This document shows, piece after piece, positions 1 through 64,000 of a DNA stretch of 64,000 bases. Below the pieces are notes generated by a model, which was given only the letters and a program-made list of their open reading frames with translations, was not told where the DNA came from and did not search any database. The first letter of the stretch is position 1. Each line of letters opens with the position of its first letter. The translations under genes were made by a program, and so were the position numbers. Source of the stretch: an uncultured Haloferula sp. (lineage in GTDB: Bacteria > Verrucomicrobiota > Verrucomicrobiia > Verrucomicrobiales > Akkermansiaceae). The stretch is taken from positions 1 to 64,000 of the forward strand of contig CBFGTS010000010.1 in assembly GCA_965652295.1 (NCBI GenBank). The letters run 5' to 3'.

Positions 1-1
1 T

Positions 2-1132
2 CGCCACGATCTGGCTCTCCGTGAATCGGCTCTTTCTCATCGTTCGGTGTCGGATCTCCCGGCCCGAATCCTCTCATTTCCCGCTGTTTCAGAACAGGGG
101 AAGCTTACACTCCCGCTTAGTTCAGACGCGGTCCATTTTGAGAATTTTATTCGCGATATACACCACCTCGTGATCGGTGACTATGTCTCCAACAGTTTTT
201 GCTTTCTAATAGGTCTAGGAATTTCCCCAGCAGATATGGTCCTCATTGCTGAGATTGGTAAGTGCCACCGGAAGATTGATTTAAATAATCAACAAGGATC
301 CGCGAGACGTTTGGGAGCATTGCTTCGGCTTATTGACGAATTGGACATCGGTCCAGAAAGAGCTCCGACCACAGTTCTGGAGCAGATATATCAACAGCTG
401 GATCAAATGTCAAAATGGCACTGGTTTAAACACTCTATTACTGACCCATGGATGGAAGGAAACAACGTGCGTATTTCGAAGAATGGATATCTCGTTCAAA
501 TTGAGTTTTTGATCACAGTGAGGCCAAACAGTGAAAGTTCGATAGACTACTGGTTGAGCCAGGCGGCGAGACCCGTTGTGAAGGCCATCCGTGACGAAGG
601 CGTTGGCCAAATACTGCTCGATGAGTTTCGGCTCTCGGTGATGGTCAGTAGGTCAAGGGCAATGTCTTCCCACATTCGATATGGCGGACTAATGGAGCAG
701 CTTGAATCGGAGGTAATCAGCTTCGGAAGAAAGGTGATCTTGGTGATTGATGATGAAGCTAAGAAGATCAAGAACTCATTTTTCAAATTAGCTCACAAAT
801 ACTATGTCCATATCGTATCCCATGTCGAGGCGGGCTTGCAATACTTGGACGCTGTTCCCGTTGATCTAGCGATCCTAGACCTCCAGCTCAGTGGTGGCTC
901 AATATGGAACGAAGAACAAACCTCTCAGTATAGAAAGACTGGGTTTGAAGTTGCAAAGGACATTAAGAAACGACGGCCCGAGACAATAGTTGGATTTCTT
1001 ACCGGAACCCGACACAAAGTGACAGAAGAGGAGCGAGCCTTGGGCGATTTTTATCTCGTAAAACCGATTCAGGCTTCAGTTCTTGAAAAGGAAATAACTA
1101 AAATTCTCGATCAACATGAGGCTGAGAAATAA
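2..1132 (+). CDS. Protein with a C-terminal response-regulator receiver domain; 5'-partial (frame is open from position 2, so the start probably lies before the window)
   Basis: C-terminal VILVIDDE...LAILDLQL...TGFEVAKDIK...GFLTG...YLVKPI is a receiver pattern (DD, phospho-D, T, KP). No in-frame stop between 2 and the GTG at 47. Low GC. Confidence 0.75.
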   Translation, partial: RHDLALRESALSHRSVSDLPARILSFPAVSEQGKLTLPLSSDAVHFENFIRDIHHLVIGDYVSNSFCFLIGLGISPADMVLIAEIGKCHRKIDLNNQQGSARRLGALLRLIDELDIGPERAPTTVLEQIYQQLDQMSKWHWFKHSITDPWMEGNNVRISKNGYLVQIEFLITVRPNSESSIDYWLSQAARPVVKAIRDEGVGQILLDEFRLSVMVSRSRAMSSHIRYGGLMEQLESEVISFGRKVILVIDDEAKKIKNSFFKLAHKYYVHIVSHVEAGLQYLDAVPVDLAILDLQLSGGSIWNEEQTSQYRKTGFEVAKDIKKRRPETIVGFLTGTRHKVTEEERALGDFYLVKPIQASVLEKEITKILDQHEAEK

Positions 1133-2273
1133 ATCTACCTGCGAAGAGGCAGTTTTGGAGGCGATGGTGGCCGAGAACGGTCTGGATGCGGCGGTCGTTC
1201 TTTGCTGGTCTGCCACAGGTGATTACACGGAGGCCAAGCTTCTTTGGTCAGCTGGAGTTCCTGCAGAACCTTTCCGCGGGGCAGAGTCGCGTCACCTCTT
1301 GCGTGTCGTCAAAAAATGCGAGGAAGGAGGGAAGAGTTGTCGTCACAAAATCGACGGCTTGGCATTTAGCAACATAGCGAAGCGCCTAGGAAAGTTGGAC
1401 GGACCATTGATTTTTGCTAATTACTCAAAATGTGAGCAATCAGGACGTGTATTTGCGATGCTTGGATTCGAATGTCCTCGGCAAGGTCGCAAGCAGGATA
1501 TTCATGACGCCCTTCAGACGACCCTTAGAATAATCGCCGACTCTTCCTCAATTAGAATTAATCATCAGATTTTCCTTCAGCGATTGGAGAAAACGGAGTA
1601 TTATGTCCGAGAAGTGGGACATGATATAGCCACTTGCATTCAAGCACTATTTGGCGACCTTGAGTTCATGGCTGATGGCGAGCTGGAGACGCCGACGCTC
1701 CAGCGGATGGCAGAGGATTCGCTGAACGAAATGAAGAACGTCGCCGCCATTGCTGAGAGTCTTGGTATTACCATTGATCCAGATTTTCAACTACGCCAGA
1801 GGGTCGAGGTCAGAATTGATTCTGTGATCAGCGAAGTAGTTAAGTCCCTTTCTTCAGAAGCTCGCGAGCGAGGAGTGACTCTTAGAATTGGATCGATGAA
1901 TGGCGTTCAGGCATTTGGTGATGAGGCTTCACTCCGCCTATGCATACACCACTTGATGCATAACGCGATTAAGTATTCCCACCACGACGGAGAGGTCGAG
2001 ATCCACGCTTCTAGGGACGATGATCATGTGGTTATTGCTGTCCGAAATCGAGGTATTGGTCTTCCTAAGGGATCTGCTATTAGAGATATATGGGATTTTG
2101 GATTTCGGTCGCCTAAAGCGAGGAAACTCAATGTGAACGGTAGTGGCGTTGGCCTCTATACAGCGAAGAAGATCGTCTTGGCTCATTCAGGCAGAATTTG
2201 GCCGGAAGAGAGCCATGGAAACACCATTTTTTACGTTTCAGTTCCGATGAGGAAGGACGGCTTGGGAGTTTGA
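1116..2273 (+). CDS. Cytoplasmic sensor histidine kinase (HisKA-like plus HATPase_c)
   Basis: H-box EVGHDI, N-box LMHNAIKYS, G1 NRGIG, F-box IWDFGFR, G2 GSGVGLY. No obvious TM segment. Overlaps the upstream gene by 17 nt. Confidence 0.85.
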   Translation: MRLRNKSTCEEAVLEAMVAENGLDAAVVLCWSATGDYTEAKLLWSAGVPAEPFRGAESRHLLRVVKKCEEGGKSCRHKIDGLAFSNIAKRLGKLDGPLIFANYSKCEQSGRVFAMLGFECPRQGRKQDIHDALQTTLRIIADSSSIRINHQIFLQRLEKTEYYVREVGHDIATCIQALFGDLEFMADGELETPTLQRMAEDSLNEMKNVAAIAESLGITIDPDFQLRQRVEVRIDSVISEVVKSLSSEARERGVTLRIGSMNGVQAFGDEASLRLCIHHLMHNAIKYSHHDGEVEIHASRDDDHVVIAVRNRGIGLPKGSAIRDIWDFGFRSPKARKLNVNGSGVGLYTAKKIVLAHSGRIWPEESHGNTIFYVSVPMRKDGLGV

Positions 2274-2426
2274 TCGAAGATCCCGCCAGCGGCTGGCAAG
2301 TTCTCTAGCGTGAGGACAAAATGGAGACCTTCCCTCTACCTTTTTTTCGTATTCCTCGCAGCGTTAAGTTCCGCCAGTCGGGTTCCTCCATGCTTTTAGT
2401 GACTTGAAATCCAGTTCAAATGACCC

Positions 2427-2804
2427 ATGATTCCAGTCGTGATTTCAACCGCCCTGCAGGATTTGTTCGGAGGAAAGGCCGCGGAAGCCGTGCTGTTGGC
2501 GTTGTTCCATGACGGGGAGGCCTATGGGCGGGCCATTGCGCGGGATTTTGGGGTTTCGCTGGAGGCCGTCCAGCGTCAACTCGATCGCTTCGAGCGGTGC
2601 GGCGCGTTGGTTTGCAAGCGTCAGGGGAGGACTCTGGTCTTTGCCTGGAACCCGAAATCGCGCCTTGCGTCTCGTCTCCGGGACCTGACCGGAGTGGTTT
2701 ACGATGGGCTCGATACGGGGGTGAAAGAGGGGATTTTCCCTCAGCGCCGCCAACCCCGAGCCAAGGACAAGCCGGTGATTCGTGACGGCCCGGAATCTTC
2801 GTAG
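2427..2804 (+). CDS. Winged helix-turn-helix DNA-binding protein (ArsR-like; resembles antitoxin-type HTH proteins)
   Basis: LFGGKAAEAVLLALFHDGEAYGRAIARDFGVSLEAVQRQLDRFERCGAL...FAWNPK wHTH pattern with a basic C-terminal tail. Start codon uncertain. Confidence 0.7.
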   Translation: MIPVVISTALQDLFGGKAAEAVLLALFHDGEAYGRAIARDFGVSLEAVQRQLDRFERCGALVCKRQGRTLVFAWNPKSRLASRLRDLTGVVYDGLDTGVKEGIFPQRRQPRAKDKPVIRDGPESS

Positions 2805-2824
2805 CTGGTCGGGCCGCGGCGGGC

Positions 2825-3862
2825 CTAGAACAAATCCAGCTGCTCCTTCTCCTCGGGATCGCGGAAGCGGACGCCGACGCCGAGGAGGCGCACGGGTCGG
2901 TTCTGGCCGCGGCTCCAGGCTTCGGCGAGGAGGTCTTTGAAAAGGCCGGGATCGAGATCGGAATGGGCGCGCTCGGCGGTGGTGCGGGTGAAATCGGCGA
3001 ACTTGAGCTTCACGACGAGCGAGCGGATGGCGCGGTCGGAGTGCTTTCTGGCGAGGTCCTCGCGGACGCCTTCGAGCATGCCGAGCATGACGGGCTCGAG
3101 CGCGGGGAGGGTCTCGATGTTCTCGGAAAAGGTGTTCTCGCTTGAGAGGGACTTGCGGATGCGGTGGGTTTTTACCTCGCGGGTGTCGTGGCCGCGGGAG
3201 AGGTCGTGGAGTTCGAGGCCCCAGGAGCCGAAACGGCGGGCGAGTTCGATCTTGTCGAATCGCTGGAGGTCGCCGCAGGTGTGGATGCCCATGGCGTTGA
3301 GCTTGGCGCGCATCTTCGGGCCGATGCCCCAGAGCTTGCCGACGGGCAGTTCGCGCATGAAGTCGAGGATGCCGTCCTCGGGCACCTCGTGCTGGCCGTC
3401 GGGTTTGTTCCAATCGGACGCGATCTTGGCGATGAGCTTGTTGGTGGAAATGCCGGCGGAAGCGGTGAGGCCGGTTTCCTCGCGGATCTGGGCGCGGATT
3501 TCGCGGGCGATCGCGGCGGCGGAACTCCGGAGGTGGGAGACGTCGAGGTAGGCTTCGTCGAGCGACAAGGGTTCGATTTTCTCCGTGAAGCGGCCGAAGA
3601 TGGCGCGGATGCGGGCGGACTCGGCGCGGTAGAGATCGAAGCGGACGGGAACGAGGACGAGGTGCGGGCAGAGCTCCTTCGCCTTGAAAACGGGCATGGC
3701 ACTATGGCAGCCGTACTTGCGGGCCTCGTAGTTGGCGGTGGTGAGCACGCCGCGGCGGGAAGAACCACCGACGCCGACGGGTTTCCCACGCAGTGCGGGA
3801 TTCTCGCGCTCCTCGATGGCGGCGTAGAAGCAGTCCATGTCGATGTGGATGATCTTGCGCAC
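2825..3862 (-). CDS. dinB: DNA polymerase IV (Y family)
   Basis: [44 protein letters not shown] and C-terminal clamp-binding QLDLF. Confidence 0.97.
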
Positions 3863-3996
3863 GATGGGGTGGTGGCCTGGGGTGTTCTTCTGAGCAGCGG
3901 TGGCGACTGCTTTTCGCCGCAGGCGGGCGTGACGGCAAGCGGATCCTTCCCGATGAAAAAGTTGCGGACTCGGTAAGGCGGGGGAACTTGGCCACC

Positions 3997-4983
3997 ATGA
4001 AGGTTTCCCTGCTGCTTTCCGCCTGCCTGTCGCTCTCGGCCGTGGCCGAGGATTTCCCCGCGCTGGATCAGCGACTGAGCGACTATGAATACCCGTTCGA
4101 GGTCGAGATGCACGCGTTCGAGGCGCAGGGCACGGAGCTGGAGATGGCCTACATGGACGTGAAGCCGGACAATCCGAACGGCAGGGCGGTGCTGCTGTTG
4201 CACGGCAAGAATTTCTCCGGCGCGTATTGGGAAAAAACGGCGGATCTGCTGGTGGACGAGGGCTTCCGGGTGATCATGCCGGACCAGATCGGCTTCGGAA
4301 AATCGAGCAAGCCGCTGGGGTTCCAATACAGTTTCCAAGCGCTGTGCACGGCGACGAAGGGGTTGCTGGATGAGCTGAAGGTTGCGAGCGTGACGGTGGT
4401 GGGCCACTCGATGGGGGGGATGGTGGCGACGAGGTTCGCGCTGATGTTTCCTGACCGCTGCGAAAAGCTGGTGCTGGTGAATCCGATCGGGCTGGAGGAC
4501 TGGAAGCGGATGGTGCCCTACCAGTCGATCGATGAAGCGGTGGAGGCCGAAATGAAAAAAGATCCGGAGGCGGTGAAAAGCTACATGAGCAAGGCCTACT
4601 TCGATGGGAAATGGGACGAGTCGTGGGACGACCTGCTGGAGATTCAGGCAGGCTGGACGAAGGGTCCGGCCAAGAAGCCCATGGCGAGGATTTCAGCGAT
4701 CACGGCGGACATGATCTTCACCCAGCCGGTGCTGTATGAGTTCCCGGACATCAAGGTTCCGACTCTGTTGATCATCGGCGAGCGCGACCGGACGGCGATC
4801 GGGAAAAACCGCGCGGACGCGAAGACGGCGGAGAAAATGGGACTCTACGACCGGCTCGGCCAGAAGACGGCGAACGCGATCCCGAACTCGAAATACGTGG
4901 CGCTGCCGGGGATCGGGCATCTGCCGCAGGTGGAGGCGTTTCCGCAGTACGCGAAGGCGCTGCTGGGATTTCTGGAGGAGTGA
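3997..4983 (+). CDS. Secreted alpha/beta-fold hydrolase
   Basis: Signal peptide [32 protein letters not shown], nucleophile GHSMGG, C-terminal GIGHLP. Confidence 0.9.
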
Positions 4984-5598
4984 TCAGAAACCCACTTCCC
5001 TCAGCCGGAACCTCGCATCGTATCTCCCGGCCGCATGACGCTGGCAGCAGGCGGCGCAAGCGACCTCGCGGCGGATCCGGCGGACGCGGCCGATGACCGT
5101 GCCGCAGCCCGGACAGGCATAGCGGAACCGTCGCTCCATCCTGGTCCGGGGCAAGGGCAGCCGGTGCGTTGCCCGCTCGCCGGGAATTCCAAGCTCCACG
5201 CAGGCCTGCCGCCACTCCGCCCCGTGCGGCTCGATCTTTTTCCGCCCGGCCCGCGCCCGCGCCACCAGATGGGCCAGCTCGTGCCTCGCGGTTCGCTCCA
5301 CCTCGTCCGCACCCATCTCCAGCAGCCGCGGATTCAGCTCGATCAGGGCTTTGCCCGGCCACGCACGGCCGGCGGTCGAGCGCAGCCGCGGATTCCAGCG
5401 CACGCTCACGATGGCGGCCAGTTCCGGCAATCCCAGCCGGCCCGCCGTTTCCCGGCACCACGCAGTCATTTCAATCTCGGCCTGCCTCACCGCCGCAGCT
5501 TGTCCGCGGAAATCCCGCGCGACAATCCCGTCCTCCCGCCGCTCTTCCGCTGGATGCGCGGCGGAGGCTGGTTCACATTGACGCCGCCACTTGACCAC
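4984..5598 (-). CDS. SprT-like zinc metalloprotease domain protein (true start may be downstream, e.g. 5469)
   Basis: WNPRLRSTAGRA, HELAH, PHGAEW and C-terminal CPGC...CAAC zinc ribbon. Confidence 0.85.
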   Translation of the reverse strand: MVKWRRQCEPASAAHPAEERREDGIVARDFRGQAAAVRQAEIEMTAWCRETAGRLGLPELAAIVSVRWNPRLRSTAGRAWPGKALIELNPRLLEMGADEVERTARHELAHLVARARAGRKKIEPHGAEWRQACVELGIPGERATHRLPLPRTRMERRFRYACPGCGTVIGRVRRIRREVACAACCQRHAAGRYDARFRLREVGF

Positions 5599-6967
5599 GC
5601 CCGCTCACAACGCCGCCTCCCCGCAACCGATCCGCCATCTCCTCTACGGCTTTTACCGCACGGGGAACTGGATCAACTTCTTCCTCCGCCGGCGAGTCCG
5701 CCGCGGGGGGATCGCGCTGCTGATCGTCGGCATCGTCCTCAGCGCGCTGGCCAGCGGCAGGCACCATGATGCACCGGGAAAGCTTCTCGGCTTCGGCTTC
5801 ACACTCGGCGTGCTGGCCCTCGCCTGGCTGCCCTTCCGCCGCGCGAAAGTCCGGATCGCCCGCCAACTCCCGGAGCACGCCACCGCCGGCGAGCCGGTGA
5901 AGCTCAGCTACCGCCTCACCAATCTCTCCCGCCGTCGGCTCCACCGCATTTCGCTGGTCGAAACGCCGCCCGATCCCCGTCCGCACCGGCACCAGTTCGC
6001 GATCGCCCGCGAGCCCGGCGGGGAGAAACGCAACGCCTTCGACCGCTTTTTCGCCTACCACTGCTGGATGTGGCTTTGTGAAATCCGCACCCTTTTCGAT
6101 GCCGCCGAGTCCGCCCGCCCGATCCGGCTCCGCCGCGGTGAATCGACCACCCTCACCGCCACCATCACCCCGCGTCGCCGCGGCCTCATCGTGCTCGATG
6201 ACCTCCGCCTGCTGATGCCCGATCCCCTCGGTCTCTACCAACGCTGCGCCCGCGTCCGCACCGCGGCGTCCACGCTCGTCGTCCTGCCGGCGCGCTATCC
6301 GTTGCCGCCCTTCCAGCTGCCCGGTTCGGCCCGTTTTCAGGCCGGCGGCGATGCCGCCTCGCGCCAGACCGGCCCCTCCGGCGAGTTCGTTTCCCTGCGC
6401 GACTACCAGCCCGGCGATCCCATTCGGCTGATCCACTGGAAAAGTTGGGCCCGCACCGGAAAGCCCGTCGTCAAAGAGCTGGAAGACACCTTTTATCCCC
6501 GCCACGGCCTCATCCTCGATACCTTCCCGGAGGCCGGGGATGAAGCCCTGTTCGAGGCCGCTGTCTCCGTCGCCGCCTCGTTCGTTTCCGCCATCGACAC
6601 CCACGAGTCGCTCATCGATCTGATGTTCATCTCCGGCCGTGAGCAGGTCGTCACCGCCGGTCGCGGCACCGGCCGGGCCGAGACGTTGCTTGAGGTGCTC
6701 GCCGGCGTCGAATCCTCCGCCCGGCCGCAGTTCGAGTCCCTCCGCAAGCTCGTCCTGCGCCACGCCGAAGACCTCGCCGGTTGCCTTGCCGTGTTCGCCG
6801 GTTGGTCGCCTGAACGCGGCGAGCTGCTCGCCCGCATCCGCTCCTCCGGCGTCCGTATCGCCGCCATCGTCGTCTGCGAGGAAAGTCAGCCCGCCCTCCC
6901 CGGCGTCCATTTCGTCCGCCGTGGCAGCCTCCGCGAGGACCTCATGAAACTGCCCGCCCAGCTCTGA
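5591..6967 (+). CDS. DUF58 domain membrane protein
   Basis: Two N-terminal TM segments; EFVSLRDYQPGDPIRLIHWKSWARTGKPVVKE signature. Confidence 0.9.
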   Translation: MTTPAHNAASPQPIRHLLYGFYRTGNWINFFLRRRVRRGGIALLIVGIVLSALASGRHHDAPGKLLGFGFTLGVLALAWLPFRRAKVRIARQLPEHATAGEPVKLSYRLTNLSRRRLHRISLVETPPDPRPHRHQFAIAREPGGEKRNAFDRFFAYHCWMWLCEIRTLFDAAESARPIRLRRGESTTLTATITPRRRGLIVLDDLRLLMPDPLGLYQRCARVRTAASTLVVLPARYPLPPFQLPGSARFQAGGDAASRQTGPSGEFVSLRDYQPGDPIRLIHWKSWARTGKPVVKELEDTFYPRHGLILDTFPEAGDEALFEAAVSVAASFVSAIDTHESLIDLMFISGREQVVTAGRGTGRAETLLEVLAGVESSARPQFESLRKLVLRHAEDLAGCLAVFAGWSPERGELLARIRSSGVRIAAIVVCEESQPALPGVHFVRRGSLREDLMKLPAQL

Positions 6968-6975
6968 GAAGCGCC

Positions 6976-9069
6976 ATGGACACCGTCGCCCCGCAACCGC
7001 CTCGCCTCCTCCTCGGAGCCTCGTTGCTCCTCTGGGGTGGCATGCGCGAGCACCCGTTCATCGGCCTCCTCCTCGCCCTCGTCGTCGAGGCCGCCCACTG
7101 GACGCAGACCCGCTGGGCCTTCGGCAACACCGCCCTCCAGCGCGCCTGGCAGCTGAGCGTCGCCCTGCTGCTCTTCACCGCTGTCCTCATCTGGCTCGGC
7201 GGCGATCTGATCGATGCCCTGCCGCGGGCCTTCGGCTGGCTGCCCGTGATCCTGCTGCCGCTCCAGTTCGTGCAGTCCTACGGCATTCATCGTAGCATTT
7301 CCCTCACCGCCTTCTCCCATTTCCTGAGGAAAAAACGCGAGCATGCCGTGAGATACGGACTGCCGTTCCGCGAAGTCCGCTTCTCCTTCAGCCACGTCTA
7401 TTTCCTCGCCGTCATCCTCGCCGCCTCCCTCGGCCGCGAGGCGCGCGGGCCCGTGTTCTACCCCGCCGCGATCCTGCTCATCCTGTGGGCCGTCCTTCAC
7501 CCGCTGCTCCGCCGCCCGCGCATCGATCTCGTCGGCCCGTTCATCGTCCTGCCGCTGGCCATCTACGTCGGCCTCCATGGCGAACGCATCATCGACAAAC
7601 TCACCGAGAACTACGTCCGCAGCTCCCGCCGCCACGTCCGCGGCGATTACGATCGCGAGAAGCGCGCCGCCATCGGCAGCCTCAGGGACGTCAAGCTCTC
7701 GCCCGACATCCGCTGGCGGCTCATCCCCGTCCAGGGCGAGCTGCCGAGCCTGCTACGGGTCGCCTCGTACAACCATTACCGCGGCACCCAGTGGAGCGCC
7801 CTCCAGCCCGCCGACATCATCGCCGGCTCCGAAGGTTTCAGCGAACTCGACTCTTACGGCCTCGAGAACCCCTACCGGGTCACCGCCCGCGCCGATGCCG
7901 AGGATTTCATCGATGGCGAGGAGGCCAGCGCCGAGGCCCTGCCGCGCTGCATCCTCCGCGGCGCGCTTGAGGGCGGCATGGAGCTCCTGCCCATCCCCGG
8001 CAACACCGCCTCCCTCATCCAGCCCGCCCAGAACCTCGAAATCAACGGTCTCGGCACCCTGCGGATCGATCCCCGCCATCCGGTCGCCGATTCCCTGATC
8101 GTCTCCGGCCACGGCTTCACCACGGCACGTCCTCCGTGGGAGAATCCCATTGAGGAAATCGCCGGTTCCCCGTCCCTTTCCGTTCCCGAGCCCGAGCGGC
8201 CGGCCCTCCGCGCCCTGATCGACCAGCTCGATCTCCACGACCTCGGCTTCGAGGAAAAGATCCTCCGCCTGCGCGAGCACTTCCTGCGAAACTTCACCTA
8301 CACCAAATACGACAGCGCCGAGATTCCCCTCGGACACATCCGCCGCGCCCGCTTCATCAGCGATTTCCTGACCGAGCAAAAAAAGGGTCACTGCGAGTAT
8401 TTCGCCACCGCCGCCGTGCTCCTCCTGCGCGAGGCGGGCATTCCCGCCCGCTACGCCACCGGCTTCGCGCTGATCGAGCACGACAAAGAAGGTGTCGCTC
8501 TCATCCGCGGCAACCACGCCCACGCCTGGGCCCTCGCCTGGGATGAGCGGCGCGGCACCTGGGTCGATGTCGATCTCACCCCGCCGGATTGGACCAAGTT
8601 CGAAACCCCGCGTGCCCCGCGGTGGCAGCCGTTTCTCGACCGGCTCCGCATCTTCCGCGACGACTTCCTCGTCTGGCGCACCCAGCCCGGCAATCTCGCG
8701 CTGGTGATCGTCCTCATGTCCCTGCCGTTGGCCGGAGGCGGCTGGTTCATCGGTAAGCGCCTCTGGACGTCCCGCCGGAACGTCGGCTCCGACGAGGGTG
8801 GCCGCCTCATCTTCCAGCGTCCCGCTTCCCCCTTGGAGCGCCTCGAAAAGGCCGCCCGCAGGCACCTCGGCCATCGCCCGGGGTCGGTGCCTCTCGCCCA
8901 GTGGCTCGCTCCGCTCCGCGACCGGCTTGCGACCCCCGCCGATCTCGACCGCGCCCTCCATCTCCACCGCCAGCTCCGCTTCGATCCGCTCTCCAATCCG
9001 AGTGATCTTCTCATCGAACTCGAGGAGATCGCCCGCCGCCTCGGCCAACAACTACGGCGGATGTCGTAG
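6976..9069 (+). CDS. Membrane transglutaminase-like protein (TgpA/DUF3488-type)
   Basis: Multi-TM N-terminus; catalytic triad motifs GHCEYFATA, HAHAW, WVDVDLTP; follows DUF58. Confidence 0.88.
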   Translation: MDTVAPQPPRLLLGASLLLWGGMREHPFIGLLLALVVEAAHWTQTRWAFGNTALQRAWQLSVALLLFTAVLIWLGGDLIDALPRAFGWLPVILLPLQFVQSYGIHRSISLTAFSHFLRKKREHAVRYGLPFREVRFSFSHVYFLAVILAASLGREARGPVFYPAAILLILWAVLHPLLRRPRIDLVGPFIVLPLAIYVGLHGERIIDKLTENYVRSSRRHVRGDYDREKRAAIGSLRDVKLSPDIRWRLIPVQGELPSLLRVASYNHYRGTQWSALQPADIIAGSEGFSELDSYGLENPYRVTARADAEDFIDGEEASAEALPRCILRGALEGGMELLPIPGNTASLIQPAQNLEINGLGTLRIDPRHPVADSLIVSGHGFTTARPPWENPIEEIAGSPSLSVPEPERPALRALIDQLDLHDLGFEEKILRLREHFLRNFTYTKYDSAEIPLGHIRRARFISDFLTEQKKGHCEYFATAAVLLLREAGIPARYATGFALIEHDKEGVALIRGNHAHAWALAWDERRGTWVDVDLTPPDWTKFETPRAPRWQPFLDRLRIFRDDFLVWRTQPGNLALVIVLMSLPLAGGGWFIGKRLWTSRRNVGSDEGGRLIFQRPASPLERLEKAARRHLGHRPGSVPLAQWLAPLRDRLATPADLDRALHLHRQLRFDPLSNPSDLLIELEEIARRLGQQLRRMS

Positions 9070-9217
9070 CCCTGGGCGTGGCAGGTGGCGGCAATTTGCG
9101 CCGTGGGAAGTTGCAAACGGCATGCGACGGCCCGCCCGTTGGATCGTCGAAGCTTGATTCCTCGGGGAGCATCGGCGGCCCGAGTCTCTGGCACCGGTTC
9201 TGCAAAACGGGGTGACC

Positions 9218-9724
9218 ATGTCTAAACTCACATCCCTCAAGAAGCTGTTGGAACAGGAAATCAAGGACCTCTACAACGCTGAAAACCAACTGACGAAGGC
9301 TCTCCCCAAGATGGCAAAGGCGGCCACCGACCCTGCTCTCCAGGAAGCGTTCAACACCCACCTCGAAGAGACCAAGACCCATGTCGAACGCCTGGAGAAG
9401 GTGGCAACCCTTCTCGAAATCTCACCGAAGGGGAAGACCTGCAAAGCGATGCAGGGCCTCGTCGAGGAAGGTTCGGAGGCCGTCGAGAGCACCGGAGAAG
9501 ACCTGCTGAGGGACCTCGCGCTGATTACCGCCGCCCAGAAGGTCGAGCATTATGAGATCGCCGGATATGGGTCCGCCCGGACATTCGCTGAAACGCTCGA
9601 ACTCAGCGAAGTGGTCGAGATTCTCCAGTCGACGCTCGATGAAGAGGGCGCGACCGACAAGCTGCTCACCGAGATGGCGGAGAAGACCCTGCTTCCGGAT
9701 GCTGCCAGCCTCGGCCAGGAATAA
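9218..9724 (+). CDS. yciF: YciE/YciF ferritin-like stress protein (DUF892)
   Basis: DLYNAENQLTKALPKM, HLEET..HVERLE, CKAMQGLVEEG, AAQKVEHYEIAGYG. Confidence 0.92.
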   Translation: MSKLTSLKKLLEQEIKDLYNAENQLTKALPKMAKAATDPALQEAFNTHLEETKTHVERLEKVATLLEISPKGKTCKAMQGLVEEGSEAVESTGEDLLRDLALITAAQKVEHYEIAGYGSARTFAETLELSEVVEILQSTLDEEGATDKLLTEMAEKTLLPDAASLGQE

Positions 9725-9749
9725 CCGGCGACGGAGGGGTCGGCCTTCG

Positions 9750-10047
9750 CTTCCCCGGCCGGACGATTTCTTCGTTCTGAAACCGAAGCATTCCGGGTTC
9801 CATGCGCCGCCGCTGGAGGTCCTTCTGGAGTTTCTCGACATCAAGACCCTCCTCACCCGGTTTTGCCGCAGACATCTGTGTCCTCGACACCGCGAACGAC
9901 GCCTACATGAGGGAATACCAATTGATCGTGCCCTCGGATTGCGTGGCCTCGGAATCCGCCGAGATCACCCGGGCGACGCTCGATCATCTTCGCGACCGGC
10001 TGAAGGCCCGGGTGGAGGCTTCCGAGGACCTTCTGGCGGTGCGGTGA
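9750..10047 (+). pseudogene. 5'-truncated, frameshifted isochorismatase/cysteine hydrolase family remnant
   Basis: One frame reads PDDFFVLKPKHSGFHAPPLEVLLEFLDIKTLLT; after a +1 shift at 9856-9858 the next reads GFAADICVLDTANDAYMREYQLIVPSDCVASE...stop 10047. No start codon or N-terminal half. Confidence 0.8.
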
Positions 10048-10117
10048 GGGAGAAAAGCAAGACCGCCCGCATCCGGGAGGGATGCGGGCGGGGAGAAAAG
10101 CGGGAGGGTGGGCCCGA

Positions 10118-10840
<723 letters not shown>

Positions 10841-10861
10841 GGCGGATGGTGATGGAAGGGC

Positions 10862-10887
10862 GGCGGGGCTGGAAGCCCCCGCCACGG
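10862..10887 (-). repeat. REP-like hairpin CCGTGGCGGGGGCTTCCAGCCCCGCC just after the oxidoreductase stop
   Basis: GTGG head plus GC stem with TCC loop; related copy at 32734-32757. Confidence 0.5.
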
Positions 10888-10889
10888 AT

Positions 10890-12218
10890 TCATACGGACA
10901 GGTGCTCGGAGGTGAGTTCGATGCGTTGTTTCTGAATGGCGGAGGGGTTGACCCAGTAGATCGGCGCCTCGCTTTCGAAGGCGTGGCGCGCGTCGCAGTT
11001 GAGGGTCGCCTCGCCGCGGACGGAGGCAAAGAAGTTTTCGAGGTGGGGCTGGTGGGGCGGTTTGTTGAGGTCCCCGGGGAGCTGGTAGACTTCCGGGGCG
11101 GCGGACTCGTAGGACTTGATGGCATCGCCGCCATCGGCCTTGGGCGCGGCGGCGGCGGCCTTTTTCAGGTAGCCGCGGGAGACCAGTTCGTCCCAAGAAG
11201 GGGCGGAGGACTCGCGGTAGATGTTGGTGTAGGCGGAGCGCTCGGAGATATCGATGGTGGCCTCGGTGCCCATGAAGGACTCGTAGTAGCCGCCGCCGGC
11301 GCTGGTGGTGGTGAGCACCTGGTAGAAGGCGCGGACGAGGCCCTGGGGCGTGTCGTAGTCGAAGAGCACCATGACGTTGTCGAAGTGCTCGCGGTCCTTG
11401 AAATAGGAGTGCCCGCCGGTGGCGTAGACGGCGTTCGGAGCGGTGCCGAGGAACCAGTTGTAGATGTCGATCTGGTGCGCACCGAGGTCGGAGATGGGCC
11501 CGCCGGAAAGGTCGCGGTAGGTGCGCCAGTTCATGAACTGGTGCATGTCCTTGAAGCCGTATTTCTCGAGGACGTCCTGCTGGATGGTGAGCTTTGGGTT
11601 GTAACCGATGTCCTGCGAGGAGGTGACGGCGCGGTTCCACTGGCCGTTGATGTTGACGATCTGGCCGCAGATCTGTTTCCCGCGGATGAGCTGCTCGAGG
11701 GTGTAGAGGTAGCGGGGGTTGGAGCGGCGCTGGTGGCCGATCTGGCAGAGCTTCCCGGTGCGCTCCATGGCGTGGACCATCTCGCGCGCGGCGTCGATGG
11801 TGTGAGCCATCATCTTCTCGCAGTAGACGTGCAGGCCGGACTCGAGGCACTTGATGGTGTGGGGGGAGTGCCAGAAATCGGGGGTGGCGACGATGGCGGC
11901 ATCGAGGTCCTTCTCGGTGGCGAGCATTTCGTCGATGTCGGTGTAGCCCTTCGGCAGCGACCCCTGGCGGGCGCGGCATTTGGCCATGCCGGCCTTGAGG
12001 TTGTAGTCCCAGATGTCGCAGACGGCCTGGAAATGAATGCCGGGGATGTTCGCCATGGCCTCGAACAGGACCTTGCCCTGCTTGCCGAAGCCGACGAGGG
12101 CGACGTTGATTTTCTCCGACGGGCTTTCGGCGGCCCTGAGGATGGCGGGCGCGCCGAGGACGAGGCCGGCGCCGGCGGAGCGGGCGAGGAAATTCCGGCG
12201 GTTGAGTGGGGCGTTCAT
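10890..12218 (-). CDS. Tat-exported Gfo/Idh/MocA family oxidoreductase
   Basis: Tat motif [43 protein letters not shown]. Confidence 0.92.
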
Positions 12219-12219
12219 G

Positions 12220-12738
12220 TTACCACTTCTTGAGGATGCGGAGGCGGTCGTAACGGACGAGCGCGAGGGCGGCGACGATGAGGATCAGGTGGGCGGCGAG
12301 CCAGGCGATGCCGCCGTCTTCCTTGATCAGGATCAGACCCCAGGTGAGGCCGATGTAGAGCAGGCCGAGGGCGAAGAGCGAAAGCCGGCTGGCGATGCCG
12401 AGGAGGATGGCGACGCCGAGCAGGATCAGCGCAGGACCGAGGGTCTTGTCGAAGGTCCTGAGTGCCCAGCCGGCCATCAGAGGCTCGCCGGCGAACTTCT
12501 CGTAAAGGGCGGCGGGGACGCCGTGGTAGTTTTCCGCGGCGTAGCTTTTGGTGACGGCGGCATCGGTGAGGCCGTAGGCGTTCGGCTCACCATCGATGTT
12601 GACGGCGGTGTCCGCCATGGCGGTTCCGGCGTATTTTTCGATGCCGGTCTGGATGGCCCGCACCGCCAGCCAGAGGCGGGCGAGTATGGCTCCAAGGGCG
12701 AGGGCGAGGGTGTCGGGCTTGGGATCTTCGTCTTTCAT
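12220..12738 (-). CDS. DoxX-like membrane protein
   Basis: About four TM helices; ARLWLAVRAIQTGIEKY pattern; 1-nt gap to the oxidoreductase. Confidence 0.6.
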   Translation of the reverse strand: MKDEDPKPDTLALALGAILARLWLAVRAIQTGIEKYAGTAMADTAVNIDGEPNAYGLTDAAVTKSYAAENYHGVPAALYEKFAGEPLMAGWALRTFDKTLGPALILLGVAILLGIASRLSLFALGLLYIGLTWGLILIKEDGGIAWLAAHLILIVAALALVRYDRLRILKKW

Positions 12739-12909
12739 GCGTTGACGCCCATCCTACGTGGGTGTCCGCGGGAGTCTCTCACGGAAGGTGGGGAGTTGCG
12801 TCAGCGGGCGCGGGAACGGGCTTTTTGCCGGTATGCGGGTCGGAGCACGACCGCGCGTTCGCCGCGGAATTGCTGACGGCGCTGTGGTTTCCTCGCCCGG
12901 AGTCAGAGC

Positions 12910-15345
12910 TTATGGCGGGGAGATTTCCGAAATGTTGAGCCGCAGGAACCGCCGGGCCTCGTCCGCGACGGTCACCTCGGACTTCCGCCACTCAAGGGGA
13001 GGTTCGCTGGAAACGGCCGCGTCGGTGAGGTCGTCCCAGTCCATGAGGTTGATCGATCCTTCGACCTTCAGCAGGACGTCGGTGGCGAGGAGATTCCGAG
13101 GGAAATTCAGCCGGAAGGTCCCGTCGGCCATATCCACGGAAACCGGATCGGCCTCAGCCGCCCGCGGATCGGTTCCGGTGGCGTACTCGTAAAGGTTCTG
13201 GCGGCCGTCACCGTCGGGATCGGCTTGGTTTCCCCATAGACCGGCTTCCAGTCCGGCATCCGCAAGTTCGCCCGCGGAGAAATGCTCCGTCCTCCATCCC
13301 TGGATGGCCGATGGGGCGTCGACTTCCGAAACGACGACCTCCATGGCCCCGATGTAGGCGAAGCCGCCCGCCACCGTGAGCATGTCGACGAAGACCTGGC
13401 CATAGGCATCCGGCCGAACCCCCGGAATCACCACGACTTCATCGTCGTTCCCATCGTAGGTGCCATTGCTGCCGATATCCGCGCCACTCGTCTGCAGCTC
13501 GGCAACGTGGATCCCGGACCCGTAAATCGAGTATTCCGTGGTGCGGACCTGGGCGTTTTCCCGGGTGGCGAAAATCCGGAACTCATAGGACAGGGCGGGA
13601 TCCAGGCCGGTCAGCATGAAACCGCCCGGTGAGTCATCATCGCCGCCGCCATCGAGGTCGTCCGCGGTGGAAAAGAAATAATCCTCCGTGGCGGTTTCGA
13701 TCGCGAGGTCTCCGAGCAGGACGTCGCTGGGGCCGTTGACGCCGAACAAGCCTCCGTTCCGCAAGCCATTGACCGAGAAGCCGCCGGTGATGATCCACCG
13801 CACTCCGGTGGATTCTCCATCGGCGGTGACGATCCCGTTCTTGTGCTCGCCGGCATTGATGCCCGCGCCGCCATTGATGCCATACCAGTTGTTCCAATGG
13901 TTCCCGTTGGAATCAGGGCTCGGGGTGTCGTGGCCGTCGATCTGAAGCACGTCGTCGGGCCCGAAGTCGAACAGCAACCGATCGCCCGCTGTGAGTCCCT
14001 CGCCGGAATAGGCGGGTTTGTTTGGCGGAACCACCGCCTCCACCGCCGGCCGGATGACTCCCAGCCACTCGGCGTAACCCGCACGGTTCAGGTGGATCGG
14101 ATCCACGTAGAGCGCGTCGAGGTCCTCCGGGCTCAGGTTTTCAAACAGGGCGGGGAGGTCGATGTAATAGGTGTTCGGGTCCGTATCGGCGGTGGCCTGA
14201 ATGAGGCTGTTGGCCGTCAGGCGCGCGTCCGTGGTGCCCGCGTTCGCCTGGGTCCGGGTCACGCCGAGGTAGAAAAAGGGAACGTCCGGCATTTGTCGGC
14301 GGAGCAGCATCAGGAAGGTCCGGAAATCTTCGTGCACCTGCTCGCCGCTGCGGCCGCCGCTGAGGTCGTTGGTGCCCGCCCACATGACGATCGCCGATGG
14401 CTGGTAAGGTTCCACGATGTGAGGGATGGCCGCGTCCATTTCCGCGAGCCACGACCCGCCCCAGGCGCGCTGGACGACGTGGTAGTCCGCAAAATCGCGC
14501 GTCACGGATTCCCACCGGCGGATGCTGGAGCTGCCGATGAAAAGCACGGAGCCCTGTTCGGGGGGATCGATCTGGTCCTGATTGACCCAGGCGGAAAGAT
14601 GCCCCGGAGCGGCACCGGGAATCTCGGGCACCACGTCCTCTTCCACGATCTCCATCAACCCGAGGTAGGCGAAGTCTCCTTCGGCGATGGTCAGGGTGAG
14701 GGTCACCGAGCCGTTCGTGTCCGCCTGCACGTCGTCGAATTGGAGCAGCGTGTCGTTGTTTCCGTTCGGTCGCTCCGCACTTCCAGAGCCCGGGCCGGAG
14801 GTTTGCAGGATCTGTTGTTGCTGCCCGCTGGCGGCTTGAATCGTATAGATCGAGCGCCGCACCGACGGCGTATCGCGGGTGCCGAAAAAGCGGAATCGGT
14901 AGAGCCGGTCGGGTTTCAGGTTGGAAATGGTCAAGGTTCCGCTTCCTCCGCCGTTACCGCCGTTCTCGACAAAGAAGTAGTCCTGGGTGGCGGTGGCGAC
15001 CGCCAGATCTCCGAGCAGCGCCGGATCGGGATCGAGCAGCCCGCCATTGAAGATGCCGTTCGAGCGCCAGATTCCGCCGGAAAGGGTGATGCCGATCGGG
15101 GTCGGAGTGTTGTCCGTTTCGACCAGGTTCGGCACCGACGAACCCGCGGGTTGTTCGAAATCGGCCGTGCCCATGTTGTTCCAATACCGGTCTTGGGCGT
15201 CGGGACTGGAGGTCGGCGCACCGTCCGTTCCGTTGTTCCGTCCGAAATCGACCAAGATCGTGCCTGCTTGTGTATACGATCCGGCCAGTAAAATCGCGAG
15301 GCAAGCAGCTACGGAGGCTTTCCTCAACCTTGGGTTGTTTTTCAT
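12910..15345 (-). CDS. Secreted SGNH/GDSL esterase flanked by two copies of an uncharacterised ~190-aa domain, with C-terminal FxRL domain
   Basis: Signal peptide from MKNNPRLRK; SGNH blocks FIGSSSIRRW, RAWGGS, WAGTNDL, DPIHLNRAGY; repeated DFG...W(N)N...NGGL...LLGDLA..TAT.DYFF modules; ends RRFLRLNISEISPP. Confidence 0.85.
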   Translation of the reverse strand: MKNNPRLRKASVAACLAILLAGSYTQAGTILVDFGRNNGTDGAPTSSPDAQDRYWNNMGTADFEQPAGSSVPNLVETDNTPTPIGITLSGGIWRSNGIFNGGLLDPDPALLGDLAVATATQDYFFVENGGNGGGSGTLTISNLKPDRLYRFRFFGTRDTPSVRRSIYTIQAASGQQQQILQTSGPGSGSAERPNGNNDTLLQFDDVQADTNGSVTLTLTIAEGDFAYLGLMEIVEEDVVPEIPGAAPGHLSAWVNQDQIDPPEQGSVLFIGSSSIRRWESVTRDFADYHVVQRAWGGSWLAEMDAAIPHIVEPYQPSAIVMWAGTNDLSGGRSGEQVHEDFRTFLMLLRRQMPDVPFFYLGVTRTQANAGTTDARLTANSLIQATADTDPNTYYIDLPALFENLSPEDLDALYVDPIHLNRAGYAEWLGVIRPAVEAVVPPNKPAYSGEGLTAGDRLLFDFGPDDVLQIDGHDTPSPDSNGNHWNNWYGINGGAGINAGEHKNGIVTADGESTGVRWIITGGFSVNGLRNGGLFGVNGPSDVLLGDLAIETATEDYFFSTADDLDGGGDDDSPGGFMLTGLDPALSYEFRIFATRENAQVRTTEYSIYGSGIHVAELQTSGADIGSNGTYDGNDDEVVVIPGVRPDAYGQVFVDMLTVAGGFAYIGAMEVVVSEVDAPSAIQGWRTEHFSAGELADAGLEAGLWGNQADPDGDGRQNLYEYATGTDPRAAEADPVSVDMADGTFRLNFPRNLLATDVLLKVEGSINLMDWDDLTDAAVSSEPPLEWRKSEVTVADEARRFLRLNISEISPP

Positions 15346-15392
15346 AGAGGGTATCGCTACCCAATTCGCCGGGCTGAAGCCTGTCCAGAATA

Positions 15393-15402
15393 TTGTATAC
15401 AA
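15393..15402. promoter_or_regulatory. GntR (MatR/MdcY-type) operator TTGTATACAA upstream of the SGNH esterase
   Basis: Perfect 10-bp palindrome about 48 nt before the ATG at 15345; identical copies at 18077 and 18853. Confidence 0.8.
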
Positions 15403-15410
15403 AACGAACT

Positions 15411-16886
15411 TCAGCGGAAGATGTTCGCGAGTTCTCGTTTCGCGACCTTTCCCATCGCATTGCGCGGAAGCGCGTCCAGATGCCTGAGTTTGCGTGGCAG
15501 TTTGTAGGCGGAAAGCCGCGTCGCTCCCCACTCCCTGAGATCGTCCAGCTCGGGCATTTTTTCTCCTGTCGGCACGATGGCCATGGCGACGATTTCCCCC
15601 CACACGTCATCCGGCAGCCCGAGCACCGCGCACTCGGACACGGAAGGGTGGTCCAGATAGACCGCTTCGATCTCAAGGGCCGAAAGCTTGTAGCCGCCGC
15701 ATTTGATGATGTCCACGGAGAGGCGGCCGAGGATCCGGTAGTAGCCGTCTTCCAGGATCCCGAGATCGCCCGTGCGGAACCAGCCATCGACGAAGGCTTT
15801 CCCGGTTGCCTCCGGCTGGTTCCAGTATCCGCTGAACAAGGCGGGTCCACGAACCTGGATCTCGCCGGGCTCTCCCGTGCCGGTGACGTCTTCGCCGTGT
15901 TCGTTGCGAAGCCGCACCTCGACGCCGGGCAGTGGCTGCCCCACGGTGCCGCAGCGGCGTTCACCGTGGTAGGGATTGGAGAGAATCATGCCCGTTTCCG
16001 TCATGCCATAGCGCTCCAGCAGCACTTGTCCGGTGAGCCGGAGCCAGCGTTCGTGGAGGGACGGGGGAAGCGCCGCCGAGCCCGAGACCATCAACCGCAG
16101 ATGGCGGAAACCCTCGACCGCCCGAGGATCGGTGCCGCGTTCCAAGCGCTGCGCCAGCTTGGCATAGATCGTCGGCACCGCCATGAAGACGGTGAACGCC
16201 CCGTCGGCAAGTCGGGCGAGAACCGCATCCGCCTCGAAGTGCGGAAAGGTTTCCACGCACGCGCCGGACCACAACGCACAGCTCTGGACGTTGATGATGC
16301 CATGTACGTGATGCAGCGGCAGGAACAGCGGGATCCGGTCGTCCGGGCGCCACTCCCAGGCCTCGCACAGCGCCGAGATCTGGGCGGCGAGGGCACCATG
16401 GGTCGTTACCACGCCTTTCGGCCTGCTGGTGGTGCCACTGGTGTAGAGGATCATCGCCGGCTCCTTCGCCGGGACCTCCGGCAACGGCCGCGGGTCGGCG
16501 TGGACCAGCCGTGAAAAGGATGTCCAGCGGGTGCCAGCCGGCAGGGCTGGGGGTGGCGTTTCGGCATCCGTGACGAACCAGCTCGCTCCGGTGTCCTCCA
16601 GCACGTAGTCGCGCTCATTCCGGGTCGCCGAGCCGGACACGGGGACCGCCACTCCGCCCGCCCGCCAGATGGCCCACTGCATCGCCACGTGGTGGAAGCC
16701 TGCCGGGATCTGGAAGGCCACGCGTTCGCCGTGCAGCGACGGGTTTTCGCCGAGCAGGGACGATGCGATGATCCCGGAGGTTTCGAGCAGATCGGCGTAG
16801 CGATGGAGGGTCGCGCCGTCCCTGAGGGCGATCCTGCCGGCGTGGCGCATGGCGCGTGCGATGATCGGAAGCGAATCGGATGACAT
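15411..16886 (-). CDS. matB: Malonyl-CoA synthetase (MatB-like acyl-CoA synthetase)
   Basis: YTSGTTSRPKG, LPLHHVHG, FMAVPTIY, SGSAALP, ERYGMTETGM, GWFRTGD, LPRNAMGKV; adjacent to madLM. Confidence 0.85.
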   Translation of the reverse strand: MSSDSLPIIARAMRHAGRIALRDGATLHRYADLLETSGIIASSLLGENPSLHGERVAFQIPAGFHHVAMQWAIWRAGGVAVPVSGSATRNERDYVLEDTGASWFVTDAETPPPALPAGTRWTSFSRLVHADPRPLPEVPAKEPAMILYTSGTTSRPKGVVTTHGALAAQISALCEAWEWRPDDRIPLFLPLHHVHGIINVQSCALWSGACVETFPHFEADAVLARLADGAFTVFMAVPTIYAKLAQRLERGTDPRAVEGFRHLRLMVSGSAALPPSLHERWLRLTGQVLLERYGMTETGMILSNPYHGERRCGTVGQPLPGVEVRLRNEHGEDVTGTGEPGEIQVRGPALFSGYWNQPEATGKAFVDGWFRTGDLGILEDGYYRILGRLSVDIIKCGGYKLSALEIEAVYLDHPSVSECAVLGLPDDVWGEIVAMAIVPTGEKMPELDDLREWGATRLSAYKLPRKLRHLDALPRNAMGKVAKRELANIFR

Positions 16887-16889
16887 GGT

Positions 16890-17651
16890 TCAAACCAGGG
16901 AGCGGACGATGAAAAACAGCAGGGAAGGGCAGAGAAGGCAGCCGAGTCCGGTGTAAAAGGTGGCGGTCATCGCGCCGTAGGGAACGAGCTTCGGGTCGGT
17001 GGCGGCCAGGCCACCGGCGACGCCGCTGGTGGTTCCCATCAGCCCGCCGAAAACCATCGCGGAGCGGGGGTTGTCGAGACCGATCCGCTTCGCGAAGAGA
17101 GGGGTGAGGATCATCACGAGGATGGATTTCACCAAGCCGGTGGCGACGCTCAGTGCGATCACCTCGGACTCCGCGCCCAAGGCGGATCCTGTGACGGGCC
17201 CCACGATATAGGTCGCCGCGCCGGCCCCCAGAGTGGTCATGCTGACCGCGTCGCGGTATCCCGCCGCATAAGCGACCACGGCACCCACGGCGAAGGACAA
17301 GATCACCCCGACCAGCAGCGACACCACGCCGCCCGGACCGGCCTTGCGGAGTTCGTCCAGCCCCACGCCCATCGCGGTGGCGACGATGGCGATGTCGCGG
17401 ATCATCGCACCGCCGAGCAGGCCCACGCCAGCCAGCAGCGGGACATCGGCCAAGCCGCGCGTGCCTTCCGTCGCGATGCCGCCCCAGTAGGCGAAAGCCA
17501 AGCCGAGGAAGATCGCAATCGCCGAGCCGTGGATCCTTTTCCGCGTGAGCCGTGCGGAGACGGAGTAGGAAAAAAGCATCACTGCGCCCACAAACACGAA
17601 GGCCACCACCAGAGGGTATTTGCCGCAGATTTCGTCCAGGATCTCCCTCAC
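16890..17651 (-). CDS. madM: Malonate transporter subunit MadM
   Basis: RIHGSAIAIFLGL, GGAMIRDIAIVAT, GAATYIVGPVTG, GTTSGVAGGLAATDPKLVPYGAMTATFYTGLGCL. Confidence 0.95.
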   Translation of the reverse strand: MREILDEICGKYPLVVAFVFVGAVMLFSYSVSARLTRKRIHGSAIAIFLGLAFAYWGGIATEGTRGLADVPLLAGVGLLGGAMIRDIAIVATAMGVGLDELRKAGPGGVVSLLVGVILSFAVGAVVAYAAGYRDAVSMTTLGAGAATYIVGPVTGSALGAESEVIALSVATGLVKSILVMILTPLFAKRIGLDNPRSAMVFGGLMGTTSGVAGGLAATDPKLVPYGAMTATFYTGLGCLLCPSLLFFIVRSLV

Positions 17652-18034
17652 GGATCACCTCCTTCTTGCGTCTTCGAAGCGTCCGCCCCGATGCGAGTGA
17701 TCCAAGGCACCAGAGCGAAGCACAAGAGCACCGCTCCCGCCCCGGCCACCAACGCGACCCACCCGCCCAGCACCGCCGCGCGCACATTCTGGGAGGCTGC
17801 CATCGCCACCGTCACCGGGATGTAGATGGAGCTCCAGAACAGCACTCCGCCCTCCGTGACCGGGGGAAACCGGTGAGACTTCCTCAGTCGGTCGCTGGAA
17901 GCCATCAGCAGCAGCATCGCCATGCCCACTCCGCCCACGTCCGCGTCGATCCCCAGGATCCATCCCAGGCAGCGCCCCGCCAGTAATCCGACGAGGAGGC
18001 ATCCACAAAGCAGAGCGGTTCCGTAAATGGCCAT
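17648..18034 (-). CDS. madL: Malonate transporter subunit MadL
   Basis: MAIYGTALL, DADVGGVGMAMLLL, FWSSIYIPVTVAMAASQNV; overlaps madM by 4 nt. Confidence 0.95.
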   Translation of the reverse strand: MAIYGTALLCGCLLVGLLAGRCLGWILGIDADVGGVGMAMLLLMASSDRLRKSHRFPPVTEGGVLFWSSIYIPVTVAMAASQNVRAAVLGGWVALVAGAGAVLLCFALVPWITRIGADASKTQEGGDP

Positions 18035-18076
18035 GAAATCAATCCGGAGGTCTCTTTGGCTATGAGGGTCGAGCTA

Positions 18077-18086
18077 TTGTATACAA
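18077..18086. promoter_or_regulatory. GntR (MatR/MdcY-type) operator TTGTATACAA in the divergent madL/gntR promoter region
   Basis: Perfect palindrome between the starts at 18034 (-) and 18136 (+). Confidence 0.85.
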
Positions 18087-18135
18087 GTGAAAAGGCAATT
18101 GGAGAACGCCGGATGACACTCTAGCATCTGCCCCC

Positions 18136-18795
18136 ATGGCGAGGAAAAGCGCTGACGACATCCGGAAAACGCTCGAAGAACAAATCCTCGAAGGCGAGTG
18201 GCAGAATGGAGAACGGCTGGACGAGGTCCTGCTTGCGGAGCGCTTCGGTGTCTCGCGCACCCCGCTTCGCGAAGCCCTTCGCATGCTGTCCGGCTCGGGG
18301 CTTATCGAGCTGGTTCCCCGCCGCGGAGCCTTCGTCCGCCACCCGGACATGGTCGAGCTGGTCGAGATGTTCGAGGTCATGGCCGAACTCGAAGCTTTCT
18401 GTGGCCGTCTCGTCGCCCGCCGCATCACGGCCGCCGAGTTGGTCGCGCTGTCCGCCTCTGCCTCCGCCTGTGAAGCTGCCTGCGGAAGGGATGACCCGGA
18501 TGCCTATTACATTTCGAACGAGCAGTTTCACCAAACCATCTACCGGGCCGCCGGAAACGCCTTTCTGACCTTGGAAACCACGCGCCTTCAAAAAAGGCTG
18601 CGCCCTTTTCGCCGTATGCAGCTCCGCCTCGCGGGAAGGCTCCGCCAGTCTTTGGACGAGCACGGGGTGATCCTGAGGGCCCTTCGTGATCACGACTCGG
18701 AGACCGCGGCGAGCGCCCTGCGGTCCCACGTCGCGGTCCAGGGGGAGAAATTCCATCTGCTTCACTCCGCTCTCGAATCCTCGCAGAGGAGCTGA
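18136..18795 (+). CDS. GntR/FadR-family (FCD) regulator, probable malonate regulator (MatR/MdcY-like)
   Basis: LAERFGVSRTPLREAL HTH; FCD motifs NEQFH and SLDEH; divergent from madLM-matB. Confidence 0.9.
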   Translation: MARKSADDIRKTLEEQILEGEWQNGERLDEVLLAERFGVSRTPLREALRMLSGSGLIELVPRRGAFVRHPDMVELVEMFEVMAELEAFCGRLVARRITAAELVALSASASACEAACGRDDPDAYYISNEQFHQTIYRAAGNAFLTLETTRLQKRLRPFRRMQLRLAGRLRQSLDEHGVILRALRDHDSETAASALRSHVAVQGEKFHLLHSALESSQRS

Positions 18796-18850
18796 GTTTT
18801 TCCGAAGCCCGCGGCCGATTCCTACCTTAGTGGGCGAGAACTCGCGGATT

Positions 18851-18864
18851 AATTGTATACAATT
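18851..18864. promoter_or_regulatory. GntR operator AATTGTATACAATT upstream of the PEP-CTERM gene
   Basis: Perfect 14-bp palindrome about 96 nt before the ATG at 18960. Confidence 0.85.
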
Positions 18865-18959
18865 TCGTTGACGGAGGGTGTCGATTTCGTCATTCCGCTG
18901 GGAATCAGGGAATATGACGCCCTGTCCCGTATACAGACCAACCCACAAAACCCCTCCCC

Positions 18960-19748
18960 ATGAACAACCCAAGACTCCCAAGCAGCGTCAACCGATGGAT
19001 CGTCGCCGGTCTCACCTGCTTCTGCGGCCAAGCCATGGCTCTCACCGTGCTCGTTGATTTCGGCAACCACGGCGGCGGCAACGGCAATCCAACCGTCAAT
19101 CCCGATGGCAACGGGAACTACTGGAACAGCCTTTCCAACGGCGAGTTCCAGATCCCGGCCAGCAGCGCGTTTGGCAGCTTGATCGATACCGGCAACCAAG
19201 CGACCACCATCAGCATCACCACCACCAGCATCTGGCGCTCGAACGGAGTGTTCAACGGCGGCCTGCTGAGTCCGTCGTCCGCGCTGCTCGGCGATTTTGC
19301 CGTGGCGACCGCCACTCAGGATTACTGGTTCACGGAGGCCGGCGGCAGCCCGGCCTTGAACAACGAGTCGACGCTCACCATCGGTGGTCTCGACCCCGCT
19401 AAAACCTACAATTTCCGACTTTTCGGTACCCGGAATTCCGACGCCGGAACGCGCGAAACCACCTACACCCTGGAGGGTAGCAACGGCCCATTCGCCGCCA
19501 GCCTGATCACCACCGGGCTCAACATCGGCAGCGACGGGATCTATGATGGCAACGACGACACCATCGTGAGCATCAACGGCGTTGCCCCGGATGCCTTGGG
19601 CGGCATCGATCTCACCCTTCAGGCGGTGCAGGGGAACTTCGGCTACCTCGGCATCATGGAGATCTCCGAAGTTCCCGAGCCGGGCTCGACGCTGCTGGTT
19701 GCCGCGGCCGGCATCCTCGGTCTTGCCCGTCGCCGCCGTAGCGCCTGA
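18960..19748 (+). CDS. PEP-CTERM surface protein made of one copy of the domain repeated in the SGNH esterase
   Basis: Signal peptide; C-terminal VPEPGSTLLVAAAGILGLARRRR; IWRSNGVFNGGLLSPSSALLGDFAVATATQDYWF matches esterase IWRSNGIFNGGLLDPDPALLGDLAVATATQDYFF. Confidence 0.9.
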   Translation: MNNPRLPSSVNRWIVAGLTCFCGQAMALTVLVDFGNHGGGNGNPTVNPDGNGNYWNSLSNGEFQIPASSAFGSLIDTGNQATTISITTTSIWRSNGVFNGGLLSPSSALLGDFAVATATQDYWFTEAGGSPALNNESTLTIGGLDPAKTYNFRLFGTRNSDAGTRETTYTLEGSNGPFAASLITTGLNIGSDGIYDGNDDTIVSINGVAPDALGGIDLTLQAVQGNFGYLGIMEISEVPEPGSTLLVAAAGILGLARRRRSA

Positions 19749-19766
19749 GGAGCGCTTTCACCCCTC

Positions 19767-19798
19767 AGCCCGGCCCCCTCGCGGCGGTCGGGCTTTTT
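19767..19798 (+). terminator. Rho-independent terminator
   Basis: Stem AGCCCGGCC / GGTCGGGCT followed by a T run, 19 nt after the PEP-CTERM stop. Confidence 0.7.
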
Positions 19799-19806
19799 CG
19801 CGTCCC

Positions 19807-20250
19807 TCAATCCGAAGAGGCGATGAACTTCGCCACTTCGATTCGTTCCTTCTCACCACCGGATTCCTCGGATGCGGTCAAGGTCAGGAATTTCCCGTCC
19901 TCCGACCACTCGGCTTTGGTGACGTAGCGTCCGCCGATCACCCACTCCAAGCGCGTTTCCGGGTCTTTCCGAAACTCCTTTGCTTTCAGATTCAGCAGAA
20001 AGTGGCGGCAATCGTCGTCTGGCATCGCTTCGCGCACGAGGAGGACTTCTCCGTTCGGGCTGAAGGACACCGGAGCCGCGTCGCGCACGCTCGCCAATAC
20101 CTTTCCCTCGCGTGTGATCACCGTGTCGCGTCCTCCTTCATCGCCATTCTCAACCGGCGTGGCCCTGTAGCCGGCCGCGGATTCGATCTCGTCGGCCGAG
20201 GCGGTGAAGCCGGAGGCGAGCAGCGCCAGTATCAGGGTGAGGATTTTCAT
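19807..20250 (-). CDS. Secreted hypothetical protein
   Basis: Signal peptide MKILTLILALLASGFTASA; FSPNG and WSEDG propeller-blade-like motifs. Confidence 0.65.
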   Translation of the reverse strand: MKILTLILALLASGFTASADEIESAAGYRATPVENGDEGGRDTVITREGKVLASVRDAAPVSFSPNGEVLLVREAMPDDDCRHFLLNLKAKEFRKDPETRLEWVIGGRYVTKAEWSEDGKFLTLTASEESGGEKERIEVAKFIASSD

Positions 20251-20317
20251 TCCTCATGCTCGTCAGGTCCGGAACCCGATCTCAAGCGGCAATCGTGCGC
20301 TCGGGGGGGCGCGGTCG

Positions 20318-20845
20318 CTATTCGAGCGCCTTTTCGATGGCGGCGGTGACCTCGGGTGAGTCAGGCGTGGTTTTGGGCTCGAAACGTGCCAGCGGCTTGC
20401 CGTCTTTCGAAATGAGGAATTTGCCGAAATTCCACGTCACCTCGCCGGGGAACGCGCCGTTTTCCCCGGTCAGTGCGGTGTAAAGCGGGTGCTGGTCCGG
20501 TCCCTTGACGTGAACCTTGTCCATGAGCGGGAAGCTGACATCGAACTTCGTCTTGCAGAAGGCGGCGATTTCCTCGGGGCTGCCCGGTTCCTGATTCGCG
20601 AAGTCATTGCAGGGAAAGCCGAGCACCGTGAAACCGCGGTCCTTGTAGCGGTCGTGGATCGCCTCGAGCGCTTCGTACTGCGGGGTGAGCCCGCATTTCG
20701 AGGCGGTGTTCACGATGAGCACCACCTTGCCCTGGTAGCCGGCCAGCGAGGTGGGCTTTCCCTCGATCGTGTTGAAGGGGATCTCTTTCAAATCGTCGGC
20801 GGCGAGGGGCAGGGTGATGGCCAGCAGGGCGGGGAGGGTTCTCAT
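20318..20845 (-). CDS. Cys-type glutathione peroxidase with signal peptide
   Basis: VNTASKCGLTPQY, LGFPCNDF..QEPG, WNFGKFL. Confidence 0.93.
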   Translation of the reverse strand: MRTLPALLAITLPLAADDLKEIPFNTIEGKPTSLAGYQGKVVLIVNTASKCGLTPQYEALEAIHDRYKDRGFTVLGFPCNDFANQEPGSPEEIAAFCKTKFDVSFPLMDKVHVKGPDQHPLYTALTGENGAFPGEVTWNFGKFLISKDGKPLARFEPKTTPDSPEVTAAIEKALE

Positions 20846-20887
20846 TCCCCGCACCTTAGGCGGATTTCGTGGCGGGGCAAGACGGCG

Positions 20888-23800
20888 TCAGGGCTCCGCG
20901 CCTTCGACCAGGCGGAAGAACCGCCGGGGCTGCGAGGCGGTGTCCACCGGCAGGTCGACCGTGTGGCTGGCGGCAGGTGCGGTGAACTCGGATCCGACGA
21001 GCGGGGCGAGGGTGGTGAGGCCGGTGCCGGCTTCGAGGTGATACACCGATCCCGACTTCAGGTTTCCGAAGTTCAGCGAGAACGTGTCGCCACTTTGGGA
21101 AAGCGTGACCGAGACGGTGCGCGGCGGTGCCGAGGGAATGGAGTTCCCGTCGTTCGGGTCGCTGCCGGCGAGCGCTTCCTCGCCGTCGGTGAAGCCGTCG
21201 TTGTCACTGTCGTCGTCGAAGGGATCGGTGCCGGTGATGGTGAACTCTTCGAGGTTCGTCAGGTCGTCGCCGTCGGGGTCGTCCTCCGCGCCCATGTCGT
21301 CGAGGTGGGTGACCCCGGCGAAAGAGAACTCCCAGGCATCATCGAGGCCGTCGCCATCCGCATCGCCCGGAGGTGCGGCCGGGCCGGCGTTCATGCTGGC
21401 GAGCAGATCGGCGGTGCCGAGCGTGCCACTCCAGATGCGGAACTCGGAGATGCGGCCGGTGAAATCACGGTCGCCGAACTCGACCGAGGCCCCGAGCGCG
21501 AACTGGTTCATATCGATCTCTTCCAGCGATTTGCCGCCGAGCGAGGACGAGACCTGTTGGAACGAGCCGTTGGGTCGGCCGACATAGATGACGAGTTCGT
21601 CATCCACCGGATCCCATACGCCGGCGAGATAATAGGGAGTGCCGCCCTGAGCGAGGGCCAGGCCGTTGTAGGTGGTCGTCGAGTGGCTTTCATCGTCGCC
21701 ATCGCTGCAGGAGACGCTGACACCGAAGCCTTCGTTGCCCCGGCGGGGCGTGAGGTCCATGTAACCTCCTCCCGCGCCATGGCCGGCCATGAATGCTTTG
21801 GACCAGATTTGGGCGGTGTCCTGCACCACCCAGCACTCGATCGTCACGCCGTAGGGGTTCCGCAGCGAGAAGGAAAGGGAGGCCATCGCGTCGCTCTCGG
21901 CGCGGGCATAGTGGCTGCGCGGGGTGCCGCCGGGGAGGACGAGTTCGCCGGAGGAGACGCTGGCGTTGCCGACCAGAGTCAGGTCGGCATGGCCCACGGA
22001 GTCGGCCGTGTCCTGGTCGAACGCCCAGCGGTGCAGCATGACGGGATCGGGAACCTCGGGAATGCTGGCGCTGTCGAGCGGGTCGGAGCCTTTCGTGAGT
22101 TCGAAGCCATCGCCGAAGTTGTCGCCATCGGAATCCCGGACGAGGGGATTGGTGCCGTTTTGGTACTCCTGGAGATTGGTGAGGTCGTCCTGATCGTCGT
22201 CGAGTGCGGCCACCAGGTCGTCGAGGTGGTTGACACCGGCGAAGGAGAATTCCCATTCATCCGGAAGGCCGTCGAGGTCGATGTCACCCGGCGGCTGCCC
22301 AGGACCGGCGGCGAAGCTGGCTGCCACGTCCTCGGCACCCAGTGAGCCGCTCCAGATCCGGAACTCGCGGATTCTTCCGCCGAAGTCCGACTGGCTGGTG
22401 AACTCGACCGAGCGGCCGAGGTAGAATTCATTGATCACGACGTCGCTGAGCTTCTTCCCGCCCATGCTGGTGGTGAAGGTCTGCAACGGCGCGCCCACCT
22501 CGCCGACGTGCATTGTGAGTTGGTCGGTGATCGGGTCCCAGGTGCAGGCCATGTAGTATTCCTGATCCGTGTAGAGGGCGCCGTCCTGGAGGCCGGGCAT
22601 GTAGATGCCTTCGCGATAGATCTCGCTGCCATTCGTGTGGATGGCCATGTCGTTGAGCTGGGCACCGGTCTGGCGCCGCGGGGTTACGGAAAGGTAGCTA
22701 CCATCGAAGCCGCGGCCCGCCATGAAGAGCTTCGCCCAGTTCCGTGCGAAGCGTTGCTGGAACCAGAATTCCATCGTCACGGCGTAGGACTGGTTGAGCG
22801 TTTCAGCCAACTCGATGAGTTGGTTGCCTGTTGTCGCCGCGTAGTCGCGCTGCTTGCCGCCGCCGGGGAGGAAGAGGGAGCCATTGCTGACGGCCGCGTT
22901 TCCGACCATGCCGAAGTCGGCTGAGCCCACGCTGTCGGTGGCGTCGATCTCGAACGAGTAGCGGTGCGCCAGCACGGCGGACGGGGTGCTTTCCGGGTCA
23001 TTCGGATCGGTGCCACGGCGGCGCTCGATGTAGTCGGAATAGAGATCTCCATCCGTATCGGCCAGCGTGGGATCGGAACTCATGACTCCGTGGTTGAACT
23101 CCTCGGCGTCGGACAGCCCGTCGCCATCGAAGTCGCCGGTTCCCGCCCCCGGGCCGCTGCCCGCGGGCAGGTTGCCGTCGAGATCGGAAAGCGATGAAAT
23201 GCCCGCGAACGAAAGCTCCCAGGTGTCGGCCAAGCCGTCGATGTCGCTGTCATCGGTGGGGTTTGGCCCGGCAGCGAAATGGGCGGCCACGCTGGCGTCG
23301 CCGAGTGCACCCTTCCAGATGCGGAGTTCATCGATGGAGCCCTGGAAATCGGGATCCGCGAAAGAAACCGCCGCGCCGAGGTGGAATTGGAGCAGGTCCA
23401 GATCCGCAAGTGAGCGTCCACCCATGCTGGTGGCTGGGAATTTCGACACCGTGCCGCCGGCCGGCCCGAGGTGCAGGACGAGCTGGTTCTCGGCCTCGTC
23501 CCAGATGGCGGCGAAGTAGTAGGGCGTGTTGTTGGCGACGCTGGCCCCCGTGGTGAGGAGATTCACCTCGTCCGCACCGCTGGTGCGGATGGACATGCTC
23601 GAAGTGTCGTCGCCCTCGCCCCGCCGGGCGGTCAGGTCGAGATATTCGGTGCCGGTCGGGTTCCCGCCCATGAAAACCTTGGCCCAATCCTGGGCGACGG
23701 CCTGGGTGAACCAGCCTTCGATCGTGATCGCCTGGCTACCTTGGATGGTCGCCGCGAGTTCCGTGAGAGAGCTGCCAAGGGCCTCGGCGTGGTTCACGCG

Positions 23801-25900
23801 GGTGCCCCCGCCCGGCAGGTTGAGCTGCCCGTCCGAGACGTCGGCACTGCCCTTGAGGCTCAGATCGGCGGTGCCGATCCCATCCTGGGCATCGGCATTG
23901 AACGAATACCGGTGAGCCAGCGTGACCGGGGGCTGCGCACCTTGGTCGAGCACGGTGATCACCACCCGCACGACTTCATTGAGGGCGGCATTGGTGGGGT
24001 CGACAATGTTCACGAACAACTCGAAGTCAGCGGGATCGTTCCAGCCGGAGGACAGTGCGGTGAAATCCAATGCCGAGGGACGGGCGACCGAGACGATGCC
24101 GGTGGGGCCGATGAGAAAGGCACCGCTCTCGTTTCCCGAGGCGATGCTGAAAGCGAGGGTCGCGGTGCCGTGATCGTTTTTCGCACGCACCTGACCGAGT
24201 TGGGTGCCGATGGGTGCGAATTCCCGGACGGTGAATCGCTCGGGAGACACGGCGTTGCCGATCGTGCCGTTGATTTCGTAGTGGCCGATCGAGCCGTAGT
24301 CGGAGTAGCCGGTGCCGAGCACCGAGCCGCGGCCGAGGCCGTCCACGTGCAGCGTGTAGGTCCCTTGCGGGAGGCTGGCCTGGGTCAGCGTGGCGGCGAG
24401 TTCCGCATCGGGGTTCGAGGAGGCGATGACGGTGCCTGTATGGTCCCGGAGCTCGACGCTGAGGTCGATGTTCGGCCCCTCCGCCACCGGTTCGAAAAAC
24501 AGAGAGAGGTTGCCGATGGCGGTGGTGGTGAAGGTGAAGACATCGACGTCACCGCGCGAGCTGATGATGCCGTCGTCATCCACCGCGCTGCCATAAAGCT
24601 CCAGCGGGCTGGCGGTGCCGGCGGTGTTGCCGTGATCGTCGGCCCGGACATCAACGGCGTTATGGCTGTTGATGACGATCAGGTCATCCTCGGTGTTGTT
24701 GGCGTTGCTGTATTCGCCGGCGGACCACTGGGTGAGGTTCTCGTAGTAGCCGACGCCCATGATCGGAGCCCAGCCGGTCTCGCCATCGCCGTGGCCGCCG
24801 TAGTACTCGGTGCCGTCGTTCTGGCCGTCGTGGCGGAGGCCGAGGGTGTGGCCCAGCTCGTGGGAGATGACCTCCGCCGCCGATTTTCCCGTGGAGTAGA
24901 ACGCCCAGCAGGGGGTGTCTCCGTCCCAATTCCACGAACCGATGAAGGCAACTCCGCCGGCGCCCGGTGCGGCGTCCGTGGTGGGCGTGATGATGCAGCG
25001 CTGGCGTGAGCTCTGCGGGGCGTCGAGGTAGACCTGGAGGTCGGTGGTGACGTTGATATTGAAAGGCGCGAAATCTTCAGCAACGCGTGCCCAGACGCGG
25101 TAGATCTGGTTGTTCGAGGCTCCGGAGGGGGCGGCATCGACGGTGACGTTCGACCAGGACTCGAACGGCCCCTCCTCGCCATCGAAGTCGAGGTAGATCA
25201 CGCCCGTCGCGCCGGGCAGGCTGTTCAACGGAATCACCCCGTTCTGGTAGTCGGGGATGTCCACGTCTGTCGGATGCTCCAGGGGGACGAGCGGCTCCGG
25301 CTCAAGGTCCGGCGCGGGAGGCAGGCTCATGCAGCTCACCTCGTCGGCGTCCTTGTGAATCAGCACGGGCTCGCCATCTTCGCCTTCCTTCATGGAGTAG
25401 GCATCCGGAGCGTCGGTGAACCGGATTGCTCCTTCATAGGCCCCCGACGGTGTGCCCTCCGCCTGACGGATGAAAACAAAGATGCCCTTTGACGGCTCCA
25501 ACACGCGGCCCGAGACGAACTTCCAGCCGCCATCGTCGCCGGCACGGAACTGGTCGACGACCATCTCCGCCTGGCGCCCGTCCGGCAGGGCGAGCTTCAC
25601 GTTGCGCCCCGGTGTCCAGGCATCGAAAGCGTCCTTTTCCAGGCTGCGGCGGACCGGCTGCACTGAAACGGTCTGCAAGCCGCGCTGTTTCGGAGCGGCG
25701 TGTTGATGACCCGGATGATTGCAGCCCGCCGTGGTGCAGGACGATGTTTCAAGTGAGCGTGCGGCTGGTCGGGAAACGCCTTCAGCTTCCACCGCTGTCG
25801 CACGCGGGCCGGTGGTCTTTTTGGGAAGAAAGCCGGGAGCAATCGCGAGACCGACGCCGAGAGCGGCGAGGGCCAGAAGGGAGGTCCTCTTGGGAGACAT
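20888..25900 (-). CDS. Large secreted metzincin metalloprotease with PPC/cadherin-like region, three LamG-like modules, Ca-binding DxDxDG repeats and FxRL tail
   Basis: HELGHTLGLRH zinc motif, Met-turn APIMG; three HR(Y/W)(S/A)F...E(L/F)RIW modules; ends RRFFRLVEGAEP. Confidence 0.85.
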   Translation of the reverse strand: MSPKRTSLLALAALGVGLAIAPGFLPKKTTGPRATAVEAEGVSRPAARSLETSSCTTAGCNHPGHQHAAPKQRGLQTVSVQPVRRSLEKDAFDAWTPGRNVKLALPDGRQAEMVVDQFRAGDDGGWKFVSGRVLEPSKGIFVFIRQAEGTPSGAYEGAIRFTDAPDAYSMKEGEDGEPVLIHKDADEVSCMSLPPAPDLEPEPLVPLEHPTDVDIPDYQNGVIPLNSLPGATGVIYLDFDGEEGPFESWSNVTVDAAPSGASNNQIYRVWARVAEDFAPFNINVTTDLQVYLDAPQSSRQRCIITPTTDAAPGAGGVAFIGSWNWDGDTPCWAFYSTGKSAAEVISHELGHTLGLRHDGQNDGTEYYGGHGDGETGWAPIMGVGYYENLTQWSAGEYSNANNTEDDLIVINSHNAVDVRADDHGNTAGTASPLELYGSAVDDDGIISSRGDVDVFTFTTTAIGNLSLFFEPVAEGPNIDLSVELRDHTGTVIASSNPDAELAATLTQASLPQGTYTLHVDGLGRGSVLGTGYSDYGSIGHYEINGTIGNAVSPERFTVREFAPIGTQLGQVRAKNDHGTATLAFSIASGNESGAFLIGPTGIVSVARPSALDFTALSSGWNDPADFELFVNIVDPTNAALNEVVRVVITVLDQGAQPPVTLAHRYSFNADAQDGIGTADLSLKGSADVSDGQLNLPGGGTRVNHAEALGSSLTELAATIQGSQAITIEGWFTQAVAQDWAKVFMGGNPTGTEYLDLTARRGEGDDTSSMSIRTSGADEVNLLTTGASVANNTPYYFAAIWDEAENQLVLHLGPAGGTVSKFPATSMGGRSLADLDLLQFHLGAAVSFADPDFQGSIDELRIWKGALGDASVAAHFAAGPNPTDDSDIDGLADTWELSFAGISSLSDLDGNLPAGSGPGAGTGDFDGDGLSDAEEFNHGVMSSDPTLADTDGDLYSDYIERRRGTDPNDPESTPSAVLAHRYSFEIDATDSVGSADFGMVGNAAVSNGSLFLPGGGKQRDYAATTGNQLIELAETLNQSYAVTMEFWFQQRFARNWAKLFMAGRGFDGSYLSVTPRRQTGAQLNDMAIHTNGSEIYREGIYMPGLQDGALYTDQEYYMACTWDPITDQLTMHVGEVGAPLQTFTTSMGGKKLSDVVINEFYLGRSVEFTSQSDFGGRIREFRIWSGSLGAEDVAASFAAGPGQPPGDIDLDGLPDEWEFSFAGVNHLDDLVAALDDDQDDLTNLQEYQNGTNPLVRDSDGDNFGDGFELTKGSDPLDSASIPEVPDPVMLHRWAFDQDTADSVGHADLTLVGNASVSSGELVLPGGTPRSHYARAESDAMASLSFSLRNPYGVTIECWVVQDTAQIWSKAFMAGHGAGGGYMDLTPRRGNEGFGVSVSCSDGDDESHSTTTYNGLALAQGGTPYYLAGVWDPVDDELVIYVGRPNGSFQQVSSSLGGKSLEEIDMNQFALGASVEFGDRDFTGRISEFRIWSGTLGTADLLASMNAGPAAPPGDADGDGLDDAWEFSFAGVTHLDDMGAEDDPDGDDLTNLEEFTITGTDPFDDDSDNDGFTDGEEALAGSDPNDGNSIPSAPPRTVSVTLSQSGDTFSLNFGNLKSGSVYHLEAGTGLTTLAPLVGSEFTAPAASHTVDLPVDTASQPRRFFRLVEGAEP

Positions 25901-26074
25901 CTGGGTGGATCTTTGGTTTTAGTTCGGGGCCGCGGTGGGAGCGGCCGTGGGTGGCTACGGCCTCAGGTTTGAGAACCTTCGCGGAAAATGCATAGCGGAG
26001 GACGGATAGACCAGCCGCAACCGCAGATATCTTGTGTGGGTCGTTGGCACAATTGTCGGGTGGGGGAAATCGAG

Positions 26075-26518
26075 TCATCGCATCGCCCGCAGCGCGGAGG
26101 CCACGGCCACGGGCAGGCTCACCGGGCCGTCGCCGCCGAGGCGGTGGTCGATTTCCTCCAGCCGCTGGATCAGGTCGCGCACCTCGTGGCGTTTCGCCGG
26201 CCCGCCGGCGGCATCGCAGAAATGGGTGCGGCAGCCGAAGGGGCGGCCTTCGTAAATGCGGCATCTGGCCGAGCCGGGATCGAGGAACGGACATGAGCCG
26301 TCGGCAGGCATGTCGAAGGATTTCCGGCCCGCCGCGCGCCACGCTTTGGCGGCGACGACCGCCTCGCCCTTGGTGAGGTAGGGCGTGTGGCCGGCGAGGC
26401 GGAAGCGGCAGCAATCGGCGATGCCGGTGCAGTGGCGCTCGATCGGTCTGCTACGCCACTCGTCGTAGATGGCGCGCACCTCGCGGAGGGCGGCTTCGAG
26501 GTCGGGATTGCGTTTCAC
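26075..26518 (-). CDS. YkgJ family cysteine-cluster protein
   Basis: CTGIADCC, CPFLD..CRIYEGRPFGCRTHFC. Confidence 0.85.
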   Translation of the reverse strand: MKRNPDLEAALREVRAIYDEWRSRPIERHCTGIADCCRFRLAGHTPYLTKGEAVVAAKAWRAAGRKSFDMPADGSCPFLDPGSARCRIYEGRPFGCRTHFCDAAGGPAKRHEVRDLIQRLEEIDHRLGGDGPVSLPVAVASALRAMR

Positions 26519-26542
26519 GGGGTGGATCCAGTGCCGCAGGCC

Positions 26543-27265
26543 TCACGGCTTGCCCCGACGACGGTCCGCGGCGGTTTGCTCAAGGTAATCGATCTGGATC
26601 TTTGCCTGGTCGATCTGGTGCTCGAGTCCGCGGATTTCCTGATCCAGCTTCTCGGCCTTGCGACGCAGGTAGTCGGCCTTTCGGGACGGAATGCTTCGGT
26701 ATTCGTCGTAATAAATGCGGACCGTGCCGGCGGCGCGGCTGTTACTTTCACGGATCTCCGCCTGTTTTTCGGCGATCTCCGACTCGGCGTTGCGGATCCC
26801 GGCTTCGAGCTGTTGGATCCGGATGAGCTCCTGCTCATTGAGGCCGTCGCGGCTGCCCGGGATAACGAGGGCGGGCCGCGGCTCCTTGCCGGGAACGGAG
26901 CGGGGGCGTTGCGCGCCGTGTCGGGCGGCCGTCTCGATCTTCCGAAGCTTCTGTTCCTTGGCGATCATGGCGGCGCGGCGGGCTGCTTCGGCCTCTTGTT
27001 CCGCCTCGCGCTGGCGTTGGGCGAGGGCCGCGGCGGGATCGTATTCGAACTTCTTCGCCAGCGTCCGGGGCAGGCTGCGGAAGGGAATCCGCGCGGTGCC
27101 GGCGGAATGCATGATCTTCACACCAATGTCGTCCGCTGAAAGAATGGTGACGTCTTCGTAGACCTTGCCTCCCTTCACTTCGAGTTCATCGAGCTTCATC
27201 GGCAGCTCGACGGCAAGTGAGGTGATCGGCAACAGGCCGGCGATGAGGAGGAGGAAGGTTTTCAT
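26543..27265 (-). CDS. Secreted hypothetical protein with coiled coils
   Basis: Signal peptide; N-terminal GKVYEDVTI...HSAGTARIPF..LP..L..KF.YDP module; heptad-rich C-terminus. Confidence 0.65.
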   Translation of the reverse strand: MKTFLLLIAGLLPITSLAVELPMKLDELEVKGGKVYEDVTILSADDIGVKIMHSAGTARIPFRSLPRTLAKKFEYDPAAALAQRQREAEQEAEAARRAAMIAKEQKLRKIETAARHGAQRPRSVPGKEPRPALVIPGSRDGLNEQELIRIQQLEAGIRNAESEIAEKQAEIRESNSRAAGTVRIYYDEYRSIPSRKADYLRRKAEKLDQEIRGLEHQIDQAKIQIDYLEQTAADRRRGKP

Positions 27266-27366
27266 CGGCTCGAAAGCCTAGCCACCCGTCAGGGTCACGG
27301 TCAAGGCAGGGTCAGGAGTCGCCGGAGCCGATGCACCGGCGGCTTCGAAAGCCTCCACCCGTATGG

Positions 27367-28572
27367 TCAGAAACGTGATAAAACGTTGATGATTTCCGAT
27401 ATGTCGAGGTGCTCCTGCTCGAAGCGGCCCTTGGTGCCACGGGATTTCATCTCGTGGAGCAGTGGATGGAGGTCGGCAAGCGTGGTGCCGGCCAGGAGGC
27501 GGTCGAGCGTGCGTCGTTCGGCGGCGGTGAAGGGCTCGCCTCCCTGAGTGGGCGACATGAGGAAGGGCTGGAAATGGCGACCGGTACGCTCGCGTAGGTC
27601 GCGCAGGATGTCGAAGCCGGCGGGGTCGGTATCGCCGAAATGATGACATGACAGATCGGCTGGGAGTTTTTCCAACAGCAATCGCGTGGCGGATCCGGGG
27701 AAGCTGGTGTGGATGAGCAGCACGCCGGGATTCCGGCGGGCGAGTTCGAGGAAGACGCTTTCGTTTTCGACGGTGAGAAGGGCGCGGCTGCGGACTTCGG
27801 GGATGGCGCGATCGAGGTCGATGGCGGAGAGGGAAACCGGGCCGGCCAGTGGGGTGAGGTCGAGCGAGGCACCGGAGAAATGGAGCACCAGCGGCCCGTG
27901 GACGGTGACCGAGCGCGGGACATCGAGGATGCCGTAGGTTTCGAGTGTGGTGTCCTCCCGAGTGGTGAGGGCGCGCAAGGCGGCCTCCAGGCGGGGCCGG
28001 AGGGATTCGAGGGCTTTCGAGTCGCCGGTGAGGCGGACGCTGGCGTAGCGGATGAGGCTTTCGTGCGGCCAGTTGAGGACCCCGTGAAGGGCGTCGAGCA
28101 GCCGCTGGTTGGCGTCCGGATCCTCGCGGGCGAAAGGGTGGACGGACGCCCCGGAAAGAGCGGCTGCGGCGAGGGAGTCGAGCCAGTTTTTCCAAGCCTC
28201 GGGATCGGGCACCGCAAGCTGGCGGGCCTTGAGGAAGACGTCCGCGAGTTGCTGGCGGGCGGCTGCTGGCGAACGGAGGCCGAGCATTTCGAAGAGCCAG
28301 GTTTCGCCGGTCGCGGCAGAGAGTCGGACGCGCTGGGGAAGGCCGGAGCGTGGGTGGCGGTCGATGCGTAGTGCTCCGTTGGAAGTGGCCTCGGCGGTGG
28401 CAAGATCGCGCTCGGCCAGCTCGCGGGCATCGCCATCATCCAGTCCGGCTCGGCGGAGGAGCCTTTCGTAATCGATGGTGAAATCTCTTTCCGCCCCCGT
28501 GCGACCGGCGGCGGAAGCGCGGTAGATTTCGGCGAGGGCTTGGAGAGCGGTTTTCATCACCACGACGATCAT
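27367..28572 (-). CDS. jetD: Wadjet nuclease JetD (Toprim/DUF2220-like); start 28572 or 28557
   Basis: LTVENESVF, HFGDTDPAGFDI, FEQEHL Toprim motifs; directly after the SMC gene. Confidence 0.85.
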   Translation of the reverse strand: MIVVVMKTALQALAEIYRASAAGRTGAERDFTIDYERLLRRAGLDDGDARELAERDLATAEATSNGALRIDRHPRSGLPQRVRLSAATGETWLFEMLGLRSPAAARQQLADVFLKARQLAVPDPEAWKNWLDSLAAAALSGASVHPFAREDPDANQRLLDALHGVLNWPHESLIRYASVRLTGDSKALESLRPRLEAALRALTTREDTTLETYGILDVPRSVTVHGPLVLHFSGASLDLTPLAGPVSLSAIDLDRAIPEVRSRALLTVENESVFLELARRNPGVLLIHTSFPGSATRLLLEKLPADLSCHHFGDTDPAGFDILRDLRERTGRHFQPFLMSPTQGGEPFTAAERRTLDRLLAGTTLADLHPLLHEMKSRGTKGRFEQEHLDISEIINVLSRF

Positions 28573-28580
28573 GCCACGGC

Positions 28581-31500
28581 TCAGGTGGCGGCGGCTTCGG
28601 CGATCCACTTCTGGCCTTCGGGAGAGTCGCGGTAGAGGACGACGGGGACGTTTCTTACGCCAACCCTCGTACCCCGACGCTCTTCCTTCCGGGAGATGAC
28701 GATGAGCTCGTCGCACTGGCTGAAGGCGTAGGGGATGTTGCCGCTGGACATGGAGAACATGCCCTGGAGATCGAGTTCGGACATGGCCTCGATGCAGTTC
28801 TGGATGCGCTCGCCGGAGAGTTTGGAGAAGGCCTCGTCGATCGGCACGAGGGCCAGCGAGGGCTCCTTGCGGCGGCTTTCGTGGCGGTTGTAGGCGTGGA
28901 GGTAGCTGGCGAGGATGGCGACGAAATACGGGCTCTGGTTCTCGCCGCCGCTCATCTTGCCGCTCTGCTTGTCGACGCTGATCGAGCGGCCGTCGGGATC
29001 GCGGATGTCGGTGACGGTGAGGTCGTAGTCGAAATACTGGCGGTAATCCAAAAGCCGTGCGGCTTCGGGGCTGTTGGCGTTCTGGACGAGGAGGGTGAGG
29101 AAACTTTTAAGGGCGTCCTGCAGCTCGCCGCTCATGCTGGCGAAGAACAGCTCGTCCTCGTGGTGGAGGGCGTTGAGGTCGATGAGATCGCGGTAGATCT
29201 TGAAGTCGGGATTCGGGCGGCGCTCGATCTTGTAGCGGTCGTGGCCGATGGGCTTCTTGAGCTGGTGGTTGAGGAGCGAGATGATGTTCTCGACGTTCTT
29301 CAGGGCCTGCTGCATGCGGGTGAGGACCTGGGTGCGGAAAAGCATCTCCCACTGCTTCTTGGCGATGGTGGACTTCTTCTCGTACTCGGGGATGTTCGCG
29401 CCCTCGATCTGGGCGAGTCGGGCTTCGTAGGGAGCGGCGTCGGTGCCGTCCTCGGGGAGGTCGTCGAACTTCGGAGCAAAGGTTTTCTTGAAGTCGAGCA
29501 TGGCGACCTTCAGCTCGCCGGTGGCGTCCTTGGCGGCGAGTTCGGCGGCGACGGCGGCTTTGGCGAACTCCTTGGCGAGGACGTCGGACGCGGGGGTGTA
29601 TTCGGCGGCTTCCTGTTTCCAGGAAAGGTAGCGTTCGTGGTGCTGGTGGATGTCGATGCGGAGCTTCGCCTTGGAAAATTCGTCCTCGCGACGGCTGGCG
29701 GTTTCCATGAGCGAGTCGAGGAGCTTCTCGGTGTCCTGGATTTCGCGGACGCGGCCCTTGCGGAGGATGGAAGTACGCTCGGCATCGTAGGACGTGAGCT
29801 GCTCGGCGAGGACCTCGATGTCATCGCGCAGACGGTCGAACTCGTCGGTGGCGATGGCCTGGAGCTGGTCCATGAGTTCCTCGTGCTGTTCCTGCTTTTT
29901 CGGCAGGTCCTCGATGCGGATGAGTTCCTTGATGACGTCCTCGTGCTCGGGGATGGCGGCGGCGCGTTCGCGGATGAGGCGCTCGACCTCCATCTCGATG
30001 GGTTCGAGCCGGCGGATGGAGGCATCGATCTCGCCGAGGCGCTGGCGTTTGATTTCGAGCTGCCGCTTGAGTCCTTCCTGGCCGATGAAGGGGGTGCCGT
30101 TGTACGGTGCGGGCCGTACCAAGGTGCCGCGGCGTTTGTGGAGACCGTCGGGGGCGACGGCGGAGGGGTGGCGGTCGAGCTGGGTGGCATCGGCGACGCG
30201 GACGAGATCGCCGAAGAGCGAATCGATGCAGGCGCGGGCGTCGTCGTCGGTGGTGGAAAGAAGCTCGGCGAGGGTGCCTTTTTTTGCCCCGGGCTTGGAG
30301 GAGTGGATGGCTTTGAGCTCGATGAGCCGCTGCGGCCCGGCGTGGACGAGGTCGGCGGCGGGGAGCTGGCGGAGAATGTTGCTGGCTTCCTCGTAGTGGT
30401 TCGGCGCGACGAGGACGGCGAATTTTTCCTCGAAAACGACCTCGGCGGCGGCGCGCCAGTTTTCATCGGTGACCTCGCAGATTTCGCGCAGGGCGCGGGG
30501 CGGGGTGTCGTTGGGGAGGAGGGGGAGCTGGGATTTCAGCGCGGCAAGGAGCGGCTGGGGGCCGGGGGAAACGCCGCGCTGGAGGAGATCGATCTGGGCC
30601 TGGAGGTCGGATTTTTCCGACCGCAGCCGCCGGAGTTCCTCGCGGTCGGGCTCGAAGCGGGAGCGGATGGTCTTGACGGTCTCGTTCGCAGCCTCGGCGA
30701 GGAGGGAAAGGGACGAGGCGGTTTGCTCGCGCTCGCAGGAGTCGAGGAACTCGATGGCGTGCTTGAGTTTGGTGGTATCGACGACGGGATCGAGCGGGGC
30801 CTTGTGGACCTGCTCCATCCAGCCGCGGGCGGACTTGATGCGCTTGCCGAGGCCGCCGTCGAGGCGGGTGGCGCGGTCGCGGAGTTGCTCGATCTCGGCT
30901 TCGAGCTTGGCGATGTCGTCGGCGAGTTTTTTGTAAAGCCGGCCTTCGGAGGACTCGTTGAGGAGGGCGACGAGCGACTCGCGTTTGCGCTGGGTGGATT
31001 CGGTGAGGTCGGCGAGTTCGTTGAGGCGGGCTTCGTCGGCCTGGTTGTCGGTCTTGAGCTGGTCGAGACGGGTGCGGGTGCGCTCGGCTTCGCCGGCGGC
31101 ATGGGTGTGGGCGAATTCGGCGGCGAGGTAGGTGGCGACGGCGTGGTCTCGCTCGGACTCCCGAAGGGTGGTGGCGAGGTCGCGGATGCGGGTGAGGCGT
31201 TCGAGCTGGGCTTTGAGACTGGCGAGTTCGCGTTCGTAGGATTGGAAATCGCGGAAGGAGGAGACGACGTCTTCGACCGGCACGGCTTCGGCGGGGAGGA
31301 CGAACTGGCGGCAGAAGTCGTCGAAGGACTTGAGGTTGGTGAAGGACATCGCGCTGGGAAGCAGGCGCTGGAGGACGTCCTTGTTGAAGTTGAGGTGGCT
31401 GGGGTTGGCCATGTCCCGCAGGTATTCGCGGCCGGAGGAGAAGAGGCGGCCGCCGTGGGATTCGATGGTGCGCTTGAAGGCACCGAGCGGGCTGGGCCGG

Positions 31501-31961
31501 GGTTTGCCGTCCTCGGATTCGGTGAGGAAATCGGATTTCTGCAGGGAAGCGGGGCAGTAGAAGGGCGTGGTGGAGCCGTCGTTTTCCGCGGCGGAGCGGA
31601 ATTCGAAGCGCAGACCCCAGGTTTCCACGCGCTTGTCATCGGGCCAGGTGAACTCGGCTGCGATGTAGGTGGTGACGCCTTTGTCGTGGAAGTACTGGGC
31701 GACGCCATTCTCCTCGCGTTTGGTGTCGAGGAGGCAGTAGCCCTTGATGGTGCGGTCGCTTTTGCTGCCGGTAGCGGAGCGGTTGAAGTGGTGGTGGGCG
31801 CGCTCGGGACCGACGAGGATGAGCATGAGCAGGTCCATGAGGATGGACTTGCCGGAGCCGGTGACGCCGGCGAGGACGAGATTGCCGCGGACCGGGAGGG
31901 AGTCGCGGTAGCCGTACCAGTTGAGGGCGTGGAGTTGGGTGAGGCGGATGGCTCGGCTCAT
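28581..31961 (-). CDS. jetC: Wadjet SMC-family ATPase JetC
   Basis: Walker A GVTGSGKS, long coiled coils, LLDYRQYFDY, signature MSGGE, Walker B PIDEAF. Confidence 0.92.
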   Translation of the reverse strand: MSRAIRLTQLHALNWYGYRDSLPVRGNLVLAGVTGSGKSILMDLLMLILVGPERAHHHFNRSATGSKSDRTIKGYCLLDTKREENGVAQYFHDKGVTTYIAAEFTWPDDKRVETWGLRFEFRSAAENDGSTTPFYCPASLQKSDFLTESEDGKPRPSPLGAFKRTIESHGGRLFSSGREYLRDMANPSHLNFNKDVLQRLLPSAMSFTNLKSFDDFCRQFVLPAEAVPVEDVVSSFRDFQSYERELASLKAQLERLTRIRDLATTLRESERDHAVATYLAAEFAHTHAAGEAERTRTRLDQLKTDNQADEARLNELADLTESTQRKRESLVALLNESSEGRLYKKLADDIAKLEAEIEQLRDRATRLDGGLGKRIKSARGWMEQVHKAPLDPVVDTTKLKHAIEFLDSCEREQTASSLSLLAEAANETVKTIRSRFEPDREELRRLRSEKSDLQAQIDLLQRGVSPGPQPLLAALKSQLPLLPNDTPPRALREICEVTDENWRAAAEVVFEEKFAVLVAPNHYEEASNILRQLPAADLVHAGPQRLIELKAIHSSKPGAKKGTLAELLSTTDDDARACIDSLFGDLVRVADATQLDRHPSAVAPDGLHKRRGTLVRPAPYNGTPFIGQEGLKRQLEIKRQRLGEIDASIRRLEPIEMEVERLIRERAAAIPEHEDVIKELIRIEDLPKKQEQHEELMDQLQAIATDEFDRLRDDIEVLAEQLTSYDAERTSILRKGRVREIQDTEKLLDSLMETASRREDEFSKAKLRIDIHQHHERYLSWKQEAAEYTPASDVLAKEFAKAAVAAELAAKDATGELKVAMLDFKKTFAPKFDDLPEDGTDAAPYEARLAQIEGANIPEYEKKSTIAKKQWEMLFRTQVLTRMQQALKNVENIISLLNHQLKKPIGHDRYKIERRPNPDFKIYRDLIDLNALHHEDELFFASMSGELQDALKSFLTLLVQNANSPEAARLLDYRQYFDYDLTVTDIRDPDGRSISVDKQSGKMSGGENQSPYFVAILASYLHAYNRHESRRKEPSLALVPIDEAFSKLSGERIQNCIEAMSELDLQGMFSMSSGNIPYAFSQCDELIVISRKEERRGTRVGVRNVPVVLYRDSPEGQKWIAEAAAT

Positions 31962-32029
31962 GAAGCTAGGGGCGGGAAAGGCTGCCGGGGGTTTTGGACC
32001 GGGATGGATAAGATGGAGGGGATGTTTTT

Positions 32030-32686
32030 TTAATCCTGCTCCTCGGTGGCGTCGGCTTCGTCCTCGAGATCGGTGGGATCGGGGCGGAATTGGGCGGCGG
32101 TTTCCTGCCAGGCGGCGAGTTCGCGGAAGGGGATGACGCGGCGGATGGCGGGGAGGACTTCGATGCCGGTTTCTTCAAAGGGCTCGGCGGCGGTGAGCCG
32201 GATGAGGTTGAGACGGGCGGCCTGGCGGAGGATGTCGCGGAGGCGGCCCTTGGGGACGAGGCCGGCGTCGGGGAGGAGTTGATCGCGGAGGAGGTCGGTG
32301 AGTTCGGCGACGGAGAGGAAGGCCTGGTCGGCGCCTTCGTCGCGCCAGCGGACGTCGCCGGCATACCAGAGGGCGAGCCAGACAAGGGTGGCATCCTGGG
32401 TGAGGCGCAGGCGCAGGGCGGCGGTGCTGGGGGTGGCCTGAATGAGGCGCTCCTCGTGGTGAACGGCGACGTCGAGGCCGCTGAGGGCGGCGATTTCGCG
32501 CAGCCAGTCATCGTGCTGGCGGGCCCAGTGGTAGAGGGCGGAGCGGGACGTTTCGAGGCCGTTGATGGAGCCGCTGGAAAGGAGTTCCTGAAGCGCTTCG
32601 GAGAGGCGGTCGCGATCGGTCTCGGAGAGCGGAAGCAGGGTGGGCGCGGGCTCGGTGATGAAGGCGCTGGGTTCTTCGGGCGGCAT
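32030..32686 (-). CDS. jetB: Wadjet JetB (DUF4194/MksE-like)
   Basis: Position between jetA and jetC; about 218 aa; RLRLTQDATLVWLALW and IEVLPAIRRV motifs with an acidic tail. Confidence 0.8.
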   Translation of the reverse strand: MPPEEPSAFITEPAPTLLPLSETDRDRLSEALQELLSSGSINGLETSRSALYHWARQHDDWLREIAALSGLDVAVHHEERLIQATPSTAALRLRLTQDATLVWLALWYAGDVRWRDEGADQAFLSVAELTDLLRDQLLPDAGLVPKGRLRDILRQAARLNLIRLTAAEPFEETGIEVLPAIRRVIPFRELAAWQETAAQFRPDPTDLEDEADATEEQD

Positions 32687-32689
32687 GAG

Positions 32690-32724
32690 GAAAGCGGAAA
32701 GTGGAAAGGAGAAAGGAAAAAGGG
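32690..32724. repeat. Five imperfect 7-mer tandem repeats GAAAG(C/T/G)(G/A) in the jetA-jetB spacer
   Basis: gaaagcg gaaagtg gaaagga gaaagga aaaaggg read directly. Confidence 0.65.
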
Positions 32725-32733
32725 TGAGGGCAT

Positions 32734-32757
32734 GGCGGATGGAATCCGCCGCCACGG
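32734..32757 (-). repeat. REP-like hairpin CCGTGGCGGCGGATTCCATCCGCC directly after the jetA stop
   Basis: GGCGGAT/ATCCGCC stem with GTGG head; sister of 10862-10887. Confidence 0.5.
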
Positions 32758-34221
32758 TTATTTTTTGATGAGGGCGAAGCGTTCGACGCGGAGGTTTTCG
32801 AGGGTGTCGAGCTCGGGCGGGGTGTCGAGGTCGTCGTTGAGGCGCTGGGGGTCGAGTCGGTAGCGGGCGTCGGGGGCTTCGGCGTGGAGGAGGACGGCGA
32901 TGAGATCGGCGGGGGAAATGCCGGCCTGCTGGGCGAGTTGGTGGCTGTCGATGCTGTCGCCTTTTCCGCCGGGAAGGGCGTGGATGAAGCGGTTGGCGCG
33001 GGCGACGGAAAGGGATTCGCGGAGGGTGCGCTGCATGTCGTGGAGGCCGGAGTCGCGGTCGGTGTCGGAGACGGCGTCGTCGAAGGCATCCTGTTCGAGC
33101 GGCGGGCGGCGGTGGGGGGGCGAGTAGAGGGAATCGAGGCCGGCGGGGAGCTTCACCGCGGGCAGGAGCAGGTCGGGAAGCTCAGGAAGCGAGGCGTTGT
33201 TGCGTTGGAGCCGGCGGCCGGCGAGGAGGCGGTTGGCGGTTTCGAAGACGGTCTTGATCTCGGTGCGACGCTCGCCGGTGACGTCCTGGAGGTAGCGGAA
33301 ACGGGCGAGCGAGCGGCGGGTGAAATCGGCGGTGCGGCGGTCGATCTCATCGGCCATCGGGAGGACGCGCTCAAGGAGGTCGATGAGTTCCTCCAGCTCG
33401 GAGGCCACGCGAGCCCGGGCGGCCGCAGGGGAGAGGTCCGGCTGGCGGCGGAGGACCTCGGTCTGCATGTCGGCGAGGGTGGCGGGGTCGTCGGCGAGAC
33501 GCTCGGTGATGCGGCGGACGGCGTCGGGCAGGCGCATGGGAAGACGGGCGCGGACGAGGGCGGCGTAGCAGGAGTGGGAGATTTTCTCCGAATAGTCGTC
33601 GAAAACCACGGCGAGGTTGCCGCGGAGAGTTTCTTCTTCGAGCTGCTTGCGGGTGAAGCGCTGCACGGATTTCTGCATCGAGCGGAGCTCGTTGATGCCT
33701 TCGCGGACGTTGGAGAGGCAGTTTTCGACGGTCTGCCAGGGCTGCTCGGCGAGCGTGGTCTCATCGGCGAGCATGGCGCAGGCACCGGTGAGTTTGTCGG
33801 TGAAGACGGCGGCATCGGGCCAGGCGATCTTGCGCAGGGCGGCGATGAGGGTGGAGCCGTGGGCGTCGAAGTGGATCATGCGCCGCCAGTCGCGGCGCGG
33901 GGGTTCTTCGAGCCAGTGGGTCTTGAGGAGGTGGTCGAGGAGCAGGCGCGATCGTTCCCGGAGATCGGAGGAAGCGGCGGCGGGGTCGGTTTCCGCGGCT
34001 TCGTCGGGCTCGAATTCGAAGCTGGGGTGGCGTTCGAGGGTGTCGGCGATGAGCCCGAGGGCCGCCTCGCGTGGAATGCCATCGGGGTGGTCGGCCGTGG
34101 CCTGCTCGAGCGCGTCGAGCACGTCGGCGTAGAACGGCGCGTTCTTTCCCGAGAGGACGCGGAAAAACGCGCTGCCGCGCGTCTCCCGGAAGAGGGCGGA
34201 GGAGAGGCGTTCGTCGGTCAT
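32758..34221 (-). CDS. jetA: Wadjet JetA (DUF5716-like, type II)
   Basis: N-terminal FFRVLSGKNAPFY..L; helical protein of 487 aa; first gene of a four-gene jet operon. Confidence 0.82.
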   Translation of the reverse strand: MTDERLSSALFRETRGSAFFRVLSGKNAPFYADVLDALEQATADHPDGIPREAALGLIADTLERHPSFEFEPDEAAETDPAAASSDLRERSRLLLDHLLKTHWLEEPPRRDWRRMIHFDAHGSTLIAALRKIAWPDAAVFTDKLTGACAMLADETTLAEQPWQTVENCLSNVREGINELRSMQKSVQRFTRKQLEEETLRGNLAVVFDDYSEKISHSCYAALVRARLPMRLPDAVRRITERLADDPATLADMQTEVLRRQPDLSPAAARARVASELEELIDLLERVLPMADEIDRRTADFTRRSLARFRYLQDVTGERRTEIKTVFETANRLLAGRRLQRNNASLPELPDLLLPAVKLPAGLDSLYSPPHRRPPLEQDAFDDAVSDTDRDSGLHDMQRTLRESLSVARANRFIHALPGGKGDSIDSHQLAQQAGISPADLIAVLLHAEAPDARYRLDPQRLNDDLDTPPELDTLENLRVERFALIKK

Positions 34222-34423
34222 GCGCGGCGGCAGGAAACCACTCTGCGGGCGGGTGGGCCAGCCGTTAGCGCGGGATTTCCCGTTGCACGGGGTCCGGAGC
34301 CGTCGGCACCTTGGGCGGATGTATCCCCCTGTTTGGGTTCCGCGAATCCCCCCAGATCCTCAAGCGGAACCGCGCGCCCAAGGGCCGACGGCAAATGTTC
34401 CGAAGTCGAGGAGGCGGGGTGGA

Positions 34424-34576
34424 GGCGGTGCCTGCTCTCGTCTCGTCGGCTCCGAAGCGACCACGGGGGTCACACCAGACGCCGGAACCATGACATGGAG
34501 AGGGTCCGGCGTCTGTCGGGAAGCCACCTGATTCGCTTGTAGGGAAATTACCTGACACGCCGGGGGGCGGCGCGTC
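34424..34576 (+). ncRNA. Putative 6S RNA-like long hairpin with internal bubble
   Basis: Nested pairings: TGCCTGCTCTC/GGGGGGCGGCG (G-U rich, favours + strand), GTCGG/CTGAC, AAGCGA/TCGCTT, CAGACGCCGGA/TCCGGCGTCTG; 3' arm contains AGCCACCTGA, reminiscent of 6S RNAs. Confidence 0.45.
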
Positions 34577-35318
34577 ACCGTCCGCCGACCCAGTTGACCG
34601 AATTCACCAGCAGCTGCTGGAAGTGAGGGTTATCGTGGGCTTCGGCGGCGTGGCCGAGGGTGATGCAGACGATCTTTGCTTTCTTGTCCTTCACGATCCA
34701 CACGCTCGGGATGTCGTCCTCGGTCTGGTCGGCCTCGTTCTCACAGCAGACCTTGACCTTCGCCTTGCGGTCGAGTTCGAAGCGGTAGTTCTCGTCGGTG
34801 ATCTTGAATTTCCGGGGCAGCTCGTCGGTGATCGGGTTCTTGCCGCCCTTCACCGTGACCTCGAATTCGCCGTAGCCGTGGCTCGGCGTGCGACCGCCGA
34901 TGAAGCGATCGTTGTAGCCTTCCCATGGGTGCGACCAGGTGGCGGCGTGCAGGAACACGAGGCCCTTGCCGGCATCGGCGAAATCGTGGAGCGCCTTTTG
35001 CCACTCCTTGCCGCCCCACTGCTCATGATTGCCGCTGAAGACGAGAACGTCGGCTTCTTTGATGAGGTCCAGGGCTTCCTGAAGGTTGGGCGTGGCGGCG
35101 ACGTCGATCTTGTCGGCGGCTTCCAGCGTTCTGGAATCGGTGCCGAGGAAAAACTTCGGGAAATCGTGGGACGAGCCGGAGCCGACGAGCAAGACCTTGA
35201 GGGTTCCGGAGGCGGCGACCTTTTCGAAGGTCTGGCCCATGGGTTCGGTGGTGTCGGGTGGCAGATCGGCCATGGCGGAGGAGGCGAGGGCGAGCGGAAG
35301 GAGCAGGCGGAGGATCAT
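34575..35318 (-). CDS. Secreted ThuA-like (class I GATase-fold) protein
   Basis: Signal peptide MILRLLLPLALASSAMA; SSHDF, GKGLVFLHAA, ITDENY, ITLGHAAEAH. Confidence 0.8.
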   Translation of the reverse strand: MILRLLLPLALASSAMADLPPDTTEPMGQTFEKVAASGTLKVLLVGSGSSHDFPKFFLGTDSRTLEAADKIDVAATPNLQEALDLIKEADVLVFSGNHEQWGGKEWQKALHDFADAGKGLVFLHAATWSHPWEGYNDRFIGGRTPSHGYGEFEVTVKGGKNPITDELPRKFKITDENYRFELDRKAKVKVCCENEADQTEDDIPSVWIVKDKKAKIVCITLGHAAEAHDNPHFQQLLVNSVNWVGGR

Positions 35319-35480
35319 GGGTGGATTGGGATCGGTTTTTCGTATGAACGCACGTTGGGCGGACGTTTTCTTACCCGCAGCCGGTTGGCCACCTTTCATT
35401 CATGGTGGCCGGAGGCGTGGGGAAAGATGACTCACGCGATCGTTTGCAATTTCCCCGGATCTCCTGACACTCCCTCGGCC

Positions 35481-36449
35481 ATGAAACGATTCCTTCTCTC
35501 GCTCGTCCTGCTTTTCGCCCCGCTGATGGCGGCCGAAAAGGGAGGCTTTCTTTTCACCACCTTCAAAGGCGAGCAAAGTCCGATGACCGAGCAGATCTAC
35601 TTCGGTCTCAGTCGCGACGGCCGGGACTGGAAAGCGCTGAACGGCGGCGAGCCGGTGCTCGTGAGCGAACTCGGCGAGAAGGGCGTCCGTGACCCGTACA
35701 TCCTCCGCTCCCACGACGGCAAGAAGACCTGGGTGATCGCCACCGACCTTTCGATCCACCTGACCCATCACAACTGGGGCCGCGCGGTGACGGAGGGCAG
35801 CAAGTGCATCGTCGTCTGGGAAACCGAGGATCTCGTGAACTGGAGCGAGCCGTGGCTGGTGAAAGTGGCACCGGACGACGCCGGCTGCACCTGGGCGCCG
35901 GAGGCGATCTACGATGAAAAGGAGAAGGACTACCTTGTGTTCTGGGCCTCGAAGACCGAACGCGACGATTTCAAGAAGCACCGCATCTGGGCGGCGCGGA
36001 CGAAGGATTTCAAGGAGTTCGGGGAGCCCTTCATCTACATCGAGGAGCGGCGCGACATCATCGATACCGACATCGTCTTCGAAAACGGCACCTATTACCG
36101 TTTTTCGAAGGACGAGACCACCAAGGCCATCACCATGGAACACTGCGACGAGCTGATGGGCCGGTGGAAGAACGTGAGCGGCTTCTCGCTCAAGCGGCTC
36201 GAAGGTTACGAAGGCCCCGCCTGCTTCCAGCTTGAGGACGCCGCGCCTGGGAAACCCGGCAAATGGTGCCTGCTGCTCGACTTCTACAGCAAGGGCCAAG
36301 GCTATCAGCCGTACGTCACGGAGAACCTCGCCAAGGGCAAGTTCGAGAAGGCGGACGATATCAAATTCCCCTTCAAATTCCGCCACGGCTCGGTGCTCCC
36401 CGTGACCGAGGAGGAGTATCAACGCCTGGCCGGTAAATACGGCCTCTGA
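35481..36449 (+). CDS. Glycoside hydrolase family 43
   Basis: Signal peptide MKRFLLS; GVRDPYI, WAPEAIYD, IIDTDI, YEGPA, RHGSV. Real start lies inside ORF 34623..36449. Confidence 0.88.
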   Translation: MKRFLLSLVLLFAPLMAAEKGGFLFTTFKGEQSPMTEQIYFGLSRDGRDWKALNGGEPVLVSELGEKGVRDPYILRSHDGKKTWVIATDLSIHLTHHNWGRAVTEGSKCIVVWETEDLVNWSEPWLVKVAPDDAGCTWAPEAIYDEKEKDYLVFWASKTERDDFKKHRIWAARTKDFKEFGEPFIYIEERRDIIDTDIVFENGTYYRFSKDETTKAITMEHCDELMGRWKNVSGFSLKRLEGYEGPACFQLEDAAPGKPGKWCLLLDFYSKGQGYQPYVTENLAKGKFEKADDIKFPFKFRHGSVLPVTEEEYQRLAGKYGL

Positions 36450-36472
36450 TTTCGCCAACCCCATCCAAACCC

Positions 36473-38881
36473 ATGAAACCCAGGTACTGCATCGCCGCCG
36501 TTGCGATGGCCGCGGTCGCTTCGGCCGCCGTCGAAATCGAGGTGGACGTCTCCAAGCCCACCGTCGAACTATCGCCGCACCTCTACGGCTTGTTTTTCGA
36601 GGATATCAACTGGGGTGCCGACGGCGGCCTCTATGCCGAACTCGTCCAGAACCGCTCGTTCGAGTATTTTCCCGTCGCGGAGAACGATCCGCTCGGCAAG
36701 GAGATGGTCCCGCTCTTCGCCTGGGAGAAAATCGGTGGTGAGGAGGTGGAACTGAGCGTCGAGGAAACCGACCCGCTCAACTGGAACAACAAGCACTACG
36801 CCAAGCTCACCACCGCGACCACCGCCAAGGTCGGCGTGGCCAACACGGGCTTTGATGGCATTCCGCTCAGCGAGGGTGCCGGCTATGATGTCTCGCTCCA
36901 TGTCCGCGCCGCCGGTTGGTCCGGCAACGGAGCCATCACCGCAACGCTGGTCGCGGGCGACGGCAGCGAGTGCGGCTCGGTGATGCTCGGCGAGGCGACC
37001 GACGATTGGTCGAAACTCGAGGGCGAAATCACCTCCTCGAAAACCACCGACAACGCCCGGCTGGTGGTGACGACCCAGGGCTCCGGCCAGCTCGATCTGG
37101 ACATGATCTCGCTCTTCCCGAAGGACACCTACAACAACCGGAAGAACGGCCTGCGCAAGGATCTGGTGCAGGCACTGGTCGACATGAATCCGAAGTTCCT
37201 TCGTTTCCCCGGTGGCTGCATCGCCCACGGCTGCGGCCTCGATAACGCCTATCGCTGGAAGGATACCGTGGGCGACGTCGCCGAGCGCAAGCCGAACTGG
37301 AACCGCTGGGGCTACCATCAGACCTACGGCCTTGGCTATTTCGAGTATTTCCTGCTCTGCGAAGATCTTGGCGCGGCGCCTCTGCCGGTCGTGCCGGTCG
37401 GGGTGTCCTGCGGCTTCACCGCGCCCTATGAGGCGGTGGACATGGAGAACCTGCGGGAGTGGATCGACGACGCCCTCGATCTCATCGAGTTCGCCAACGG
37501 CCCCGCCGACAGCGAGTGGGGCAAGGTCCGCGCGGAGATGGGGCACCCCGAACCCTTCGGCTTGAAGTATATCTGCCTCGGCAATGAAGAGCACGACCGC
37601 CGCGAATTCCGCGAGCGCTTCCCTCATTTCGTGAAAGCCGTCAGGGAGGCCCATCCGGACATCAAAATCATCGGCAACTCCGGGCTGAGCCCCAACATCC
37701 CGCTCTACGATCAGATGACCGAGCTGGATGTCTACAGCTCCGACGAGCACTACTATGAAGATCCGAGCTGGTTCATCGCCAACTCGGACCGCTTTGACGA
37801 CTTCGACCGCAGCAAGCCGAAGATCTTCGTCGGCGAATACGCCTCGCGCGATAAGAAGCAGTTCAACGCCGTCGCCGAGGCTGCCTACCTGACCGGGATC
37901 GAGCGGAATGGCGATATGGTCGACATGACCTGCTACGCACCGCTCTTCGGCCGCCTCGGGCACTGCCAGTGGAATCCGGATTTGATCTACTTCAACCATC
38001 GTGAAGTGGTGAAAACTCCGAGTTATCACGTCCAGCAGATGTTCGCCACGAACAAGGGGGATGTGTATCTGGAGAACTCGTTCAAAATCTCCGAAAACCC
38101 ATCCCAGCCGACCGTGTCCGGAACGGTCGGTGTCGGCTCGTGGGGCACCACCGTCGAGTTCGAGCAGATCCAGGTCAACGGACGCGAACTCGATCCGGCG
38201 GAGTGGAAGATCGAGGGCGGCGACTATGCGTCGAAAGGAGACCTGTTCGTCCAACGGGACGCCACAGCCCAACCTGCCATGGCCACGAGTTCCGCGAGCT
38301 TTTCCGGCGATGAGGTCACCCTGACCCTGCGGGCTCGGAAGACCGGCGGAGCGGAGGGTTTCGTCATCGCCTTCGGCGGTAGTGATAAGAACAGCTACTG
38401 GTTCAATGCCGGCGGTTGGCGCAACCAGCGCCACGGTCTGCAATACGGGACCGGCGACACCCGTTCGATTCTTGAGGAAACCGCTGGCTCCATCGAGGAA
38501 GGACGCTGGTATGATGTGAAAATCGAGCTCACGCCCGGTCGCATCACCTGCTCGCTGGATGGCAAGGTGGTGCTCGACCACAAGATTGGCGGCCCGCAAA
38601 TCCGCGTTGCCAGTGCCCTCGACAAGTCCACCGGCGAGGCGATTCTCAAGCTTGTCAACGTCTCCGACACCGAGCTGCCGGCGACGGTTCGCCTCAAGGG
38701 CACCGGATCGGTGGCTGCCACGGGAACCGCGATCGTCTTGGCCGGCGATGCCGATGCTGAAAATACGGTGGAAAATCCCAATCATGTGGCCCCGCAGACC
38801 AAGCAGATCGCCACCGGAACGGAATTCAGCTGCACGCTTCCCCCGACCTCGGTTCAGATGATCCGGGTGAAGGTGGATTGA
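36473..38881 (+). CDS. Alpha-L-arabinofuranosidase, GH51
   Basis: LYGLFFEDIN..ADGGLYAELVQNRSFE, FLRFPGGC, LGNEE, DEHYY, FVGEYA, CYAPLF. Confidence 0.93.
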   Translation: MKPRYCIAAVAMAAVASAAVEIEVDVSKPTVELSPHLYGLFFEDINWGADGGLYAELVQNRSFEYFPVAENDPLGKEMVPLFAWEKIGGEEVELSVEETDPLNWNNKHYAKLTTATTAKVGVANTGFDGIPLSEGAGYDVSLHVRAAGWSGNGAITATLVAGDGSECGSVMLGEATDDWSKLEGEITSSKTTDNARLVVTTQGSGQLDLDMISLFPKDTYNNRKNGLRKDLVQALVDMNPKFLRFPGGCIAHGCGLDNAYRWKDTVGDVAERKPNWNRWGYHQTYGLGYFEYFLLCEDLGAAPLPVVPVGVSCGFTAPYEAVDMENLREWIDDALDLIEFANGPADSEWGKVRAEMGHPEPFGLKYICLGNEEHDRREFRERFPHFVKAVREAHPDIKIIGNSGLSPNIPLYDQMTELDVYSSDEHYYEDPSWFIANSDRFDDFDRSKPKIFVGEYASRDKKQFNAVAEAAYLTGIERNGDMVDMTCYAPLFGRLGHCQWNPDLIYFNHREVVKTPSYHVQQMFATNKGDVYLENSFKISENPSQPTVSGTVGVGSWGTTVEFEQIQVNGRELDPAEWKIEGGDYASKGDLFVQRDATAQPAMATSSASFSGDEVTLTLRARKTGGAEGFVIAFGGSDKNSYWFNAGGWRNQRHGLQYGTGDTRSILEETAGSIEEGRWYDVKIELTPGRITCSLDGKVVLDHKIGGPQIRVASALDKSTGEAILKLVNVSDTELPATVRLKGTGSVAATGTAIVLAGDADAENTVENPNHVAPQTKQIATGTEFSCTLPPTSVQMIRVKVD

Positions 38882-38928
38882 TCCTCTTCGGGCCGACCGA
38901 TGGCCGCCAAACCTCAATCTCTTCTGAC

Positions 38929-39930
38929 ATGATCCAAACCCTCCTCGCCCTTCTGCTGACCCTGCACGTCGCTTTCGCCGCCAGCTGGACGAATCCTCTG
39001 ATCGAACAGCGCGCCGATCCCTGCATCCTCAAACATGACGACGGATATTACTACTTCACCGCCACTGCTCCCGAGTACGACCGGATCGTGTTGCGGCGGG
39101 CCAAGACGCTCGATGGCCTGACCGGCGCCGACGAGAAGGTCGTGTGGAAACGGCACGAAAAGGGTCCCATGAGCTGGCACATCTGGGCTCCCGAGCTGCA
39201 TCGGGTCGATGGTAAATGGTACATTCACTTCGCTGCCGGCCAGGCTGAAGACGTGTGGAAGATCCGCATGTGGGTGCTGGAAAACGATGCCGCCAATCCC
39301 CTCGAGGGCGAATGGAAGGAAAAGGGCGAAATCAAGACGAAGTGGGATTCGTTTTCCCTGGATGCGACCACCTTCGAGCATGGAGGGAAGCGCTATCTCT
39401 GCTGGGCGCAGCACGACCCCGATTTCGACGGGAACACCGACCTCTACATCGCGGAGATGACCAACCCGTGGACCATCAAGCAACCGCAGGTACGGATCAC
39501 CCGCCCCGAGTACACTTGGGAGACCATCGGTCACAAAGTGAACGAAGGTCCGGCCTTCCTTCATCGGAATGGCAAGGTGTTCATCAGCTACTCCGCCAGC
39601 GCCACCGATCACAATTACTGCCTCGGGCTCCTGTGGGCGGATGAAAAGGCGGACCTGCTTCGGGCGGAATCGTGGCACAAGTCGCCGACTCCCGTGTTTG
39701 TCAGCAGCCCGCCGAACGGCCAATGGGGCCCGGGGCACAACCAGTTCACCGTGGCCGAAGACGGCAAGACCGACCTGCTCGTCTATCACGCCCGCCAGTA
39801 TCGCGATATCCAGGGTGAGCCCCTGAGAAATCCCGACCGCCACACCCGCGTTCAGGTGCTGAACTGGCGCGCCGATGGATTTCCCGATTTCGGCGAACCG
39901 GTGAAGGACGGTCCGGTGGAACTGGACTAG
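38929..39930 (+). CDS. GH43 alpha-arabinofuranosidase-like
   Basis: NPLIEQRADP, HIWAPELH, FSLDATTF, VNEGPA, GPGHNQF, NPDRHTRVQ. Confidence 0.92.
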   Translation: MIQTLLALLLTLHVAFAASWTNPLIEQRADPCILKHDDGYYYFTATAPEYDRIVLRRAKTLDGLTGADEKVVWKRHEKGPMSWHIWAPELHRVDGKWYIHFAAGQAEDVWKIRMWVLENDAANPLEGEWKEKGEIKTKWDSFSLDATTFEHGGKRYLCWAQHDPDFDGNTDLYIAEMTNPWTIKQPQVRITRPEYTWETIGHKVNEGPAFLHRNGKVFISYSASATDHNYCLGLLWADEKADLLRAESWHKSPTPVFVSSPPNGQWGPGHNQFTVAEDGKTDLLVYHARQYRDIQGEPLRNPDRHTRVQVLNWRADGFPDFGEPVKDGPVELD

Positions 39931-40135
39931 CCGGTCCCGCCGGCGGGAAGCCCCTGCCGTTGCAGGCCGCAACGCTTTCTTGCATCTTGTGGCTTGAAGG
40001 GTCGCGGCGGCGCGGCGCGGGTTGTCGCACGGAAGGACGCCCATTCCTTGATTTTGCGACACCAGGCGGGTTGGGAGCGACCACGGAAGGGGACGGTGGT
40101 GTCGTTGGTACGGAGATCGCAAAGGGGACGTCGCT

Positions 40136-40720
40136 ATGAAAACCACAACCGTCTTTACCGCCCTCGCCCTCTGCACTCCTGCCCTGATGGCCGGAGAGGT
40201 GGAATACACCCAGCCCACCATGCAGACGAACTATGCCCCAGCCGGACACGTCGGTTGGTTCCTGGGTGGCGGAGCGGATTACCTCCTCGACTCTGAAGAG
40301 CCGTTCTACAACGCCCACCTCGGCTACGACTTCGGAGCCGGCCATTCGCTGTTCCTCGAATCCGGCTGGGTGGGTGAGGAAGACGATCTCTTCTTCCCGT
40401 TTCCCGCCAGCGTGGACATCGACATCGTGCCGATCACGCTGAACTACAAGTATGAGTGGCTGATCACCGACCGCTTCGGCTTCTACGCCGGGGTCGGTGC
40501 GGGTGGTGCCAACGTCGATATCGCCGGACCCCTCGGGGGCGATGACAGCTGGACCTTCACGGCCCAGGCCCTTGCGGGAGTGGTTTATGAGGTGAGCCCC
40601 AGCTTTGAACTCTACGCCGGTGCCCGCTACGCTTGGCTTGATGACGTGAGCGTTCGCGGAGCGACCTACGACGATTTGGATGATATCGGTATCGGTGCCG
40701 GCCTCCGGTTCAACTTCTGA
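40136..40720 (+). CDS. Outer-membrane beta-barrel protein (OmpA/OmpW-like, 8-stranded)
   Basis: Signal peptide; alternating strands (PITLNYKY, YAGVGAG, YAGARY); C-terminal GLRFNF. Confidence 0.85.
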   Translation: MKTTTVFTALALCTPALMAGEVEYTQPTMQTNYAPAGHVGWFLGGGADYLLDSEEPFYNAHLGYDFGAGHSLFLESGWVGEEDDLFFPFPASVDIDIVPITLNYKYEWLITDRFGFYAGVGAGGANVDIAGPLGGDDSWTFTAQALAGVVYEVSPSFELYAGARYAWLDDVSVRGATYDDLDDIGIGAGLRFNF

Positions 40721-40773
40721 AAAACCCCACAGGCATCGCCCTGCGCGGCACTTCGTTGCGAGGGCGGTGGGCG

Positions 40774-40805
40774 GCAGGCCGCTGGCGGAAGCGCCAGCGG
40801 CCTGC
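40774..40805. terminator. Perfect 14-bp hairpin between convergent genes (bidirectional terminator or REP-like)
   Basis: GCAGGCCGCTGGCG-GAAG-CGCCAGCGGCCTGC; no clear T tract. Confidence 0.55.
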
Positions 40806-40814
40806 TTGTCGGGC

Positions 40815-40967
40815 TCAGTCGTCATAGGTGGTGGTCGTCTCTTGTTCGGTCACCGTTCCCACGCCGGGCACATAGGTGCTTTCGGTCGTGGTGGTGCGGG
40901 TGGTGGTTGCGCAGCTGGCGACGAAGGCGAAACCGAGGATGGCGAGGATCTGGATCACAGTTTTCAT
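40815..40967 (-). CDS. Small Thr-rich lipoprotein (50 aa)
   Basis: MKTVIQILAILGFAFVASC lipobox, then ATTTRTTTTESTYVPGVGTVTEQETTTTYDD. Confidence 0.7.
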   Translation of the reverse strand: MKTVIQILAILGFAFVASCATTTRTTTTESTYVPGVGTVTEQETTTTYDD

Positions 40968-41474
40968 GGTTCTGGAGTTCGGATTGATGGAGGCCGGGAC
41001 GGGCCAGGCGGGCCCTGCCGCGGCAGCGACCTCCCAGCTCGATGCGTTCCCATGAGCGCGAGGTTCCGCCCAGAACCTCTGATCCTTTGGAAAGCCCGGA
41101 AGAGCCGGTGTCCGATCCGCGGATTCCCGTGGCGGTCCCCTCCGTGGACAGGTGGTGATTTGCATGGCTGGCGGGGGATTTTCGGCAGATCGCAACAGGA
41201 CCCGGCTGGCGGGGCTGGCGAGGTGCGCCGGAGGGCTGTATCGCGTGCTCGAACGGTGCCTTGGAATCGCGCCAGACTGGCTCCACAGAGGTGACTCATG
41301 CCGCGGCGGGCGGGGTCCGCCTTTGCAGGTGTTCTCGCCGACAGACTTGAAGTTCCGCTGTAGGAGGAAGCGGTTTTTGGTTCCGTAAATCGTGTCCTGC
41401 GTGTTGTCGCCCAAGGTGTTACAATCGGGTTCTATTGGCTTATGGAAGGGAGATTGTTTGTAAGGGTTAAGCTA

Positions 41475-41490
41475 TGGTGCCGAAGAAAGG
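41475..41490 (-). mobile_element. tRNA 3'-end fragment (CCTTTCTTCGGCACCA), probable att-site scar of an integrative element
   Basis: The + strand TGGTGCCGAAGAAAGG reverse-complements to a tRNA-Leu-like acceptor end with CCA; no full tRNA; sits in an AT-rich patch. Confidence 0.5.
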
Positions 41491-41578
41491 TAGCAATCCG
41501 CGGTATTTATCATTGATCTATTAGTTAGCTTGCATTGGTTTCCCTTGCCCCCCGTCCTCCGTTCCTTGTTGGCTCCCT

Positions 41579-42916
41579 ATGTCCCCGTCTACTCGAGAGA
41601 AATTGAAGTCCACGCGATCCCGTTGTCCGGTATGTCATCAGGACTGCCCGGCGGAGGTGTGGAAAACGGGCTCGGATCGGGGTGAGGTCTGGCTTTCCAG
41701 GACATGTTCGGAGCATGGGGTTCACGAAGCTTGTATCGCCTCGGATGCACGATTCTACTGGCTCGCCAAGGGTCCTCGGGAGAGCGCTGATGAAGAAGGC
41801 TGCGCGTGTGCCTCGTCTCCCGAGGGGCAGGATGGCTGCCTCGGCAGGAATGCCGGGCAGGCGGGAACGCCGGAGAATTTGTCGACCTGCCTCGCGTTGA
41901 TCGAGATCGTGGATTCGTGCAATCTCCAGTGCCCCACCTGCTTCAGTGATGCGCCACCCGGCGGGTTCGGGTCGCGGTTGAAATCCCACGCCTTGCCCCA
42001 GCTGAAATCGAGGATCAACGGCGTGTTGGAGCGCAAGGGGCGGATCGAGATCCTCCAGCTTTCCGGCGGCGAGCCGAGTCTGCACCCGGAGTTGATGGAA
42101 TTGCTGGATTGGGTTCACGAGGAGCCGCGGATCGACTACTGCCTTCTGAACACCAACGGCCTGCGGCTCGCCCGCGAAGAGGCGTTTGCCGCGGAGCTGG
42201 GCGAGCGGGCGCGGCGTGGCGGCTTCCAACTCTATCTTCAGTACGACGGTCCACAGGAGGAAGGGCAGCGAGAACTGCGCGGGCTGGATCTGCGGGAGCT
42301 GAAACACAACGTGATGGAGCGTTGCGAGCGGGAGAGGATTCCTTTCACTCTGGCGATGACGGTCTGTGTGCAGAACCTGCCGCATCTATGGGAAACCATC
42401 GAACTTGGTCTGCGCTTCGACCAGTGCCGGGGAGTGGCGTTCCAACCGATGTTCTCCAGCGGCCGTGGCGGAGCGGATGGGCGGCGGCTCAACGCGGCGG
42501 ATATCATCCTCGGCTGCATCGATCAATCCGCGGGGAAAGTGAGTGAAAAGGACTTCACGCCCTTGCCATGCGGCGACCCGAATTGCGCGATCATCGGCTA
42601 TCTGCTGCGCACGCCTGAGGGCATGCGAAGCATTTCCGAGTTCGTCGATTTCGGGGCTCTGCAAGGGTTCCTCCGTGACAAGGTGCGTTACGAACTCGCC
42701 GATCTGACGCAGTGCGGCTGCGAGAACAGCGAGCTGGGCAAGCTGCTCCATCGCTTCGAGATGGATGAGCGGAACGCCTTCCGGCTGTTCATCAAGCCAT
42801 TCATGGACTCGTGGACCTGGGACGAGGATCGGATCGACCGATGCTGTACGCATGTGATAAGACCCGACGGTCAGCTCGATTCGTTTTGCCGCTACTATGG
42901 AACCCGACCCACCTGA
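41579..42916 (+). CDS. Radical SAM protein of the Tes/MJ0619 (GDGT-MAS, tetraether synthase-like) family
   Basis: N-terminal CPVC...CSEHG, CNLQCPTC, QLSGGEP..HP, LNTNG, YLQYDG, FQP, PLPCGDPNC, C-terminal FMDSWTWDEDRIDRCCTH...DGQLDSFC. Confidence 0.82.
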   Translation: MSPSTREKLKSTRSRCPVCHQDCPAEVWKTGSDRGEVWLSRTCSEHGVHEACIASDARFYWLAKGPRESADEEGCACASSPEGQDGCLGRNAGQAGTPENLSTCLALIEIVDSCNLQCPTCFSDAPPGGFGSRLKSHALPQLKSRINGVLERKGRIEILQLSGGEPSLHPELMELLDWVHEEPRIDYCLLNTNGLRLAREEAFAAELGERARRGGFQLYLQYDGPQEEGQRELRGLDLRELKHNVMERCERERIPFTLAMTVCVQNLPHLWETIELGLRFDQCRGVAFQPMFSSGRGGADGRRLNAADIILGCIDQSAGKVSEKDFTPLPCGDPNCAIIGYLLRTPEGMRSISEFVDFGALQGFLRDKVRYELADLTQCGCENSELGKLLHRFEMDERNAFRLFIKPFMDSWTWDEDRIDRCCTHVIRPDGQLDSFCRYYGTRPT

Positions 42917-43256
42917 ACCCCCTCCGGAGCCGCCGGCAAACGCGGCGATCGGCTGGCTGCGTTTCATCATCTGGCTGGTTCCCGCCGGGGTGGCGGTCGC
43001 GCTGGTGTTTGTGTCCGGCTATCTCGGTCAACGTTTCGGTTTTCCCGGGGCAGGGATGGGGTTGTGGCTCCTGGTCTGGGCTGGAGTAACGTACGCCATC
43101 GGGTGGTTCGATGCCCAGTTCTCCAGACGGCGGGCCCGCAATGGCGTCCCGGTGTGGGGCCATGCCGCGACGTTTGTGATGTTGCAGCTTCTCGTGGTAC
43201 CGGCCGTGGGTGGTTTTCTTCTATTCGGAGTGTGTGTCTTCAGCGGTGCTTTCTGA
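42897..43256 (+). CDS. Small membrane protein, 3 TM, with Cys at the end of the last TM
   Basis: Overlaps the radical SAM stop by 20 nt and ends 3 nt before the Lgt-like start; ends FLLFGVCVFSGAF. Confidence 0.65.
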   Translation: MEPDPPEPPPEPPANAAIGWLRFIIWLVPAGVAVALVFVSGYLGQRFGFPGAGMGLWLLVWAGVTYAIGWFDAQFSRRRARNGVPVWGHAATFVMLQLLVVPAVGGFLLFGVCVFSGAF

Positions 43257-43259
43257 GCC

Positions 43260-43943
43260 ATGCCTGCGTTCACCGGTTCTCCTGTGTATGCGGCGCTGGT
43301 GCTCGGCGGCATCGGACTCGGGGCCGTGTATTGGTTTTTCCAGGCGCGGGATGACGGTCGCATCCCCTTGATTTACCTCGGTGGCTTGGTCGGGGCGTTT
43401 GCCGGAGCCAAGCTGGCCTACCTCGGAGCAGAGGGGTGGTTGCACGCCGGGGAGCCTGGGCGTTGGGCGCTGTGGCTTTCGGGCAAATCCATCACCGGCG
43501 CGTTGCCCGGAGGCTGGGCGGGGGTGGAGATCACCAAGCGTTTCGTCGGCTACCGCGGCATCACCGGCGATCGCTTCGCGCTGCTCCTGCCGGTTCCCTT
43601 GGCTCTGGGGCGGCTCGGATGCCTCGACGCCGGGTGTTGTCGCGGGCTCGACGGCTGGCCGGCGGTGCCGGTGGAGATCGGATTTCAGCTTCTGATGCTG
43701 GGCGTTCTGATGCTCCTGCGAGCGCGGCAATGGCTGCCGGGGCAGCATTTCCACTGCTACTTGATCGGCTACGGGCTGTTCCGCTTCGCGCATGAAGCGG
43801 TCCGCGCGACGCCCAAGGTAATTTTCGGGATTTCGGGATACCAGTGGATCTCGCTCGCGGTCGTGCTCGCCGCGGCGGTCGCCTTCCGCCGGAGAATGAT
43901 GAAAAGTCGGATGGCGATAAAATCCGCCCCCACCGCGACGTAG
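43260..43943 (+). CDS. Divergent prolipoprotein diacylglyceryl transferase (Lgt)-family protein
   Basis: GAFAGAKL, GKSITGALPGG, ALGRLGCLDAGCCRG, YGLFRFAHEAVR, GISGYQWIS. Confidence 0.8.
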   Translation: MPAFTGSPVYAALVLGGIGLGAVYWFFQARDDGRIPLIYLGGLVGAFAGAKLAYLGAEGWLHAGEPGRWALWLSGKSITGALPGGWAGVEITKRFVGYRGITGDRFALLLPVPLALGRLGCLDAGCCRGLDGWPAVPVEIGFQLLMLGVLMLLRARQWLPGQHFHCYLIGYGLFRFAHEAVRATPKVIFGISGYQWISLAVVLAAAVAFRRRMMKSRMAIKSAPTAT

Positions 43944-43950
43944 GGGGCGC

Positions 43951-45078
43951 ATGCAAAACATGATGGCGTGGGCTTCCGGCTCATTCGTGATGGCGGCTTC
44001 CGTCTTCGGCGGGGAGGTCCAGGGCATTGAAGGCGATCTCCACCAGAAGCGTGCGGCGGAGGTCATGGAGCACCTCGAGGAAAACTACTACAATCGCCGG
44101 AGCGACCTTTACTCCGACAAGCCCGGCGGAGAGGGAGCGGCCACGGTTTGGGGTGCGGGGGTGATGTTCTCCGCGCTGGCCGGCGGTGCCCGCCACGACA
44201 AGGATCACGAGCGGGGGATGCGGCGCTACTTCAAGGCGCTCGACCGCTACTGGGACACGCAGGTGGAGATCCCCGGCTACGAGCCGCTGCCGACGCAGGG
44301 GGGCGGCAATGACAAATACTACGACGACAACGCATGGATGGTGCTGACCTTTCTCGAAGCCTACGACATCACCGGCGAGAAACGCTATCTTGAGCGTGCG
44401 GAAGAGTCGCTGGAGTTCGTCCTGAGCGGCTGGGACGAGCAGCTGGGCGGCGGCATCTGGTGGCACGAGGGGCACAAGGATGGCAGCAAAAACACCTGCG
44501 CCAACGCGCCCGCCGCGCTGGGTTGCTACCGGCTTTCCCAATACATGGCCGGCGAGCGTCGGGCCGAGCTGATCGAGTGGGGAAACAAAATCGTCGCCTG
44601 GACCGTGAAGCAGTTCCAAGGCGATGACCTGTTGTTCGAGGATGCGGTGGTCGTGGCCACCGGCAAGGAGAACAAAGGCAAGCTGACCTACAACACGGCG
44701 TTGATGATCCGGAACTTCATCGCGCTCTACGGCCTGACCGGCGAGCGGGCTTACCTTGAGGAAACCCTCCGGACGGCGGACGCCGCGCAGTCGATGATCC
44801 AGGGAAACGGTGCTTACCGCGACAAGTGGCGGTGGTCCCACCTGCAGGTCGAGGCGGATATCGAGCTCTACCGGCTCACCGGCACCGAACGTTACCTCAA
44901 GCGAGCGGTCGATACCGCGGCGCATCATTACCAGGTCTGGAAGGAGAGCCCGCCCGAGGAGATGATCGACATCGCCTCGCTGGCCCGCGAGCTGTGGCTG
45001 CTGGCCGATCTTGAAACGGCCGCGGGACGGGCGTTCTGGGAGCGGGTGGACCGATGGAAACCTGCGGAGGGCGGTTGA
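43951..45078 (+). CDS. Glycoside hydrolase family 76 (alpha-1,6-mannanase-like)
   Basis: YYDDNAW catalytic DD motif, GGGIWW, SKNTCANAP, LTYNT. Confidence 0.9.
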   Translation: MQNMMAWASGSFVMAASVFGGEVQGIEGDLHQKRAAEVMEHLEENYYNRRSDLYSDKPGGEGAATVWGAGVMFSALAGGARHDKDHERGMRRYFKALDRYWDTQVEIPGYEPLPTQGGGNDKYYDDNAWMVLTFLEAYDITGEKRYLERAEESLEFVLSGWDEQLGGGIWWHEGHKDGSKNTCANAPAALGCYRLSQYMAGERRAELIEWGNKIVAWTVKQFQGDDLLFEDAVVVATGKENKGKLTYNTALMIRNFIALYGLTGERAYLEETLRTADAAQSMIQGNGAYRDKWRWSHLQVEADIELYRLTGTERYLKRAVDTAAHHYQVWKESPPEEMIDIASLARELWLLADLETAAGRAFWERVDRWKPAEGG

Positions 45079-45182
45079 CCTTGCCGCGTTTTTGCCCCCG
45101 CCCTTTGGAGGGGGTGGTGCGGCGCTTCTTGATCGGCCGGGGATCGCGCTCCACGTTGTCCGAGCCCACCGCGGCTCCTTTG

Positions 45183-48100
45183 ATGAAATCCAGTCTGTTT
45201 CTTTCCCTGGTCGGAGTGCTTTTTTGCGCGCCAGCTTCCGGCCAGTCGGTCTCTCCGTATTTCCCCGATGACGGGACGGTGGTGCTCTATCACCTTGATG
45301 AGGCAGCGGGGGCAATCGGAGTAATGGACGCGGCGGGGAACCTCGACGGCGTGAGTACGTTCGGGGAGACGCCGCTTTCGGTCTTCGACGGCGGCGAGGG
45401 CTTTCCGGGTTTCGGCGGAGCCGCCGGCAATGTGGCAGGGGCGGGGATCGGAGTGGATGTGAATGCCGACGGGGTTTTCCGCTACGATGACTCCGGGGCG
45501 GCGGACCAGTTCGATACGTTCGGTCGCTTGGGCAGCGCCTTCACGCTGGAAGCGATGATCAAGGTGCCTTCGATCACCTCCGGGTCCCCCCAGCACATCT
45601 GGGGCCTCGATGGAGCCTTGAGCCGTGCGTTGCAGTTCCGGATCAACGGCGACGGCGTGCTCAATTTCGACCCGGTGGATGGCGGAGGAGCGGCGGTGAC
45701 CGCCGACCTCGCCTCGCTGACCGGCACGCATGCCTTCGCGGCCGACGAATGGTTTCACGTGGCCGCCGTCTACGACAACGGCATGGTGAGCCTCTACTGG
45801 ACCCGCGTGGGTGCCGCCACCGAGGCGAATCTCATCGGCACGGGGGTCACCGCGGTGGCCTTCCAGTCGGACGATTCGCCGCTGGTTCTCGGAAACGAAG
45901 GTCGCTCGTTCGGCGGCATGGGCGAGGCGCTGCTGGGGCGGATCGATGAGGCGCGCGTCAGTGGGATCGCGCGGGCGGCGAACGAGTTCATTTTCGACAG
46001 CGTGAAGCTCCACAGCGCGAACTCGTATGAAACGGGCAGCACGAATTTTCCGGAAAACACGCGCGACGGTGATCTGAATACCCGTTGGTCGGCTTTCGGC
46101 GATGGCGAGTGGATCGCGTACGATCTGGGAAAGGCGCGGGTGGTCACGGCGGTGGACGTCGCCTTTTTATCCGGAGACGTGCGGACCTCATCGTTCGACA
46201 TCGAGCTTTCCATGGATGGAGTGGCTTGGACGCCCGTGCTGCCCGGCGCGGTGAGCAGCGGCAGCACGCTCGCGGCGGAGACCTTCGTCCTCCCGGCGAA
46301 TCAGGTGGGGCGTTACGTGCGCTATGTGGGCCACGGGAATTCCGTGAACGGCTGGAACAGTCTCACCGAGCTGGATGTTCAGAGTGCCCCCGTTTCCGAT
46401 ACCGACCAGGACGGGCTGCCGGACGAATGGGAGCAGCAGCTTGTGGCGGCGGACCCGGACGACGCGATCGAGACGATCGCCGACGTGCTGCCGGACGATG
46501 ATTTCGACAGCGACGGGCAGAGCAATCTGGAGGAATACCGCGCCGGCAGCGACCCGGCGGTGGTGGATGGCGACCGGGATACGGACGGCGACGGCCTGCC
46601 CGATCTTTGGGAAATGAACACCCTCGGCAGTCGCGAGCAGAACGCCTTCGACGACGCGGATAGCGACGGCTTCACGAACGTCGCCGAGTACCTGGCGTCC
46701 ACCGATCCGCTGGATCCAGGCTCGAAGCCGACGTGGAAACCTCCGGCGGTCGGCTTCATGGCCGCCTCGGAAGTGGCCGCCGATGCCTGCATCATGCCGG
46801 CGAACGCGACGTACGGCCGCGCGATCAACGGACTCTCGTTCCAGGACCAGATCCTCCACACGTTCAACGGCTACCAATACACCGCCTACTACGACAGCAT
46901 CGACAGCGTTCAACGGGTGGTGCTGGCACGGCGGACGGTCGATGGTGCGGCGGTGGGCGAGTGGGAACTCCACCCGACCGACTCGGAGTTCACCCGTGGC
47001 GACGAGAGTTCGTGGGACGCCCACAACGTCATCGCCTTCGGGATTTGTGAAACCGATGGCTCGCTCCATTTCTCATGGGATCACCACGGCCACACGCTGC
47101 GCTACCGGCGGTCGATCGCCGGGCTGTGCACGACGAATACCGCCGCCTGGGGTGATGGCATGCTGCTCGCCGAACAGAACTGGATGACCGCCCCCGGCGA
47201 GACCCTCACCGACGTCACCTACCCGCAGTTCGTTTCCACGCCCGCGGGCGGGCTCACCTTTGTCTGGCGAAACGGCAGCTCGGGCAACGGCGACCAGTTC
47301 TTTTCCCACTACGTTCCTGGTAGCGAGAACTGGGCTGACCCGGTCCTCTTCATCCAGCGCGGGGGAAACTACAACGGCTCGACCTCCCGCTGCCCTTACA
47401 TCAACGGCTTCGACTATTCGCCCGACGGGACCATGCACGTCTCGTGGACCTGGCGCGAGGGAGCCGGTTCCTCGAATCACGATATCTGCTACGCCTACTC
47501 GGAGGATGCCGGCGTGACCTGGAAAAACACCGCCGGGAGCGTCGTGGCGGACACCGGCACGGGCGGCTTCATCAGCCTTGATTCGCCGGGCATCGCCTTC
47601 AAGCCGACGGATCTGAACCAGCTCCTCATCAACCAGCAGACCCAGTGCGTGGACAGCGAAGGCCGGGTTCACGTGATGATGCTCCATCGCCGCGAGGACC
47701 CGGGATACGAATATCCGAACGTCACCACCGCCGTGTATTCGACGCTGGCCACGGCCTACTATCATTACGTTTTGGAGCCCGGCACCGGAAAATGGCAGCA
47801 GCGCAGGATTCCGCCGGACCTTTATCCCGTCGGGTCCAGGCCTTCAATCGGTCACGATGCCGAGGGCAATGTCTATGCCGCGTTCACCACCTACCCGGCC
47901 GGCACCAGCGTGTTTCCCGGCTACACCTCGGGGCAGTTGGCGATCGCAAGTGCCTCGAAAACCTCGCAGTTCACCGATTGGAAGGTGCTCCAGGTGGTCG
48001 AGACGTCGAACCAGTTCACCGGAGAACCGTTGATCGATCAGGCCCGCCTGTCCCGCGACCGCGTGTTCAGCGTTTATCTCCAGGAAAGCAGCCCGTCGGA

Positions 48101-48386
48101 CTCTGCGGGAGCCACGCCCCTGCGGGTATTCGAGTTCGCGGTGGACGTCGCGGAACCCCCGCTTCCGGGTTCGGCCGCCATCTCCACGATCGGCGACGAC
48201 ATCCTCGTGACCACATTCGGAGAAAGCGGCTCCAGCTATCAACTCCAGTCGGGAACGGACCTCGTGACCGACTGGCAGAACATCGGCACCAGCTACGCGG
48301 GGAATGGCGGACTCATCGCGGCCCCCCATATCGACGGCTGGACGTCGTCGCGGCGGTTCTACCGCTTCGAAGTGACGGTGCCCTGA
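45183..48386 (+). CDS. Secreted modular enzyme: LamG + F5/8C + BNR_4 propeller (PL42/GH145-like) + FxRF tail
   Basis: Signal MKSSLFLS; RIDEARVS; DGDLNTRWS...WNSLTE; WDAHNVIAFG...HFSWDHHGHTLRYRRS, VTYPQF, HVSWTWRE, NHDICYAYS; ends RRFYRFEVTVP. Confidence 0.8.
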   Translation: MKSSLFLSLVGVLFCAPASGQSVSPYFPDDGTVVLYHLDEAAGAIGVMDAAGNLDGVSTFGETPLSVFDGGEGFPGFGGAAGNVAGAGIGVDVNADGVFRYDDSGAADQFDTFGRLGSAFTLEAMIKVPSITSGSPQHIWGLDGALSRALQFRINGDGVLNFDPVDGGGAAVTADLASLTGTHAFAADEWFHVAAVYDNGMVSLYWTRVGAATEANLIGTGVTAVAFQSDDSPLVLGNEGRSFGGMGEALLGRIDEARVSGIARAANEFIFDSVKLHSANSYETGSTNFPENTRDGDLNTRWSAFGDGEWIAYDLGKARVVTAVDVAFLSGDVRTSSFDIELSMDGVAWTPVLPGAVSSGSTLAAETFVLPANQVGRYVRYVGHGNSVNGWNSLTELDVQSAPVSDTDQDGLPDEWEQQLVAADPDDAIETIADVLPDDDFDSDGQSNLEEYRAGSDPAVVDGDRDTDGDGLPDLWEMNTLGSREQNAFDDADSDGFTNVAEYLASTDPLDPGSKPTWKPPAVGFMAASEVAADACIMPANATYGRAINGLSFQDQILHTFNGYQYTAYYDSIDSVQRVVLARRTVDGAAVGEWELHPTDSEFTRGDESSWDAHNVIAFGICETDGSLHFSWDHHGHTLRYRRSIAGLCTTNTAAWGDGMLLAEQNWMTAPGETLTDVTYPQFVSTPAGGLTFVWRNGSSGNGDQFFSHYVPGSENWADPVLFIQRGGNYNGSTSRCPYINGFDYSPDGTMHVSWTWREGAGSSNHDICYAYSEDAGVTWKNTAGSVVADTGTGGFISLDSPGIAFKPTDLNQLLINQQTQCVDSEGRVHVMMLHRREDPGYEYPNVTTAVYSTLATAYYHYVLEPGTGKWQQRRIPPDLYPVGSRPSIGHDAEGNVYAAFTTYPAGTSVFPGYTSGQLAIASASKTSQFTDWKVLQVVETSNQFTGEPLIDQARLSRDRVFSVYLQESSPSDSAGATPLRVFEFAVDVAEPPLPGSAAISTIGDDILVTTFGESGSSYQLQSGTDLVTDWQNIGTSYAGNGGLIAAPHIDGWTSSRRFYRFEVTVP

Positions 48387-48387
48387 C

Positions 48388-51300
48388 TCAGCGCTGCTCC
48401 ACCACCAGGCGGAAGAAGGCGCGGCTGCCGGTGGCGCTGGCACGGACCTCCCAGCCGCCGTCCGATGGCAGCAGCGAAGCGTTTGTCGCCGGAGCCCAGC
48501 TGCCGGCCGAAAGATCGGGCGAGGTTTCCATGGCGTAAATGAGATCGTCGCGCAGCGCGGGCAGCTGGATGACCGTGGCAGCCCCGCCATTTTCCGGCGT
48601 GATGTTGAAGAAAGGCGGGTTGGACCCGCCCATGGGCGGCGTACCGAGGGCGTATTCGATGAGGTTCGCCACGCCATCGCCGTCGGCATCGTCCGCCGGG
48701 CCTGCGAGGTCGGGCGGTAGCGAGGCGTTCTCGGCCCAGCCGGCGAAGGATGCCAAGGTCTCGGGGGTGCCGGGCGAGGCGGTCGCGGCCGTCCAGTTGA
48801 TGGCGTCGTTCCCGTAAGCGAAGACGTTGATTCGTTCGAGCGTGGAACCGCTCCCGTCGGCGGCCACCGGCCAGGGTTCAACATCGGAAAAATTCACGCG
48901 ATCCACGCGGACGTATTGGCGGACCAGCAGGTCATCGAGGTCGGAAGGCAGGCCGATCTCCAGGGTTTCGCCGCTGTTGCTGAGGCCGCCGGTAAGCCAC
49001 TGGAACACCTGGGTGCCGTCGGGCGCTCCATAGGCGGAGTTGAACGCGGCGATGCTCCGCGTCAGAATGATCCGTTCACCGGGCTGCATGGTGACGGGAG
49101 TGAGGGAAGGAAAGGTGAACACGACGCCCTGGGTGACGGCCCAGGGCGCGCCGCGGCCGGGGTCGTAGAGCGTCACCGGAGCATCCGAGACATTGAGCAG
49201 TTCGAAGAATTCGGCATCCGCGTTGGCCGCGGGGTGGTACATGATTTCACTGATGACGATCGGTCCGACTTTCGGCAGCGGATTGGCCGCGCCGGGAGTC
49301 GGGGTTCTCATGGCGACGAAGTTGAAGGTGGAGCTACTGGCTTTGAAGTAGCGCCCGAAGCTCACATCGGGTTCGGCGGCGCCAAAATCCTCGGATTCAT
49401 GGTATTCGAGCTCAAGTTCCGTGGCCGGACGGTAGAGATGCACCGTCTCGCCCAGCGCGCTGAGGGCGAAAGGATTGATCGCGCCGGGATCGACGCTGAC
49501 GGAGCCGAAGTGATCCGCCTCGGTGAAAACCCGGTAGCCGCCGGCGGGAATCTCGGTGCCATCGGCGATCCGGTATTTCATGAGGTCGGTCCCACTGTCG
49601 CTCAGATACCAGCCGCCCAGGTCGATCGCTTCACTGCCTTGGTTGTGAAGCTCGATCCAGTCGGCACCGGTCGGCGAGGAGGAGAGAACCTCGTTGATCA
49701 CGATGACGCTCGGCGGCAGGAACGGGTAGTCGAGCGGATCGTAGACGTAGGCCATCCCGATGTCGGTGCGTGAGAGGTCCGGATCGAGGATGTGGAAGGG
49801 ATCGCCCGCGTCGATGGCAGGAGAAAACAGCTGCAGCGAGAAATCGTAGACGCCGGGGCTCACGAAAAGCGGGTCCGCAAGCAGGTTGCCGACGCCGGCG
49901 AGCGGCAGGGTGTCGGACAGCGAGTAGGCGACGGAGAGGGTGGAAAGCGCGTCGACGGTCACCGGTGCCAGCTTGGAGCGGGAGAAAATGCAATTCGTCA
50001 CGATGCCGGTGCCACCGCCCGCGCCGGGATTCTTTTCGTAGGCGGAGACACCGACATCGTTCCGGGCGAAGGTGTTTTGATCGATGGTGGCCGCGGATCC
50101 GGCGTCCTTGATGCCGACGCCGAGGGCGCAGCCTACGATGAGATTCTGGCGCATCACGACCTCGGAACCCTGACCGACGGAGACGCCTTTGTCCGAGTTG
50201 TTGTAGATACGGTTTTTCTCGACGAGGAGATTCACGCAGCCCTCGCCGACGTCGATGCCGTCGCTGTTGTCACCGCGGAAATTGTAGATGCGGTTGTCGC
50301 GGATGATGCCATCGGTCACGCCGTCATAGTCGATGGCATCGGTATCCACCGAGATGTTTCCGGTGAAGGTGCAACGTTCGGTGTGGGCACTGCCGGTTTT
50401 CACGTTGATACCGTCGCCGGTGAAGGTGATGTGGATGCGGCTGTCGAGCAGCGTGGTCGACCCGTGGCGGGCGAAGACCGGCTGCGGACCTTCGATGTCG
50501 ATGTGATCCAGCACGAGATCCGCATGATATCCCGAAATCGCGGCCTTGAGGTGGAGCGGATCGAGGCGGCTCACACTGGCTCCGCGGATGACGGCGTGGC
50601 TGAGGGTGGAAACCGTCGATGTCTCGAAGAAGCCGAGATTGCCCCACCGGGCTCCGTTGCGGGATGTGAAGTGGATCGGGTCGGCCTCGCTGCCAAGCGC
50701 CAGCAAGGTGCCGTGGACGAGCATCGAGGAACCGGCGGTGAAGGCGATGGTGACGCCTGGGTCGATGGTGAGGGTGGCTCCGGTTTCCACGACGAGATCG
50801 CCGTCCACCACATAGGGCGAGTCCGCTGCGGTGAGCTGCATCGCGCTGGTGATGGCGGGTGGCATCACCGTTTCCGTCCCCGCGGTGAAGTGGGCGGTGA
50901 GGGCGAGCGCGCCGGTGAGGTTGAGGGTGCGCACCGCCTCGGTGGAACCATCGCTCCAGGCGCTGAACGTGTAGCCCGGGGCGGCTTCGGCGACGAACTC
51001 GACCGGAGTGCCTTGAAAGAGGTTCACACTCGGGTTGTAGGCCGGCAGCATCGGCACGCCGGCAATGCGGATGCTGCCGCCCGCGGCAGGCGAGGCGGCG
51101 AAGCTGAGAGCAGCCATCGGGCGGCTGATCCCCAGCTCGGTTTGCAGGCGGCTGATGGCGCTGGACGGGCGGTTGGCGACGAATTCCTTGATCTCTTCGA
51201 GTTGGGTCTGGCGGGTGGCGGCGTTGAAGCCGCCCGCCGCATTCCAGCGCGCGATGTGGCGGGCGATTTCCGGCTCCTGCTCGGAGACGAGGGCGTCGAG

Positions 51301-53610
51301 CCGGTCGTCGAACCGTTGGGGGAAAAACGTGCTGCCGAGGTGCGCGGCGTAGCGCTGGATCAGACGGTCAATGAAGTCCGGGTTGTTCGCGAGGCGATCG
51401 AAGAGCGTGTAGTCAGCGAGGAAGTTGTCGATCAGGGAGCCGGAGAGGTTGGCGGTGTCGAAGCCGCGGTCGAAGTCGTTGACGATCCACTGCCACTTCG
51501 AGCCATCGGAGTGGCCGCGCCAGAACTCGCGGTTGTGCGACCAGCTGGTGTTCACCGCGAAGTCGGTGGCGATGACGTAATCGATCAGCGAATCGAGGTT
51601 CACCTGTTCGGCGATTTGGGCGAAAATCGCCGGGTCGCCGGGATCGTTGGTAGTGACGAAGTCCAGCAGGGCCTGGTAGCGATCCGTCGTTCCGGCATCG
51701 GCCGTCAGGCGGGTGATCCCGGCCGAGTCGTGAGCGTACTGGATGAGATCGTATTCTCCTTCGGCGAGGTAGTGTTCCTGGGCGAAGTACGCGGCATCGA
51801 AGCGCTTGCGGATGTTGTAGATGCCCCGGAAGTCGCCGTTGAGATAAAGAATGGAGGGACGGTAGCTGTAGAGACCGGCGTCCATCTGGCCGCGGAGGAT
51901 GGAGGGCATCATCGCATCGCGCAGGAGCGTTTCCTCCCAGTCATCGCCACCGTTGCGGAGGTTGAACTGGCCGATCGCCGCCGAGGGTTCGCCCGGGAAC
52001 AGTTGGTAGGGCACGGCGTCGTCGCCATACTTGCCGCGGCAGTAGATGTTGAAAGGCTTCTGGGCTTTCTGCCAGATGTTCTCGCCGGCGATACGGACTC
52101 CGGCGCTCACGGCGAACGCGGGCGAGCGGTCCTGCTCGAAGAACTCGAGCCTCACCGGAGCCTCGCGGCCTTTGAAGGGATAGGCGGTGTCGTTGCTGTG
52201 GATGCCGATATCATCGCCGAACAGGGTTTCCGGATCGGCCACCAAGGAGAAAACCGGCAGACCGGGAGAGGCATCAGCATTGAGAAACCATGAGCGCGTC
52301 AGGGTGGGACCGGGGATTTTCCCTTCTTCGAAGACGCGGGCGCGGAGGATGGTGGTGGTGGTGAGGGGGAGAGGGGTGGAGTAAACCGTCGACTCCGGCC
52401 GCGGATCGGAGCCGTCGAGCGTGTAGCGGATGGATCCCGCCGGTCCACCGGAGAGGCTGACGGAACCGGCGTCGTCGAGGAAACCGCTGTCGAGGGAAGC
52501 AATGACCTCCGGAGAGGTGGCGAAGGGCTCCGCGAGGGGGACCGGGGTGTTCGCCGATCCCGGGGTGGGCACGCCGAAAAAGACCCAATCGCCGCCGGCA
52601 TCGCGCCCTTGGGAGATGTCGGTGGTCTGGGGGCCGAAGGTGACGGCGTCGACTTGCACCGGGGGGCTGGTCAGGACGGCGGCGATGAGTTCCGCGTCGA
52701 AACTCAGGTCGCTGCTGGAACCGGATTCCTGATGTAACTCGATGGCCAGCACGTTGTCGCCGGGAAGCAGGGACGCGCTGCCAATGTCGATGCTTTCATA
52801 AACGTTTTCGGCCGGCGCGAGCTGATTGGAATAGTCGTTGTGGGCCACGGGCCCTTCAGGCAGCCGGAGGCGGGCGACCTCAACGCCGTTCAGAAAAACG
52901 AGTGCGCTGTCATCGGCCATCAGGTTGAGGCGGAGGTGGCTCACAAGCGAGGGATCGGCGATGGTGAAATGCCGGCGGAAACGGGCCGAGGCGTGTTTGG
53001 TGCTACTATTTCCCCCGTAGCTGATCGTCGTCTGGATCCAGCTGTCGTTGTAGCCCAGAGGAGCGTTTCCCGAGGCCCACGGGGTATCGTCGTAGGTATG
53101 GGTCATCCACGCCGCACCGGGATCGGTGCCGGTGTCGTCGTACTTCCAGGCGGCCTCGCGGGCGATCAGGGTTTCATCAGCCGGAGGCGTCTCCACGCGG
53201 AAAAGGGCGACGTCCTCGCCGTTCGCGCTGAGGGAGAAGGAAGCATGGTGGCGGCGGGTGACGAACGTGCTACCCCAGGGATAGTAGCCGCGGACGTGGA
53301 TTTCACCGGGGCCGGCGTTGAAGCCATCCGCCCGGACGACGAGATGGCCATGGGGCGGGATGCTCGCGCCGGCGGGAAACGCCCATTTCGTCGGAGCGCT
53401 GAGATCGTCGGAAAGATAGTAGCCGTCCAGGCTCGCGGTGCTGTCGCCGGCATTGTGGAGCTCGATCCAGTCCGAGTAGTCGTCAAAGTCGGCGTTGTCC
53501 GGAAACACCGTGTTGTTCGACGCCATGAACTCCGAAATCTGAACTTGTCCGACGAGTGAGGTCGAAAGGAGGACCGAGAGGAATCCTGGATGAAGAGCAG
53601 CGCGTCGCAT
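48388..53610 (-). CDS. Secreted lamin-tail / FN3-associated / CotH kinase / right-handed beta-helix protein with FxRL tail
   Basis: ISEFMASN..DWIELHN (LTD); IRYTLDGSDP; LRNGGDDW, YLNGDFRGIY, KWQWIVNDFDRGF (CotH); DAIDYD/DGIDVGE/DKGVSVG beta-helix; two further LTDs; ends RAFFRLVVEQR. Confidence 0.85.
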   Translation of the reverse strand: MRRAALHPGFLSVLLSTSLVGQVQISEFMASNNTVFPDNADFDDYSDWIELHNAGDSTASLDGYYLSDDLSAPTKWAFPAGASIPPHGHLVVRADGFNAGPGEIHVRGYYPWGSTFVTRRHHASFSLSANGEDVALFRVETPPADETLIAREAAWKYDDTGTDPGAAWMTHTYDDTPWASGNAPLGYNDSWIQTTISYGGNSSTKHASARFRRHFTIADPSLVSHLRLNLMADDSALVFLNGVEVARLRLPEGPVAHNDYSNQLAPAENVYESIDIGSASLLPGDNVLAIELHQESGSSSDLSFDAELIAAVLTSPPVQVDAVTFGPQTTDISQGRDAGGDWVFFGVPTPGSANTPVPLAEPFATSPEVIASLDSGFLDDAGSVSLSGGPAGSIRYTLDGSDPRPESTVYSTPLPLTTTTILRARVFEEGKIPGPTLTRSWFLNADASPGLPVFSLVADPETLFGDDIGIHSNDTAYPFKGREAPVRLEFFEQDRSPAFAVSAGVRIAGENIWQKAQKPFNIYCRGKYGDDAVPYQLFPGEPSAAIGQFNLRNGGDDWEETLLRDAMMPSILRGQMDAGLYSYRPSILYLNGDFRGIYNIRKRFDAAYFAQEHYLAEGEYDLIQYAHDSAGITRLTADAGTTDRYQALLDFVTTNDPGDPAIFAQIAEQVNLDSLIDYVIATDFAVNTSWSHNREFWRGHSDGSKWQWIVNDFDRGFDTANLSGSLIDNFLADYTLFDRLANNPDFIDRLIQRYAAHLGSTFFPQRFDDRLDALVSEQEPEIARHIARWNAAGGFNAATRQTQLEEIKEFVANRPSSAISRLQTELGISRPMAALSFAASPAAGGSIRIAGVPMLPAYNPSVNLFQGTPVEFVAEAAPGYTFSAWSDGSTEAVRTLNLTGALALTAHFTAGTETVMPPAITSAMQLTAADSPYVVDGDLVVETGATLTIDPGVTIAFTAGSSMLVHGTLLALGSEADPIHFTSRNGARWGNLGFFETSTVSTLSHAVIRGASVSRLDPLHLKAAISGYHADLVLDHIDIEGPQPVFARHGSTTLLDSRIHITFTGDGINVKTGSAHTERCTFTGNISVDTDAIDYDGVTDGIIRDNRIYNFRGDNSDGIDVGEGCVNLLVEKNRIYNNSDKGVSVGQGSEVVMRQNLIVGCALGVGIKDAGSAATIDQNTFARNDVGVSAYEKNPGAGGGTGIVTNCIFSRSKLAPVTVDALSTLSVAYSLSDTLPLAGVGNLLADPLFVSPGVYDFSLQLFSPAIDAGDPFHILDPDLSRTDIGMAYVYDPLDYPFLPPSVIVINEVLSSSPTGADWIELHNQGSEAIDLGGWYLSDSGTDLMKYRIADGTEIPAGGYRVFTEADHFGSVSVDPGAINPFALSALGETVHLYRPATELELEYHESEDFGAAEPDVSFGRYFKASSSTFNFVAMRTPTPGAANPLPKVGPIVISEIMYHPAANADAEFFELLNVSDAPVTLYDPGRGAPWAVTQGVVFTFPSLTPVTMQPGERIILTRSIAAFNSAYGAPDGTQVFQWLTGGLSNSGETLEIGLPSDLDDLLVRQYVRVDRVNFSDVEPWPVAADGSGSTLERINVFAYGNDAINWTAATASPGTPETLASFAGWAENASLPPDLAGPADDADGDGVANLIEYALGTPPMGGSNPPFFNITPENGGAATVIQLPALRDDLIYAMETSPDLSAGSWAPATNASLLPSDGGWEVRASATGSRAFFRLVVEQR

Positions 53611-53780
53611 GGGTGAGTTCGCCTCCTTAAGTTCCTGACAATGAGTTTCCTAGAAAAATATCGCGTAAGGCAATTGCTGAGATCGCGACTCAAAAATGGA
53701 AGACAGGGATGAGGCTTGGTGCCCGGTTTCCGGCAGATTTTGCTGAGACGGGACGGGCTCTGCCGGGGCTCGCTTGGAGC

Positions 53781-54830
53781 ATGACGACCCGGGACACATC
53801 CGTTTCGACCGACGCCGCGCTGCTGGGCTGCCTTCAGGAGTCCATCCCTTTTGTCCGGCAGCCCTTTGACGAGATCGGGAAACGCTGCGGACTTTCGGAA
53901 AACGAAGTTCTCGAGCGGATCTGTGCCCTGAAAGCGGAGAAGGTCATCCGCCAGGTGAGCGCGATCTTTGACACCCGCAGCCTTGGCTATGCCTCAAGCC
54001 TGGTCGCGGCGCGGGTGGCTCCGGAGCGGCTGGGCCGTGCGGTGGAGGCGATCAACTCGCACCCCGGCGTGAGCCACAACTATCTGAGGAATCACGATTT
54101 CAACCTCTGGTACACCATTGCCGTGCCACCGGTGAGCCGGTTGGGCTTGGAGGGCACGGTGAAGCGGCTTCACGAGCTGTCCGGGGCGGAATCGACCCGC
54201 CTGCTGCCGACCTTGAAGCTGTTCAAGATCGGAGTGCGTTTCGATACCGAAGGCTCGTCCCGCCCGACGGACCAGGAAAAGCCCGTCTATACCGAGGCCA
54301 GTCGCAGCGAGCTGAAACCGCTGACGCCGCAGGAAATCGAGTTCGTGCGCCTGATGCAGCGGGACCTCGATCTGACGCCGGAGCCATTCGTGGCGGTGGC
54401 ACAGGAACTCGGACTGTCTTTCGATGCGGCGGCGGCGATGCACGGCCGTTTCCTGGCGAGTGGGCGGATGCGGCGTTTCGCGGCGGTGCTGCATCACCGG
54501 CGGGCGGGCTTCGGTGCGAATGCGATGGGTGTGTGGGCCGGTCCGCACGACGACCCGCGGGCGCTGGAGGAGCTGGGGCGGGCCATGGCGGGATTCCGTG
54601 CCGTGAGCCATTGCTACCAGCGGCCGAGTTATCCCGATTGGCCCTACAATCTTTTCACCATGGTTCACGGCAAGACGCCGGAGGAGTGCGAGGAGACGCT
54701 GGCTGCGATCGCCGCGGCGACCGGTATCGACCAGAGGCTCGCCCTCTACTCCACCAAGGAGTTCAAGAAAGTGCGGGTGAAGTATTTCACCGACGACGAA
54801 GTGCGGTGGGAAGAGGCGGAACCTGCCTGA
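53781..54830 (+). CDS. Fused siroheme decarboxylase AhbA-AhbB / NirDL-type (Lrp/AsnC fold)
   Basis: Two tandem HTH+AsnC halves with HPGVSHNYLRNHDFNLWYT and VSHCYQRPSYPDWPYNLFTMVHG; STKEFKK. Confidence 0.85.
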   Translation: MTTRDTSVSTDAALLGCLQESIPFVRQPFDEIGKRCGLSENEVLERICALKAEKVIRQVSAIFDTRSLGYASSLVAARVAPERLGRAVEAINSHPGVSHNYLRNHDFNLWYTIAVPPVSRLGLEGTVKRLHELSGAESTRLLPTLKLFKIGVRFDTEGSSRPTDQEKPVYTEASRSELKPLTPQEIEFVRLMQRDLDLTPEPFVAVAQELGLSFDAAAAMHGRFLASGRMRRFAAVLHHRRAGFGANAMGVWAGPHDDPRALEELGRAMAGFRAVSHCYQRPSYPDWPYNLFTMVHGKTPEECEETLAAIAAATGIDQRLALYSTKEFKKVRVKYFTDDEVRWEEAEPA

Positions 54831-54922
54831 GCCGTAGGAGGGCGGAGAAAGACCTAAGAAACCTGTCGTGCCGGGGGTTGGGAGAGCGGAACTTTTCACC
54901 AACCCTCCCTGAACATCCGCCC

Positions 54923-56116
54923 ATGAGTCTGCACGCCGAGATCACCGATGAAGCCCGCCGCCGGCTTCACTCCCAACGCCGCAATTCGTCGATCGCCTCG
55001 ATGGTGATCGCCTTCCTGGTGTTGGTCCTGATCGGTCTGCTGCTCGGCTTCATTTTCATCAGCCCGCTGCTCAGGGAGATTCCGGTGCTTGTCACTTTCA
55101 CGCCGCCTGCGGAGCAGGAACAGCCGATGGAGCAGAAAAAAATGACCCGCAAGGTGCAGACGAAGCCGACCTCGCCGTCCTCGGCTTCGATGGCCAAAGT
55201 CATCGCCGCCAACGTGGCCGCGCCCACCTCGGTGCCGGTGCCCGAGATGGACGTCACGGACCCCGCGGTCGATTTCGGCGCGAGTAACGGTCTGGGCGAC
55301 GACTGGGGCAGTGGCGGATTCACCGATGGCGGCGGCGCGGGCGGCGGCGGAATGTTCGGTTCGCCTACCGGGCCGGGCTTGAAGGGCAGTTTCTACGATC
55401 TGAAGCAGGATCCGTCGGGCGAGCCCACGGAAATGGGGCTGCAGGCTTTCGAGGCCGGGGGGAAATTCGAAGTCGGTGCTCCCGTGAACCGTCGCTATGA
55501 CGAGGTGCTGGCCCGTGCGGTGCGGCAGAACCTCGATGACGGCGCGCTTTCCAAATACTTCAAGGCGCCCCGCGAACTCCGGCTCACCCAGCTTTACATT
55601 CCGAATCTGAGCGCCGAGGAGGCTCCGAAGTCGTTCGAGATCGGCGACCGGGTTAAGGGCCGGCGCTGGGGCATCATCTACCGCGGCAAGGTGACCGTAC
55701 CGGAGGACGGCCGCTACCGGTTTGTCGGCTTCGCCGACGACATTCTTGTGGTCCTGGTGAACAAGCGGGAGGTGCTCGATGGCAGCCTGGCGAAGTTCCT
55801 CGATGACGCCGACGAGCGCGACAGCTTTCAACAGGAGAACACCATCAACGGTTGGAAGACCTATCAGGGCCGTTGGTTGAACCTCGATGCCGGGGAGCAA
55901 CTGGATCTCGCCGTCCTGATTGGCGAACGACCTGGGGGGCATTTCCTAGGCTTCCTGCAGATCGAGAAAGACGGTGTGGAATACGCGAAGGACTCGCTGG
56001 GGGCGGCCAAGCTGCCGCTTTTCAAAATGGCCCCCGGTCCGGCACCCAGCATCGGCCGCGGGGTTCCGCCGCTCGCTCCCGACACTGCTTGGTCGATCTG
56101 GCCTTCTTCGTCCTGA
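54923..56116 (+). CDS. Single-pass membrane protein with Pro/Gly linker and PA14-like C-terminal domain
   Basis: Start MSLHAEIT; one TM; GLKGSFYDLKQ, GRYRFVGFADD.LVV, IGERPGG. Confidence 0.7.
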   Translation: MSLHAEITDEARRRLHSQRRNSSIASMVIAFLVLVLIGLLLGFIFISPLLREIPVLVTFTPPAEQEQPMEQKKMTRKVQTKPTSPSSASMAKVIAANVAAPTSVPVPEMDVTDPAVDFGASNGLGDDWGSGGFTDGGGAGGGGMFGSPTGPGLKGSFYDLKQDPSGEPTEMGLQAFEAGGKFEVGAPVNRRYDEVLARAVRQNLDDGALSKYFKAPRELRLTQLYIPNLSAEEAPKSFEIGDRVKGRRWGIIYRGKVTVPEDGRYRFVGFADDILVVLVNKREVLDGSLAKFLDDADERDSFQQENTINGWKTYQGRWLNLDAGEQLDLAVLIGERPGGHFLGFLQIEKDGVEYAKDSLGAAKLPLFKMAPGPAPSIGRGVPPLAPDTAWSIWPSSS

Positions 56117-56161
56117 GGTAGCCAAGCGCGAAGCTCGAAGAGCGTTACGAGGGAATCGGGA

Positions 56162-57742
56162 TCAGTCGCCGAAGGGAGGTTCGCAGACGAGGGTGCGATA
56201 GTCGGCGGCGTCGCGGGTGGTGAGGACGGGCGAGTCCTCGGCCGGTGTGGTGCGGAGGTGGTGGAAACGGGCGTCCCGGACGTCCTGAAGATGGAGGGGT
56301 GGGCGGAGGTCGGGCTTTTCCGTGACGACGGAGACGTGGTCGAAGGTGATGCCGCGGACGTGCCTCAGCAGGAAGCCGTGGCAGTTGGTGATGCCGAACA
56401 TCGATGGCTCCGGGTAGGCCTCATCGACGTCCGGCAGCTCGCGCTCCGCGTGGTCGCGGGTCCCGCCGCCCTCGGTATGGATGTGGATGTGGCTGAGCGT
56501 GACATCCTCCACCGGCTGGCTGGCCATGCCGGCGATGATCGAGGCGTAGTCGGCGTCCGCGTTGTAAACGTTGACGTGGCTGATGCGGACGCGGCGCAGG
56601 GCACCGGGCTTGGTGCCCTGCGGCGCGCGGAGGCGGGCACCGAGGCGGAGGAAAATCGGGGCGTTGACGATGTCGCGCATGGTCACGTTGGAAATGGTGA
56701 CGTCCTCGAGGAAGCCGCCGTCGACGGTCTCCAGCGCGATCCCGCGGCAGCGTTCCATGGTGATGTTGTGGATCGCGATGTTGCGGAAACCGCCGTTCGA
56801 CTCGGTGCCGAACTTGATCCGCCCGCAGACGCCCTCGCGGTCCGGCGCCTCGGTCTGGGTGCGGCCGTAGGTGCCGTCGAGCAGGGTGCCGAGGTCGAAA
56901 CCGCTGACCTGGCAGTTGGTGATCGTGACGTTTTCCGTGACACGGTTCTCGCCGAGGGCGAAGGAGCTTTTCAGGCAGATCGCGTCGTCGTTGGGAGAAT
57001 TGATGAGGCAGTTCGAGACGCGGACGTTGCGGCAGCAGTCGATGTCGAAGCCGTCGCGGTTGGTATCGACCTTGAGGTTGTCCAGCGTCAGGCCATCGAT
57101 CCCGGTCGCCAGCAGCGCGAAGTGGCCGGCGCGAAAGATCGTGAGATCGCGGATCGTCACATTCCGGCATTCCTTCAGCGCGATCGCCTTGGTGCCGAGC
57201 CCGTCCATGCTTTCGTTGCCGTCCTCGCCGCCGGGATTGACGGCGATCTTCGCGCCTTCCTCATCATCGAGGGAGAGCGGGAAATCTCCTTCCTTGGTCG
57301 GCCGCCGTGGCCCCGGGCTTTTGCGTGAGAGACCTTTGCCGTCGATTTTCCCTGGTCCGGAAATCGTCACGTTTTCCAAGCCGATCCCCCACATCAGGCT
57401 GTTCTGCCAATGGCTGTGGCCGAAATCCTGGTACATGTCCCACGGGTTCGGCTCCGGCAGGTCGTAGCGGCCTTGACCATCGGCCGGATCGGCGGCGAGG
57501 AGGATGGAGCCGGCGTCGAAGGCGAGGTGGATGTTGCTCTTCAGGTGGATGGAAAAGCTCAGGTAGGTCCCGGCGGGAAAACGCACCGTGCCGCCGCCCG
57601 CCTCGGCCGCGGTGGCGATGGTGCGGTTGATCGCATCGGTATCGAGCGTGGTGCCATCGCCCTTGGCTCCGAAGTCACGGATGTTGAAATCGGCGGCGAG
57701 CAGCGGGGAAAGGAAGCTGAGGAGCAGTGCGGGCAGTCTCAT
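56162..57742 (-). CDS. Glycoside hydrolase family 28 (pectin/rhamnogalacturonan-active)
   Basis: FNIRDFGAKGDG, FPAGTYLS, NRDGFDID, DDAICLKS, RIKFGTES. Confidence 0.9.
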   Translation of the reverse strand: MRLPALLLSFLSPLLAADFNIRDFGAKGDGTTLDTDAINRTIATAAEAGGGTVRFPAGTYLSFSIHLKSNIHLAFDAGSILLAADPADGQGRYDLPEPNPWDMYQDFGHSHWQNSLMWGIGLENVTISGPGKIDGKGLSRKSPGPRRPTKEGDFPLSLDDEEGAKIAVNPGGEDGNESMDGLGTKAIALKECRNVTIRDLTIFRAGHFALLATGIDGLTLDNLKVDTNRDGFDIDCCRNVRVSNCLINSPNDDAICLKSSFALGENRVTENVTITNCQVSGFDLGTLLDGTYGRTQTEAPDREGVCGRIKFGTESNGGFRNIAIHNITMERCRGIALETVDGGFLEDVTISNVTMRDIVNAPIFLRLGARLRAPQGTKPGALRRVRISHVNVYNADADYASIIAGMASQPVEDVTLSHIHIHTEGGGTRDHAERELPDVDEAYPEPSMFGITNCHGFLLRHVRGITFDHVSVVTEKPDLRPPLHLQDVRDARFHHLRTTPAEDSPVLTTRDAADYRTLVCEPPFGD

Positions 57743-57811
57743 GGGTCTCGACCGCAGCCTACGCGTTCCGTCTCCCGGCTGCCAACCGCCCCGATCGGAG
57801 GATGGCCGGGC

Positions 57812-58378
57812 TCAGGCATTCTGGGCGGCGTGCTTCCCTTCGGCGAATTCTTCGATGGCCATCGCGCAAAAAGCGTCGAGGTCATCCGGCTTGCGGCTGG
57901 TCACGAGACCTTCGTCCACGTGGACCTCCTCGTCCACCCAGCGGCCACCGGCGTTTTCGATGTCGGTCTTCAGGCTCGGCCATGAGGTCAGGGTGCGGCC
58001 GTTGACGACGCCGGCCTCGACCAGCGTCCACGGCCCGTGGCAGATGGCGGCGACGGGCTTGTGCTGCTCGAAGAACGAGCGGACGAAGGCCACCGCGTCC
58101 TCATTCACGCGCAAGGCGTCGGGATTGTGAACGCCGCCGGGGAGCAGGAGGCCATCGAACTCGTCCGCTGTCACCGAGGAAACGGTGTGATCGACCTTGA
58201 AGCGATCGGCCTTGTCGGCGTGGTTGAAGCCCTGGATTTCGCCGGTTTTCAGCGAGATGATCTCGACGGTGGCCCCGGCTTTTTCAAGTGCGGCACGAGG
58301 ACGGGTGAGTTCGACTTGTTCGAAGCCATCGGTGGCGAGGATGGCGATGGTTTTCTGACTGAGGTCGTGGTGTTTCAT
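57812..58378 (-). CDS. pfpI: PfpI/DJ-1 family intracellular protease/deglycase
   Basis: ATDGFEQVEL, LLLPGG..NPD.LR, AAICHGPW, VTSRKPDDL. Confidence 0.93.
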   Translation of the reverse strand: MKHHDLSQKTIAILATDGFEQVELTRPRAALEKAGATVEIISLKTGEIQGFNHADKADRFKVDHTVSSVTADEFDGLLLPGGVHNPDALRVNEDAVAFVRSFFEQHKPVAAICHGPWTLVEAGVVNGRTLTSWPSLKTDIENAGGRWVDEEVHVDEGLVTSRKPDDLDAFCAMAIEEFAEGKHAAQNA

Positions 58379-58617
58379 GGTCCGGCGGAACAAGCCCGCG
58401 GCGTGCCCGACGGGCTTCCCACAACCGGCGGCCCCTGATGGCGGGGCGGGGATGCGTGCTGCACGGAAGCGGTTGCGGAATGAAAAGTCCTGAGGGTGGA
58501 TTTGGGTCGTCCTACATGACGGGTCTCGTTCCCGAACGCCGGCGGAATCGTGCCCTGCCCCGGCCGCAACTCCTCTTGTTGCGTTCTCATTTTGAGACGC
58601 TAGGGTCCCTCAAACCC

Positions 58618-61600
58618 ATGATACCCCAGCTTTCCCTGGGCGCCGCGCTCCCCATCGCGGCGCTCTTCGCTTACCCATGTCTCTCGACCGCCGCCGAGTT
58701 GGTCGATCTCGATGCCTCCAGCCTTTCCCCCGGCACCCTGGCCTCCTGGTCGAATCAAGGGACTCTGGGGGGCGATTTCCTGCAGGGACAGAGTTTCCGC
58801 CGGCCTGAGGTGGAGGATGTCCTTGGGATCCAGGGAGTGACGTTCGATGGCAGCAGTGACCACCTGATCGGGCCGGTGGCTCCCGAGTCGCTCAACGGGA
58901 ACGGCGACCGGACGGTGATCGCCTGGGTTTACAACGCCGACGTGGGCCCGGAAGAAACGATTGTTTCCTGGGGCCGCCGCGACGGTCCGGATCGCAGTTT
59001 GTCGGCCTTTTTCCACGGTTCCCACGATACCTGGGGCTGCTTCGGGGGATGGGGCGTGGCCGATGTCGGCTGGGCAAACCAGGAGAAGCCGGGCGTGTGG
59101 ACCTGCTGTACCTTTGTCTACGACAGCAGCAGCGGGATGTTCCGCGCCTACACGGACGGACGGCTTTCGACGAGCAAGTCGATAGGACCGCTGGCGACCT
59201 GGTCGGCGGATACCTCCGGCGATTCCCTACGTCTCCGGCTGGCCGCGCAATCGGCACCGAATGGCAACACGACCTACATCAACGGCGGCATGACGATCGC
59301 CCGGCTGCGGGTTCATGACACGGCTTTCACCGAAGCCGAGGTGGTGAACGAGTTCGTGGCGGAGGCCCCGGATTTCGGGCTCGCGGCGTTCTTCATCGTG
59401 AACTTCGCGGCCGACAACACCACGATCTATGCGGGCGAATCCGCGGATCTCTCCTGGGAGGTGGAGGGGGCGGCGACCGTGACCATGACGCCCCCGGTTG
59501 ATCTTTCCGGCGGGAGTCCGGTGACGGTCTCTCCGACGCAAACGACCGAATACATCCTGACGGCATCCGACGGGGCGCAGGAACTGACGTCGTCCGTCAC
59601 CATCCAGGTGCTTCCCGGAGTGCCGGTGGCGGAAGACGGGCATCTGGTCGTTGTGCAGGACTCCTCCGCCGAGATCACGCTGGTCGCGGACGATCCGAAC
59701 GATCCGGTCGCCTCGTTGGCTTGGGAGATCGTGGATGCTCCTGTGCATGGCACCCTTTCGGGGACGGCCCCGGCGCTGACCTACACGCCGGCGGCGGGAT
59801 ACAGCGGGACGGATTCCTTCACCTTCCGCGTGGGCGATGGAGTGAACCTGTCGAATGTGGCCACGGTTTCGATCACCATCGATCCTCCACCGTCCGCGCC
59901 GGCGCTGGTGGAGTTCTCGGAAGGTTCGATCTCGACCTTGTCGGTGTCCGGAAGTTTTCTCGGAAACCTGACCGCCCAGGACCCGAACTACGGGGACACC
60001 CATACCTTCGAACTCGTCGCCGGCGTGGGAGATGACGACAACGCCATGTTTTCGATCGTGGGCAATCAACTGCTCGCGACCGGCAGCTTCGCCGGCCAGG
60101 GAGGCACGGATTTTTCGATCCGTATCCGGGTGACCGATGCTGGCGGCCTGACCTACGAACAGGTGCTGACGCTCACCGCCGAGGTGCCTTCCGAAACGGT
60201 GGTCATCAACGAAATCCACTACGATCCGGAAGACAACCGGCCATTGGAATTTGTGGAAATCCACAACCCGACGGCGGCGGAGATCGATATGTCCGGCTGG
60301 CAGTTCACCTCCGGAATTGATTTCACCTTCCCCGCCTTCTCGCAGATCGGACCGGGCGGCTATCTGGTGGTGGCGATCGATCCCGCGGCCTTCGAGCAGC
60401 AGTACGGGTTTACGCCGCTTGGGCCGTATGACGGCAAGTTGTCGGGCGATGGTGAGGAAGTCGTGCTGGCCGACGGAGCGGGCAACGTGATGGACTCGGT
60501 GGATTACGGCAGCACCTTTCCGTGGCCCATCGCCGCGGGCGGGGATGGATCCTCGATGGAGCTGATCCATCCGCAGCTCGACAACGATCTGGCGGGTTCG
60601 TGGCGGAGTTCCGGAGCGGCGGGGAGTTTTCCCGAACTGACCTACATCGATCGTGCGGCGGGAGGCTGGAGTTGGCGTCCGGGATCGACGGAGGCCTCGA
60701 GCCCGATCGATGCCTGGCGGCAGAACGGTTTCGTGGAAGACGGCACCTGGCAGACCGCGCAGGCTCCGATCGGTTACGGCGAGATCTCCAGCGGGGCGGG
60801 GATCCTTTCGCTGAACACCGTGATCAGTGGCATGCAGAACGACTACCGCTGCATTTTCCTGCGGAAAACGTTCACGATCGAGCCCGGCGAGGTGCCCGCC
60901 AATCTCTCTCTTCGCTTCTCGAAGGACGACGGCGCGCTCATTTGGATCAATGGCGTGCTGGTCGCCTCGCGAAACATGCTGACCACGGATCCGACGATCG
61001 ACACCTTCGCTGCGAGCGATAGCGACACGGAGGGGCTATGGTATGAAGAGCCGATCACCAACGCGACGACCTTCCTCGTGGAGGGGCAAAACACCGTGGC
61101 GGTGCAGGTTTTCAACGGCACCTTGGGCAGCTCCGATCTGGGCTTCGATCTGGAACTCATCCGCCCGGCGGGCGAGCTGACTTTTCAGCCCACTCCCGGG
61201 GCGCGCAACACGGTGCGCTCCCCGACGGCACCACCGCAGCTTCGCCAGGTATCCCATGAGTCCGAACAGCCGGCATCCGGCGAGCCGGTCAAGATCACGG
61301 TCAAAGCCACCGATCCGCAGGGGATCGGCGAGGTCCGGCTGCTTTACCAACTCGTCGAGCCCGGAGCCTACATTCCCGCCCGATTTCCGCGCACCGTCAC
61401 CGAGATCCTCGCGGATCCCCAGGGCGAGCGTCCGGAGAACCCGGAGTTCGAGGACCCGGCGAACTGGGTTTCGGTGACGATGGTTGATGACGGCTCGGCG
61501 GGCGATACCACCGCCGGCGACGGGGTGTTCACGGCGATGATCCCGGGACAAATCCACCGGACCCTGGTGCGCTACCGGATCGAGGCGGAGGACCTCCCCG

Positions 61601-64000
61601 GCGAGAGCGTGCGGGTGCCCTATGCCGACGATGCTTCGCTGAACTTCGCCTACTTCGTTTACGATGGTGTGCCTGACTATGTTGCCGCCTCCGCCTCGGT
61701 CGATGGTGGGTCGGGGAAGGTGTGGCCGAAGGAAATGCTGACGGCGCTGCCGGTGTATCACTGGCTTGCCCGCCATGAGGACATGATGAGCCTCCAAGCC
61801 TACAACTCCTGGGAGCAGTTTCCCAACACCGGTGACGACAATGTGCTGCTCGCCCGACGGGCGGAGGAGTGGGAGGGCGCTCTGGTTTACAACGGCAGGG
61901 TGTATGACCACGTCGTCACCCGCCTGCGGGGCGGAAACAGCCGTTACGGAGACTTCGACGGGCGTTTTCCGAACGGGAAGCGCCATTACAAATTCCGCTT
62001 CCACCGCGGACACTATTTCCAAGCCGCCAATCAGAAGGGCGAGCCTTACCCGGCGAAATGGAAGCGGATGTCCTTCAACCGTATGTTCGGCACCAAAGGA
62101 GGGAACAACTGGGGGATGCCCGAGGAAATCGGCTCGACCTTGTGGCGGACCTTCGGCGTGCCGGCGGCGTTCACCCACTGGATCCATTTCCGGGTCATCG
62201 ATGACAGCGAGGAAGCGCCGGACCAATACAACGGCGACTTCTGGGGCCTGACCCAGGCGGTCGAAGAGTATGAAAGCGGCTTCCTCGACAACCACGGGAT
62301 GGAAAAGGGGAACCTCTATAAAATGTCCGACTGGATCTGGGACGCGGACCGGCAGCGGCGCTACCAATCACCTGAGATGGTCGCGGATGGCACCGAGTTC
62401 AACAACATCCGCGACAACCTCCATGGTGCCCAGGACGCGGCATGGTTGCAGGAGTATGTGAACTACGGCAAGTGGTACCGCTACTCCGCCGTCGCCGAAG
62501 GCATCCGGCACTACGACATCTTCCCGTACATCCATGAGGACGTCCGGCACGCGATGAAGAACCTCGCATGGTATTTCGAGCCGACCGGCTCCGATCCATC
62601 GCGGGGGCTGTGTTGGTTTCTTCCTTACGACTGGGATGCGAGCTTCGGCCCGAACTTCAACAACGGCTGGGAGCACGCCAACAACGCGCTCTACGGCTGG
62701 GACATGTCCACCAACTCGGCTCCGGCCGGAGCGACTTACGTGGACAAGCCGGAGATGAAGCTCGAGCACCGCAACGTCCTGCGCGAGTTCCGGGATCTGA
62801 TCTGGCAGGAGGATCAGCTGAACGAGCTGATGGACGATCGCGCCGCGGTGATCGCCGAGTTTTTCAAGGCGGACATGGATCGTTGGCGCAACGCCCCGAC
62901 CAGTGCGGGCACGGGCAACGACGATCCCCTGCTGTCGCTTCCCGGCTTTGGCTTCAACAAGCTGGAGGACATGAAGAATTTCTGCTTCACGGGTTGGTCG
63001 GGTTCGTCGGGTCCGACGGTTGGGGCCGGAGGGCGCGGCGCGCACTTGGACAATCGCGCGGACGCCCCGGATGCGGGGCTTCTTCCAGCCACGCCGACCA
63101 TCGCCTACACCGGTTCGCCGGACCATTCGCTCAACGGCCTTTCATTCCAAACCGGGGCTTTCTCCGATCCCCAGGGCAGCGGGACCTTCGCCGCCATGGA
63201 ATGGCGGATCGGCGAGATCGAGGACCCCACCGCTCCCGCCTGGGAAGAGGAGGATGATTTCATCATGGAATACACGCCGGTGTGGCTGTCCGGGGAAATC
63301 ACGACTTATCAAAACTCGATCTCGGTGCCGGCTGGAGCGACCAAGCCCGGCCACACCTACCGGGCGCGGGTCCGCATGAAGGACAACACCGGTCGCTGGA
63401 GTCACTGGTCGGCACCGTATGAGTTCACCACGACCGCGCCGGACGATCTGGCCGACTTGCAACAGAACCTGATGATCACGGAGGTGATGTACAATCCTCC
63501 CGGGCCACCACCCGCCAGTGGTGACGAGCAGGACTTCGAATATGTCGAACTCCAGAACATCAGTGACAGCCTCACGCTGGACCTCACCAACGTGAGATTC
63601 ACGAAAGGGGCGGACTTCGATTTCGCGGGCTCCGCCATCACCAGTCTGGCTCCGGGTGAGTATGTGTTGGTGGTGAAAAGCCTCGCTGCTTTCGAAGAGA
63701 GATACGGCACCGGACTCCCGGTCGCCGGCGAGTGGGACGTCACGCAGAACCTTTCCAACGGCGGAGAGCAGATCAAGCTGTCGTACGGAGCGGGAACGGC
63801 GATCCATGATTTCACCTACGATGACGCCGCGCCGTGGCCGACGGAGCCGGATGGAAACGGACCGGCGATGCTGTTGATCGATCCGTCGTCGGCACCGGAT
63901 CATACGCTTCCCCAGAGCTGGACTTCCGGAGATCCGAGCCCGGGCGGGTCCGGGATCGCGCCCGACCTGTTTGCCGACTGGCTGGCGGTGCAAGGTGCCT
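58618..64000 (+). CDS. Large secreted protein, 3'-partial (>1790 aa): LamG, Ig/cadherin-like, lamin-tail, CotH-kinase-like, lamin-tail
   Basis: Absent from the ORF track because it runs off the window. Reads MIPQLSLGAALP...; VVINEIHYDP, RLRGGNSRY, FLPYDWDASFG, LMITEVMYNP; still in frame at the end (PDLFADWLAVQGA). Confidence 0.85.
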   Translation, partial: MIPQLSLGAALPIAALFAYPCLSTAAELVDLDASSLSPGTLASWSNQGTLGGDFLQGQSFRRPEVEDVLGIQGVTFDGSSDHLIGPVAPESLNGNGDRTVIAWVYNADVGPEETIVSWGRRDGPDRSLSAFFHGSHDTWGCFGGWGVADVGWANQEKPGVWTCCTFVYDSSSGMFRAYTDGRLSTSKSIGPLATWSADTSGDSLRLRLAAQSAPNGNTTYINGGMTIARLRVHDTAFTEAEVVNEFVAEAPDFGLAAFFIVNFAADNTTIYAGESADLSWEVEGAATVTMTPPVDLSGGSPVTVSPTQTTEYILTASDGAQELTSSVTIQVLPGVPVAEDGHLVVVQDSSAEITLVADDPNDPVASLAWEIVDAPVHGTLSGTAPALTYTPAAGYSGTDSFTFRVGDGVNLSNVATVSITIDPPPSAPALVEFSEGSISTLSVSGSFLGNLTAQDPNYGDTHTFELVAGVGDDDNAMFSIVGNQLLATGSFAGQGGTDFSIRIRVTDAGGLTYEQVLTLTAEVPSETVVINEIHYDPEDNRPLEFVEIHNPTAAEIDMSGWQFTSGIDFTFPAFSQIGPGGYLVVAIDPAAFEQQYGFTPLGPYDGKLSGDGEEVVLADGAGNVMDSVDYGSTFPWPIAAGGDGSSMELIHPQLDNDLAGSWRSSGAAGSFPELTYIDRAAGGWSWRPGSTEASSPIDAWRQNGFVEDGTWQTAQAPIGYGEISSGAGILSLNTVISGMQNDYRCIFLRKTFTIEPGEVPANLSLRFSKDDGALIWINGVLVASRNMLTTDPTIDTFAASDSDTEGLWYEEPITNATTFLVEGQNTVAVQVFNGTLGSSDLGFDLELIRPAGELTFQPTPGARNTVRSPTAPPQLRQVSHESEQPASGEPVKITVKATDPQGIGEVRLLYQLVEPGAYIPARFPRTVTEILADPQGERPENPEFEDPANWVSVTMVDDGSAGDTTAGDGVFTAMIPGQIHRTLVRYRIEAEDLPGESVRVPYADDASLNFAYFVYDGVPDYVAASASVDGGSGKVWPKEMLTALPVYHWLARHEDMMSLQAYNSWEQFPNTGDDNVLLARRAEEWEGALVYNGRVYDHVVTRLRGGNSRYGDFDGRFPNGKRHYKFRFHRGHYFQAANQKGEPYPAKWKRMSFNRMFGTKGGNNWGMPEEIGSTLWRTFGVPAAFTHWIHFRVIDDSEEAPDQYNGDFWGLTQAVEEYESGFLDNHGMEKGNLYKMSDWIWDADRQRRYQSPEMVADGTEFNNIRDNLHGAQDAAWLQEYVNYGKWYRYSAVAEGIRHYDIFPYIHEDVRHAMKNLAWYFEPTGSDPSRGLCWFLPYDWDASFGPNFNNGWEHANNALYGWDMSTNSAPAGATYVDKPEMKLEHRNVLREFRDLIWQEDQLNELMDDRAAVIAEFFKADMDRWRNAPTSAGTGNDDPLLSLPGFGFNKLEDMKNFCFTGWSGSSGPTVGAGGRGAHLDNRADAPDAGLLPATPTIAYTGSPDHSLNGLSFQTGAFSDPQGSGTFAAMEWRIGEIEDPTAPAWEEEDDFIMEYTPVWLSGEITTYQNSISVPAGATKPGHTYRARVRMKDNTGRWSHWSAPYEFTTTAPDDLADLQQNLMITEVMYNPPGPPPASGDEQDFEYVELQNISDSLTLDLTNVRFTKGADFDFAGSAITSLAPGEYVLVVKSLAAFEERYGTGLPVAGEWDVTQNLSNGGEQIKLSYGAGTAIHDFTYDDAAPWPTEPDGNGPAMLLIDPSSAPDHTLPQSWTSGDPSPGGSGIAPDLFADWLAVQGA

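What the first reader, a model, noticed from the sequence alone, without database searches (positions are those of the whole stretch)
12910..19748. Malonate regulon extended to a secreted esterase and a surface protein: candidate malonyl-ester scavenging system
Seen: the palindrome TTGTATACAA occurs at 15393, 18077 and 18853, upstream of the SGNH esterase, in the madL/gntR divergent region, and upstream of the PEP-CTERM gene. I noticed no other copy in this GC-rich window. Known: ATTGTATACAAT-type palindromes are operators of the GntR malonate regulators MdcY/MatR, MadLM imports malonate, and MatB makes malonyl-CoA. Inference: the regulator also controls two extracellular proteins that are not part of described malonate loci. 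SGNH enzymes remove O-acyl groups, so this may be an extracellular de-malonylase (for malonylated glycosides or glycans) plus a surface capture protein feeding MadLM-MatB.
Basis: partly seen in the sequence, partly recalled or inferred. Interest (0 to 1): 0.85.

Follow-up and report, generated by a model that had tools for sequence, protein, structure and literature searches.

The report
Malonate regulon with secreted glucan esterase
A DNA palindrome found only three times in this bacterial genome sits before the malonate-uptake genes and before two predicted secreted proteins that share an unnamed sugar-binding-like module, and these likely clip malonate off extracellular glucans, possibly fungal ones, so the cell can import it.

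Summary
Observation confirmed and stronger than stated. TTGTATACAA occurs exactly three times in the whole 4.37 Mb genome, all here. The same palindrome flanks the orthologous regulator at Roseobacter matA/matB loci.

New: the PEP-CTERM protein and the esterase share an unnamed ~200-aa malectin-like module, X. In madM-positive relatives 13 of 14 X-gene units carry the palindrome, including relocated copies; in madM-negative relatives 0 of 5 do.

In another family, an X-less secreted SGNH relative (31% identical) directly follows a malonate transporter in 10 of 10 genomes holding it (7 MadM, 3 MatC). Elsewhere X+SGNH genes often lie in glucan-degradation loci, including the BT3312 beta-1,6-glucan locus type, and a malonylated fungal beta-1,6-glucan is on record.

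Best reading: an extracellular de-O-malonylase plus surface glucan binder feeding MadLM-MatB (0.55). Against: no activity data; no malonate link in Bacteroidota homologues; no diagnostic active-site residues; one unregulated copy. New variant of a known regulon. Interest 0.62.

The parts
12910..15345 (-). Predicted secreted esterase, 811 aa: signal-peptide-like N-terminus, X domain, SGNH domain, X domain, C-terminal tail of a type seen on other long ORFs of this genome
   Evidence: 32 six-frame ORFs carry the tail's DxDxDG..N..E...G motif; signal peptide judged by eye
14638..15261 (-). X domain 1 (aa ~29-236), unnamed malectin-like beta-sandwich
14011..14598 (-). SGNH domain (aa ~250-445) with intact blocks: S272, G297, N326, D415, H418
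   Evidence: model pLDDT 90.1; best fold Z 22.0, rmsd 2.3, 186 aligned to sialic acid esterase 7pzg
13318..13980 (-). X domain 2 (aa ~456-676)
15393..15402 (.). Palindrome 1 (predicted operator), followed after 5 bp on the minus strand by TGGACA (15387-15382)
15411..16886 (-). MatB-like malonyl-CoA synthetase (ERYGMTE motif present)
   Evidence: best PDB match 3nyq malonyl-CoA ligase, E 1.3e-90; below NCBIfam cut-offs for PRK07787 and PRK07514
16890..17651 (-). madM, malonate transporter subunit
   Evidence: TIGR00808 370 bits, cut-off 236
17648..18034 (-). madL, malonate transporter subunit
   Evidence: TIGR00807 132 bits, cut-off 113
18077..18086 (.). Palindrome 2 (predicted operator) between divergent madL and gntR
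18136..18795 (+). GntR/FCD regulator, orthologous to regulators divergent from matA/matB in Roseobacter-group plasmids
18853..18862 (.). Palindrome 3 (predicted operator), followed after 5 bp by a -35-like TTGACG (18868-18873)
18960..19748 (+). Surface protein, 262 aa: signal-peptide-like N-terminus, one X domain (aa 28-237), PEP-CTERM anchor (aa 238-260); no catalytic domain found
   Evidence: model pLDDT 94.6; folds

Best explanation
This is a malonate-uptake locus (madL, madM, a matB-like ligase and a GntR regulator) whose palindrome also precedes a predicted secreted SGNH esterase and a PEP-CTERM surface protein sharing one unnamed malectin-like module; the regulator likely binds all three sites, the modules likely hold an extracellular O-acylated glucan at the cell surface, and the esterase likely cuts malonyl (or methylmalonyl) esters from it so that MadLM would import the acid and MatB would make the CoA ester. 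Shown: gene content, the three sites, their conservation, the module's predicted fold and its company in other genomes. Inferred: binding, induction, esterase specificity and substrate. The best-named candidate substrate is fungal malonylated beta-1,6-glucan (Penicillium luteum type). The cell appears to take only the acyl group, because no GH30 or GH99-like backbone enzyme was found in this genome. No MatA or MdcA was found either, so malonyl-CoA would go to fatty-acid synthesis, or to the unlinked Na+-pumping methylmalonyl-CoA decarboxylase/epimerase/mutase cluster on contig C1 (inferred).
For: (1) Genome-wide uniqueness of the three sites. (2) The closest plasmid homologues of the regulator (57%) lie divergent from malonyl-CoA synthase and decarboxylase genes, with exact TTGTATACAA in the gap in 3 of 3 examined. 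(3) X-SGNH lies in the mad locus behind an exact site in 8 of 11 madM+ genus genomes. 13 of 14 X-gene units in the 10 madM+X+ genomes have the site (11 exact, 2 with one mismatch), including unlinked copies in G025, G032 and G009; 0 of 5 units in madM- genomes do. An unlinked esterase of the other SGNH subfamily with an X-like domain in G009 also has an exact site. Strong X hits occur in 10 of 11 madM+ versus 3 of 24 madM- genus genomes (kin not independent). (4) Second linkage: in family f12 an X-less SGNH with a signal-peptide-like start, 31% identical, follows madM in 7 of 11 madM+ genomes. Its orthologue occurs in only 3 of 69 madM- genomes, and in all 3 it follows a MatC-type carrier (Pfam MatC_N in two; third read from the sequence). 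Those loci have another matB lineage (37-42%) and no regulator or palindrome. (5) X folds like malectin/CBM57 (Z 12.9, rmsd 2.9, 148 aligned to 6d50; Z 12.1 to the YxiM N-domain). 89 of the top 150 X proteins carry an SGNH domain. X+SGNH genes have a GH30 within 10 kb in 11 of 79 genome loci, one being a BT3312 orthologue (5ngk, E 4.8e-296) in a locus whose BT3313-like binding protein carries X. (6) Beta-1,6-glucans occur O-acetylated and as malonic esters (PMC8140972 passage).
Against: No binding, expression or enzyme data. None of 99 X loci outside the genus (79 from the named-genome scan, 20 other Verrucomicrobiota) has mad genes nearby. madM occurs in 2 of 50 X+SGNH genomes against 5 of 300 phylum background (p 0.26), and mdcA in 0 of 64 (control silent), so most family members probably act on other acyl groups such as acetyl. 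No residue separates mad-linked from other type-1 esterases by eye, and they do not form one clean clade. G021 has madLM-matB, yet its SGNH-X gene (64% identical) lies elsewhere with no site. G026, G038, G048, G249, 4 of 11 f12 genomes and 7 Bacteroidota mad loci have no esterase nearby. A second X context (GH99-like, GH97, alpha-1,3-glucanase) points to alpha-glucans, and most X loci have neither context, so the backbone is uncertain. The f12 esterase belongs to a subfamily common there (36 of 80 genomes at 1e-30). The same 10-mer core is used by the unrelated B. subtilis gluconate regulator (PMC11472048 passage), so the motif alone does not show malonate control.
Confidence: 0.55

Rival explanations
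1. Malonate is a cue, not the product: free malonate from fungi or plants switches on glucan-binding adhesins and an acetyl esterase for attachment to, or softening of, a fungal or plant surface.
For: Non-catalytic X proteins (PEP-CTERM, and a three-X protein in G025) carry the site. In G032 and L201 the site lies only before X genes, not before madL. Homologues sit in glucan loci without malonate genes. Acetylated beta-1,6-glucans exist. Fungal malonate secretion is recalled, from no call.
Against: Does not explain why a separate, X-less SGNH lineage follows MadM or MatC in 10 of 10 cases. No GH30 or GH99-like enzyme was found in this genome to profit from deacetylation.
Confidence: 0.2
2. 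The esterase releases malonate from small soluble esters (plant malonyl-glucosides, or methylmalonylated periplasmic glucans of other bacteria) rather than from a fungal polymer.
For: The f12 esterases lack X and sit in an operon with a TonB-dependent receptor and a dicarboxylate symporter, which suits small substrates. Methylmalonyl substituents on bacterial glucans are described (bioRxiv 2020.07.26.208595 passage), and this genome has methylmalonyl-CoA epimerase and mutase.
Against: Multiple carbohydrate-module-like domains and a cell-anchored binder are typical of polymer attack (established CAZyme knowledge). The nearest type-1 relatives with known context lie in GH30 or GH97 clusters.
Confidence: 0.12
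3. Hitch-hiking: a malonate cassette landed beside an existing esterase gene, and the linkage and sites have simply been inherited within one clade.
For: G021 has SGNH-X between the same flanking genes as the window (glutathione peroxidase-like; DoxX-like and Gfo/Idh/MocA) with no cassette and no site. The linkage with X is confined to one genus plus 2 of 79 metagenome loci.
Against: Exact sites are kept across species with 55-80% protein identity, through rearrangements and at unlinked copies; exact sites are otherwise rare (0-3 per genome). The f12 linkage is separate.
Confidence: 0.08
4. The SGNH domain is an acyltransferase that adds malonyl groups to the cell's own surface glycan, using malonate imported and activated here.
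For: SGNH domains act as O-acyltransferases (OatA and PatB appear among fold matches); no dedicated decarboxylase MatA or MdcA was found.
Against: No membrane acyl donor or exporter gene in the locus; homologues sit in degradative loci; top fold matches are hydrolases.
Confidence: 0.05

Closest known systems
MatR/MdcY-type malonate regulons (Rhizobium matRABC, Acinetobacter mdc, Roseobacter-group gntR-matAB)
   Same: GntR/FCD regulator divergent from malonate transport and activation genes; same palindrome in the Roseobacter-group loci; MadLM and MatB.
   Different: No MatA or MdcA found; two extracellular proteins under the same site; not seen in the passages read. The key comparative paper (Suvorova 2012) was not held, so its gene lists were not seen.
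Bacteroides PUL for 1,6-beta-glucan (BT3309-BT3314; PMC5481569, passages)
   Same: Variants of this locus carry X on the BT3313-like binding protein and an added X+SGNH gene between it and the GH3.
   Different: The described locus has no esterase (0 occurrences of 'esterase' in the search listing). The window has no SusCD, and its genome has no GH30; the window's SGNH is the other subfamily.
Bacillus subtilis YxiM (2o14) and other SGNH carbohydrate esterases with a beta-sandwich
   Same: Galactose-binding-like sandwich plus SGNH domain; Z 12.1 for X and 15.2 for the SGNH domain.
   Different: 13-18% identity; X is repeated and also occurs alone on a PEP-CTERM anchor; acyl specificity unknown.
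Malectin / CBM57 modules (6d50 C-terminal domain, FERONIA ectodomain, Xenopus malectin)
   Same: Best structural matches, Z 12.9 and 12.3; Xenopus malectin only 7.8.
   Different: No Pfam family matches at cut-off (0 families for the query; best E 0.0017 among 39 members); ligand untested.

Membership tests
MatR/MdcY-type malonate regulon | GntR/FCD regulator divergent from malonate transport or activation genes | tested here: met
   57% homologues beside matA/matB
MatR/MdcY-type malonate regulon | TTGTATACAA-type operator at the regulated genes | tested here: met
   the published MdcY/MatR operator sequences are recalled, papers not held
MatR/MdcY-type malonate regulon | Malonate-dependent DNA binding or induction | not testable with these tools
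   needs EMSA or expression data
matRABC / mdc catabolic pathway | Dedicated decarboxylase (MatA or MdcA) | tested here: not met
   tblastn with a real MatA gives no hit at E 1 in the 98% complete genome; PF05292 and TIGR01110 none (weak or silent controls)
MatB malonyl-CoA synthetase | Adenylate-forming fold, ERYGMTE motif, nearest solved relative a malonyl-CoA ligase | tested here: met
   (top five hits are MatB entries); motif's role recalled; below NCBIfam cut-off
MadLM transporter | Adjacent madL and madM above equivalog cut-offs | tested here: met
SGNH hydrolase | Blocks I, II, III, V with Ser-Gly-Asn-His and Asp | tested here: met
De-O-malonylase | Hydrolysis of malonyl esters | not testable with these tools
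   only guilt by association; no diagnostic residue
Malectin/CBM57 carbohydrate-binding module | Sequence membership of the family | tested here: not met
   no malectin Pfam hit among 39 members at E 0.05
Malectin/CBM57 carbohydrate-binding module | Fold | tested here: met
   Z 12.9, rmsd 2.9, 148 of 211 aligned; Foldseek matches are weaker, TM ~0.35
Malectin/CBM57 carbohydrate-binding module | Glycan binding | not testable with these tools
   context only
1,6-beta-glucan utilisation locus | GH30_3 glucanase, GH3 and SusCD beside the binding protein | tested here: not met
   no GH30 in this genome (control rings); none in the locus

The most novel reading that the evidence does not exclude
A dedicated acyl-grazing system: a secreted de-O-malonylase with a new family of glucan-binding modules strips malonate from fungal malonylated beta-1,6-glucan and feeds it to MadLM-MatB, leaving the backbone untouched. 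A second Verrucomicrobiota lineage recruited a related esterase to the same job separately. This would be a first bacterial polysaccharide malonyl-esterase and a first known consumer of that fungal decoration.
Probability: 0.3. Interest if true: 0.8.

Novelty: new variant of a known kind. Interest (0 to 1): 0.62.

Why it matters
Described malonate loci take up free malonate. An operator-linked secreted esterase would show that bacteria also mine ester-bound malonate, and would name two testable enzyme groups for an activity that my searches did not find in print for bacteria. The work also defines a large unnamed module (2503 clusters at 50% identity) that travels with SGNH esterases and recurs in fungal-glucan loci, including gut Bacteroides variants of the 1,6-beta-glucan locus. 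That gives a candidate new carbohydrate-binding family and suggests that acylation of fungal glucans matters to their degraders.

Tried and rejected
Searching for RNA runs: none was listed; no evidence either way. Earlier scan findings: nothing by place, words or sequence. The sigma-70 scan found no consensus promoter at the three sites; the -35-like hexamer was seen only by alignment. Atlas search: nearest clusters unnamed; AGA-YXIM_GBD 0.83 and DUF4886 0.82 are leads only. One-mismatch sites on C5 were inspected and lie among unrelated glycoside-hydrolase-like genes. Exact sites in madM-negative relatives mostly fall inside or beside unrelated genes. Family-wide malonyl specificity: not supported; one search used 50 of the 79 loci. 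MatA across relatives: 0 of 61, but the control was silent. The type-1 tree did not give one mad clade; L192 was labelled mad there without evidence (short contig), so the group counts should be discounted. The G021 row was in the wrong frame and was ignored. No full-length model of the esterase was made; only X and the SGNH domain were folded, and coordinates are not returned, so the active site could not be inspected. Literature: searches showed no paper on this locus or on a bacterial malonyl-glycan esterase in their listings; Suvorova 2012, Anderson 1939 and Koo 2000 were not held. No supplements were read.
Full report
Observation. TTGTATACAA lies at 15393, 18077 and 18853 and nowhere else in the window within one mismatch; 0 of 100 shuffles reached three. 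The whole genome (4.37 Mb, 63.5% GC) has only these three exact copies, against 0.04-0.17 expected, plus six one-mismatch sites elsewhere. Proteins close to an esterase from a same-class family are labelled Opitutus or Opitutaceae, so Verrucomicrobiota is inferred.

The regulator and its site. The closest plasmid homologues of the GntR (about 57%) are in Roseobacter-group plasmids. In 3 of 3 examined they lie divergent from malonyl-CoA synthase and decarboxylase genes, with an exact TTGTATACAA in the gap. MatR and MdcY are described as negative regulators of malonate catabolism (PMC11472048, passages). Their operator sequences are recalled only, because the primary papers were not held or not read. 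The same passage shows that the B. subtilis gluconate regulator uses the same core, so the motif alone is not proof of malonate control.

The PEP-CTERM protein is one copy of a ~200-aa domain that also flanks the SGNH domain twice (40-45% identity). I call it X. It matches no Pfam family at cut-off. It models confidently (pLDDT 94.6) as a beta-sandwich, with best matches to the malectin-like domain of a Bacteroides glucuronidase (Z 12.9, rmsd 2.9, 148 aligned), FERONIA (12.3) and the N-domain of the SGNH esterase YxiM (12.1). A shared fold shows no function. A profile finds 2503 clusters; 89 of the best 150 carry one of two SGNH subfamilies, 24 of type 1 as here and 65 of type 2.

Conservation in the genus. 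madM is in 13 of 61 genomes searched, 11 of 35 in the genus. Strong X hits are in 10 of those 11 and in 3 of the other 24 (kin are not independent). Eight of the 11 have an X-SGNH gene in the mad locus behind an exact site, in at least two gene orders. Of 14 X-gene units in the ten madM+X+ genomes, 13 have the site (11 exact, 2 with one mismatch), including unlinked copies in G025, G032 and G009. The exception is an SGNH-X gene in G021. None of 5 units in madM- genomes has a site within one mismatch in 400 bp (one start was approximate). An unlinked type-2 esterase with an X-like domain in G009, found through the motif and not counted above, also has an exact site. In 9 of 17 X promoters listed, TTGAC follows the site after exactly 5 bp, and three more have TnGACA. 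This fixes the site just upstream of a likely -35 box; whether the protein represses or activates is open. The site before madL is less well kept: it is missing in G021, G032 and L201.

A second linkage. In family f12, madM is in 11 of 251 genomes. Seven of the 11 have an X-less SGNH gene with a signal-peptide-like start directly after madM, with a different matB lineage (37-42% to the window's; matB seen in six of the seven) and no regulator or palindrome. It is 31% identical to the window's SGNH domain. Among 80 f12 genomes (all 11 madM+ and 69 of the madM-), the orthologue is in 7 and 3. In those three it follows a MatC-type carrier (Pfam in two; read from the sequence in the third), with matB before it in the two contigs that reach that far. 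So 10 of 10 orthologues follow a malonate transporter, across a transporter swap. Each lineage has nearer relatives without a known malonate link (f12 paralogues up to 42-43%; type-1 relatives at 46-51%), which suggests two recruitments, though no joint tree was built. Paralogues are common in f12 (36 of 80 genomes at 1e-30), which weakens the argument somewhat.

Clues to the substrate. Outside the genus, X+SGNH genes are not near malonate genes: 0 of 99 loci, and 2 of 79 metagenome loci, both with the window's architecture. Where a context recurs it is glucan degradation. A GH30 lies within 10 kb in 11 of 79 genome loci, four of them near-identical Bacteroides loci, and in 21 of 79 heavily redundant metagenome loci. 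All 12 GH30s tested match the BT3312 endo-1,6-beta-glucanase model best, and 3 pass its cut-off; one matches 5ngk at E 4.8e-296. In that Bacteroides locus the BT3313-like protein carries an added X domain; BT3313 binds 1,6-beta-glucan (PMC5481569, passages). Type-1 esterases close to the window's lie among GH30 genes in L195-198 and L206, but that branch is weakly supported (82/75). A second context is GH99-like plus GH97, once with alpha-1,3-glucanase (5 of 79 genome loci, and G018). Many loci show neither. A review passage states that linear beta-1,6-glucans occur O-acetylated in lichens and as malonic esters in Penicillium luteum (PMC8140972); the 1939 source was not held. Methylmalonyl groups on bacterial periplasmic glucans are another candidate (bioRxiv 2020.07.26.208595, one passage).

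Against. madM is not enriched in genomes with type-2 X esterases (2 of 50 against 5 of 300, p 0.26), so the wider family likely removes other groups. No residue marks the mad-linked esterases. Many mad loci have no esterase. This genome has no GH30 (among the madM+X+ genomes only G032 has one) and no GH99-like gene, so it would take the acyl group and not the chain. G021 shows SGNH-X alone between the same flanking genes as the window, so the esterase may predate the cassette at this spot.

Fate of the product. No MatA or MdcA was found; AccA is present. An unlinked cluster on C1 encodes Na+-translocating decarboxylase subunits, methylmalonyl-CoA epimerase and mutase, with no palindrome. That such decarboxylases accept malonyl-CoA is recalled, from no call. 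Malonyl-CoA could also go straight to fatty-acid synthesis.

Verdict. The extended regulon is very likely real (about 0.9). That the esterase removes malonyl or methylmalonyl groups from some substrate is about 0.65; from a glucan held by X, 0.55; from fungal malonylated beta-1,6-glucan specifically, 0.3. It is a new variant of a known regulon, with a candidate new esterase activity and a candidate new binding-module family. Searches (listings and abstract starts only, apart from the passages cited and those) showed no description of it; subscription papers and supplements were not seen. Interest 0.62.

Noticed in passing
L130:688-15693 (also L131, L134, L135, L240-L249, L268-L269): Gut Bacteroides variant of the 1,6-beta-glucan locus with an X domain added to the BT3313-like binding protein and an extra X+SGNH esterase gene before the GH3; a candidate glucan de-O-acylase.
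   Followed up: partly
L278:8447-13207; L321:117-7913; L323:1-6923: Family f12 operon: TonB-dependent receptor, thioredoxin-like protein, dicarboxylate symporter, matB, MadLM or MatC, secreted SGNH; no GntR seen.
   Followed up: partly
L050:28-8459; L045:8392-12504; L202:1234-3693; L174; L220: Recurrent cluster of GH99-like, GH97, X proteins and an unannotated ~790-aa domain (weak DUF6259 in one member) that is sometimes fused to X and SGNH; a candidate new glycoside hydrolase.
   Followed up: partly
G000:C1:262872-273729 (L275): CoA-transferase, Na+-translocating decarboxylase subunits, methylmalonyl-CoA epimerase and mutase in one cluster.
   Followed up: partly
G023:C13 (L038): The mad locus keeps madL, madM, regulator, sites and X-SGNH but has no matB in the 20 kb fetched.
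   Followed up: no
G000:C5:220732: One-mismatch site in the gap before a 2060-aa predicted secreted multidomain protein in a glycoside-hydrolase-like cluster; may be chance.
   Followed up: partly
L270:7859: In a Pseudosulfitobacter plasmid a second exact site precedes an ABC transporter, gamma-glutamyltransferase and M20 peptidase operon beside matAB, another possible extension of this regulon.
   Followed up: no
window 20888-25900 (-): 1670-aa predicted secreted protein with an M12-like metallopeptidase region, a cadherin-like domain and three LamG domains.
   Followed up: no
window 27367-34221 (-): Four-gene cluster with a 1126-aa SMC-like protein, resembling a Wadjet/MksBEF-type system (resemblance recalled, not tested); a homologous cluster lies beside the unlinked X-PEP gene in G032.
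   Followed up: no
L180, L181, L182, L187, L188: Distant X-like domains in other Verrucomicrobiota occur in proteins with metallophosphoesterase domains (four of these five scanned), and others with DUF4886 (L177, L186).
   Followed up: no
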